64,000 nt of DNA from Geosiphon pyriformis uo1 (GCA_016748015.1 JAAOMT010000516.1:1-64000); one strand, 5' to 3'; shown: positions 1 to 64,000, counted from the stretch's first letter. Notes: generated from the letters alone by a model not told the origin. Translations and numbers: made by a program.

Positions 1-717
1 CTATTCTATACTTTTCCCAACGCGCATGTTGTAATGCATTCCAACTATTCTCCTTCTGTTGAACTCATGGCTACTCTACGAACCCCTATTGCTCTTCTAT
101 TAACCTATAATGTTTCTTGTCTCCCAAAGTGAATCTTTAAAATAAGTTTATAACCTAGCTCTGCTATGTTTTAACTCTGCCCAACTAATGACACTCAACT
201 GTCTCTCTTGTAATAGCATTGATAACTTTCAAACTATTCTCCCAACAAACGTGTATTCATTGCTTGATTACCTTGTTGTTCTAAATATGCTCTAATGATC
301 TCATCATCCGGGATACTTCTGTTCTTCTTGATACATTGACCAACAAAGAATTCAGGAATATCGTCCAAGGTAAGTTGCGGGTCCATGTTGTCAAGTTACG
401 AGAAGAAAATGAACGTGTAGTGTGCGCGTTTATATCTTGTTGCGTTCCCTTGCATCATGGGGCATATCACGTTGTAGAACAATTGCATACATCAAATCAG
501 GTTGTCAGATTGTTGCCCCTGTGATTGATGTTTGATCATGTAGATAGACTTAATTTTTAGTGAAATATTATTAAATATGCTATTATCCAGAGTTTTTAGA
601 TAATAAAATTATGCTTTATCTAGATATTCCTGGAAAGTTTGGGTATTATTGATTTTCTTCTTGTTTTTTTTTAATAGTGCTGGTTCCATAGTGAATTTAA
701 TGTAAATTAGTTTTATA

Positions 718-3700
718 CAGTGTGTACAACTTAGTCCCGACCAAAAAATTTTTAAGTGGCCAAATTTGAGATGTTGAGCTGCTATCACAAGACACAGTAA
801 CGTTGTAATTTTATTGGTGCAAATTCGAGTTCACAGATCACATGTTCCCGTGATTCCACAACCGTGACCTGGATGCCTCACTGTAACACGATAATAATTA
901 ATGTTTAAAAAAAATCAATTTTCTTTTAATTGCGCGTGTAATATATATATAAAGATAGCAGCGATAGAACTAACAAAAAGGCAATCAGATACTGAATACC
1001 ACAAAATGAATGAAAGCTCTTATTTGTGTACAAAAAAAAGAACAATTACTTATTAATAATTATAATCGTTTCTATTATAATAATCATTTGAATATTGTAA
1101 TGATCGTAAAAATCGTGGTCAATAAGGACCAAATTTAAATAAAATAAAAAGAACGCGTTAAAAGATATAGAACTGACACGAAATACACTTATAAATAAAT
1201 GAAATCACTTACCTCTTAACCGAAGTCATTACTAATCAGCGAGGAAGTTCTTTCAATAGTAAATAATTCAGTCTAAGTTCCCGCCCCCTGTTATGATTGA
1301 AGTTTGTTAATTATCAAATAAAAGTAACAACTGGTCACGCTAGATTTCATTAGGGAAGATCTCCAATTTACCAACATGCCGCGTCCAACTAAACGTCAAA
1401 AACATTCAAGAAAGGCTTATGAAGCAAAGGTTGCGCGTCGATATATCAAAAATGTATCTATCGACGATGACTCTGAAGATTATCCTGATATTGACAACGC
1501 TTCTTTCTATAATGAGCTGGGCGGTTATGACGATGTCGATAGTTTTTCTGTTCGTGATGAGCCAGTGGAAAATGATAATGCTGTAAGCATTGTTAAAAAA
1601 CTTCAAGAAGCAGCAAAAAAATATTATCAGGAACATGCTTCTTATGAAGCACGTAGACTACGTTATATAGGAAATTCAAGTCGTACTAAAAGAAGAAAGA
1701 ATCAACAACAGCGTGAGGCAGCAAAGGGAACTCTTACGTTGCAAACCTTTTGGGATACCAAGAGATCTGCTGAAGAAGTTGATAAGGAGCTGGCTGACGA
1801 GACTAATGTAGAAGCAAATGATGATATTGGCAGACAATCGGGTAATGAGGATGAGGATTGTAATTGGCATAATAAACTTTCAGCAGCTCTCGAAAACCTG
1901 GTGTTAGATATCAAAAAGGAAAATGTGAATAGTGAGATTTGGATACGTCTAAATGGCATTCGTCTCTATCTCCAACTTGTAAAATGCAGCTATCCAAAAA
2001 TGGAAGCAAGTAAGATTGTTGCTAATGCGATAGGAAAAGGAATATACCATGCTAAATGTATTCGTTCTTGGACACATGAGTATGTAATAACTCATCAAAT
2101 TCCTTACTCTCACTGAGGACATCATGCCAAAATATGGAGCTTTTTTTGGGATGAGGATATCCTTCAAGTAAAATCATATATTCGAGAACATAAGTGGGAT
2201 GTTACTCCACAAATGTTAATGACACAGATAAATGAAATTATTTTGCCAGGACTTGGATTTGCACCATTTTCAACTATTCATTTCAATACAGTAAGAAATT
2301 ATTTGAAAGAACTTGAATATGCATATGTCAAGGTGAAAAAGAGAGTGTATATAAATGGACATGAAAAGGAAGATGTGGTGATCTATTGAAAAATATTTCT
2401 AGAAAAAATGAGTAAACTTGAACATAAGATGTCCACTTTCTTAGAAGATGATTTAAAAAAGATAACCTGGTCAGAGAATAATGTACAACCACTTATTTTT
2501 ATTACACATGATGAGTGTATTTTCTTAGCTTATAATAGAAGTCAAAGTTTTTGAATTCCTAATAGAGAACAATCTTTATGAAAAAAGATAATGGTCATCC
2601 AATTTATGCTAGTGGATTTTTAACTGATGTTTGTAGTTGTCTTGTACTTCCTTAGAAAATGCAAACATCATACAATTTTTCTAGAAAAGTTTGTATTATT
2701 ATGCACTTAAGCAAAAATAATAATGGTTGGTAGAAGGCCGAGGACTTGATTAATCAAATAGTTAAATGTGTTATTTCTATATTTAAAGCATGCTTTTTAG
2801 GATGTTAAACTTTATTTGTATTTGATAATGTATTAAGTTATACCACTTTTTTACCAAATGTACTTATTGCCAAGTATATAAATCTTAGCTTTAGTAGAAA
2901 GCAACCAAAAATACAAAGTACATATTTTGGTAAAAGAATTTAATAAAATATAGTCTTTTATTAGATTATTATATTTCCAAATCGTGTAAACAGACAAAAG
3001 AATTAAAACAAATTCTAACTAAAAAAAAATTATGGCCAAATAAAAAGTTAAAATTAAAAGAAGCATGAAAAGTAATGAGTAAACAACCAAACTTTTTAGC
3101 ATAAAAAAACAGCTAGAAAAGACTATTATTGTAGCTAAACATTAAATTGTATTCTATCTAAAGTTTTATTGTAAACTTAACTATATTAAAAACTTTTAAA
3201 GTGTAACCAAAAAATTTAGTCAATTACATTGTGATTATTTATGGACAGAATTACAAAGAACTGTTTTATTAGTTCTTATTTCTATTTTACTTATAACTAT
3301 TCATTAATATACAAAAAAAATATTTCATTATATAGATGTGTACCAAAAAGACTTAACAGATCAAATAGTAAAATTTGCAGTTAAAAAATACTAATTATAT
3401 TGCTAAGTTCTTGATTCAGTTTTATAATTAATTGATATTTAATAAATTAATTAATTTAGTATTATACTAAAAAGCTGGTGTTATAATTAGGAAAAGTTTA
3501 TTTAATATACTATTTTTAAATTAGCCAATTAGCAATAAATATGATTATATATGTTAATTATGTATAAGTAGCCAAATTATTAGTTTAATAATAAAATTGG
3601 TCAACTTTAAATCACTACTGTTTTTTTAAAAATTATTTTACAGAAAATTTGAAAACATAATATTGTTTAATTTAAATAGCTTTATCATTCTATGATTAAA

Positions 3701-3784
3701 TTTGGTGTCTATTTTATTTTTGAGTAAGAAGTAATAACTTGAATTTTATTAAATTTAGTAGTTAGGACTAAGTTATACACACTA
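718..3784 (+). mobile_element. Tc1/mariner-superfamily (IS630-Tc1-mariner) DNA transposon, full length, 3' half decayed
   Basis: Left TIR CAGTGTGTACAACTTAGTCCCGACC (718-742). Right TIR AGTTAGGACTAAGTTATACACACTA (3760-3784) matches its reverse complement at 20/25; all 5 mismatches are G>A or C>T. TA flanks both ends (716-717, 3785-3786). An internal DDE transposase is present. Confidence 0.9.
1376..3430 (+). pseudogene. Tc1-like DDE transposase, open for 246 aa then disrupted
   Basis: ORF 1376-2116 (basic MPRPTKRQK start) ends at a TGA that is probably CGA>TGA. The decayed continuation carries ITHDECIF (~2501-2524), FDNVLSY (~2821) and FYLKFYCKLNYIKNF* (~3152-3200), degenerate forms of the HDE / DNA..H / PKFHCELN.IE..W motifs of fungal Tc1-like transposases. 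Confidence 0.88.
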
Positions 3785-3889
3785 TATAAAGATAAATACA
3801 ATTGAAATTTAAATCTGTAAATTTCGTGATTATATCAAATGAAATCTGCAATAAATTGTATTTTATTGGCTATATTATATAAGATTAAA

Positions 3890-6330
3890 AAAATAAAATA
3901 TATAAAATATGTAAAAAAGGTAAAAGTACATTATTTTTACTACTATAATATTATTACTAATGGACAAATATGCTTTATTTATTAGGTTTATTATTGCTAA
4001 CTATTCAATATATACAAGTACTACTTATAGAAGTATCCTCAATATTAGACTTATATATATTTAATATGGTATCTCTACAGCTATAAAATTCTAGATCATA
4101 ACTGTATACATAAAAAGTAAATAAGAAATTGTTATTTATATAAATTATACTTTTATATATATAATAGTATTTTATTGAATATTAAAGTACATGAAAGAGA
4201 TATAAAAGCCATTATATTTGTAAATAAAAATACAAACAAAAATACAAATTTAAAGTTGGTATATATAAAAAAATAATATCTAATTAAAATTAAAAAGTAT
4301 TAACTTAATCTTTATTTATAAAAAGAATATTATAAAACTAAATATAATTAAAAAGATTATATTGTAATTCTTCATGACAAGTTATTCAATTTATATAATA
4401 TTGAGTGCTATAAAAATCATGATTTTAATTACATTTGAAAAAAACCACACAAAATAACCAATTTAATTAGAAAAATCATCTCAAATAAAACTACAAATAT
4501 ATTACTTTCAATGATTACAACTGGTAAGTTTAAGTATAAATTCGAAAAAATAATTGAATTTTATTAATATTAACTATTTTTAGAATTAATAAATAATATA
4601 AAAAATTTGAGCACAAATAATAGATTACAAATTAAGTTTAACCAATTTCTGCTTGATTTGTATCTAATCTTGAAACAATTCAAAATACTTTCAAGTATGA
4701 TAAAAAGTTATATTATTTAAATATGTTAGAATAAAAAATTACTTACATTTATTTTTTTATATATATTATTATATAAATTTATTTTATTAACAGATTTATT
4801 TCCTAATAAATACTTATGAAGCTGAAAACATCATTATATTAAAACAATATAGAATTAAGGATGCTCAAAATTCTAAGAGTTAAATTATACTTTTTGGTGT
4901 TGCATCTACAGTTATGTCAAAACTATTATACAAATATCCAGATTTTTTGTCTCTAGATTCTACTAACCATTACAATAGCTTAAATTTCTTTAATATTGTT
5001 TTTATAATTAGATCAGATAAACTATGTGGTCAAGTTTTAGCAATATTTATAAGTAATAAAAAAACAATACCAGTTATTAATTTAATATTTAAGCAAGTAA
5101 ATTGTGTAATAATTTTTGTTCAATTGAAATTTTTAATTTATAAATTGTATAATAATTCTTTTTATTAAAAGTTTATTAAATATAGTTATAAGAGCAATAT
5201 TCAATCAAATTCCAAGTAGTTAGCTATAAATAAATGAGATTTTTATTTAGTAGCAGCCAAGAAACATTTTCCAAAAATTCAAGTAGTCTTGTATAATTGA
5301 CATGAAAATAAAATTTTAAAGATTTATTGGATTTTATATTTTAATCTTATAATATTATCATTTTATAGCTAATGTGCTCAAAAAATGGTTTGCAAAAAAC
5401 ATAAATAATCAATGGCTTAGAAATTAGACATTTTATCAATTTTGAGTTGTCAAACAATCTTGAGATTAAAAAAAATTTGATCAATAGAAACTTATTTTTT
5501 TAAACTTGCAAAAATTCTAAGCTACTATTGGAATAAGAAATTTAACTATTACAAAAGCTATTACAATCTATTTTTAATTATATTGGTTTAGCCAATAAAT
5601 TAGTTAGTGAAAAATAATTTGATTTTATAATTTATATTTCATATAAATATTCTAATACTCTAAATATTTGGCCAGATTATAAGCATATTAATTGTTTTAT
5701 GAAAACAATTATGTTATTAGAAAGTTATTTTAAAAAGAATATGATAATACATTATTGAAAAAAATACACCAAATTTTTACATTCAAATCTTGAAAAATTT
5801 ACTATTTTAATGTATATTAATGCTGAAAAAATAAAAAAGTAAAATACAAAAAATTTTGTAAAAACTATATTAAGTTTTTTTTAAAAGATTTTGGCAAAAA
5901 AAAAGCAAAAATCTAACAAAATCAAAGTTAAAAAAGAAAAAAAAAATTAATTAACAAAAAAAACTGTTATATAAAAAAAATTTGATATAATATTAATAAT
6001 TATTATGTGTGATCTTTTTCTTTAAAAACAATTTATAATTTATATCATTTTTAAAAATTAATTAGTATATCTAGAGTGTTATTCAGTTTGTTGGCATAAA
6101 TATTGTTTTTTAATATGTTAATAGTAAGCTAAAAAATAATTCTAATAAAGAGAACTTTGAGAATTTAGAATCAGAAATTTTTGAACCAATTGACAAAAAT
6201 TTTGTTAAACAATAGATAAAAACATTATATGTTACATATAGAAATAAAAAATTTGCTTGTCTATACAGTTTTAATGTCATTTGAAGTCATAACTGTCAGA
6301 ATATTATTTATCAATTTATTAAAGAATATA
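3890..6330 (+). mobile_element. Degenerate Mutator-like (MULE) transposase relic with SWIM zinc finger
   Basis: LSLDSTN (first catalytic D, ~4947-4967). LAINK*D...FPKIQVVLYN*HE (~5220-5307) is a decayed D...FP....LCxWH. NNY...ESxF-like text at ~5703-5735. FACLYSFNVI*SHNCQNI (~6253-6305) is a decayed SWIM CxC...CxH. Many stops; boundaries approximate; no TIRs found. Confidence 0.65.
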
Positions 6331-8253
6331 AGATAAAAAGATAAAGCTTTTATTAATTTGGTTTAATTTTATATATATATTAATAGTTTATTTTTAGTGA
6401 ATTTATGTTTCAAAAGTAAATATCTTGTTAGTTTATTTAATATTTTTTAATATTAATATTAATATATTATTTATTCTTACAGATATAAATTACAAAGATA
6501 ATATTTTATTTTATTTTATATAATTATATAATAATTTGTCTTTTCTATATAGGTTTGTTGTCAAATTATTTACAACCAATTTTTTTAAGTCTTATTTTTA
6601 TCAAAAAGATGTTAATGACTACATTAAAAATAGGCTTAGATTATTTTAAAAAAGAGGTTCTAAAAATAAAAAAAAATCTGATTAATATTATAAAAATTTA
6701 TTCAACTTTAAGATATAGTTTTAGACAGATTTTATTACAAAGCACAAATTACTAAAATCATTGATAATAACAAAATAATTGTAAATATTAAAAATATTAA
6801 TATTAAGCAACTCACTTTTTAATTAGGTAATATTATTAGATATGCTAATAAATTATTAAAAAAAATTGAAGATAATATAATTGCTTTTTTTATAATTTAT
6901 CTTTTTTAATTATAAATTTATAACTTAATAATTAAAAAAACAAGTTATTTCTATATAATTAGTTCTAATAAACAAAGACTCTTATAGCAATTTAATTGTT
7001 TTTACAATATTATATGATAGAAATCAAAGAAGTTGGTGCTTAATTTTTATATGTTCAATGAATATAAGTCTAATCTTAATTTAAAGCACTTTTGATAATT
7101 AAAATATTTATAAACAAGTTATTTTTTTTGGTAAAATTGAACTAATTTTGCAAACAAATTGTTTTCTTTGCATTTTTGAGCTTATAAAACAAAAATGATG
7201 GATTGAAGCTAAGATTTTTTGGATTGTAAATTTACTATTATATGTAAATTTAATGAAAAAAATCAATTGTATTTATTTAAAAGGCTTTTAAAATAATTTT
7301 TTAAGCAGTTTTTTCTTGGACCAAAATTTTTTTGTTATTAAAAATACAATAACAACTATGTACAGTTTTAACAACTGTTTAAAAAAAGTTTTATTCTCAA
7401 TAAATTGTTTTGATATTATTTTAATGTAAGTTTATTATATATTTTTTATTTTATATAACATTTTTGCTTATTTTTTTTATTTTGCTACAGTTAATATATT
7501 TATATTAATATATATAATTTAATTTATAAAAAACTGCAAATTCTGGTATTATTAGAAAATAATTATTTTAAGTTTTGTTTTAAATACTGGCAAAATTTTT
7601 ATGTAAATTAAAATTCAAATTAACAAATAAAGAAGCTCTAAAAAACGTTTTTACAAATATTTATATGATTAAAAAATACATATCATTGGAGACTGAAAAG
7701 CTTGAATAAAGTGTTTATATTTTTTTTCTTTTTTATTTTGTATTCTAATCTTTTTTTAAGTATTTTTATTAATGTACAGGTAATATTATATTAAAAAAAT
7801 AAATCAAATAATTAGTAATTGTCTCTAATTTTTATAATTTATATTATAGAAATTAGCATTATTAATAAAAAAACATCTTTTTAAAATAAAGATTTATTAG
7901 AAGAAATCAATTTTTTTAAAGAAAATCAAATTACAAAACAAAGATAAATTTGAATTAAGTTTATTACTTATTGTATTATTTATTAATTTTTTAATATAGA
8001 TATTACTTTATAGGAGTTTTTTGTAATAACATCTATTATATTGCTGATATTTATTTTAAAAATGTTAAAAATTTTGGTTAATATCAATACAATGAGTTGC
8101 AAAAAACTTACAAAGCAAAAACAATAACAATTAAAAGTTTGCATCCTTTTTCCAAAAGTGATTATATTATAGATTTTGTTATTTATAGAAAAATTTAAGT
8201 TTTTTGTAACAAAAACTAACTATTATATATAATAAAAAAGAATCTCTATTTTT

Positions 8254-8468
8254 AAGCTTATTTGTTTTAATAATAATAATATTACTTGTTTGAATTTTTC
8301 ATTCAAAGTTGTGTTATTTAGTTTCGTTAACTTTATAGTATTTTTAATTAAATCTGTTTTCTATTATTCTTAAAAACTAATTGTTATATGTAAGCTTATC
8401 TGTTTTAGTAATAACAATATTACTTATTTGAATTTTCCATTTAAATTTGTATTACTTAGTTTGGTTAA
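8254..8468 (+). repeat. Direct repeat of ~76 bp, two copies
   Basis: aagcttatttgttttaataataataatattacttgtttgaatttttcattcaaagttg... (8254-8329) vs aagcttatctgttttagtaataacaatattacttatttgaattttccatttaaatttg... (8392-8468). Confidence 0.75.
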
Positions 8469-9172
8469 TTGGGTTTGCTTTTAAAAGATGTTATTGCTCT
8501 TAAAAAATGTTTATTTATGACAGATTTTACTTAATACAATCATAAAATTTATAGATTTATCTTAGATTTTACCATATTATATTATATTTAACTAAATTAG
8601 CAAATAAATAAAATGTTTTAGTTTAAAAAAAATTATTTTAATAAGAGCAAGCAGAATTTAAAAATTATTTAGAAATTATTTTATTTAAAATTAACAAAAT
8701 TAAAACAATTTACTTAAAATAATAATAAAAAACAAAGCAATATTGTTTAATATGTATTCAAATTCAATAACAAAATAATTTTGTTAAAAAACAACTATTG
8801 AAAAAACAATTAAATTATATTATTAGTTAATTATATATTAAGATATAATTTATTTTTTATTATTATTAAGTTTTACAAGTAAAGTCCAACTGCTATCTAG
8901 TACATAGACCCAAACTAAGTACTTAAACTAAACACAGCTTATGCTCTTACTACATGTGGTCAGTGTTATTAGTAGAATTTTAGCTAGTAATGAACATGAA
9001 ATTACTTTTATAATTTTTATTATTAATTAGCATATATTAATATTATTTCAAATTATCACTTATCATTTAATCAAATTATTAAATATTACTATTTAATTAA
9101 TAATCCAATTTGTATAATTAAAATTAGAATAATCAAATTACACAATATTTTGAACTATGTAACATTTAAAAA

Positions 9173-9264
9173 TTCGTCAAAATTTGTAGAAATTCACCAA
9201 AATTATGAATAGTTCACTGAAATAACTTGTAGTTTGCCAAAATATATTATTAATTTGTTGAAAT
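9173..9264 (+). repeat. 20-bp-period array with an 11-bp core (inferred consensus TTCGCCGAAAT), 5 units
   Basis: Cores ttcgtcaaaat (9173), ttcaccaaaat (9193), ttcactgaaat (9213), tttgccaaaat (9233), tttgttgaaat (9254). Each derives from TTCGCCGAAAT by C>T/G>A changes only. Confidence 0.7.
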
Positions 9265-9833
9265 TATAGTAAAGAGAAAAGTTCAAGTTTATAGACTAGT
9301 ACTAAAACAATTTGTATAAAAAAAGAGCTTCTTTTTTCAAGAAAATATATCTGAACAAGAATTATTTTTTTTAGAATCAATTTTATCTTAAAAATATATT
9401 AATACTCTTTAAAAAAATAATAAATATCAAATAAATTAAAAACTCAAATTTTCGAAATAATTGCACTTAAAATTTTCCAAGATTCAACTAATATTTTGAA
9501 ATTAATTAGCTACCAATTTCAATAAAACTGCTAGTAACTTTAGGTCTGAATAGAAAACAATTTCCTTAACAAAATTTTATTTCTTTTATGTTTTTTTATT
9601 TTTATAATTATTAAGGTAGTTTACAAATAAGATTTTTGTAGAAAAGTTGATTTTTATTACAAAGTAACTACATATTTTAGTAAGCTTTCAAATAAATAAT
9701 TCTTAGAAAAAAGTTGATGTTTACTACAATATAACTATACAAATAACTTGTATTACTTATAAGAAAATAGTACAAAAAAAAGCAGGTAAAAAAACAGATA
9801 GACTAATAAGAAAATAGTATTTAGCATATAAAT

Positions 9834-9959
9834 ACATTGCTCAGTAATATGAAGTATTATTAAAAATTATGACATATTGCTTAACAATATGAAGCATTGT
9901 CAGAAATCACAGTATATTGCTTAACAATATAAGCATTGCTTGAGAAATTATGATACATT
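9834..9959 (+). repeat. ~40-bp tandem repeat, about 3 degenerate units
   Basis: Units resembling ayattgcttaacaatatgaagcattgtyagaaatyayg begin near 9834, 9874 and 9914. Confidence 0.65.
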
Positions 9960-12849
9960 TTTTTAAATATTTTTTTTTAATATAATTAAAATTAAATATA
10001 AAATATTATTATTAACTCATTTTATAAATAATTTTTGAACTTTATAAAAGTATATATACTATTTTTTGTTAATTTTTGTGCATTAAAGTTTGTAATAATA
10101 ATAAATTTAATTTATACATGTATAATTTTTTTTGCTCCTAAAATACTATTATGAAACAGAATTCTTGTAAATTTTTAAAAAAATCAGACATAATTAAAGT
10201 TTTCTATAAAGTGGCAAAATTTTTTTCTAGCTTATTTGCACTGTGTTTAATTAAATAGTCTTGAAAATGATTAATAATGTTTTCTAGAATAAGCTTATCA
10301 GCAGTAATAAGTAATTCTAAATAGTAAGTACTCCATATTTATTAAGAAAAATCTTATTACTGTATATAGTATCTGTGGAAAAAATAAAACATATAAATTT
10401 ATTTTATTCAAAATATTTTAAAGCAAATAAAAACTTTTACTTAAGAATTAGATCAAAAATATTAGATAAAATATTATGTTTAACAAAAATAATTGTATTG
10501 TTTTCTCTTTTAACTTAATTAATAAAAAGGGTTACAACAAAATATTGTGTGATCTTACTGCTGCTAAAATTTGCGAATGAGCTGAAAAATTTTTATATTA
10601 AGTGCTTTTTTAACAACAATCCTAACATCAGAGAAATTATAAATTCCCAAAATTATGATAAAGTGGAAAAAAATTGCTGGAGTGCCATTGATAAGATATA
10701 AAAAACTTTTTCAAATGTTGATATTTTAATTTATAGTCTTTATACTAATATGTGATTAACAGATAATCAAATAAAAAATTAAAATATATATTTTTGAAAC
10801 TCAATATTTGCAAATAAATTTAAGGATTAAAATTTTATTAAACTAAAAAAATATTTTTAATTGTTTAGTTTATTGAAAAATAACTTTTGTTTTTGGAAAA
10901 TAAAAAAAATCTCAGATAACTAAAAAATTTTTCTGAGTAGCTAGTCACATGTTGAAACAGAATAAATCATGTCTATAGTGATAGGATCTCATTTTGTCAT
11001 AGGAAAATTTTTTTTATTAATTTGGTTAATTAAAATTAATTTATTAATATTATAGATTTTTAGAAATTAATAAGTAAATTATAAATTCAAAAACAATAGC
11101 ATTGATATTATATTTTGATTTTATGAATTTTGTTATGTTTCTATGGATTTGGTCAGCCACTTGGTCATTTACAAAATTTTAGTATTAATTACCACTTTTC
11201 TCCAAATATTTATAGTGTTATAGCCAAAATACATATTTGTTGCAAGAATTGCCAATTCTTTTTGTTTGACTAATTGAATATATGTTAGTTTATTTAATAT
11301 TAATAAAAAAGTTTGTAAAAACAAAAAAAGTTAGTCTAAATTATTACACATTTAAATTTAAAATTAAAACCAATATAATAGTAATATCTTAATAAGAATT
11401 TTAAGCAATAAAAATTTTTGTCTTATTAAAACAAAAAATAATAATTACTTTTTTAAACCAAAACAAAATTATAATATTAATGTTTAGTTTAAAGTTATAT
11501 AAAATACAAAATTTGTTTTAATTATATTACATATATTTTTGAATGATTTTTTTATTTGTTGTTTGACTTTAAAAAGTGATCTGATTGATGCATTTTGGGC
11601 TTTACTATAAAATTTATACTTTTATAAAATATTATATTTTTAAACCTATTCATCTATTTGGTGTGAAGCTTAAATTGTTGCTAAAAATTTCTTTTTCTTT
11701 TCAAAATTTTATGTACTATAGATTTTTTATGCCAAATTAACTTATTAATATAATATTAGAAAGTGTTGCCTAGACAAAATCTTATTTTTTAAGCAAGTAT
11801 AAAAAAAATTATGTTTTTTTTGTGAATACAACAGATGAAAATTTTTTTTTTATATAAAGTTTCCTATAATTGCAAAATAATAGTTTAAAAATACTAAATA
11901 AAATAAACTTTTATTTTAAATAAATAATTTTTTTTTTTGGATATTTCAAAATATTCTTCGAATTAGGAAAAAAAATTATTATAGTTGATCAATTATTTTC
12001 GGTTTAACAAAATTTACCATGTACATTCAATTTGTTTTGATAAGAAAATAGTTTTTAAAAATTTTTTTGAAATTGAAAAGCACATATTTGTTTAGTTATA
12101 TAAAGACTAAGATTATTTACCTTTATTTGATTGAAATAGATCAAATATGTATTCACAACAGAAGAACTGGTTAATTGTTTTAATGAATTAATTTATCCAT
12201 TTCCCAACTCTTTAAAACAAAATGACAATGACCAAGAGAAAATATTGACAATGGATATGTTTACATAAATTCACAAATGATCTCATTACCATAAAAACTT
12301 TACTAATTAGAATAATTCTATATTAAAGACTGTATTAATCAAAACAATACAGCATATTATATTACATAAAAATCAAACAGCCTTTTTATGATTTTATTTA
12401 AGAACTTTGAAATTATCTTGATAAACAAAATAAATTGGTAAAAAGATTATAAAAGTACTTAAAAAGAGATATTTTTTCAAAATTTATAATATACAAAGAT
12501 TTTATCATTTTTTTTTGGAATAATAAAATACATAAATTAAAAAATTATTTATTTTTTTAAATTTTTTTATTAAATTTTAAAATATAACTTTTCAAGAAAA
12601 ATAATTTATTGTCAAAAAAATTAAAATTAATATATTAATATATATATATATTAACTTAATTTAATTTAATATTATTTATTTGGTATTATGAATTATCAAA
12701 ATTTATAAATTTAATTCACATTTTTCAAAAATTACATTGTTATGGTGCAAACCATTTATAATCATCAAAAATATAGATCAGTTCGAAATTTTAAATAATG
12801 ATCTTTATGTATTTTTATTTATATAATTAAATTTTATTGGTTAATATAT

Positions 12850-14969
12850 ATGTGTTTTTAATATATTATTTAATTTGTCTAATTTTTCAAAAATATTATC
12901 TGGAATTTTTCTATGAGATTTATACTTTTTTATAGCATATTTTACTAATTTTTCACTAAAATTTTTTCTATAAAAATTCATATAACACTAATATTTTCTT
13001 AAAAATTGTCTAATAGTTATTAAAGATACTAATTCAAAACTTTTAAGCACTGTTCTTTGTAATCTTTTCCATGAATAATTGTATTTGTTACATGCATATT
13101 TTTTAGCAGCTCCTCAATATCTTTCAATAAAATTTAATTTACAATAAAATTTTGGAAAAAAAATGTATTTATGTTTCATACTTTTGATTAATTCTTCAAT
13201 TGCATTTTTTTGAGTAAGAAAATCAGATTCTAAAGATATTATTTGATGTACACAATAAGAAACTCTTGAAAAATTTTTGATTTTTTCTTTGTATTTTTGG
13301 CATTCTAATATTAATTCTTTTGATGGCCATTTTTTTTGTTCTATTAATACTTGTTTAATTTTTTTAGACAATTTTTGAAGTTTTTTATCTGAATATATTT
13401 CCAAGAAAATTATCAATTATAATTGATTATCTAATCCAAAAGAAGTATCTTGTATTAATAATTGCTTTCTACCTAGACTTAAATTTATTCTGTTTGCAAT
13501 TAAAGCATTTTTACTAAATACTGCATGATTAGAACTATTATTAAAAACAAATACTACTGTACAATCTGGATATAATTTTTTAAAAATTGGAATTGCTTTA
13601 CATTTAATTTGTATAAAAAGATGATCTGCTGTTGAATAACTATCTTAATTTATATTAAGTTGTAAATAGTATCATGCTTCTTTTAATATATTAAAATAGT
13701 TTTCTATATCATTTTGTTGTAAACATAAATGTTCATTAATTTTAATTAGAAATTTACTAATCATAATTGATCTTTTATTTCCTTTTTTTTAATAATAAAT
13801 TTCTATGCTCAGTTCATATGTTATGCTTGCTATTATTTGAATAAAAAATGCATTCATTATGGATTACAAGAACTCTTTTTTTTTCTTCATTAAGTAAGTT
13901 AGAATGTATTCAATTTATAAATTTATTTTCATACTTTGACATATATTTTTTCTAAAAAATTTTTTCGAGATTACAAGACATCATTTTTTTCATGTCTATC
14001 ATAAAATAAGTCTTAATAATATTGTTAAAATAAATAACCAAGAATTTTGAATCATTTTACTGCAGTTATAAGATTAATAGTTTTTTCTTTCATTATTCTA
14101 ATATTAGAAAACAATTCATGTTCAATGAATTTTTTAAATGTGGCTAAAGTGGCATTAAAGTTTTGGTTTCTAATCCAAATATGACATTTTTTTGCAATGT
14201 CTTTATTATTAATTATTCTAATTGTTTTTTGGTGTTTTCTATGTTTTAATATTAAAAGCTTATTATTAAGCAACCAATACTTTGCAAGATATCAAATTTT
14301 TGGTGCTTTCTATACACTATTATTAATAAAAACTTTTTAGATAATTTTCAAACTGGCATTAATTTTTTCATGTCTATTATTATTATTTAACAAGATAAAA
14401 TATTCAAAAATAGCTCTTTTTTGATTATATTTGAAGACAGTTAACTAAGCATGTTGTTTTTTTTAACTTTTGCTCTTTTTTTATTCAATTAGCATATGGA
14501 TCAACCTTACTTTCTAAATTGCTTAAAAATTCATTAGATTTAAGCTATTATAAATCTGTAGTTTGAGCATCATTAATATTAAAAAAAGTGGTAATTTTTT
14601 TTGTTCCAGTTGTTGCTTTGGTAAATAAATCATTTGGTTCATATTTATTATAATAGGTTGACTTTGATATTTTTTTGTCATGTAAGAGTCTCACTTCTTT
14701 TTTTTTTAGATAATTGTCATTTTTATATATTAAATTAAGTTTTTTTAATTTTGTATTTATTCTAATTGTGGCTTTTATATCTTCTGTATTATTCTATCTA
14801 TTGTTATTATTATTGTCTCACTCTTTATTACTAACATCCAATCTGTTAAATTTATTTACTTCAATATTATGATCATTTATTGAAGTGATATAATGTGTTT
14901 TTTTATATAATTTTTTTGTATTTCTAACTTGATCTTTAGTTTTCCTTTTTTTTTAAAATAAAGTGGCAT
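12850..14969 (-). mobile_element. Second, heavily decayed Tc1-like DDE transposase relic (same broad family as 718-3784)
   Basis: Minus strand: putative start MPLYFKKK at 14969; VLVIHNECIFYSNN (~13835-13875); VFVFNNSSNHAVF (~13518-13555); IFFPKFYCKLNFIERY*GAAKKY (ORF 13114-13416 and beyond); KKYKSHRKIPD (~12898-12930). TIRs not confidently located. Confidence 0.8.
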
Positions 14970-17446
14970 TTTTTTATGTAATATAATATTAATCTAGTGT
15001 GTAATTAGTGCTTGGACAGAATTAAAAGATTTAAACTGTATAATATTATACAAAAAAATTGTATTATAATGAAAATAGCATTTTTAACTCAGGTATATAT
15101 TTATTTTTTAAATCTCTTTAGTTTTAATTCAAATTTAATTTCTGTTTTGTAGTTCTAGATAAGAAACAATCAAAAAAACTTCTTTGGTATTCATCAAAAA
15201 AAAAATTTTATTGAAATTGGGAAGATTACCTGAGCTGAAAATTCAAATGACATCAATAAAAATAGTTATTACAAAAATCTCTTTGACTTATGACAAGAAA
15301 TTTGGACAAAAAAGTCTAATATTGACAATTAAACAATCAACTCAAAAAAATCTGATTTTCAAATTGAAGCTGATCTTTCAGAGCTAATAAAAAATTTATT
15401 AAAAATAATTGTTGATCAAAAAAATAGTAGATAAGAATATTTGAGATAGATTTCAATTTTAGTATTACAGCCTAGTTGTGATTTCTTATTTTTATATTCA
15501 GTAATCAACAATATGCCAAATTATTTATAAATTTATGATCTAAAAAAAAATATCCAGAATATTATAATGTAATCGAAAAGCCAAGATTTTTAAACATAAT
15601 TGAGATTGATACTATGTACTTTTTTCCTATTGGTTACTTAATACTTAACATATGTTTTCTATATTACATTAGTAAAAAAATCGAAAAAAATATTATTCAT
15701 TTATAAATTTGATCAGAACTTACAATTGATTTCGAAAATACCATGTATTTTAATAATAATTCACATATTTTTAAAGATGCCAAATTCTTACTAGTAAGAA
15801 ATTTATTAGGCTTTTACAAAAAAATCTGGGTTTTATCTACTTGAACTAATATGTTTTATATATTTTTTGCATCAAAATGAACTTATTAGAAAATATACAA
15901 CATTAACAAAAAAGAATTATTCAAGGTTATAGGCTTTAAGACAATTTCAGTTTTCTTAATCAAAGTAAAGTCAAAAATCTTTCAATTTTAATCTAATTTT
16001 TCTAAATTAACACCAACAGATATAAGTTTTTTGATTATTGTAATAAGCTATTATATATTACATCTAATAAGTTGTTGAAATATTCAATAATTAAAATTTT
16101 TTTTACAGCCTAGGAAACCAATTTTAAAACTAGATTATTATTTGGTCGAATACATAATAGGTATTTTAATCATTATATTTCTCTTTGGTATAATTTATTA
16201 TTCAAATATTAAATTTAACCAGAAATTATTTTTACAGAAAATTTTGTATATCTCTTAGATTTAAGCAATTCTTTGAAATACAATATTATAGTTATTGAAA
16301 AGTTATTTGTGAATTCAAAGTAAGTATTCATATTATAATAATGCAAGGTTATAAATAGAATGCAAATAACATTCTTAAATTCTCCAATAATCACTTATAG
16401 TATTTTTACAATTCCTTTGATGTCTGGTGTAAACAATATTAATATCTGGGTTTTTGTTTCAATAAAGACAACCAAATATAGTGGTGGTGTGAATAGAATA
16501 TTTATAGTTAATAATACTATGTTATCAGCAGAAAACATATAAGCTGAAAGATATTATATTTTTATAAAAAAGTGACTATCTAAAGATTAAATTAATATTA
16601 ATTAAAAGCCTTTCTAAAAATGATAATACTTTGATGATTTATCACGTGGTAACGTATCTTTAATGATTGCTGATTGGCTAAAATCTGATTGATCAGCATC
16701 CGAAAATTAAAGATTAATAATAAAAGTGGCTAATTTTAAACTTTAATAACTTTATAAATTATAATATAATTCAAAAAATTAAACTGTAAATGTGAAAGAA
16801 AAGAACTTAATCTATCATATTTATGGTTTAGTTTTTTAATATTATTAAAATTGAAAGACTAAATACAATTTAAAATTATATAAATTGTTTGATGACTATA
16901 AATAGTTTGCACTATATTTTTATTGAATTTTTTAAAATTTGAAACAAAATTATATAGAAAAATTTTTAAAAAATTAATGTAATACTTGCCTAAAAAAAGT
17001 TTTTAATTGATTAACTCTTTGTTGTAAAAATAAATGACAATATGAATAATTTCCAAATAAACCCAAAATATTCTAAATTACTTAACCAATATTGCAATTC
17101 TCTATTTTTAATGTGGTAAACACTGGAATTTTTATTGTAACAAATTATTACTTTTTTGTAGTTGACCAAATGAAATAACAGATAGCAAGCTAAAAATAAA
17201 GAAAATGGTATCAAGTATTATTTTTTGTTTTAATTTTTATATCATATTCTACCAAAAACACATTATAAAATCACTTCTTATATCAATTATATAAAATCAA
17301 TTGAAAATATTTTCATTCTATAATAAACTACTTTACTTAAAATCAAATGTTCCAAGTTCAATTTTCCTTTGCTTATTACTAATTATTTTTCTTTTTTATC
17401 TGATCTGATTTGGAATTTGTGTATTTATGTATTCAATCTAAATTTT

Positions 17447-19473
17447 TTACAGTTTTTCATTCATTTTGAATGTTTTTTTCTCATTTTTTGTTGTTTTTCT
17501 TCCATATAAATAACAAAGTGCAAAAGTGTATTGTGCCAGTATATGTTTTGTTTCTGCTGGTTTTAAATAAAATTCAAATGCTTTTTCTAAATTTTTCGTC
17601 ATTTCTTCTCTATTAGCATAACAATTTGTAAAATAATATTGTACATTTAAATCTCTTGCCTTTGCTGCTTTTAAAAAAAGTTCAAATGCTTTTTCTATAT
17701 TTTTTGTTATTTTTTCTCTATTAACATAAAAAGCTGTAAGATTGAATTGTGCCATTTTATGTTCTGCCTCTGCTGCTTTTGAAAAAAGTTCAAATGTTTT
17801 TTCTGAATTTTTTGTTGTTTCTTCTCCATTTAAATAACAAAGTGCAAGATTGTGTTGTACCAGTATATGTTCTGCTTCTGCTGCTTTTGAATAAAGTTTG
17901 AATGCTTTTTCTGAATTTTTTGTTGTTCTTTTTCTACTAGCATAACAAACTGCAAGATTGTATTGTGCTATTATATATCCTGCCTTTGCTGCTTTTGAAA
18001 AAAGTTCAAAGACTTTTGCTAAATTTTTTGTCATTTTTATTCCATTAAAATAACAAAAAGCAAGATTGAATTGTGTATTTAAATCTTCCACCTTTGCTGC
18101 TTTGGAATAAAGTTCAAATAATTTTTCTGAATTTTTAGTTGTTTTTTCTCCATTAACATAACAAGCTACAAGATTTAATTGTGGTTTTAAATCTCCCACT
18201 TTTGCTGCTTTGGAATAAAGTTTAAATGCTTTTTCTGAATTTTTTGTCATTTTTTTTCCATTTTGATAACAAGCTGTAAGATTAAATTGTGTATTTAAAT
18301 CTCTTATCTCCGCTGCTTTTAAATAAAAATCAAATGATTTTTCTAAAATTTTTCTTATTCTCTATTCATTTTGATAACAAAGTGCAAGATTGTATTGTGT
18401 TGTTGTGTTTTCCACCTCTGCTGCTTTTGAATAAAGTTAATTTGCTTTTCTGATTTTTTTTTCGTTTTTTCTCCATTATTATAACAAGCTGTAAGATTTA
18501 ATTATGCTTTTGTATGTCCTGCCTTTGCTGCTTTTAAAAACCATTCAAATGCTTTTTCTAAATTTTTTGTTGTTCCTTCTCCATTTAAATAACAATTTGC
18601 AAGATTGTATTGTGCTGTTATATGTTTTACCTTTGCTGTTTTTAAATAAAATTGAAATGCTTTTTTAGAATTATTTGTTGTTCCTTCTTCATTATCATAA
18701 AAAACTGCGAAATTGTATTATGCCAGTGTATGTCTCGCCTCTGTTGCTTTTGAATAAAGTTGAAATGCTTTTTCTGAATTTTTTATTGTTCCTTCTCTAT
18801 TAGCATAAAAAAGTGCAAAATTAAATTGTGCTGTTGTATGTCTCATCTTTGCTGCTTTTGAATAAAGTTGAAATGCTTTTTCAGAATTTTTTGTTGTCTC
18901 CCTTCTATATAAATAACAAAGTACAAGATTGAGTTGTGCCATTGTATGTCTCGCCTCTGCTGCTTTTGAATAAAATTTGAATGCTTTTTCTAAATTTTTT
19001 GTTGTTTCTTCTCCATTATCATAACAAATTGCAAAACTATATTTAGTATTTGAATCTCCTGTCTTTGCCACTTTTAAATAAAGTTCAAATGCTTTTTTTT
19101 GATCTTGTTTAGTGCCAATTCTATTATTATAACAATGTTCTAAAAAGAATTGTCCAAAAGAGTTGTCTGCATTCATTGCTTTTCGAAATTCTAAAAATGT
19201 TCTTTCTAAATTAAGAATAATTTTAATTCCATGTTCGAAAGAAAAGCTGAGCAAGATATAGTCTATCAAATGCTTTGAACTTTTATTATTTAAGCAAATG
19301 AAGAAGTTTTCAGGTTTTTTCTGATTGCACTCAACATATTATTTTACCAAGTCAGCAACTTTTAAATATTTACTAGCTGAAAAAATGGCCAAATTTTCTT
19401 TGATAACAATTAATGCTTCTTCAAGCCATTTGAAAGATGAAGTTGCATTTTCAATTGATGAAATTGAAGACAT
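17447..19473 (-). pseudogene. Sel1 (SLR) repeat protein pseudogene, ~15-16 repeats (paralog C)
   Basis: ATG at 19473. N-terminus (MSSISSIENATSSFKWLEEAL...ENLAIF) is homologous to those at 26370 and 47901. 36-aa repeats KAFxLYSKAAxAG..AQ.NLA.CY.NG in ORFs 18718-19269 and 17447-18250, broken by stops/frameshifts and many G>E/R and E>K changes. No recognisable kinase downstream. Confidence 0.88.
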
Positions 19474-19560
19474 GATTTTTTGTAGCAACACAAATGAATT
19501 ATTAAATCTTCAATATTTTAGATAGGTAAAGAAGTATTTAATCTTGCTAATAAATAAGGA

Positions 19561-19960
19561 TTTTAACCTATAATCAAATTCCCGAAAAGCCTTGGTCTTG
19601 AAGAAATCTGAAATACTAGAAAGTTCTGAAAATAGACGCCTATTTCATACATTGTTTAAACAGGTAAAGATTTTTTGGAATTCAAAGGTGTAAAAAAGAC
19701 TGATGATGTTTGTTATTGTCAATAGCTCACTGATAAATTTTCTAAATCTACAATCTAGTTCCCAAGATTGCAAATGATTCTTTTTTAACCTATAATCATA
19801 TTCTCGAAAAGGCTAGACCTTAAAGAAATCTGAAATGCTGAAAATAGATACCAGCTCATTCCCTTATTTACATTGCTTAAATGAGTAAAAGTTCAAAAGA
19901 GGTAAAAAGACTGAATATGATAAATTTTCTAAATGTATAATCAATCCTAACATTACAGAT
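19561..19960 (-). repeat. Tandem duplication (~200-220 bp) of the upstream block conserved in the Sel1 gene family
   Basis: ttttaacctataatca.att..cgaaaag...aagaaatctgaaat...ctgaaaataga starts at ~19561 and again at ~19783. A single homologous block lies upstream of paralog A (~26455-26570) and paralog B (~47700-47820). Confidence 0.75.
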
Positions 19961-20033
19961 GGTCTTTATTAGCTCTAGCCAGTTCAGTAATAACAAATTT
20001 AATAACATTTCCTTTGCATAAAGTTTACAGTGA

Positions 20034-20055
20034 GTCGATAAACCAATTTAATTAA
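20034..20055. promoter_or_regulatory. Candidate conserved upstream element GTCGATAMACCAATTTAATTAA (paralog C)
   Basis: 21/22 identical to 26765-26786 upstream of paralog A, while adjacent sequence is poorly alignable. Contains CCAAT and retains a CpG. Function is inferred. Confidence 0.4.
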
Positions 20056-21487
20056 TTAGTTATTCTCATGATTTTGTTTTAAAGAAAATGCCAAACCTCG
20101 ATATTACCTTGATATTCACATTAAATTAAAATTTTTAAAATTATCATCTTTGTCTTTCACTTGGCAAATATTTTGTTTAAAATTTTGTACATATCAGTTG
20201 ATATTTGAATATGTTAGATAAAATCTAAATTACAAAAATTAATTCTTGTATATCTTTGCCTTAAAGTTATATATTTTTGAAGTATAAATGCTTTAAATCT
20301 ATTATAAAATTTGATGCATTCAGCATTACTTTATTGAGTAGAGATATTTAAGTTTTAATGAAAAAATTATTAAAATTTACTCAAAAAAATTGAGTATATT
20401 GAAACCTATAATGTAATTTTCACCAAGTGTATTAATATCTAAGTACTGAAATATGAAGAGATGAATCCACAAAATGTGATTCAGTCAAAATTAAAAACTA
20501 ATTCAAAATTTATGATTTTTAAGCCTTGAGACTTTGAAGTTTTACAGTAAATCATTCTTGTTTAAGATTGTCACAGTATTATGTATAATTTTTGTTGAAA
20601 TTAATAAATTCTGCTATTTTTCCTGTGAGTTCTTGTCTTTATATAAAAGATTTTGAAACTTTAGGTTGAAATAACTATTGAATAATTAAATATTAAATAT
20701 TTAAAGATTAACTAATATAATTTTAAATTAAATAATAAAAACCAAGGAGAATTTCATATTTATTTGCTTTTTTGGTTTAATTTTATAATTGGAAAAATGT
20801 TTAAGGTATTTAATTACATAATTATTATATTGATAAAATATATAATAAAATATTGAATTTTAGAGTTAAAAAATTTTTAAATTAAAAATAACATATGATT
20901 GTTGTTAAAATAGTTTGAAAAAAATATAACACCAAAAAAAATATAAATTTTTTAATTTTAATTTTAATATAAAAAAAAAAAGTTATAATTTTAAATGAAA
21001 AGAATCTAAAATCCAAAAAAAATTTCTATTATATTTTTAAATCTATACGTTTGGGAAAAATATCTTAATCATAAATTGTTAAATTTTTAAGAATCTAACA
21101 AATTGAAAATATATATTATTCTAAAGAAATTTTTTTTATTTAAAATTTTTTTAATTATTTTATTAATATTTTTTTTTACAGTTCATTTATTTTCATTTTT
21201 TAATTATATAATTATGTTATTTTTAAATTAGATAATCATATATCTTTTCTATTTATAATATGACTTATAATATATATTAAGATAATTTTTTACTTTATTC
21301 TTTAATATTTATTTATATTTACTTTTATTCTTGACTTGTTTTATTTTTATTTTAGTTGAAACTTTATTTGTTTACAGTTTTAGAAACTTTTAATTTGCAA
21401 TAGTTAAAAAAAAATTAAAAAAATTAGGTTAAAAATTTTACAAACTATTCAAAATTTGAGTTAAACTGATTTTATGAGAATATTTCA

Positions 21488-22299
21488 NNNNNNNNNNNNN
21501 NNNNNNNNNNNNNNNNNNNNNNNNNNNNNNNNNNNNNNNNNNNNNNNNNNNNNNNNNNNNNNNNNNNNNNNNNNNNNNNNNNNNNNNNNNNNNNNNNNNN
21601 NNNNNNNNNNNNNNNNNNNNNNNNNNNNNNNNNNNNNNNNNNNNNNNNNNNNNNNNNNNNNNNNNNNNNNNNNNNNNNNNNNNNNNNNNNNNNNNNNNNN
21701 NNNNNNNNNNNNNNNNNNNNNNNNNNNNNNNNNNNNNNNNNNNNNNNNNNNNNNNNNNNNNNNNNNNNNNNNNNNNNNNNNNNNNNNNNNNNNNNNNNNN
21801 NNNNNNNNNNNNNNNNNNNNNNNNNNNNNNNNNNNNNNNNNNNNNNNNNNNNNNNNNNNNNNNNNNNNNNNNNNNNNNNNNNNNNNNNNNNNNNNNNNNN
21901 NNNNNNNNNNNNNNNNNNNNNNNNNNNNNNNNNNNNNNNNNNNNNNNNNNNNNNNNNNNNNNNNNNNNNNNNNNNNNNNNNNNNNNNNNNNNNNNNNNNN
22001 NNNNNNNNNNNNNNNNNNNNNNNNNNNNNNNNNNNNNNNNNNNNNNNNNNNNNNNNNNNNNNNNNNNNNNNNNNNNNNNNNNNNNNNNNNNNNNNNNNNN
22101 NNNNNNNNNNNNNNNNNNNNNNNNNNNNNNNNNNNNNNNNNNNNNNNNNNNNNNNNNNNNNNNNNNNNNNNNNNNNNNNNNNNNNNNNNNNNNNNNNNNN
22201 NNNNNNNNNNNNNNNNNNNNNNNNNNNNNNNNNNNNNNNNNNNNNNNNNNNNNNNNNNNNNNNNNNNNNNNNNNNNNNNNNNNNNNNNNNNNNNNNNNN
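21488..22299. other. Assembly gap (N run)
   Basis: Run of N. Confidence 1.
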
Positions 22300-23306
22300 A
22301 TAGAAATTGTTTATAATAATATTGACAAATAAAAACTAAATAATTGTATTATTTAGTATTATTTACTTTTGGTAATTTTAAAATAAGAATAATATTTGTC
22401 TTTTTATTCAAGTAATTTTTTTATTTTATTTTTATTTTTATTTTCAAGTTTTTTTAATAATAGATTAACTAAAATTATTATGTATTACTAGTAAGTTGTT
22501 ATTTTGTTTTTTGAAAATCAAAAGTGAAAATTAATTATAAAAATATTGCACAAATTAATTAAATTATTCAAATAGGAAAACTTTTTAAAACAAATATAAT
22601 GTATTATTTCAAATTCCAATTAAAGAAATATAATTTATATCATTAAGATTTTAAATAAAAAAATATTAACAACCTTTTTTTTAAAAAAAACTTTAACATT
22701 TTTAAGTACAAAGAAAAAATTGAAATTATTATATTAAACAAACAGATTATTATTTAAACCCAAAATAGAAAATTCATATAAGTAAAGCTAATAAATTTAA
22801 ACTTAAATTTTTGAATTTTTTATTATACAGTATAAAAAAATTACGAAATTCTGAAATTTTAGGTAATTTCGTATCAAGTATAACTTATATGGTAAACAAA
22901 ATATGTAATTTCTTAATATTTTTTGTGTGCAAGTCCAACCACTATCTATGTACACACAAAACTTATACATGTTCTACAATAAAGGCAGCTCATGCACTTT
23001 CTACATGTGACCAGCCATCCAAGCCAATCAAGATTACACTATCTAGCAAAACAAAGTCTAAGCTCCAAAATTTTTTGCCTAAAATATCCGACGCCTTGTA
23101 CGCCAGTTTTCTCAATCCACAAAATCCTGAATTAAATAAATGCGTTTTAAATTGCCTTGACTAATAAAACCATATATAATAATTTTTATAAACAACCAAT
23201 TCTTTGTTCAAATTATTCATCTATTTCAAACCATTTTATAGTTAAATATTGATAAAAAACAATTAATATCATTTTTAAAATAAATTAAAAGTGCTTACTG
23301 ATTTGG

Positions 23307-26300
23307 TCAAGTGTGTCTTTATTCGTATGACTAATGCTAGTAGAACAATCCAGATCTGGAAAAAAGACGCTTAAATCAGAAAAATTCTTCACCATTAAAT
23401 ATGATAAATGAAAGTCTCACCACTCATTGAACATATAAAGTTCAAGATATGTTGACTTTTATATCTTGTTTCATCATGTTGAGCACCTTTTACCTCTTCA
23501 GAATTAAGTCTTTTCTCACGGACGAGTTTATTTAATGACAATTATCGCGGGCAGCAATGACTTTTTGTTGAAGTTCTTCTGCACTATCACGACAAGACGG
23601 ATCATATTGCCAATTTTTTTCAATTATTTCCTGAATACATTGAAGTGTATGTTTCTTGATTGTAGGACGCTTTCCCTTAATCACATCATGTACCACGTTG
23701 ATAGGATCTGTATTGTTAAAAGGTCTTTCTCCCGATATAATTTCACATGAAATGATAGCAAAGCTGTATATATCTCTATACTTAGTATGAGAACCCTCCT
23801 CGAAAATTTCTGGCACAAGATACTCAAGAACACCATAAATTTTTCCAGACTGTGGAGTGTCATCTGCAGGACGACAGAGTCCAAGATCAGAAATGACAAC
23901 TTTTAAGGGGTTTGTTATAAAAACAAGGATATTTCCAGGATGCAAGTCCCCATGCACCAGTTTTGATTTATGGATAAATCGTAGGCCACCAGCGATTTGA
24001 AAAAGAATACGAAGAAACATGTCCCAAATAAGAATATCTTTGTTCAACTTGAGAAAAGCTCTGAGGTCCCCGTGTTCCGCAAATGGTAAAACCATAACAT
24101 ATTCATCGGTTGTAATGTCTTTTGTGATCCCATAGCATTCAAGGATGTATTTGCAAGTGGCACTTTGATGATGCGAAATAAACTACACAAATATAGTTTT
24201 AGTGTTAGAAAAGGGTAATAAAAATCACATAGATTCTTAAAATGAAATACCTCATCTGGATTAATATATTTTATATTCTGGCTATCTTTGAGATACTTCA
24301 AAGCAACCTTTGTAACCCCAGTTCGTTCATACTTTTGACTTTTCTTTTCCCAAAATAGAATTTTGCCTATCTCCCAACTACCTTTTTTAACAATACCAAA
24401 TCCTCCCTCTCCCACCTTATCTAAAAATTCGATCTCGTTGGGAGAAATCCATTCTAGGCAGCCTCTGCAGTTTTCAGAANNNNNNNNNNNNNNNNNNNNC
24501 CTCTGCAGCTTTTGAATAAAGTTCAAATGCTTTTTCTGAATTTCTCATCGTCCCTTCTCCATTAGCATAACAAAGTGCAAGATTGTATTGTGCATTTAAA
24601 TGTCCCGCCTCTGCTGCTTTTGAAAAAAGTTCAAATGCTTTTTCTGAATCTTTTGTCGTCCCTTCTCCATTAGCATAACGAAATGCAAGATTGTATTGTG
24701 CATCTAAATCTCCCGCCTCTGCAGCTTTTGAATAAAGTTCAAATGCTTTTTCTGAATTTCTCATCGTCCCTTCTCCATTAGCATAACAAAGTGCAAGATT
24801 GTATTGTGCATTTAAATGTCCCGCCTCTGCTGCTTTTGAAAAAAGTTCAAATGCTTTTTCTGAATCTTTTGTCGTCCCTTCTCCATTAGCATAACGAAAT
24901 GCAAGATTGTATTGTGCATCTAAATCTCCCGCCTCTGCAGCTTTTGAATAAAGTTCAAATGCTTTTTCTGAATTTCTCATCGTCCCTTCTCCATTAGCAT
25001 AACAAACTGCAAGATCGTATTGTGCATTTAAATGTCCCGCCTCTGCAGCTTTTGAAAAAAGTTCAAATGCTTTTTCTGAATCTTTTGTCGTCCCTTCTCC
25101 ATTAGCATAACANNNNNNNNNNNNNNNNNNNNCCCGCTGCTTTTAAATAGAGTTCAAATGCTTTTTGGATGTTTTTTGTGGTTCCCCATCCATTTTGATA
25201 ACACCATCCTAGGTTATATTGTGCATTTTGATTTCCTGCCCCTGCTGTTTTTAAATAGAATTGAAATGTTTCTTCTAAATATTTCACTATTTCCCATCCC
25301 TTTCGATGATACGTTCCAATACTGGTTTGTGGACTCGGATTTCCCTCTTTTTCCAGATCTTCCGTTATTTCTAATCGAGTTCGATGATATACTCTAAGAG
25401 CGATTTGTCCAAGTAAATCTCCCGCCTCTGCAGCTTTTGAAAAAAGTTCAAATGCTTTTTCTGAATCTTTTGTCGTCCCTTCTCCATTTAAATAACAAAG
25501 TGCAAGATTATTTTGTGCATTTAAATGTCCCGCCTCTGCAGCTTTTGAAAAAAGGTCAAATGCTTTTTCTGAATCTTTTGTCGTCCCTTCTCCATTAGCA
25601 TAACAAAATGCAAGATTGTATTGTGCATCTAAATCTCCCGCCTCTGCAGCTTTTGAATAAAGTTCAAATGCTTTTTCTGAATTTCTCATCGTCCCTTCTC
25701 CATTAGCATAACAAACTGCAAGATTGTATTGTGCATTTAAATGTCCCGCCTCTGCAGCTTTTGAAAAAAGTTCAAATGCTTTTTCTGAATCTTTTGTCGT
25801 CCCTTCTCCATTAGCATAACAAAATGCAAGATTGTATTGTGCATCTAAATGTCCCGCCTCTGCTGCTTTTGAATAAAGTTCAAATGCTTTTTCTGAATTT
25901 CTCGTCGTCCCTTCTCCATTTAAATAACAAACTGCAAGATTGTATTGTGCAAATGCATTACCCGCCTCTGCAGCTTTTGAATAGAGTTCATATGCTTTTC
26001 CTTGATCTTGAGAAGTACCCGTTCCAGTATCATAACAACGTCCCAAGAAGAATTGTCCAAGAGAATCTTTTGCGTTCGCTGCTTTCTGATATTTTAAAAA
26101 TGCTTTCGTTAAATTAGGGATAGTTCCAATCCCATGTTCTAAAGAAAAGCCGAGTAAAATATTGTCTATCCAACGCTTTGGATTATTCAAGCAATCGAAT
26201 AAATTTTCAGGTGTTTTCTGATTGCGCACAAGATATTTTTTCACTAATTCAGCAACTTTTGAATATTCAGTAGCTGGGAAAATGGCCAAATTTTCTTTGG

Positions 26301-26370
26301 TAACAAGCAATGTTCCTTCAAGCCAGTCGAGGGTTGAAGTTGCGTTTGCAGTTGATGAATTTAAAGACAT
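23307..26370 (-). CDS. Sel1-repeat + TKL-type protein kinase (paralog A, most intact copy; interrupted by gaps)
   Basis: ATG at 26370, then Sel1 repeats. Kinase exon with GEGGFG and VALK (24251-24479), GT-AG intron 24183-24250, then an exon with HGDLHPGNIL, SDLGL, YLVPE and DIYSF. A 1-nt deletion relative to paralog B gives a stop at 23532-23534 just after the kinase domain. The ancestral tail continues through an intron (~23356-23420) to TGA at 23307-23309. Confidence 0.88.
24480..25132 (-). repeat. Gap-bounded contig of near-identical Sel1 units (216-bp dimer), probably misplaced by scaffolding
   Basis: N at 24480-24499 and 25113-25132. The insert is alternating HLN/DLD 108-nt units and sits where paralog B has its Cys-rich linker. 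Confidence 0.8.
25420..26010 (-). repeat. 108-nt Sel1 tandem array of paralog A
   Basis: Near-identical units ...gcttttgaa(t/a)aaagttcaaatgctttttctgaat...cgtcccttctccatt... with period 108. Confidence 0.95.
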
Positions 26371-26764
26371 GATTTTCAAACAAAACAAGAACAGTATTAA
26401 GCCTTGAATATTTTGTATGGGTAAAGAAAGAGTTTGTCTTGTTAATAAATAAGGATTTCAACCTCTAATCACATTCCTGAAAAGGCTAGGCCTTGAAGAA
26501 ATTAGAAACGTTGGAAAGTTCTGAAAACACACAACCTCTCAGCCAGATTGATTAAACGGGTAGAGATTGTCTAGGAACTCAAATGTCATTGTCTTATTGC
26601 TATTTTAATTTAAATGAGATTTTTTCGCGTAACAACCGAAATGCAGCTTCCAAAAAAAATTCTTAATATCAAGAAAAGGTATATCACTCTAATTTATAAA
26701 TGATAGGCTTTAATAATAAGTTTAGGCTCTCACTGGTGTAAATTTTATCTTGGATTTTTGGCGT

Positions 26765-26786
26765 GTCGATACACCAATTTAATTAA
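26765..26786. promoter_or_regulatory. Candidate conserved upstream element (paralog A)
   Basis: GTCGATACACCAATTTAATTAA, ~400 bp upstream of the ATG. Matches 20034-20055 and falls in the segment missing from paralog B. Confidence 0.4.
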
Positions 26787-29700
26787 ACATTGTTTAGAAA
26801 GCAATTTCAATGAGAATGCGTGAAATATAAATTAATTATTTCGAGAAAATCACATTATCAAAAGCTAAAATATTTGCTAAATTTTCGTTTTAGTTAACTC
26901 TGAATTGGACAATAATATTTATTAAAAATATTTTAACATATAAATAATAAAAATAAAAAATATAAGAGTAAATGTGTTAAAACACACATCAAAAAATTAT
27001 TGATCTGTTGCATTTTGGCAACTAAAATTAAATCTGAAGAGTTGACAAAAGATTGTTTATATTATAAAAATATAAAACTAAATTTATGGTGATAAATTAT
27101 TTTTATTACTTAATACTCTTGAATTAAAAATAAACTAAAATTTATTACTTTTAAAGATAATTTAAAAAACAAAAAAAACTTATAAAAATTGAAAAATTAA
27201 TGAGTAATCATTTCAAATGGCTTAAAATATTTTTGCTTTAATAACTACAATTTATTTATAAATAAACTGTTTTTTATTCATTTTAATTACTTATTAATGT
27301 TTTTATCTGGTTTATTGTTATAAAAATTTGTATTAGTAAATTTTTTTATATAGTTATAAATAAAACATAAATTGGCTTTTTTGTAAAATTTATTTTAAAA
27401 TCAAATTTTAGACTTGAGTTTTTACAGTTAATTAACCAGATAATTTGAGCACATAACAATAAACTAAGCAACCAAATTAAACAATAAATTAAAACATTAA
27501 ATTTTTGTTAAAGCCAAAAAAAAACAATTTATAATTTAAAGTCAAATTATTGAAAACTTCAACACTATTTTTGCATATAAAATTAATTATCGGGTCAATG
27601 TTTTATTTAACAAATTTTTAAAATAAACCCATAATATATTAATACAAATCAACTAGTTTAATATAACAGCAATAATTTTAATAAAATATTTTGAGAACAT
27701 TTTTTAATGTTATTAAAAAATATCCCAAAAAAAATTACAAAATTCAACAATAACCACAAATTTGGTAATTTTAAATATAATAAAAAAGTAAATTGGCAAG
27801 CTTAATTTTAATAACAACATTTAAAAAATTTTAAACTTTACATAATATTATTTTTAATAACCAATTTAAGACCAACAAAATTAAATTAAAAGTTTTATAT
27901 TACCTAATTTTCAAAAAACCATTAATTATTAAGCACCAAAATAAAAATTATTTCTCTAAAAAAATTTCAACAATTGATAATAACTTTTTTAATTATTATT
28001 ATTATTAAAAAGTGCAACGATATTAGAAAAAAAGATGTTGATTTAATTTTTATAATATCAATCAGTTTTTTGAAATACATAATACTGTTTATTAATAAAA
28101 AAAATACGTATTAAAATATAGCTTGTTTTGCTTTTATAATTTGTAATAATTAATTAAGCAAATACAATAAAAATTTATTTTATTTTAATTTATGATAAAT
28201 GTATTATTATTCTTATTGTTTCAATTAAAAAAATTATTATTGTTTATTCTTAAATATTTGTATTAGCATAATTAGTACATAATAATTAAATATTAATATT
28301 TTTAAATTTAATTTTTTTATTTAATGAACTTGCACATTTTATTAAATTTTATTGTTATTATTTATTTTATTTTTTAAAAATTTATTGTAAAAATGTTCAA
28401 AAAAAATTGTTTTTTATAAAAAGTAAAATTGCTTATTTGGTAAATTAAACTCATATATTTTAGTTTTTAATTTATAAATTTTTGAAAAAATCCTAATGTT
28501 TAAAAAAATTATGTTCAAAAATAAATTCTAATTTTCGGATTAATTTAAATGAATTTAATAATTTAGTCTTAGATATGTTAAGTGTCAATTTTAATTAAGT
28601 CAATTAAATCTTATTTTATTTATTATTAATATCAATTTTAAATATATATTTTTATAATTAAAAAACCATCTCTAAGTTCTATTTAAATCTCTGATAGCAA
28701 TAATTCAAAAATTATCTTGTAAACAATTTAAAAATTCGATTTGGAATTTACAAATTCTAAATAGTTGGTTAGTGTGAATATTAATTTAAGGTTTACAAAA
28801 ACACAAAATTAATGAAATTTTATAAACTAAATTTATATAGATTATTATCACAATTAACGCTGATTTAAAATAAAATTCTATTGTTTAGCATATAAAATTT
28901 TTCAGATACTATTATAGAACATTAATAATAAGAGTTATATTGGAATAGAAAATCAATTTTAAATACCAAATAAAAATTTAAAATTTGTTTAAATTAGAAA
29001 ACTAATTTAATTAACAATAAAAATTATATTTAAAAAAAAAAATTCTGCTCGAAAAATAAACTATATTAGAAAATAAAATTACATGATAATATTTTCAAAT
29101 AATAATCATTAGAATATTAAAATATATGATTATTAATAAGAGTTAAAAAAATATAAATAATTTTAAAAAAAAATTTATCCAGTGATTACAATAAAAACAT
29201 TTTAAAATTACAAAAATAAACTGAAACACTGAAAGATTAAAATATAGACAAAAAACATAAAAACATTTATTAATGTTTTTATAAATGAAAAAAAAACTTA
29301 ATATTTATCAATAATTAAAGTATTATTAAATAATATACAAAAAAACTTTAAGAAATTGATATAAAACATTAGAAAAAACTTTTTATTAAATTGAAAGTCA
29401 CAATAAAATAACAAAAATTATGCCAAAAAAAATTATAAAGAATAACAATTTTATTAATATAGAAGTTAATAAAAGATGCTTTTGTAATAAATAATTAATA
29501 CACATATACAAAATGCTGCAAAATAAAAAAATTGATAATAAGAATTTAATTGATGCAGATTAAAAAAAATCAAAATTTAACATGAAAATTATCAAATAAA
29601 AATTCGTATTTACAAAGTAAAATTACAACTTCATTTTCAATAAAAAATGTTTATAATAAATTATAATGAATACAAATCTTTTGTCAAAAAGTTTATCAAT

Positions 29701-30549
29701 ACTTAATTTAAAATAATTTCAAATCATAATCATAATTGACATAAGGAATTTGAAAAATAGCTCTTAATTAATTTTATTTTAATATAAACTAGAAATTGGT
29801 TAACTTCATTTTTTGTGGAAAAAAAATTTCTTGAATAAATAAGATAACATAAAATAAGAAACTTTTAGATTCGGTATCATTATTAATAAATTTTAATTTT
29901 GTTATAAATAATTCAAAGTTTATTTATTGTAATTTCTACTGAATTTTTAGCTATTTCTCAAAATTACCAATTATTATTTGATTAGAATAGTTTAATTGTT
30001 ATTAAATTTGATTATTTATAAAGATTTTGTCATTAGCAATTGATACTGACAAGAAAAAAGCATTTGTTTTTGTTATATTGTTTTAAGTTTTCTATTTATT
30101 ATTTAAGGCAAAATAAGATTTTGGTTTTTTATAAAACTTTACATCTGTCTAATTTAACTTTATTTAATTTATTTATTAAACATTATCTGTCGGCTTTGAT
30201 CTAATCCTTATTATATAAACAATTTGATATTAGGAAATCAAGTAGAGCAAGAAATCAAAACTTATTATAATAATTAAGGGATAATAATATTAAAAAACAA
30301 TTTAACTGTTTCATTGAGATATAGACTAACAAATTCAGTCTTTAAAATAGACTTAATTACCTAAATATCAAAAATTTAATCCCATTTTATGGAAATAATT
30401 AATTGCCAGTTATTAGAATTAAAGAATAATAATATAGTATTTTTATTTTAAAAATTATATCCATTTGGATAAATTAAGGATTACAAAATAAAAATTGATT
30501 AATAACAAAATATTAATTCACAGATTGAATATTACCTGGTTCAAATGAT

Positions 30550-33500
30550 CGACAAATGATAATCAAATTTAGCAGTTATACTTATTATAGTTTTTTTTTC
30601 ATTTTTAAATGTTCTGTCTTTCTTAACATTTGTCATAATATGGCTCAAAGTCAACAATATACTGTAAATCTTCTTGACAAAGATTTTATTATTTTTAAAA
30701 CACATTATAGTTTGTTTACTCGGAATTGGTGGATTCAAAAACAATTTAAAAATGAGATTTTACTATATTTTATCAACTATATATGCATGTTTGTTTTAAA
30801 TTAAACAAATAACAGTTTATAATAACAATAATAAACCAAACTAATTGTTAGAAACATGGCTTTATTTGTACTAGTGGTTTAGAATTTAGTAATATTGAAA
30901 ATTCATCTTTGACTACAATTAATACTTTGTATTAAAGTATATTTAGTGTTAAGACAGAATACTCAGGTCTTTCAATTTTTGGTTTTAATAATAAAGCTTT
31001 TGTTCAGAAATTAACAAAAAACATTTTATTTGTACCATTGTTTCTGAAAGTTGACAAACATATAAGTGTTATTAATTCAATTAAATGTTTATCTTTCAAA
31101 AATTGCTATAGTGCAAAAACAGGATATATTTCAACAATAATAACAAAGATAAGTAAACAACAACAACTCATTGTACAAAAAATTAACAAGTCTATTTGTT
31201 ATTTATATATATATAAAGATGAAACATATATTAGATTAATTAAAAGTAAAACACCCAATAACATTTGGAAAAAATTAGGAATTCTTACCAAATACAATAA
31301 AAAAACTCTTTTTGGTATCAAACATTTTGATATATAATTCTTATTCCAATCAATGAATTATAAAAAATTATTTGTATGTATATTAAATAAATAGAGTAAT
31401 GAAAATATACTAAAAGGCATTTTTGATAAGCAGATTAAGTTAAAAAAAATCTCTATGTAAATATTAGATTGGATGACTTTGTTTTATGAATAGTATAATT
31501 AAAAGAGGAATATTGTTTAATTTTTAAAAATATTGGAAAAATTTATCTGCCAGATTATACTATATCAAAAAAAAATTATCTGCTTAGCAAGCCATATTTC
31601 AAAATTATGGATATTATGAAATTACTCCATATAGTAAAAAAAATAGCAAACATAGAATTTTAGACTAAATTAAACATACTTGATTATAATAAAAATATTT
31701 TAGAAACATTATATAATATTGGTTTTTTATGCATAACATCATGTGAACCAATAATTGTTAATAATTTAAAAAAAGTAGTTACTTTTTAGGAAAGTTTTAA
31801 ATTAACTTACAAATCTAATATTGATAGAATATATAATAAGATTAGAATTTTGTCTATTATTGTAGAAAAGTTTCCTTATTTAGTATTAAAACAACAGCTT
31901 AAAGTAAGAAATCAAGATCTTTATAATATGTTATATTCTAATACTTACTATAAAATTAGATTGGATCAGATACAATAAATGCTGCAAGAAAACATGCAAA
32001 ATTATATAGTTCTGGATTATTTTTTTTTAAGAAACCAAAATGTACTTGCCAAAAGATGTCTGAAATTAAAAAATTGCAATTCATTGAATTTTTTCTAGAC
32101 AAAAATTATGTCATTATGAGTTCTTACAAAGTAGATTCAAAATCAAATTTGCTTGTCTTGTATATAAAAAACCAAAAAAAAGCTTTGTGGAAAAAATTTT
32201 CTAAAACTTACTTAAATGAAATGAAAAAAACTTTATTTATAAAATGATTGGCTAATAATACACACATTCATTATCATAAAAATCTGAGTGGTTTGTGTTA
32301 AATATACAATGATTATAATTACAAAGCATTCTCAATTTAAAAAAACTGGCATGCAGAATCTTTACTAACAAAGAAATCAGAGTTAGTATATATTGTGTTT
32401 TATAATTAATATTATTTACTTACTTAAATTTTTAGAATAATATTTTGTCACATATTGAAAAGCTACACTAACATATAAAACAAACTTATGAAAATAAATT
32501 GACAATTAATGCTAATAGTATGATATTATACAATAATTGTATTGATTATTGCTTGTTATATGCTTTTGAAAAATGTGATAAATCACATTTCTTACATTTT
32601 CAAGAGTGCCAAAAATATTTTGAATTGTTTAAATTCATAAAACTTTATGTTAGCTTAAATGAATTTTCACAGTATGCAGAAATTAAAGATAGACTTTAAT
32701 ATTTTCTTGCACATTAAATAAGAAAAGTTTATCTAAATGCACAATTCAAAGCTGTGTTGAATCAGTTAGATAAAAATAGTGCTATAATCATAACAGATTA
32801 TAAAATGCGAGTATTACTTCAATCAGCCAAGAAAACCAAAGAAGTATTTTTTGGCAAATGAGAATAGACTTTGCATACAATTTTTGTATTTATAAAAAAG
32901 CCTAGTGAAAATAAATTGTTTATTAAAGCTTATAATCACTGAAGTACAAATACCAAGCAAAATGCTTAATTTACAACTTTATTATTTGAAGCTGTATTTA
33001 AAACAATACAAAAAAAACCAAAATAGATTCACATATTTTTTGATAATAGTCCTTATTATCACAATTTTCAGCTTATAGCTATCATAAATCATTAGTGTAA
33101 ATGATATAATATTCAAGTACTAGGTTGGCAGTTTTTTAAATCAGGTAAAACAAAGACTATAATAGATTCATATTATGTTTCAGTAAGTAAATATAAAGCT
33201 AGATTATATTATTTCTTTACTTACACTAATTTTATCCAGATTGCCCATATAATTAAATAATATATACGAATTAAATTTGATATTATGGAGGGTAATAACA
33301 TCATAAAAGCTGGTTAAAACCTTGTTAGCATCTCTTTTATGAATATAGAACCAGATTGTAATCAAATAAGAGTGAAAAATAAGAGAAAAAAAGTGTCTGT
33401 AAAAATTATATCAAGAATTTCCAAGTATTATTATTGAGAATGGCCTACTGAAAAACCATTGACAAGTTATATTTGCATGCAGTCACTTCTATATGTTGGT

Positions 33501-34330
33501 GGTTGAGAGAATTATTTATCAGCAACTATAACAAATTTATATAATACAAAAATTGTTAGACCAAAACCTTTTTTTTTAGAGCATACTAAAAATCTCATTG
33601 ATTAGAAGATGCAAATGTCATAGATATTAGATAGATCTAATATGAAAGTTATTTGTAGCAACAATAATATAAATAATATTAATATTATCTTTAAATTTAA
33701 TTAAAGAATACTCAAAAAGTAGATGATATTGGAAATCAATTAATAATAGAACTGACTATTAGAGAGGCCAAAAAAAGATCACAAGGTCAGTGTGTTTTCT
33801 TGAATTGATTATAAATAAAATAATAAAATTGTTTGATATTAATCTTATATTTGTAAAATATAAATTAAGATACCACTGTTTTTAGTCCGAGATAAGTCTT
33901 TTTATTGTGTTCACAAAGTTTTATATAGAATTTTAATCAAAAAAATCATAGCCTGATCAATCAAAAATATTTACTACTAAAAAAATGAGTGCTAAAACAT
34001 AATCAGAAAATGGGTGGAAAGAGAAAGAGAAAACATATGTCAAAAAAGATAAATATGTTGTTGTAAAGTTTCTTATAAATAAAAATTTAAATCTCTAAGA
34101 TAACATATTAGCAAAAAAAATACAAGTTGAATTTATGAGATTTGTAAAATTAGAAAAAATTGTGCAAAAAAACATTCCAAAAATAAATATGATCTAAAAT
34201 TAGATTGAAAGATTTTCTTGTACTTTTAAAAATACTGTAAATAAACAAGCATGACAAATATTAGAAATTGGTAAAACTGGAAGTTTTTTAGGAGATATAA
34301 TAGTTATAGAAAATAAATAATAAGGGAAAC
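30550..34330 (+). mobile_element. Large intron-containing, decayed DDE/D transposase-like gene (motif pattern resembles the Sola3 group)
   Basis: YLNAQFKA...IITDYKMRVLLQSAKKTKEVFFGK*E*TLH (~32730-32877), FDNSPYYHN (~33039-33065) and SGKTKTIIDSYY (~33141-33176) look like decayed D..M...P...E....FGKRGW.LH / DNG.HYH / G..K...D. A Cys/His cluster lies upstream (ORF 32499-32699). Superfamily assignment is from motif recall; no TIRs located. Confidence 0.55.
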
Positions 34331-37300
34331 TACCTGTAAAATTAATATCATTCTTATTATGTTTTAGTTTTCTTATTTTTGGTCATATTGTTTTCATAAA
34401 AAAACTGTTGAACATACCAATTAAGATAATAAAACAATAAATGAGGGTGTGATTAATTATTTTCCTATGTAAACTTGACAAACAGCTGCCAAGTTATAAC
34501 AGAAAAACACTTCAATTAACTCTAGTTTACTTAACAAAAAAGAGAGTATAGATGTAATAAAGCCAATAAAGTGTGCTATAGTTATAAAATCTTTGTAAGC
34601 TTTCACACTTTTTCCAAAAAAAGGCATATTACTGACTGTAAAAATTTAAATCATTAAATACTGATAATTTTTACTATATGAATGGAGACAAAAATACTGG
34701 TTTTCTACATAACAAAAACTGTGAAAAAAAAAAATTGCTACTATTTTGTGCACGTGTTTTTATTTACTATTTTTGCAGAAGCCTACATATTTGTATCACT
34801 AATTGCTTTGATCAATACAGTAGCTGTTAATAGCATAAAAAACCAATGTTCAGTGTTTCTAATAGTAGATCTGTATAAAATTTTATCATGTGTTACACAC
34901 CTGATTATAACCAATCTGTGAATTAAAAATATTAAGTCATTTCAAAAAATTTAAAATTTTATTGAAAAGACAAACTTTAATTCTTTTAAGATTTTATAAA
35001 ATATAAAAATAATAAATTGAAATAACTATAAAATTTATAAAAAGATAACAAACATTGTATTATCTATTATTATAGCTTATAATTAACTAAGATATGGGCT
35101 ATTTACAACTGTCAAAGTTTATAGACAAATATAGACCTGAATATGCTACCATTAACAATTTTTCTGGAGGTACAGAATTTGAATATTGCTAAAATAATAA
35201 ATTCAATTAATAATGACATTTTTATTTGCTTTTTATCAAATTTTGAAGATATAAAAATTATAAACTTACCAAATTTTTATTAGCAGATTTTACATATCTA
35301 AAACTCTTAAATTTACTAGATCTAAGAGGTTGAATCCAGTACTTTAAATCAAAATGTTAATATCCTTGATCTATTAAAAGATTATGTAAAATAACGTCAT
35401 TGTTATTAACAACTCGTTGTATATTTAGGTTTTCTGTTACAAGCTATGCAAAAGCTTTATCACTAATATGAAACTATCTAAATATGAACATGTTAAAAGG
35501 TTTTTGTCTAACTTTAGAATAAAGTTTCAAAGCTAAAGCTGTAAATATTGCATATACTAAATAAGAAGCAAATTATACAAAGAAATTATAAAAAGTTATT
35601 TAAGCTTCTATTATTCAATCAAAGAACATTAAAATAAAAATAGTTTTTTTCTCTTAAAGAAATATTTCTATGCTATCATCTGAAACAAATTCAATTATAC
35701 TTAAAATAAAGTTTATATTTTTCTTTATATCCTTTGTTATTTTTTTAATCAAATCTTTTTTATTGTTCGAAAAATCTTAAAAAATCCTTGATGAACTTTT
35801 GAATTTTGATCATAAGAGTAATTAGTTAATTCACTATCACTAATGATATTAGTCACTTGTATAATATTACGGAAATTGTAAAGTATTTCATGGTTTTTTT
35901 TATCGAATTTTGCTATTACTAAAGAATGAATACTTTGATTAATTAATATAGTAGTAAAAAGATTTTAAAAATTTGATATTTAATTCCAATTAGTACCTTG
36001 TATTTAATTGGAAGAATATATCATTTGATTGGCTTCCAAAAATGTATTACAATAAGCACATTTTTGCAGAGTTTCTATATAATTTGATTGTTTTATCAAC
36101 TTCATTCAAAATTTTTTTTTTACCTCCTTAATTTGAGTTACTAGCAAATAGTGTTCTATTATTTTCAATATTTTGATTTTCAAAGAAAATTTATTTTTCT
36201 TTTACAATAATCAAATCGGTCATTAAAACTAGAAACACATTAAAGTGAATAATCCAGCATGAGACCAAACAACTTAAATATAAATTGCTTAGTTATTTTT
36301 TATTCATCACATAGTCATAAATTGACAAGAAAATCAATGCCTATTTAGCCAAAAATAGATTTCAGATTGGCCATTCACTGACTAAAAAGATAATTATTTA
36401 AACATGTGGATTTTGATATTTTTTTCTTAAAACAAGGCCTGTCAAAAATGCGTAAATGGGTGAGAAAAGATAAATAAGAAATAAGAAACATAATAATAAA
36501 TTTTTTCGATTTCTTAAGTGTAATCTAAGAAACAAAGTTTAAGTTTACCACCTTCCGAAGGATTTATTTTTGAATCAAAATTATAATTTTATTTCACAAA
36601 TGATTTATTATAATAAGTTTACAAATTGGCAAATCTGAAATTTCTCATCTTTGGATGCTAGAACTAAAATTAAGAAAATAAAGCCATGGATATTGAAAAA
36701 TAAGACATTTTTCCAAAATTAAACTATAAAGCTTCAAACAAGTTTTTATTTTGGGAAATTATTTCAGTATTATTAATAATGCAAAAATTTACCTTTTTAT
36801 TTTATCAACCTTTGCATATTTGTAGAAATCTAATATCAGTTATTCTTGTTTTAGGCTGAATAAAAAATTGCAAATTTAAAGATTTAAATTTATTCAAGTT
36901 TAAAGAGTTTTCAATCTTTTCAAAATTAGAGTTTATAAAAAAAATGATTGGCAAATTCTGTAACCTTAAATTTGTCGGAGATCAAGAACTGGATTCTAAA
37001 AAAAAACGGCATTTATCCTGCTACATAATTTATACTTTAATATTTTTATTGTAGAAAAAATACCTTTTAATATATAATATTATTTAAAAAATCTTTGTTA
37101 CAGAGAAATTTAATTGGAAACTGTTTCTGAAACAGCATAAGGAAATATCAAGAATTTAAATACAAAAAATATTATTCCTTTGAAAAATTTAATTAATTAG
37201 TTTAAAAGTTGTATTGACTAGAATTCTCTTTTTTTTCATCAAATAATTGAGAATTAACAGATGAAAGAGATTTTATTATGAATTTTTGGATTTATTATAT

Positions 37301-38885
37301 CTAAATTGTAGTTACAATATTATACTTCAAATATTAAGAAAATTGTTTTTTCCATATAATTTTAGTTTCAAGATTGGAAAAAAATTAAATAAGATGATGA
37401 AAAATATTTTTTAAAAATCTTATCAATTTTATTAGAGTTTAATCCATTAATCAAATTTGCCTTACTGATTGCTAATTGAATTTGCACAGAAATATTTCTT
37501 GGTTTTGTTAATTTTTTAATTCCTTTGGTGATGCATTCAATCTGTAATTTTTAAGTTTCAATATATTAATTAAATTGATGGGTTTTAGGTTTCAGCAATT
37601 GGAAATTCTTTTTTTTTTTTCAAACCATTTGAAAGTTTTTTGTTCAGATATAATTCATTCATATTTTTCAAAATAGTTTTTATCAATTTCAATTGACAAA
37701 GTTTATTACTTGACATGTAATTACTTTTGTTATTATGAAGCTTTACTAAGATTTCTTCTATTAACTGGATACCATATTAGCAGTAAATTTTAAAATCAGT
37801 AATACATAATTTCTTAGCACATTAAAAAAGTTCATTATTAAAAAGATATTTGGATCTTTACAGATTCTGTTAATATATAAAAAATTAATTATTCTAATTC
37901 CGATTTTACGATGAATTTCATTAATTTATTTGGACAAAGATAGAACCTAATAGAATTCTTGGATAAACAAAACATTTATTTAGTTCTTTCAAAGGATTAT
38001 ACTTTAATATAATCTTAAAGAGTCAAACTCGAACAAATTAAGTCTTCTAAACCAGAAAATTCTGTTGGAATAGAAAAAAATTATAGTTAATTCTGTAAAA
38101 AAAATTTGAAAGGTTAAGACAGTATTCTTTTTTACAAGTTTTTCTTATTATAATAGAGAAATATGGACCAGTAAAAATTTTAAAATGACAATTCTCTAAA
38201 TTTAAAAAAAAAACTTATTAAGAAGCTAACCATTAAACCCATAGATTTGCTTTATTTGTATAATAAAAATTATCAAAGCAGAATTTCAAATTGAAATCAC
38301 AAGAAGTCACAAAATGGTAACATGTGTTTAAAAATAGTTTTATCAGAATGTCTTATGTATTATTATAATAAATTTTTCAATAGACATTCAGTCAAAATAA
38401 AAAGTTAAAGATGAACATAGAAAACAGCTCTCTAATATTATTGAGCATGCTCACAATAAATAAATAAAAATGTTATTTTCTTTAGTCGTAATAGTATTAG
38501 TGTCAGAAAAATAGAATAGGTGAAAACTTTTCTCCAAATTCTATTTCGAAGTTAAGAATGCCAATGGAAGAAAAAATAATTGATTATTAAAAATTTTACC
38601 AAAATAAAATGAGTCTTAAAACTACAAAAACATTGAAAATATATTTGATTATAATAATAATAATAAAAATATTTAGCTATTTCTGAAGTGAAATATATAT
38701 TCTTTTAAAATAATTGATATTAAGTAATTTCATGTATGCTTATAAGTTAGAATACATTCTGTTCATTAAGACAATAATATAACATATTGAAATCTCTAAG
38801 TAGCTTGTTAATCATGTCTTGGCCAGTTATAGTGAATTACATCTTTTTTTAACATTCTTAAATTAAAATCTAAAGTACATTAAAA

Positions 38886-39165
38886 NNNNNNNNNNNNNNN
38901 NNNNNNNNNNNNNNNNNNNNNNNNNNNNNNNNNNNNNNNNNNNNNNNNNNNNNNNNNNNNNNNNNNNNNNNNNNNNNNNNNNNNNNNNNNNNNNNNNNNN
39001 NNNNNNNNNNNNNNNNNNNNNNNNNNNNNNNNNNNNNNNNNNNNNNNNNNNNNNNNNNNNNNNNNNNNNNNNNNNNNNNNNNNNNNNNNNNNNNNNNNNN
39101 NNNNNNNNNNNNNNNNNNNNNNNNNNNNNNNNNNNNNNNNNNNNNNNNNNNNNNNNNNNNNNNNN
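38886..39165. other. Assembly gap (N run)
   Basis: Run of N. Confidence 1.
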
Positions 39166-39592
39166 GCAATTCTTTAAGTATAGGGACAAATATATTAAAA
39201 AGTGTTTTAATGTACTCTAATATAGATTTCAAATGAAAATGAGAAAAAGATCTTTTAAGGTAAAATTTATTTTCAGTCTATAAAAATTTTCGTTAGCTCA
39301 TAATCATATATACTCATCTCATTGAAAAATTTGTTGTAAAAATTCAATCAAATATTCATATAAGATGGAACTCAAATTTAAGTTATCTATTATTGTCTTT
39401 TAGCAAAGAAGGTGATACTCTATCAAGAACTTAAGATCCTTTTGTTTTGATTTGCCGGCAGTAAAATTTCACCGACAGGCAAATACATTAATCATTAAAT
39501 CTTGATCCATTTAAACACCCTTATTTATTTCGAAGCTTCTACAGTTTTCGTATTATTTTTCTTTTTAAGATATTTTGGAATATGTGTTTAAA

Positions 39593-40939
39593 ATGGAATA
39601 AATTTTTATATTGAAACTGTATTATTACCTTTGTTCTATCTTAACAATTTATTTATTCTTTTCACTTGATCTACATAAAATTTCTTTTACATATATTTTG
39701 AATTATTTTGAGAATGATTTTTCAAAAGCATCATTTAAAGAAAATCAGTCAACAATCAACAAATTCAGAAATCATATTTGGTCTGAGAAAAAGAAATCAA
39801 GGTCTCATTAATCAAATGGGTAAAATATACCTAGGTCCAGATACACCAAGATATATGGATTTACAACTTTCAGCTCTCTATGTTAGCACTGCTTATTGCT
39901 TTAAGGAATCGAAAGATAAAGTTGCTAATAGAGTTTATGGTAAAAAAAATTTTCTATAAATTCAAACATATCACTTTTTCTTTGACAAAAAAGCATTTAA
40001 TTGGGGGAAACATTAAAAAATATTATTTTTAATAAAAGCTGAACTAATTTTCAATGGTCACAACCAACAAATCATCATGATTTCTTTTAAGACGGATTTT
40101 CCTAAAACTTTTGAAGACTGGAGCAGCTAATTATTTAATTTCAATTTGAAGTTTGCTGACTCAAATGGTGTAAATTTTGATTCAGAGTTTTATAAAAGGT
40201 ATAAGTCTCTTGAACGAAGATTAATATCAAAAATTGAGCCAATTTTAGAAGAAGCCAAAACACTTTTATTTGATATTGTAGATAGTATTCAAATTGTAGT
40301 TCATGGAATGGGTGGAGGTTTGTAAATTAGATTTATTTTAGATATCGATATGATGTTTAGAAAAAAATATTGAATTTTTCTCGATATTCTAAACATTCAA
40401 AATATTTTTTTAAGTTTTCGCAATATTAGCTGAGTACCATATTGCTTTGCAACCAAATAATCTATTTAAAGTTATTGTACACACTTTTGGGCAACCTCAT
40501 ATTGGGAATACTCAATCTACATCATTTATTTGGATATTAATGAATGAAAGAAAAATGGACGTATTGAGAGTTACACATAGCAACAATTATCTACTAAGAA
40601 TTCCACAAAGCAGTTCGTTTCTACACCCTTCTTTTGAAATGTGGATTGAATCAGATTGCAATTGTCAGGCTAATAATGGAAATAACAGGATTTACGGTTG
40701 CTATGATCTTTTTAAAGAATTCCTTGACGTTTATATTGAAAGTAATGTAAGCACAAGGATTCAGTATTTTGTAAACTTCATATGAAAATAAAGAGTTTTG
40801 AAATTTATTAATGAAAACTGTTGCAATAATTATTTAGGAATGCCTTAATGGGCAACCTACCCAATCTAAAATTGCAAATTTAGGAGCATACTTTCAACAT
40901 ATTATGGGAAAATATCCACATCCAGATTTTGAAGAATAA
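39593..40939 (+). pseudogene. Secreted-type class-3 lipase-like (alpha/beta hydrolase) pseudogene 1
   Basis: Hydrophobic N-terminus; SALYVSTAYC; elbow IVVHGMGG (40293-40316) followed by a GT intron; VHTFGQPHIGN; RVTHSNNYLLRIP; HPSFEMWI; last exon ECLNGQ...ANLGAYFQHIMG ends at TAA 40937-40939. In-frame TAA at 40128-40130 and a frame break in exon 1. Confidence 0.8.
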
Positions 40940-41922
40940 GTTTATAAAAGTAAAAATTTTTCCACTAATTTAAAAAAAATATTTGCATTGATTTTCAAAA
41001 GGAATTTTTTCTTTTTTAGGACTTTATCACAAGTTTTTCAGGCTATGGGATTCATAAACATGAGCCAAATTCGTCATAATATTCTACAGTTCCTCACAAC
41101 AAGAAACTGAAGATAAAAAAAAGGGGAATTTTATATCATGTTATAGAAGAATTGTAGGTGGCCAACAGTAAATAAAATACATTCATTAAAATATTAATGT
41201 AATCTTTATTTTGACTATTATTTAAATAAAAAATAATATATTCAGTCAGCAAAGAAAAGGATATGAACATAAATATAAATGCTTTAAGACTTTTTTAAAT
41301 ATAAATAAATATATATTTTTCATTATATTCAATAGTTTTAAGCCTTTTTTTTATTTCAATTCCTCAGAATTTCTCAAGAAATAAAATTCTGAATATATAG
41401 ACTGTTAGAAGAAGGATAAACGGTCTGCAAAATTATTGTATTAGACCAGATACCTGGTTTCTGTTTTAAAAATTTATAAAAATAAAAAAAGAAATTAAGA
41501 GTTTCAATGAAAAACCAAAATCTAGTCATTTATGCACCATTTTGTTTTGTTTTTCAAAAAAATTCTATTTTAGTGAAATTTTTTCAACACCAATTCTAAA
41601 CTTAATTAGAAGTCAATATTTTTTGGTTCACTTTTAATTAATTTTAAAACATATATATTAATAAAGCAAATTTAAATTGTAAATTAAAAATAAATAACTT
41701 TTATAATACTGTTTTTATATGTATAATCTTATTAATAAAAAAATAATTTGAATATTGTATCTTAAATTATCTAAAAAATTTGTTTTATTAAAAATAAAAA
41801 ATAATAATAGCAAAATAATTTATATTATAAATTATAAAAAGATTCTGTTAATAATTCAAACCAAAATTTTAAATAAAAATAATCAAGTGAATTCATCTTT
41901 ACAAAAAAATAATATAAAAAAA

Positions 41923-43246
41923 CTAAAGAGTCATCCATGGAAAGTTCTCAGGTGGACATTGCATCATCATCCCAATGTAAGGTCCATTATGCACGGCATA
42001 ATTACTGGTCATGCATTGGTTGTTACATTCCTATAAAAAATAAAGATGAAGATGATAAAATAAATAACCTTTTAAATCTAAGGAGAAATTTTTAGAAATA
42101 TTTACCGAGCTCTCTTCAACAAAATGATCTGGCCCTGTTTGTGGTCCTGTACAAGCAAATACCTTTTGGGTAGCACACAAGCAATTATCTGCCTCAATCC
42201 AATTTTCTAAAAGTGTGTGAATGTAAAATGATTTGGAAACTCTTTCTGGTAGCCTTGGAATATAATCATCCATATTAGTAATCCTATGAATTATAATTTT
42301 ACTGACAAGTGAATTTACATATTGTGCAAATTGATAATTCCCAACACGAGATTGTCCATAAGTATAAATTTTTATTTTTTGTTTAATGTTGAGTGTTATT
42401 AATTCTAGCATTTCAAGCAAAACATATACTAAAATTTTAAAAGTATATCGATTTAGTATTTAAAATTAAATATGTTTTTATTTTAAAAAATTCTATAAAT
42501 CACTTACCACCACCTGAACAATGTCCAATTCCAATAACCTTTCTAATAACTTCATTTTTAAGTAGACTATCATGAAATCTTTTAAATTTCTGTTATATGC
42601 TCTCAAAACGTCTCTTAAACTCTTGATTAATTTTTACTCCATCAATCTGAGAATAAGGGACCAAAATATTTTGTCTAGTTCTTCAGTATTCCTCGTTTCC
42701 TAATGGTTCACCTTTTACCACAATAATTATTGTGTTATCAACAGCAAAAAATTTCACTACAACAATATCGAAATTGTTCTATTAGGGCAAAATTATTTTT
42801 AAAATTATATCTGGTAAATTTCAAATAAAAATACCATAAATTTCTGGCCCAATAGCATACATTTCATTAAGACAATAAGAACCACCAGCAAGAAGTGTAA
42901 ATTCTTCCAAATAACCATAAGGGATTTTAAGATTCCTTTTCAGTAAAAAATGCCCTTTGGCCTTAATTTTATTATTAAAATTTAAGAAATTTATTAGTAA
43001 TGAGATATTTTTTTCCGTAAAAAAACATTTGCTTTTTAAATTTGGCCCTAATAAAACTTTCATTTGTTGGACTATAGGATTTTTTTGGGAATCACTTCTT
43101 GCTGGAACGAGCCTTGAATGAGCTGATGCTAAAAGATTGCCAGAATTTGGGAGAATTTCCATATCCATAATATCATTACCTAGACAAATTCTAATACAAA
43201 AAGAAATATGATAAAGTAGAACTGAAATATACGACTTCCTAACCAT
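41923..43246 (-). pseudogene. Secreted-type class-3 lipase-like pseudogene 2
   Basis: Signal-peptide-like MVRKSYISVLLYHISFCIRICLG; LAGGSYC; elbow IGHCSGG (42509-42529) followed by GTAAG; YTYGQSRVGN; RITNMDDYIPRLP; last exon ECNNQC...VHNGPY. In-frame stops at 42683-42685 (TGA) and 42593-42595 (TAA). Confidence 0.82.
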
Positions 43247-44745
43247 CTTTTGAAATAAAGTGTTAATTTTTAGTGCTAAAATTTCTTAAATAATGTATTG
43301 ATGTTATTTTGAATTATTTAATAGCTGTATAAAATCTTGTAGAACTTTAACTTCATAAATACAATTTTTGATGATTAATTTGTTATATCAATTATTTGAT
43401 ATCCCGGAGAATTTTCTCCCTCTTAAATCCATGTGTACATAATGTATATCAAACATTAAATTTTATGCAGAAAATTATCCAATTTTTCTTGATATGATTA
43501 TAGTATGAAATATGTTTTTAAAGACTTAAAATAAAATAAGTAAGATAAACATTATAAATAAAAATAAATAAGATTTAAAATTGAGAGACATAGCATATTG
43601 AGTTAAAATATTATGATTGTAATTTATAATGTTACTAAAAAGACTTTTTTTTAAAAACCATTTTTTAAAAGTATATATATACGTTATAATAATTTCAATG
43701 TTTATATCCCTAATTAATTTGTTTTTATTGAGTCTTCAAAGAATTTTACTGTTAAATTAAAAAAAAAAAGTTTTTTTCATAATTATAATTTTTCTATTGA
43801 ATTTTTATTCTTAAAAAATATTTATTATAAATTAAAATAATCATAATTTATATTATAATAATTTGTTATATATATATTGAAATTTATTAAATTAAAATAT
43901 ATTTATTGTTTAATAATTGGGAAATAAAGTTTGATTTAAAAAGTTTAAGTTAATAATAATAATAATAATTTTGTAAAAAATATTTTATATGGTTGCAATT
44001 AAAGAAAAATATAAATTGTGAAACTTTAAAAAATTTATATATATATATATATTTTAAAAACTATTAGTTTATTCAAAGTAATATTTATTGCTTTACTTTT
44101 ATTTGTTTAAAATTTTTAATTTTTATTATAATAAAGATATTAAAATATTTTTTTTGCTATAAAAAGCAATTTCTCTTAATTCTTTAATTTAATTATTATT
44201 TATTAATTATTTCAATAATTTAGGTTATTTATTTTAATTGCAAAGTGTTTCTTATCATAATAAATAAATAAATAAATCAAACAAACAAACGGTATACTCC
44301 CTCAAGTTTACACCTAACGGTAGAATTTCTCAAAATAATTATGGAAAGATAGAAATATTTCATGTTTATCTTTTTAATTCTAAATAAATTTTAGTAAAAA
44401 ATATTTGTTTAAACAAGTTCCCTAATTATTTCCTTGGAATGGAACATTAATTCAAAGGTTTTTTTTTAATTAACTCTGAAAAATAAGTTGGAAAAATAAA
44501 ATTTATTTTGATATCAATTTATACAGTGATATTGGTTTGAATTAAATTCAAAAAGATAAAAAGTTTCTTTAGATTAATAAAAGAATTTCTTCGTTGTAAA
44601 AATTTTTTTGCCCCAATCGATAAAAGTTTCAAATTAGGATATTTAAATAAAAAAATTAAAAAAAAACTTTTGGTATATACGTGAATTAAAATATGTCAAG
44701 AATGTTTAAATGTTGAGAAATAAAAAAGTGTTATAATAATCACTC

Positions 44746-44866
44746 ACCATCCTTTCCAACTACATGTCCTAGAAAGCTAATTCATTTTTCCCAAAGAAGC
44801 ATTTTTCTAAATTTAATTTGAGTCCAGCGTCTCAAAAACTTGTTGTAAATATTGGAGATAATCCCC
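44746..44866 (-). mobile_element. Ty3/gypsy reverse transcriptase fragment
   Basis: With two frameshifts it reads DYLQYLQQVFET..GLKLNLEKCFFGKNELAF-LGHVVGKDG, the typical post-YxDD RT segment (HL..VF..L...GLKLN.EKC.F....L.FLGH). Confidence 0.65.
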
Positions 44867-47800
44867 AATATATTCGCTTTATTTGTACATCAAATTAACA
44901 ATGTAGAAATTTGTAATGAAATCACAATTCAAAATGCTATTATGTGTTTAAAAAAGGTTTACCAGAATGTTCCAAGTATTATTATAATAAATTTTTCAAT
45001 TCAAATGAACAGCATACTCTTAATATTTTCATTGTTTAAAAAGCTTAATAAAAGGATTTCAATTTTATATTTAGATGCTATTAAAAAGTGTGCATCTATT
45101 GCGCTCGAACTATGTGAGCCAAGAGCCTTAATCCCATATGAACCATAATTAAAACCAAATACTTTTATTTGTTGTCTTAACACTCAAATGGACATCATCC
45201 ACTACAGCACCATTGAATATCACCAGCCCATCCTTTTAATTAGCCCTGAGCGCAGTGTGAGGAAGCCATGCTCAATCACAATACATGATTAAAAATTTCT
45301 TACCAACTCAACAATTTGGAAGTGGTCAACATACAATCCTTGAAGATGAAACCTTTGAAAGCTTTGTCTTTATACTAGAGAATTTGAATCCTTAACTGCT
45401 TAAGAATGATCGACTCATCTCAAAATTATTTTTTGTTGCAATACTTTCTAAACATCTTGTTTTTTTAATTCTTTTTAATAATTTTTAATTTATTATTTGT
45501 GTTAAAGCTTATAAAGTTAGTAACAATATTGAATTAAAGTATTTATATTTGAATAGTTAATGATTAAATTTACAAATTTTTAAATTAATTAATTAATTTG
45601 TTGCAAAAAATAAAAATTTATTATATTATATCACTTTCGTATAAAAATGTAACTTTAAACTATACACACATAAAAACAAATATCTCTTTAAGTTAATATG
45701 CCTATAATATTTGGATAAATTCAGATCGCAAATATGATGATATAATAAATTCTACAATTTGTTATTTTAAAGAAGTAAAACTAATTAAATGGTTAATTAG
45801 GTTTATATATTAAAACTTTAAAGTATTTTATGTTTGATTGAAGTCAAAATTAAAGAAATATTTTCCAATTCAAGTTCGCACTTTGAATATATGATGAAAA
45901 AATGCCTTATTGATTAGAATTAAAGTTTGTTTTCAATTAATTTTATTAATTTTTGCTTAATAGAATCAAACATTTATTTGCTATTATTACAAAAGTCTTT
46001 TAAAATTATATCTTAAAATAATTATCAGCGTTAATTGTGATGATAATCTATATAAATTTAGTTTATAAAATTTCATTAATTTTGTGTTTTTGTAAACCTT
46101 AAATTAATATTCACACTAACTAACCAATTAGAATTTGTAAATTCCAAATCGAATTTTTAAATTGTTTATAAAAAGTAAAATTGCTTATTTGGTAAATTAA
46201 ACTCATATATTCATAGATAGTTTAGTTTTAAATTTATAAATTTTTGGAATAAATCCTAATGTCTAAAATAATTATGTTCAAAAATAAATTCTAATTTTCA
46301 GATTAATTTGAATGAATTTAATAATTTATTCTTAGATATGTTAAGTGTCAATTTAAATTAAGTCAATTAAATCTTATTTTATTTATTATTAATATCAATA
46401 TTTTAATTTATTTTAAATATATATTTTTATAATTAAAAAACAATCTAAGTTTTGTTTAAATCTCTGATAGCAATAATTCAAAAAATTATATTGTAAAAAA
46501 CAATTTTTTTTTGAATATTTTTGCAATAAATTTTAAAAAAATAAAATAAATAATAACAATAAAATTTAATAAAATGTGTAAGTTCATTAAATAAATAAAA
46601 TTAACTTTAAAAATATTAATATTTAATTATTATGTACTAATTATGCTAATACAAATATTTAACAATAAACAATAATAATTTTTTTAATTGAAACAATAAG
46701 AATAATAATACATTTATCAAAAATTAAAATTAAATTTTTAATAAATTATTACAAATTATAGAAGCAAAACAAGCTATATTTTAATACGTATTTTTTTTAT
46801 TAATAAACAGTATTATGTATTTCAAAAAACTGATTGATATTATAAAAATTAAAACAACATCTTTTTTTCTCATATCATTGCACTTTTTAATAATAATATA
46901 ATAATTAAAAAAGTTATTATCAATTGTTGAAATTTTTTTAGAGAAATAATTTTTATTTTGGTGCTTAATAATTAATGGTTTTTTGAAAATTAGGTAATAT
47001 AAAACTTTTAATTTAATTTTGTTGGTCTTAAATTGGTTATTAAAAATAATATTATGTAAAGTTTAAAATTTTTTAAATGTTGTTATTAAAATTAAGCTTG
47101 CCAATTTACTTTTTTATTATATTTAAAATTTCCAAATTTGTGGTTATTGTTGAATTTTGTAATTTTTTTTGGGATATTTTTTAATAACATCAAAAAATGT
47201 TCTCAAAATATTTTATTAAAATTATTGCTGTTATATTAAACTAGTTGATTTGTATTAATATTTTATGGTTTATTTGAAAAATTTGTTAAATAAAACATTG
47301 ACCCGATAATTAATTTTAGATGCAAAAATAGCATTAAAGTTTTTAATTATTTGACTTTAAATTCTAAACTGTTTTTTTTGGCTTTAACAAAACTTTAATG
47401 TTTTAAGTTATTGTTTAATTTGGTTGGTTGGTTTATTGTTATGTGCTCAAATTACCTGGAAAAACTCATATTTAAAATTTGATTTTAAAATAAATTTTCC
47501 AAAATACAAGATAAAATTTATACCAGTGAAAGCCAAGGAAATTACTTTAAACTTGTTATTAAAGCCTATCATTGATAAAGTAGAGTGATATACCTTTTCT
47601 TGATATTAAGAATTTTTTTTGGAAGCTGCATTTCGGTTGTTACGTGAAAAAATCTCATTTAAACTAAAATAGCAATAAGACAATAACATTTGAGTTCCTA
47701 AACAATCTTTACCTGTTTAATCAATCTGGCTCAGAGGTTGTGTGTTTTCAGACTTTCCAACGTTTCTAATTTCTTTAAGGCCTAGCCTTTTCAAGAATGT

Positions 47801-47900
47801 GATTAGAGGTTGAAATTCTTATTTATTAACAAGACAAACTCTTTCTTTACCCATACAAAATATTCAAGGCTTAATACTGTTCTTGTTTTGTTTGAAAATC

Positions 47901-50900
47901 ATGTCTTTAAATTCATCAACTGAAAATGCAACTTCAACCCTCAACTGGCTTGAAGGAACATTGCTTGTTATCAAAGAAAATTTGGCCATTTTTCCAGCTA
48001 CTGAATATTCAAAAGTTGCTGAATTAGTGAAAAAATATCTTGTGCACAATCAAAAAACACCTGAAAATTTGTTTGATTGCTTAAATAAGCAATATTCAAT
48101 ATTTTACTTGGCTTTTCTTTAGAACATGAGATTGGAACTACTCTTAATTTAACAAAAGCATTTTTAAAATATCAGAAAGCAGCGAATGCAAAAGATTCTC
48201 TTGGACAATTCTTCTTAGAATGTTGTTATGATACTGGAATGGGTACTTCTCAAGATCAAAGAAAAGCATATGAACTCTATTCAAAAGCTGCAGAGGCGGG
48301 TAATACATTTGCACAATACAATCTTGCAGTTTGTTATTTAAATGGAGAAGGGACGATGAGAAATTCAGAAAAAGCATTTGAACTTTATTCAAAAGCAGCA
48401 AAGGCGGGACATGTAACTGTACAAAATAATCTTGCAGTTTGTTATGCTAATAGAAAAAAAACGACAAGAAATTCAGAAAAAGCATTTGAACTTTTTTCAA
48501 AAGCAGCAGAGGCGGGACATTTAAATGCACAAAATGATCTTGCATATTGTTATTATAATGGAGAAGGAATGACAAAAAATTCAGAAAAAGCATTTGAACT
48601 TTTTTCAAAAGCAGCAGAAGCAGAACATTTAGATGCAAAATACAATCTTGCAGTTTGTTATGCTAATAGAAAAAGAACGACGAGAAATTCAGAAAAAGCA
48701 TTTGAACTTTATTCAAAAGCAGCAGAGGCGGGACATTTATATGCAAAATACAATCTTGCAGTTTGTTATGCTAATGGAGAAAGAACGACGAGAAATTCAG
48801 AAAAAGTATTTGAACTTTATTCAAAAGCTGCAAAGGCAGGACATTTATATGCAAAATACAATCTTGCAGTTTGTTATGCTAATGGAAAAGGAACGATGAA
48901 AAATTCAGAAAAAGCATTTGAACTTTATTCAAAAGCTGCAGAGGCGGGACATTTATATGCAAAATACAATCTTGCAGTTTGTTATACTAATGGAAAAAAA
49001 ATGACAAGAAATTCAGAAAAAGCATTTGAACTTTATTCAAAAGCACCAGAGGTGGGACATTTAAATGCACAAAATAATCTTGCAAGTTGTTATTTAAATG
49101 GAATAGGAACGACAAAAGATTCTGAAAAAGCGTTTGAACTTTATTTAAAAGCAGCAGAGGCGGGATATTTAAAAGCACAATACAATCTTGCAAGTTGTTA
49201 TTTAAATAGAAAAGGAACGACAAGAATTCAGAAAAAGCATTTGAACTTTATTCAAAAGCTGCAGAGGCGGGACATTTAGGTGCACAAAACAGTCTTGCAA
49301 GTTGTTATTTAAATGGAATAGGAATAACAAAAGATTCAGAAAAAGCATTTGAACTTTATTCAAAAGCTGCAGAGGCGGGACATCTAAATGCACAAAATAA
49401 TCTTGCAGTTTGTTATGCTCATGGAGAAGGAACGACGAGAAATTCAGAAAAAACATTTGAACTTTATTCAAAAGCAGCAGAGATGGGAAATTTATTTGGA
49501 CAAATCGCTCTTAGAGCATATCATCGATATCAATTAGAAATAACGGAAGATCAGGAAAAAGTGGGAAATCCGAGTTCACAAACCAGTATTGGAATGTACC
49601 ATCGAAAGGGATGGGAAATAGTGAAATATTTAGAAGAAACATTTCAATTCTATTTAAAAACAGCAGAGGCAGGAAATCAAAATGCACAATATAACCTAGA
49701 ATGGTGTTATCAAAATGGATAGGAAACCACAAAAAACCTCCACAAAGCATTTGAACTCTATTTAAAAGCAGCGGAAGCAAATAACTTGTGTTATCAAAAT
49801 GATTTTCCTGATTTGAATGTCCATGACCTTTCTTTAGAGGACCAAGACAATCTGGAATATATTATTTTACGATTCCAAAATCGAGGCTTTAAATACAGTG
49901 ATAATTTCCAAGGAGAATTTTTAAATTTTGAAGCCTTCTTTGACCAGCTTTCAGATGAATTCAAGTGTTTTAAATGTGGCAACTTGGGTATAATCATTAA
50001 TGGATCTCCTATATGTCCATTTTGTGATACTAATAAAAGGGAGGATGTCTTTAAAGCTAGATTGCCGAAATGTCTAGAATGTTATAGAACATTAAAAGAT
50101 CTACTTTGGTGTGTATTTTGTGAAACATCACGATTTTCACAGATTCGGAACACATGGAAAAGTGGAAATGATAATATTGATCAGTATATACTATACACAC
50201 AGCGAAATTCTGAAAACTGCAGAGGCTGTTTGGAATGGATTTCTCCTGATGAGATTATATATTTAGATCAGGTAGGAGTGGGAGAATTTGGTACTGTGAA
50301 AGAAGGTAGATGGAAGAGAGGCAGAATTCTATTTTGGGACAATAAAATCCAAAAGTATGAACGAACTGGTGTTACAAAGATTGCTTTGAAATATCTTAAA
50401 AATAGCCAAAATATAGAACATATCAATTCAGATGAGGTATTTCCTTTTAAGAAATCTATGTGATTTTTATTATCCCTCTTTCTTTTCTAACACTAAAACT
50501 ATATTTGTGTAGTTTATTTCGCATTATCAAAGTGCCACTTGCAAATACATCCTTGAATGCTATGGGATCACAAAAGACATTACAACCGATAATTATGTTA
50601 TGGTTTTACCATTTGCGGAACACGGGGATCTCAGAGCTTTTCTCAAGTTGAACGAAGATATTCTTATTTGGGACATGTTTTTTTGTATTCTTTTTCAAAT
50701 CGCTGGTGAACTATGATTTATCTATGAATCAAAACTGGTGCATGGGGACTTGCATTCTGGAAATATCCTTGTTTTGAAAACAAACCCCTTAAAAGTTGTC
50801 ATTTCTGATCTTGGACTCTGTCGTCCTGCAGATGACACTCCACAGTCTGGAAAAATTTATGGTGTTCTTGAGTATCTTGTGCCAGAAATTTTTGAGGAGA

Positions 50901-51388
50901 GTTCTCATACTAAGTATAGAGATATATACAGCTTTGCTATCATTTCATGTGAAATTATATCGAGAGAAAGACCTTTTAATAATACAGATCCTATCAACAT
51001 GGTACATGATGTGATTAAGGGAAAGCGTCCTACAATCAAGAAACATACACCTCAATGTATTCAGGAAATAATTGGAAAAAATTGGCAATATGATCCGTCT
51101 TGTCGTGATAGTGCAGAAAAACTTCAACAAAAAGTCATTGCTGCTCGCGATAATTGTCATTTAAATGAACTTGTCCATGAGAAAAGACTTAATTCTGAAG
51201 AGGTAAAAGGTGCTCAACATGATGAAACAAGATATAAAAGTCAACATATCTTGAACTTTACATGTTCAATGAGTGGTAAGACTTTCATTTATTCATATTT
51301 AATGGTGAAGAATTTTTTGATTAAGCGTTTTTTTTCCAGATCTGAATTCTTCTATTAGCATTAGTTATACGAATAAAAACACACTTGA
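47901..51388 (+). pseudogene. Sel1-repeat + Cys-rich linker + TKL-type kinase pseudogene (paralog B)
   Basis: ATG at 47901. Frameshifting deletion at ~48089-48096. 11 core Sel1 units; -1 frameshift at ~49225; TGG>TAG at 49720-49722. Linker CFKC/CPFC/CLEC/WCVFC then WKSGNDNID..LEWI. Kinase exons split by intron 50437-50512; CGA>TGA at 50714-50716; HGDLHSGNIL and SDLGL present. Confidence 0.92.
48254..49490 (+). repeat. 108-nt Sel1 tandem array of paralog B (11 core units)
   Basis: Repeated aattcagaaaaagcatttgaacttt(a/t)ttcaaaagc(a/t)gcagaggcgggacattta with period 108. Confidence 0.95.
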
Positions 51389-52799
51389 ACAAATCAGTAA
51401 GCACTTTCAAATTATTTTAATAATATTATTAATTGTTTTTTATCAATATCTAACTATGAAATGGTTTGAAACAGATGAATTATTTGAACAAAGAATTGTT
51501 TTTTTAAAAAAATATTATATATGATTTGATTAGTTAAGGGAATTTAAAATATATTTATTTAATTCATCTACTCCATTTTTAAATATCAGACTATTATTAA
51601 TTTTGAACCGTTTTCTTGTCATAACAAATCGATATATCTCGTTAAAATTTTTTATTTAAATATCCATAAAAAAAATTATTTATTTGAAATAAAAACTTAT
51701 TTAATTTAGTATTTTTAAACCATTACTTTGCAATGGCAGAAAAGCTTCACCCATCAAAAAATATTTAAATTTATAAAAATCATTACAATTGGAATAAAAA
51801 TACTCATTTGAAAAATTTAAAAAAATAATTGTCAAATTATTTTTAAACTTAGAATTTTAATATTTAGAGATAATTTTAAAATTATCTCTAATAAATCTGA
51901 AATTTACTATTTTTTGTAAATTTTATAATTTAATTAAAAACTTTCTCAGTTCACCAAACACTTTTGTATTTGATTTCTGCTAGTTTCTATAATTATTAAA
52001 TTAGATCTCTGGTCTGTTGTTTAAATGTAAAGTTTTTCAAGAAAAAGTTCCATAAACTCAAAAGTGTAAAAGGGCAATAGTATATAATAATAAAATTATT
52101 GATAGCTAATTAAACATCAGCCAAATACGGTGAAAAATATCTAGTTTTTCTTTATCCAAATTTAACACTCTAGAACTTTCCAGGCTGTTCATCCTCATTA
52201 ATATCTTAAACAGTCGATACAAACGGCCTGGTAAAAATTTTAAGTTAATTTAATATCAAAAGTTTTATTAAAGACCAAAGAATCGCATATTAAATCTTAT
52301 ATTAAAAAAATCTGTTGCTATAATCTTTCTAACAATATGTCTTGGTGGAATTATGATCAATTTTTAAAGGTAATTTTTTGTCAAACTATATATTGGTGAG
52401 ATAATTTTGCAAGCAATTAATTATTATTCTGAAGAATAAAATTAAAAAAAATTTGAAAGACAGATTGTGAACTAATGAATCCGAAATTTTTTTTCAAACA
52501 TAGGCTTCAAACTAATAAAAAAAATAACATAGATTTATAAGTTTAAAATTTATTATTTATTTTATATTTGAGCCAATAATACCAAATAGAAAAACCATAT
52601 TAGCAAAATTTCTCATATATTTAATGATTTTATATTTTATACAAAATTTGATATTATATTCCTTATCTTAAATTCACATAAAAATCTAACATTTAAATGA
52701 ATGAAGAATTATAATAAATCTATTCAAATTTTATTTATTTATATACTTGTTCAAATGAGTGTATCTTTTTACTGCTAATGGGCATAAATGTGAATTGCA

Positions 52800-55700
52800 T
52801 ACTTTTCTATACGTGCTTAAATATCCTGACTTATCAAGACGACATTACATAAAATTTATTCAGTGATAGTATCCTATAATTTTCTACATGAGCAAATATT
52901 TTAAATCTGACTCCAAGCTTATCCAAAACATTCCAATGCTTTATTCTGCAAGGGTTTCGTGCTTCCGTCAGAACCGAATTCAACTCCTCCAATAGACTGC
53001 TAATATCCAGTTCAGCCCAATTTCTTGCCAAGGGTTTCCGAAGTTTGTTGCCAGTGACGAGTAAGAAAAGTCTTTGTTTCATGGTTCACTCCCTTCATCC
53101 ATGTTTTTGAATCTCTTAAAATGACAAAACCACACCAATTTCCCCTTAAACTACTGTCATTGGTTCCATGCTGTATTTAAAATTTTCTTTCTTAGATTCC
53201 AGTTGGCTATATATGTGAACACATAGCCAGAGCTTTCGCTATCACCACACATTGCACATAGTGTGTTTGGATAATTAGCCTTGTAAATATTTTTTTTAGT
53301 TGCAGGAAGCCGCCTGTGAATTGCTTTTATCAAGTATGTGCACATGCCCATTGTGGTCTTGCTTGTGATACCTGTGCTCACCTGACAATTCATGCGCCAT
53401 AAAGCCAATATCTTGACCCAGTCTATGTTTTCCATGTTGTCCATTTCCTCAAATTCAAAGGTATGCATATTGTTAACTCTTTTTTTTTTAAACTTTCTAT
53501 TTAGCAAAGCTTTTTTTTTAACTTAATGTTAAATAATTTTAAAACTTATATGTTACTCATTAGATAAATTTTCTATTAATTTATAGCATGCTGCCTGTAT
53601 GAAGAGAATTTCTTGTATAACAATTCTATTAGAAATTTTCAAAAAAATCAATAAAAAAAGTATATTTTTTAAAAAAACTGTTTTCAAAATTAAGAATTTA
53701 AATAAAGTACCTTATTTTAATTTAATCATGGTGTATGATAAAATAAATCAACATTTGGAATCATATAATCACATAAAGACTCTTTGCAAAACTTTTATAA
53801 GAAAAATTTTTCTTAGCTTTTTTGTTTTATTAAATGATGCTAATTTTTTCCAAAATAAGGCTGTAAGTTTTTCTAAATAACAATAAATAGTTTAGACACA
53901 AATTCTATTTTGGATACAACATCTGAATAATTTTTTTAAACTGACTATTATGTAATCAAATTTTTTTTCAAGCACCAAAGCAAATATAGTATCCAAAATT
54001 ATTTCTTTTTCAACATTTTAAGATTTTTGGATTTGTTCTCTTTTCAGAATCTCAATTAAAATAATATTTATTGCTTTAAACTTTAACATTTCTAAAACCA
54101 CATAAAACATATAATTAATGGGTTTTAAAATTGGTGTACAAAATTCTTCCTAAGCAGAAAATGCAGTTATTGTAATATAAACACATTTAGTTTTTTAATA
54201 ACTGTCTTTTTCACAAATCTATTTTTAAATAATCAATTTTGCTTTCAACTACTTTTTCAAAGTCAAATTTGATAAATAAATTTCTTTAATTGTAAGAGTT
54301 TTTTATCAAATATTTATTGAAAAATATTTAATTATTAAAATAAGTTAATTTTAGGGGGTTTTCAAAAGAAGGAAGACTTATAGATGAAATTAACAATATA
54401 TTTAGTAAAAAACTTTGTAAACTTAAATTATGTTTTTTTTTTAGAATTTTTAGAGTGTTAAAAATAATCTTAAAATTTAAAGTCTACCAAATTTAGACAA
54501 GAAAAGCAATTAAAAGTTTTGTAAATAAAATGAATTATTAATATTTTTATTTTAAGTTTAAACTTAAAAAATTTAAAAATGCTAAGATAAAAAATTTTCT
54601 GAAGCAATTTTCTGTTTAATCACATGTTTTTGGCTTGACTTTTTTTCCAAAATATTATTTGTTTATGAACTTTCGCAATATTCTATGTTTTTTTTCAAAC
54701 TATAAACTATAATGAAGGTATAATATTCTTAAAACCAAGAAGATGCTTTTTGAATTGATTTATTTGTTTACAAGTATTACATTCCCAAAAAATTTAAATA
54801 AAATCAAATAGTGCAATAATATTTGCAAGTTTCTGATTTCACTCTTATAGGATGTTGATCATAAAAACTTGTGCTAAGAGAATCTGATAAAAAAATTCTG
54901 AATTGTCATCTTAATTCCAGATTCAGCTTTAAAATTTTTAAATTCATTATATGGTAAATATATTCTAACATCTTAAACTGTTTGTTTAACAGATAATTCT
55001 ATAATTAAAACACACTTTTAATAATTAAAACTACAACTGTAATCTTAATTAGACTATTTTTAAAATCAAAACACATAATAGTACATCTAGTTTAAAAATA
55101 GTTAATAATATCACAATTAATTATACAAATTTTTTTACCAATTAAATTAATAAAATTCTAAAGATTATGAGCAGTTGTGCCCATTAAAAGAATATACAAT
55201 AAAGTTTTATGTGTATTTTGGCATTTTATAAATGCTTATTAACATTAGTTTTGACTATGTAAACTGTATTTTTTTCAATAAGTAATTATTAAATTTTATG
55301 ATTGTTTTTTGTCACAGTATTACTAATTATAGTTTGATTGACTTAATTATTTCAAAATCAGTTAAAGCAGTTTATACAGTCTTTATTAATGTTCTTATAA
55401 AATTTTTTTTTACTATTATAGCTGAATTTATGCAATTATTTACCAGTTTTTTAAGATTAATATTTACCATAAAACTGTGATTATTTGTCAAACTGACAGC
55501 TGCTATTATTGTTATTTTAGAAGTAAAAAACATTTAGATTATTCTACCAAATTTTAAAAAAGTAAAAGTCTTTTTCTTAAAACTATTAACATTAAAAAAA
55601 ATTCTTAACAATTTTCAATTATTGCAGAGAAATTAATATCTAAAGCAAAAGATTTATAAACCAAAATTAAATGAAAATTTTAAAAAAAAGATGAAAAAAG

Positions 55701-56200
55701 AAAAAAAAGCTGTTTAAGACATTATTTTTATCATTATTTTTAACATTAAAGTCAATCTAACTAAAAAGCTTTCTAAATACATGTTTTATAACAATTTTTT
55801 AAGTCTTTTAGGTGTTATTTAACATTTTTAAGCTCTGATTTTTTATTATTTTCCAGCCAAAAACTTGTTTATTCTACAAAAAACTTCTTATTTAAATTGA
55901 TACTTTTTAATTCAATAGTATTTTTAGCTTCAAAGCCAGCCATTTTACTGGTTGTGAAAGTATTCTAAAAAATACTAGTACTAGTTACTATAACAAATTT
56001 TTTTAAAATACTATTTTTGTGTTTCTTTTTTGTAGACAAATTTGAAGCCACCAAATCAGTATTAGATTTTTTCTTGGTATTCTTTATAGCTAAACCATTG
56101 CTAAAACCAGCAGCTTTGTATTTAAACAAAAAATTTTGAAGTATTAAATTAAATAGTGTATAATAAACAAAGACAGAAAAACTTTTTATTAAAATTGACT
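52800..56200 (-). mobile_element. Non-LTR retrotransposon relic, internally deleted (ORF1 remnant + ORF2 C-terminal zinc finger)
   Basis: ORF 53157-53507 TYLIKAIHRRLP...YPNTLCAMCGDSESSGYVFT is a decayed C-terminal CCHC (zf-RVT-like) region. ORF1-like motifs L*QKTIIKF (~55290-55320) and LLYILLMGTTAHNL...GKKICII (~55120-55205). The space between is too short for an intact endonuclease + RT. Confidence 0.65.
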
Positions 56201-56249
56201 CTTTAAAAAATTTTTAAAACATAAAAGATAAAGATATTGAGACATAAAT

Positions 56250-56950
56250 AGTTTAGTTTAATCTTGTATTTAATCTGATTTAATCTATATAACAATATTG
56301 CTTGTATATATATAACTAAGTTATATACAATAATACAAGTTTTTTATTATATAAAAACAAAAAATTTAAGAGATTGCAAATAATAGTGTTTATTAGAAAA
56401 ATGTATAAAAAATATATAATAATGGTGTTTAAAGTTCTATATTTGTTTATTGGTATTAGTTTTAACAATATATATAAAGTTTTTCTTTATAAAAATTAAC
56501 TATTTAAAAGCTGCTGAGTTAGTGGCTTTAGTATTTTTAAACTCAATTAGTGTTTTTTGCCAAAAACTAATTAACTATATCTTAATATTTTTTACTTATT
56601 AAATTTAAATAATGTTAATTTTACTACTAATTTAGAAAAATTTATTAGAATTTCTTTAACAATAATTTTTTGAAATTAATATTTGCTAAAACTTTTTTTA
56701 CTAATTGCCAAATTTTTAGTCTGATTTAAATTCGATTTAAAAATAAATATTAACGAAATTATGTCTTAAAATTTTGAAAAAATAAAAGTCTATCCAAAAC
56801 AATTTATTTAATAAAAATTTTTTCTAATATATTTGAGTTTTTTATTTAAGTTTTTTTTAGCAATTACAACAAAATTAATATTTAAAACAAAAAATTTGAT
56901 CAGATTAAAACTTTTTTCTTTTTAACTGAAACTGTAAATTGTACAATAAT
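56250..56950 (-). mobile_element. Second non-LTR ORF1-like remnant
   Basis: IIVKEILIN (~56640-56668), FWQKTLIEF (~56538-56565) and IFLYIF (~56397-56415) repeat the motif order seen at 55120-55420. Confidence 0.5.
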
Positions 56951-59900
56951 CATAACAAATTTTTTTTTATTAATACATTTAATAAGTAAAGCCTAATCAC
57001 TATATAGTGTACAGAATCAAACTAAGTAACCCTATAAATATCTATTATAAAAGCATTTTATGAATAAAAAATTATTTGAAGTCTTTTTTTTGTTTTGTGG
57101 ATCATAAAAGATTAAGATTGAAACCAAAATTAAATTGAAACAATTTTTTCAAACACGACTATTTTAACCAAAACTCTTAAGTTTATAGATGTTGATTAAA
57201 ATTGGAATAACAATTTTTAAATAAAGAATATATTTTTATCAACAGATTTAATATTCCCAATTTTTTGACTTTAGCATTATTAATAAGTACAAAAACAATA
57301 ATACATAAACAATTAATTTACATTTTAATAGTGTAAACATAAATTATATGAAGATAAAAGTTTTTATTCGAATATTTTTAATAAGATATTTTCTTTAGAT
57401 TAATTTTAATCACAAATTTGCGCTATCTATTTATTAAGATACTTTGTCACTCTTTTTTCATAAATTATATGAATTATTCAAATATTTGGACATATGTTTT
57501 TCTACATTTTTCTTTTATAAGATTTAAAACCAAACTTATAATATTAAAAATTATATTTCGCAAAATTTTTTTAGCAATTTAACTTTTATGGTTTGAATTT
57601 TTGACTTGCTAAAACTAAAACTACTTATTACTTTAGCATTTTTCGAATTGAATGAATGAAAAACTCAAAAATATCTACCTGTTTTAAATTTCTACGAGTT
57701 TTCTTAATGACTTCATTATATTGTGCATCTTTCACAAAATTATTATCGATGACGATAAAATAATTTTTAAATTTTTGATTAAATATGCTTTCAAAAACAT
57801 CCACTTTAATAGTTTTATTATTTAGCTCTACATAAGAATTGTTTGCAGAGATATTTTGCCTCAGTTTTACTAATTATATAAATAAAATCATATTGAATAA
57901 ACATTTACTGGAAAATACAATTAATACCTGATATTGAATTCTAAAAATGCTAATATGAAGCATAGAATTATACCAATGTTATTTTTTGTTAACAATATAG
58001 ACTATTTCTCTATCTTCAGATTTTTTGTTACCTTTTGAAAAGAATAGCGACTGAAATAATTATGAAACTGATTTTATACATTGAATTCTTACTAATTCAA
58101 TTCGCTCATTAAAGTTGAATTATCTTTTTGATTATTTCATTGTTATACAATACTGTTCTTTCTTGCTATCTATTAATTTGTTAATCTAACCATAATATAA
58201 AAATGGTGCTCCTTGTAAGATGTTAAATTCTTAAATTATTCATTATTGTATAGTAATTACTCTTTTCTAATAATAGAAACACAAAATTATTTCATAGTAC
58301 ATAATTAAAATAATCTAGTCTATATTGAACTTAACCTTCTTTTATCTTGTTTTATTTGTTTTCCGGTTAAAAAACAGTCTAATCAAGAATTTTAAAATTT
58401 TTGGAATTGGTTTTTAATTAAACATTTAGCTAAAGTCTATTCAGTATATATTATTTATTTTTTAATTAAGTATATTTTAAAGAAAATTTTGAAATCCAAG
58501 ACAATTATATCAACTAATTATTATTTTCAGTTATTTTTAGTCAACTTTTTCTTGAATTTGAAATCTTAAATCAACAAATTTATACTTAGATAAATATTTA
58601 TTAACAAACTAAAATTCTCTTAAGAACTGAGAATAAAGAAAGTTATCAAATAGTATTTGTTTTTAAATCTTTTTCAAATGATTCAGACTTTTTATCCCGA
58701 ATATTTACTCTAGTTAACAAGATAAAACAGATATTTTATTAGTTTTTCAAGACATTTAAATTGTATTAAGTCAAAAAAACATAAATTTTTTATTTTTATT
58801 TAAAAGAGACTCTTAAAAACCAATAAAATGGCTCAAAAACTTTAAAAAAGCTGTTATAGCAAACTAATACAATAATAAATATAAGTTCTAAATAGTAAAA
58901 GAATATTTCTGCTATATGTTTTATTCAATAATAGAACTGTCCAACATATAATTTAATGATCATTTGAGAATATTAGACAAAATACAACTTTTTTTACTAC
59001 CAAATTTGAAGAAAAATTTTATACTACAATATTAAGATTCAAATTAAAAATAAAATTGAAAAAAAATACAAGATTTCAGAAAATATGTTACTAAATATGT
59101 TAAAGCAATTAAAAAATTAATAAAATAAGTTAACTTAAAAAAATTAGACAAAAAAACAAAAGATATATTTATTTATAAAAAAATTAAAAACAGACTTATT
59201 CTATATTATAAAATTTTTTTTCACAATTAAAAATAATTTTATCTTGGATTTAACAATAAAAATAGCACAAAAAATTGAAAACAATTAATGAATATATTTA
59301 AAAAACATAATTTTCTTCTAATAATTGCTTTAATCTTTATTTTTCTTTCTTAATTGGTTCTTATATTATTTATTGCTTATGTTTAAAATTCAAACAAACA
59401 ATTAATAAAGAAGTTAACAACAAATTTTGTTTGATTTTTAGAACTGTTAACTAAAACAGTCTAAAAAAATCAAAAACCTCAAAGACTTTAATTATAATCA
59501 GTTAAAAAAGTCTTAATATAATTCAAAATTCAGAAAACAAAGCTTTTTGTTTGTTATTAATGTAAAAATACTGGTTATCTGGAATAAAATTAAAATAATT
59601 TTTTAATGTTTTTTTTAGTTCTAAAAAATAATAATCAGAATTTTAATCCAAATACGAATTAGATTTATGTAAAATTTTTTGAAAAAGCTTCTTTAGTCAA
59701 AACAACAGAATATTAGTCTTTAAATTAGTAAAAATATCTTCTAAAAGTAAAAGTACAGACCAAAAAAAAGAAAATTTTTTATTTAGTTTTAATTTAATAA
59801 ATGATAACACAAATGCAAAAAAACAATAATAAGTTATTAAGTTACATCAGATTCAAAAAACAAAAAGTAAAATTTGACTTAGATTTTAATACTATTGCTT

Positions 59901-62900
59901 TAACATCTAACAACAAAAATAAAAATATTTAAAAACTTACCAATATTAGAATCCTAAAAATCATTTAAAAATCAAGATTTTATTCAATTGTAAAAAATTT
60001 AATAAAAAATCTATTTATATCACTTTTAATCAGCTTATAACACATTTTCAGTTCCAAAAAAATCTTAAAAAATTATTAATATTCAAAAAAAACAATTTAA
60101 GACCAATAAACACTCTTAACAAATAATATTAGTTCTTAGTAACAATGTTATTTTTTTTATTTATAAAACTCAAATTACATAGATTTAATTTTAAATAGTG
60201 GTTTATTAGTTAGTATTATAGCCCAGCATTTTTAGATATAATTAAAAAAAAATTTAATAAATTATTAATTTGATTTATAATTAATATTCATAAAAAAAAA
60301 GAAAAATTTAGAAATTGTTAAAGCTATTCTTATTTGAATTAATAAAATTTGTATAAAAATTGATATAAAAGTATCAAAAGCAAAAAATTATATTATAATT
60401 GTTGAAAATAAATAGTAGAAGAAGGCAAAAGCTTTTTTTAACTATAAACTTTATAAATTTATACTTTGAAGCAAATTTTAATCATTTGTAGTTAAATATT
60501 ATTATTGAACTGTTTTTTCTTCTGTAATTCAACAATAACAAAATAGTAATAATAATAATTCTAATATGTTAGAAAAATTTTTTTTTCATAAGTTTGTATT
60601 TGCATTAACATTAATATAGTCAATACATCAGAATAAATAAAATTTAATGTTTTAATACATAAATTTTAATAATATATATATAAAAATAAAGTATTATTTA
60701 TTTTATATTAAATAAATTTTCAATTACATATAATATTAATATTAATTTATTTAAATAAATAATATTAATTTTTACTGTAAAAAAATATGCATAATTTATA
60801 TATAAACAAAAAAAAACTATTTTTATTAAGCAAAAAGTCTAAAAATTAACATATATTTTTTTTTAAACATTTATATTGTATTAATTTTAACTTTAACCAG
60901 TTTTATTACTTTTGCCAAAAAATTCTTGATAATATATTTACTCTCATTTTATTTTATTAATAATATTATAGTATCTTAAAGCTATATATATATATTTATA
61001 AATAAAAATTAAGTTATCAAATATATTATTTATAATTTAATTAAGTAGTTATAGATATTAAAGTATTATATTTGTTTCTAATATTTTTTTTAATTTGCTT
61101 ATAAAGTTTTGTTTATTATTAAAAACTCTATATTAAGATTTTTTAATAACTAGTTAAATTAATATATGTTTAAAAAAATTGTATAAAAATTATTTTTGTT
61201 ATATAGATTATTATTTTAGTTTGTTAATAAGATATTGAATTTTTTGTTTGCTTTATTTTTATGCTTAAAATTAATAAGAACATATTTAATATTTGATAAA
61301 TAAATATTATAATTAATATAATCACATTGATAAAATTTTTTTAGTTTAGTAAGCAAACTGCATATTGTTATTTATATTGTTTGCTTATTTTTTGGTGTTT
61401 AATATTACATGGTTTTTTAATTATATATTTTTTTGACTAATTTGCTTTAAGATTTAAATAAATCTATAATTATTTTTAATAGTTTATATATAAGCTTTAA
61501 TATATTGACATGATTATCTTTTTTTTTAAAGTTATAGAGTTTATTAATTAAAACAATTTTTTTAATATATTTTTTAAAAAAAGTAATAGTAGAATTTTTA
61601 AATTGTAGTAACTTATCAAAATAAATTATTTTAATAAAATAAGTGTTTTTAATGATTATGATTTTAAAATATAAATAATATTAATAATTATCTTAAAAAC
61701 TGTAAATTAAGTATTAACATTATTTAGATAAAGTTCTGTAAAAAATTAAAACCAATATTTTATTGCAATTATTAATTACAAAAAAGCAAATAAGATTTTT
61801 TGCTATAATATAACAAATTAAAAATTTAATATTATTAAAATATAATAACAATTTTGATAAACTTTGTTTTAGAAAAAACAAGCTTAATTATAAATATTAA
61901 TTTACTTTTTCTATCTATTTTATCAAAATAAAAATAGTTATAAAGTCGTTAAAACTGGTTATTGTTAAAATAAAATAATATTGTCAATTATAAATAAATT
62001 AAGAACAGATAATATTAAAATTAAAATTATATTTTTGTAAAATTTAAATAATTAATTATAAAAAGCTTTGTATAAAAAAATGTATTAATAAGATTTAATA
62101 ACTGGCCAACATAAGTTTGGCAGAATATTAAATAGTTAAATAAAATTTTTATACATAAATTTAATATTATTAAGCTTTATTGTTCAAATTGTTAAAAACT
62201 GAGAAGTTATTAACATTAAAATATAAATTTGTATTAAAAATTACAATATTATTGCATAATTTTTTTGAAAAAAATTCAATTTCTGTAAGTAAAACAATAT
62301 TTAAGAACATTAAAATTACAAAAATACAATACATATAAGTCTGAATAATTATTCAAAATCATAAATTTTGTCTTTAATATTCAAGTCACAAGTTATAAAA
62401 TTGTTATCTATCTTAATTATTTTATTAAAACATTTGTAGTTTTTGTATCTGTATTTTTCACTTATTTTAATTCTTTTTTTTTTACTTGTTTATTTTTTGT
62501 TTTTTATCTATATTCTTTTTTTTTTACGAATTTTTTTTTAATTTTCTTAATCTATTTTTTTTTTTTATAAACTTTTTTAACTTTTTACCATATTTATTAT
62601 ACTTAATTTTAACTTTTTTCAATACTTGTTTAATATTTTTAACATTTTTTATGGTGTTTTGTGTATTGGAAAAATATGACTTAATATATGTTTGGTTTGT
62701 ATCAAATCTGTATAATTTTATGTTCTATATTCTATAATTGTTATTATATTATACAATATTTATTCATGTATTTATTAAAATATATTTTTTTGTCATTATT
62801 GTTTTATATATTTTAACATTAAAAATAGATTGCGTTTTATTATAAAATATTGTAAAATAATTTTAAATCTTAAAAATAATATATATTTTAATATTGGTCT

Positions 62901-63179
62901 TAAAATAAATATTAAATATTTAAATATTTAAATATTTAAATGTCAATTTTGAAAATTTTAAATTTAAATTAAGTATATACTATTTGAAATTTGGCCAACT
63001 TCTAAACTTATAAGATTGAATTATAGAAATTATAAAGAAAATAAAACAGAATAATCTCTTTAAAATCTCAAAATAAAATATTAAATATTTGGACAGAATT
63101 TAGACCGAGTAATTTTTAAAAAAATCAAAATTTTTTTGGTTTCTGTAACTTTTTTATAAATATTAATAGCCTTTAAAAT

Positions 63180-64000
63180 ATTATATTGTATATTAATTTT
63201 TTTTTATAACAAAAAAAAGTTGGTATTTTATATCTAATTTTTTATTTTTGTTGTTTTTAAATAAAGTTAAAATGGTTTTTGTTTATTTTTTGTTGTTTTT
63301 TTTCTATTAATATAACAAAATGCAAAATTATATTGTATTTTTGTATTATTTATCTTTGCTGTTTTAAATAAAGTTCAAGTGTTTTTATTGAATTTTTTAT
63401 TGTTTTCTTTTTATTTTAATAGTACTATCCATAATTATATTGTGTAATGTTTTAATAAATATTTTGCTTTTTATTGTAATAGCACTATTCAAGATTGTAT
63501 TATGTATTTAAATCTTCTGTTGCTATAACTTTTAAATAAAATTCCAATGATTTTTCACATTTTTTGTTGTTTCTAATTTATTAAAATTGCAATTTACAAA
63601 ATTGATTTGTGTATTTAGAATTCTTCTTTTGGTGCTTTTAGATAACATCATTTAAAAGAGTATTATGCTTTTTTATGTTTTATTTCTGCTGCTTTTAAAA
63701 AGAGTTTAAATGCTTTCTTATTATTTTTTATTGTTTCTTATCTATTATTATAACAAATTGCAAGATTGTACTGTGTATTTTAATTATTCATTTCTGCTGT
63801 TATTAAAATAAGTTCAGATGCTTTAACTTTAACTTAAAAAGTGCCAATTTTATTGAAGTAATAATGATTCAGAAAAAATGTTTAAGAGAATTCTTTATAT
63901 TTGTTGTTTTCTGATATTCTAAAAATACTTTTATTATTCAATTTTTGTTTAATTCTATATATTAAAGAAAAGCCAAGTAAAATATAGTGAATAGAGCTTT
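63180..64000 (-). pseudogene. Highly decayed Sel1-repeat gene (paralog D), continues beyond the window
   Basis: IHYILLGFSL at ~63963-63992 matches IDNILLGFSL / IDYILLSFSF of the other paralogs. Eroded units such as aaagcatttaaactctttttaaaagcagcagaaat and cagtacaatcttgcaatttgttataat occur on the minus strand. Confidence 0.75.

What the first reader, a model, noticed from the sequence alone, without database searches (positions are those of the whole stretch)
48254..49490. Sel1-repeat kinases with four hypervariable codons on one helix face: candidate variable-receptor (non-self sensing) system
Seen: the 108-nt units are close to nucleotide-identical, synonymous sites included, but vary at positions 3, 6, 10 and 13 of H-L-x-A-Q-x-N-L-A-x-C-Y-x-N-G. 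In paralog B, pos3 = F,T,N,D,Y,Y,Y,N,K,G,N; pos6 = Y/N; pos10 = V,Y,S; pos13 = L,A,Y,T. In paralog A, pos3 = F,D,N and pos10 = V,F,L. Paralog C adds M,T,K,I,L / L,F,H / A,N. Many changes are transversions or multi-nucleotide (tta/gct/tat; gtt/tat/agt/ctt), so the background C>T decay does not explain them. The spacing i, i+3, i+7, i+10 defines one alpha-helical face. Established: TPR/SLR solenoids bind ligands through the helix-A concave face, and fungal NLR-type allorecognition proteins (e.g. HET-E WD40 and TPR/ANK NLRs) show high internal repeat identity with a few positively selected positions. Inference: these genes could be NLR-analogous sensors in which a shuffling Sel1 'code' is wired directly to a kinase, with no NACHT/NB-ARC domain.
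Basis: partly seen in the sequence, partly recalled or inferred. Interest (0 to 1): 0.85.

Follow-up and report, generated by a model that had tools for sequence, protein, structure and literature searches.

The report
Variable-groove Sel1 repeat kinase family
This is a broken copy of a large family of signalling genes in the cyanobacterium-housing fungus Geosiphon pyriformis; in the intact copies, near-identical protein repeats change fast at just the residues that line a binding groove and are joined to a kinase, as in fungal self/non-self receptors, but what they bind is unknown.

Summary
The window is Geosiphon pyriformis (Glomeromycotina). The flagged gene B (cap, Sel1 array, four-CxxC linker, TKL kinase) is a pseudogene with two frameshifts and two stops. 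At least six paralogues are intact, and one shows both introns spliced in a probable RNA run. In nine stop-free arrays, the four codons vary 2.3-2.4 times more than four-fold silent sites (transversions 4.1 times; 9/9 arrays), while the scaffold is purified (0.38 times). A codon model gives omega near 3. None of 600 neutral simulations with gene conversion reached this excess. A decayed duplicate shows the codons are not mutation hotspots. They map to TPR positions 2/5/9/12, the known ligand-contact face. Units recombine, and sister genes with 96-99% identical caps share almost no unit code. One Rhizophagus clarus kinase-Sel1 gene shows the same pattern. This is the evolutionary regime of high-internal-conservation fungal NLRs, on a protein with no NACHT/NB-ARC domain; three such profiles found nothing in this genome. 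Ligand, non-self role and between-isolate polymorphism are untested, and these positions vary in all Sel1/TPR proteins. This scan has noted the family before on other contigs.

The parts
47901..48259 (+). Gene B start and N-terminal cap (about 120 aa, two degenerate Sel1 repeats); broken by a net 10-nt deletion at about 48089-48096
   Evidence: Pfam Sel1 on the same region of paralog A
48260..49446 (+).
   Evidence: SLR solenoid model pLDDT 86, TM 0.90 to 6OK3
49447..49790 (+). Divergent closing repeats and spacer; premature TAG at 49720-49722 (TGG in paralogues)
49840..50202 (+). Linker with four CxxC motifs (probable zinc-binding; fold not resolved)
   Evidence: model pLDDT 39, unusable; 141 matches genome-wide
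50206..50436 (+). TKL kinase N-lobe, end of exon 1; glycine loop decayed in B (GVGEFG against GxGGFG)
50437..50512 (+). GT-AG intron inside the kinase, conserved in paralogues; the equivalent intron of L048 is seen spliced
50513..51275 (+). TKL kinase C-lobe exon; premature TGA at 50714-50716; catalytic loop HGDLHSGN (HGDLHPGN in intact members); 3' end inferred from a probable second intron
23532..26370 (-). Paralog A: same architecture; open up to two 20-N gaps (25113-25132, 24480-24499) that hide the linker; 1-nt frameshift just after the kinase domain. A and B are an inverted segmental duplication
17447..19473 (-). Paralog C: cap plus 15 units, no kinase, several stops; a collinear C>T/G>A-decayed copy of the intact Sel1-only gene L047 (G000:C656)
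62900..64000 (-). Paralog D: heavily decayed fourth copy running off the window end (start approximate)

Best explanation
Gene B is a recently dead member of a birth-and-death family of cytoplasmic receptor-like kinases of Geosiphon pyriformis: cap, 5-26 Sel1 repeats, four-CxxC linker, TKL kinase. SHOWN: the repeat scaffold is purified and partly homogenised within each gene; units recombine and are gained or lost; residues 17/20/24/27 (plus 30 and 36) accumulate amino-acid changes faster than silent sites; these residues lie on one face of helix A. FROM ESTABLISHED KNOWLEDGE: helix A forms the concave groove of SLR solenoids, and TPR positions 2/5/9/12 contact ligands. INFERRED: each paralogue presents a different groove, selection favours new binding specificities, and binding switches the fused kinase through the linker or by oligomerisation. 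The most likely ligands are fast-changing foreign or non-self proteins met in the shared cytoplasm (other fungal individuals after hyphal fusion, mycoviruses, endobacteria, or proteins of the Nostoc partner). That would make these functional analogues of HIC NLRs, with the kinase standing in for the NOD switch and effector.
For: pN/pS 2.35, 1.63, 2.77 and 3.07 at the four sites over 352 units in 31 arrays. Omega about 3 with p<1e-7 at each site; scaffold mostly 0.02-0.35. Tree-free diversity ratio 2.4 (CI 2.0-2.9), transversions 4.1, 9/9 stop-free arrays; 0 of 600 neutral conversion simulations reach it. The codons are not hotspots in neutral decay (3.75 against 5.2 changes per codon; 86% C>T/G>A). 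Four-gamete incompatibility rises from 0.25 to 0.54 with distance inside the unit. Sister genes with 96-99% identical caps have 0.43-0.75 identity at the four codons against 0.93-0.97 elsewhere. 195 different four-site combinations. Helix-wheel arc of 80 degrees; TPR register; helix 1 is the concave face. Six intact genes with kinase motifs; spliced junctions. No TM or signal segment. Same pattern in one R. clarus gene. No NACHT/NB-ARC/NPHP3_N match in the genome. One member carries a MACPF-like C-terminal domain, a lead only.
Against: No ligand, phenotype or induction data. The same positions are the most variable in unrelated bacterial and low-identity Sel1 proteins, so their location is a property of the fold. 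The neutral simulations themselves give ratios of 1.2-1.4 (up to 2.0) and were not matched to the observed diversity, so the corrected excess is about 1.6-1.9. The excess is almost all transversions (transitions 1.2). Arrays share ancestry and are not independent. Tree-based omega is inflated by recombination. The assembly has gaps inside several arrays. No second isolate could be compared.
Confidence: 0.6

Rival explanations
1. Diversified adaptors for the fungus's own signalling network: after duplication each paralogue is selected to bind a different endogenous protein (substrate docking or scaffolding for the kinase). Selection is real, but it reflects paralogue specialisation and retention of unit-specific residues against homogenisation, not non-self sensing.
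For: Explains omega above 1 and the groove location equally well. TPR/SLR domains commonly bind self proteins. The AMF kinase and Sel1 expansions are usually read as signalling (PMC6123716).
Against: Unit codes are scrambled between genes whose caps are 96-99% identical, many copies are dead, and whole blocks of units are lost between duplicates. That is faster turnover than a stable self partner should allow.
Confidence: 0.22
2. Relaxed constraint only: exposed groove residues are neutral, the scaffold is constrained, and unequal crossing-over in a repeat-rich, methylated genome produces the pattern in a family that is largely selfish or dispensable.
For: The same sites vary in all Sel1 proteins. 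The family has many pseudogenes, and Sel1/kinase genes are highly methylated in R. irregularis (PMC8647823). My statistic has an upward bias under neutrality.
Against: The sites exceed silent-site diversity in 9/9 arrays and beyond all 600 neutral runs. Codon 24 keeps T at its third base in 145 of 146 units while the first two bases vary. The R. clarus array has zero four-fold diversity but 0.50 at these sites.
Confidence: 0.13
3. Targeted mutagenesis (local hotspots, or a diversity-generating-retroelement-like process) writes changes into these codons.
For: Many multi-nucleotide and transversion changes at the four codons; an NNT-like pattern at codon 24.
Against: No excess of change at these codons in dead duplicates. 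No adenine bias: A 0.30, C 0.34, T 0.22, G 0.22. No invariant template repeat or reverse transcriptase was seen among the window's ORFs.
Confidence: 0.03
4. Assembly artefact: chimeric joining of similar short reads creates mosaic units and varying unit numbers.
For: Gaps inside A, L031, L034 and others; 107-nt units could be errors.
Against: DNA contigs lay on the L048 array with no indel and one listed base difference inside it. Mis-joining cannot create new codons. The R. clarus gene shows the same pattern in a 1.7-Mb contig of an independent assembly.
Confidence: 0.02

Closest known systems
Fungal NLRs with high internal conservation (Podospora HNWD/HET-E WD40; TPR locus Pa_2_10340; ANK locus Pa_3_8560; PMC4986451, PMC13449251)
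   Same: Near-identical repeats, repeat gain/loss and recombination, a few positively selected sites on the concave binding face, frequent pseudogenisation.
   Different: Sel1-type 36-aa repeat; no NACHT/NB-ARC; repeats N-terminal and the output is a TKL kinase; Glomeromycotina rather than Dikarya; no allorecognition phenotype or allele polymorphism shown.
Expanded Sel1 and TKL (PF07714) gene families of arbuscular mycorrhizal fungi (PMC8647823, PMC6123716, PMC9453076)
   Same: Same domains, high copy number, birth-and-death; HGD-type catalytic loop. G9A89_002819 is 100% identical to locus L048.
   Different: The Rhizophagus examples seen here are kinase then Sel1; this family is Sel1, CxxC linker, kinase, an order my search found only in G. 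pyriformis. In the passages I read, those papers give counts and methylation, not repeat homogenisation or site-specific selection.
TPR ligand-binding hypervariable positions (Magliery and Regan 2005, PMC1261162)
   Same: Positions 17/20/24/27 equal TPR 2/5/9/12; N21 equals the semi-conserved backbone-binding Asn at TPR 6.
   Different: That is variation across a whole family; here it is within one gene on a homogenised nucleotide background. TPR 13 (position 28) is conserved in Geosiphon but variable in Rhizophagus.
Helicobacter pylori SLR (Hcp) family under positive selection (PMC1941758)
   Same: Sel1-like repeats with omega above 1 at surface sites.
   Different: Secreted bacterial proteins with disulfide-bridged, non-homogenised repeats and no kinase.

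Membership tests
Sel1-like repeat proteins (PF08238) | Tandem 36-aa helix-loop-helix repeats above the Pfam cut-off | tested here: met
   287 bits against cut-off 30.7
Sel1-like repeat proteins (PF08238) | SLR solenoid fold | tested here: met
   pLDDT 86; 13-residue helices with 7- and 3-residue loops as in c5321; TM 0.90 to 6OK3, 0.89 to 4BWR
AMF TKL kinases (PF07714) | PK_Tyr_Ser-Thr domain with glycine loop, VALK lysine, HxD..N loop and DLG motif | tested here: met
   Intact in L035, L040, L043, L046, L048, L050; broken in gene B
AMF TKL kinases (PF07714) | Kinase activity | not testable with these tools
   needs an in vitro assay
Fungal NLR (STAND receptor) | Central NACHT or NB-ARC NTPase domain | tested here: not met
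   none in the protein; no match to PF05729, PF00931 or PF24883 in the genome by a six-frame search that can miss intron-rich genes
Fungal NLR (STAND receptor) | N-terminal effector, NOD, C-terminal repeats | tested here: not met
   order is cap, repeats, linker, kinase
HIC diversifying repeat sensors (evolutionary regime) | High internal conservation (about 85% identity over 100 aa) | tested here: met
   13 of 29 arrays have three consecutive units at 85% aa identity or more; B reaches 0.84. My measure is not the published T-REKS score
HIC diversifying repeat sensors (evolutionary regime) | A few positively selected sites per repeat | tested here: met
HIC diversifying repeat sensors (evolutionary regime) | Selected sites on the concave binding surface | tested here: met
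   by helix geometry, TPR register and published SLR structure; not measured on coordinates
HIC diversifying repeat sensors (evolutionary regime) | Recombination among units | tested here: met
   distance-dependent four-gamete incompatibility; p<0.05 in 7 of 12 arrays; unit loss between duplicates
HIC diversifying repeat sensors (evolutionary regime) | Repeat number and order polymorphism between individuals | tested here: inconclusive
   only short Logan contigs from at most two samples; none spans an array
HIC diversifying repeat sensors (evolutionary regime) | Non-self recognition or cell-death phenotype | not testable with these tools
   no functional data
Diversity-generating retroelement | Adenine-directed change, template repeat and reverse transcriptase | tested here: not met
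   no adenine bias; none seen among the window's ORFs

The most novel reading that the evidence does not exclude
Glomeromycotina, in which NOD-type NLRs may be scarce (none detected in G. pyriformis here), use Sel1-array TKL kinases as their variable non-self receptor repertoire. The arrays diversify by unit shuffling and selection at groove residues, differ between isolates and nuclei, and decide anastomosis compatibility or the handling of cytoplasmic microbes, including Nostoc. Some members are wired to MACPF-like effectors.
Probability: 0.3. Interest if true: 0.82.

Novelty: new variant of a known kind. Interest (0 to 1): 0.55.

Why it matters
Sel1 and TKL kinase domains are among the largest unexplained gene expansions of arbuscular mycorrhizal fungi, and I know of no molecular basis for vegetative incompatibility or innate immunity in the group (own knowledge). 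If these arrays evolve like the sensor domains of fungal NLRs, the expansion gets a testable purpose, and there are named loci and codons to genotype across strains with known anastomosis behaviour. Long-read Rhizophagus genomes make the population test possible now. It would also show that this diversifying regime does not need a NOD switch.

Tried and rejected
C>T/G>A decay as the source of variation: rejected; decay is 86% such transitions and spares the four codons, and every codon B uses at these sites also occurs in other paralogues. Mutation hotspot or DGR: rejected. Folding the CxxC linker failed (pLDDT 39); Pfam gave only sub-threshold zinc-ribbon hints and the atlas only unnamed Mucoromycota clusters. 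A suspected link between the first 50 residues and the start of kinase-first genes was not supported by BLAST. Paper searches for Glomeromycota+NLR+Sel1 and Sel1+concerted evolution+Rhizophagus found no description of this pattern, but the library lacks most subscription papers and I did not read the Geosiphon genome paper.

Full report
SOURCE. The window is contig C589 of a 128.3-Mb, 792-contig assembly. The best protein hits are Geosiphon pyriformis G9A89 models, and a paralogue I fetched (L048) is 100% identical to G9A89_002819. The published G. pyriformis assembly is 129 Mb in 795 scaffolds (PMC9453076). G. pyriformis is a glomeromycotinan fungus that houses Nostoc (own knowledge).

OBSERVATION. 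The flagged stretch is an array of 11.4 units of 108 nt encoding Sel1 repeats (287 bits). In B, identity is 0.89 outside these codons and 0.56 inside. Transversions make up 28 of 42 changes inside against 20 of 64 outside (p=6e-4). 'Close to identical' is generous: B units average 85% nt identity, A 92%, C 76%.

ANATOMY. Gene B runs from ATG 47901 through a cap of degenerate repeats, 11 similar units, divergent closing repeats, a linker with four CxxC motifs, and a TKL kinase split by an intron at 50437-50512. It is dead: a net 10-nt deletion near 48090, a 1-nt deletion near 49225, TAG at 49720 and TGA at 50714, plus decayed glycine and catalytic loops. These lesions were not checked against reads. 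A (minus strand, 26370-23532) is B's partner in an inverted duplication and is split by assembly gaps. C is a kinase-less dead copy and D a remnant. The linker has 141 matches in the genome, many with stops. Among 20 loci fetched in full, six (L035, L040, L043, L046, L048, L050) have one open frame from cap to kinase N-lobe, a conserved intron and a stop-free kinase exon with HGDLHPGN and DLG; their arrays hold 5 to 26 units. No clear transmembrane or signal segment is present, so the proteins are probably cytoplasmic. On L048, run X2 shows both GT-AG introns skipped and no cover upstream of the start codon, while the DNA run X1 shows neither joint. X2 is labelled 'DNA?', so transcription is probable, not proven.

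SELECTION. (i) Over 352 units in 31 arrays, within-array pN over pooled pS is 2.35, 1.63, 2.77 and 3.07 at the four sites, 2.05 at position 30, 1.73 at 36, and below 0.8 at most scaffold sites. (ii) A codon model on unit trees of 10 arrays gives omega about 3 at 17, 20, 24 and 27 (p<1e-7 each) and 2-3 at 30 and 36, with about 17 sites significantly purified. Recombination can inflate this. (iii) A tree-free test in nine stop-free arrays gives diversity 0.40 at first and second positions of the four codons, 0.166 at four-fold silent sites and 0.063 in the scaffold: ratio 2.4 (CI 2.0-2.9), transversions 4.1, transitions 1.2, 9 of 9 arrays. (iv) Simulated arrays with neutral groove sites, gene conversion and three mutation spectra give 1.2-1.4 on average (maximum 2.0; transversions maximum 2.5); none of 600 reaches the observed values. 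The model is rough and ran at higher diversity than observed, so the fair excess is about 1.6-1.9-fold. (v) Natural control: C and L026 are dead collinear copies of L047. Their 182 differences are 86% C>T/G>A and are no denser at the four codons (3.75) than elsewhere (5.2), which excludes decay and hotspots. There is no adenine bias.

SHUFFLING. Four-gamete incompatibility between sites rises from 0.25 to 0.54 with distance inside the unit, and a permutation test is significant in 7 of 12 arrays. Silent distance among units is mostly lower within a gene (0.14-0.21) than between genes (0.19-0.33), so homogenisation is partial. Duplicates differ by blocks of units: L026 lacks seven internal units of L047. 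Genes whose caps are 96-99% identical share almost no four-site combination between best-matching units, with 0.43-0.75 identity at those codons against 0.93-0.97 elsewhere. There are 195 combinations among 352 units. Whether alleles of one locus differ between isolates could not be tested.

STRUCTURE. The model of B units 1-9 is a regular SLR solenoid (pLDDT 86; TM 0.90 to 6OK3). Helix A spans positions 16-28; on a helical wheel 17, 20, 24 and 27 fall in an 80-degree arc opposite the conserved A18, L22, C25 and Y26. In the c5321 structure the first helices form the concave face, which binds an extended peptide in the crystal (PMC3851747). With L22-A23-x-x-Y26 as TPR L7-G8-x-x-Y11, consistent with the Pfam TPR_6 register, the four sites are TPR 2, 5, 9 and 12, which Magliery and Regan found hypervariable and in contact with ligand (PMC1261162). 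I could not measure exposure on coordinates. The linker did not fold.

GENERALITY. The same positions are the most variable in bacterial and other Sel1 proteins, so where the variation falls is ordinary. What stands out is the excess over silent sites on a homogenised scaffold. One R. clarus kinase-Sel1 gene shows it sharply: ten units, four-fold diversity 0.0, groove diversity 0.50. The Sel1-linker-kinase order was found only in G. pyriformis.

MECHANISM. Most likely (0.6) these are variable-ligand cytoplasmic receptor kinases: unequal exchange renews the array, selection keeps new groove residues, binding switches the kinase, and failed copies decay like B. The evolutionary steps are shown. 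Ligand binding is inferred from the fold. Kinase switching and a non-self role are inferred by analogy only. Rivals are specialisation on the fungus's own proteins (0.22), relaxed constraint (0.13), targeted mutagenesis (0.03) and misassembly (0.02).

COMPARISON. It works like the high-internal-conservation sensors of Podospora NLRs, whose TPR and ANK repeats show repeat-number change and selected sites on the concave face (PMC4986451; PMC13449251). It is not an NLR: there is no STAND domain, and three STAND profiles found nothing in the genome (the search may miss intron-rich genes). Repeats fused directly to an enzyme without a NOD are known from fungal gasdermin proteases (PMC12881547). The AMF Sel1 and kinase expansions are well known, but my searches of the open library found no report of this selection pattern in them. 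This scan noted the same family on other contigs of this genome; those notes are not independent support. One of them led me to G9A89_019148, whose tail scores as MACPF-like in the atlas without a Pfam hit.

VERDICT. The feature is real and measurable, and it extends a known diversifying regime to a new repeat type, output domain and fungal lineage: a new variant of a known kind. The flagged gene is a pseudogene and the function is inferred. Interest 0.55; 0.82 if these prove to be the non-self receptors of Glomeromycotina (probability about 0.3). Spliced models were not joined; exons were searched apart by reference.

Noticed in passing
window 23128-28864 and 46024-51566: Paralogs A and B with about 1.5 kb of upstream AT-rich flank form an inverted segmental duplication of about 5.5 kb; A has an extra 620 nt at 26758-27379.
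   Followed up: partly
window 17447-19473 against L047 (G000:C656): C is a collinear dead copy of an intact Sel1-only gene; 86% of changes are C>T/G>A, many outside CpG, with G>A (88) exceeding C>T (49) on the coding strand. A usable neutral mutation spectrum for this genome.
   Followed up: partly
P0134 (G9A89_019148), residues 860-1315: A family member with a C-terminal domain that scores 0.97 to MACPF_1/DUF7431 clusters in the protein atlas but has no Pfam hit; possible sensor-kinase-pore-former fusion.
   Followed up: partly
G000 whole genome: No match to NACHT, NB-ARC or NPHP3_N profiles; NLRs may be scarce in this fungus, but the search can miss intron-rich genes.
   Followed up: partly
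L051:3001-6094 (Rhizophagus clarus, GCA_015698045.1): Kinase-Sel1 gene whose 10 units show no four-fold silent variation yet 0.50 diversity at the four groove codons. A second gene, from R. irregularis (L052), shows a weaker version: 0.18 against 0.36.
   Followed up: partly
window about 39700-40800 (+) and 42031-43246 (-): Two fragmented class-3 lipase-like genes facing each other.
   Followed up: no
window 1376-2116 (+), 13114-13416 (-), 53157-53507 (-): ORFs without a convincing Pfam match; they look like transposon remnants by eye (not tested).
   Followed up: no
L037:1855-2028: A Sel1 unit lies in inverted orientation between the array and the linker, a small inversion inside a paralogue.
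   Followed up: no
L048:3338-3405 and 4161-4240: Both introns appear spliced in run X2, which is listed as 'DNA?' but has no cover upstream of the start codon; it is probably RNA.
   Followed up: yes
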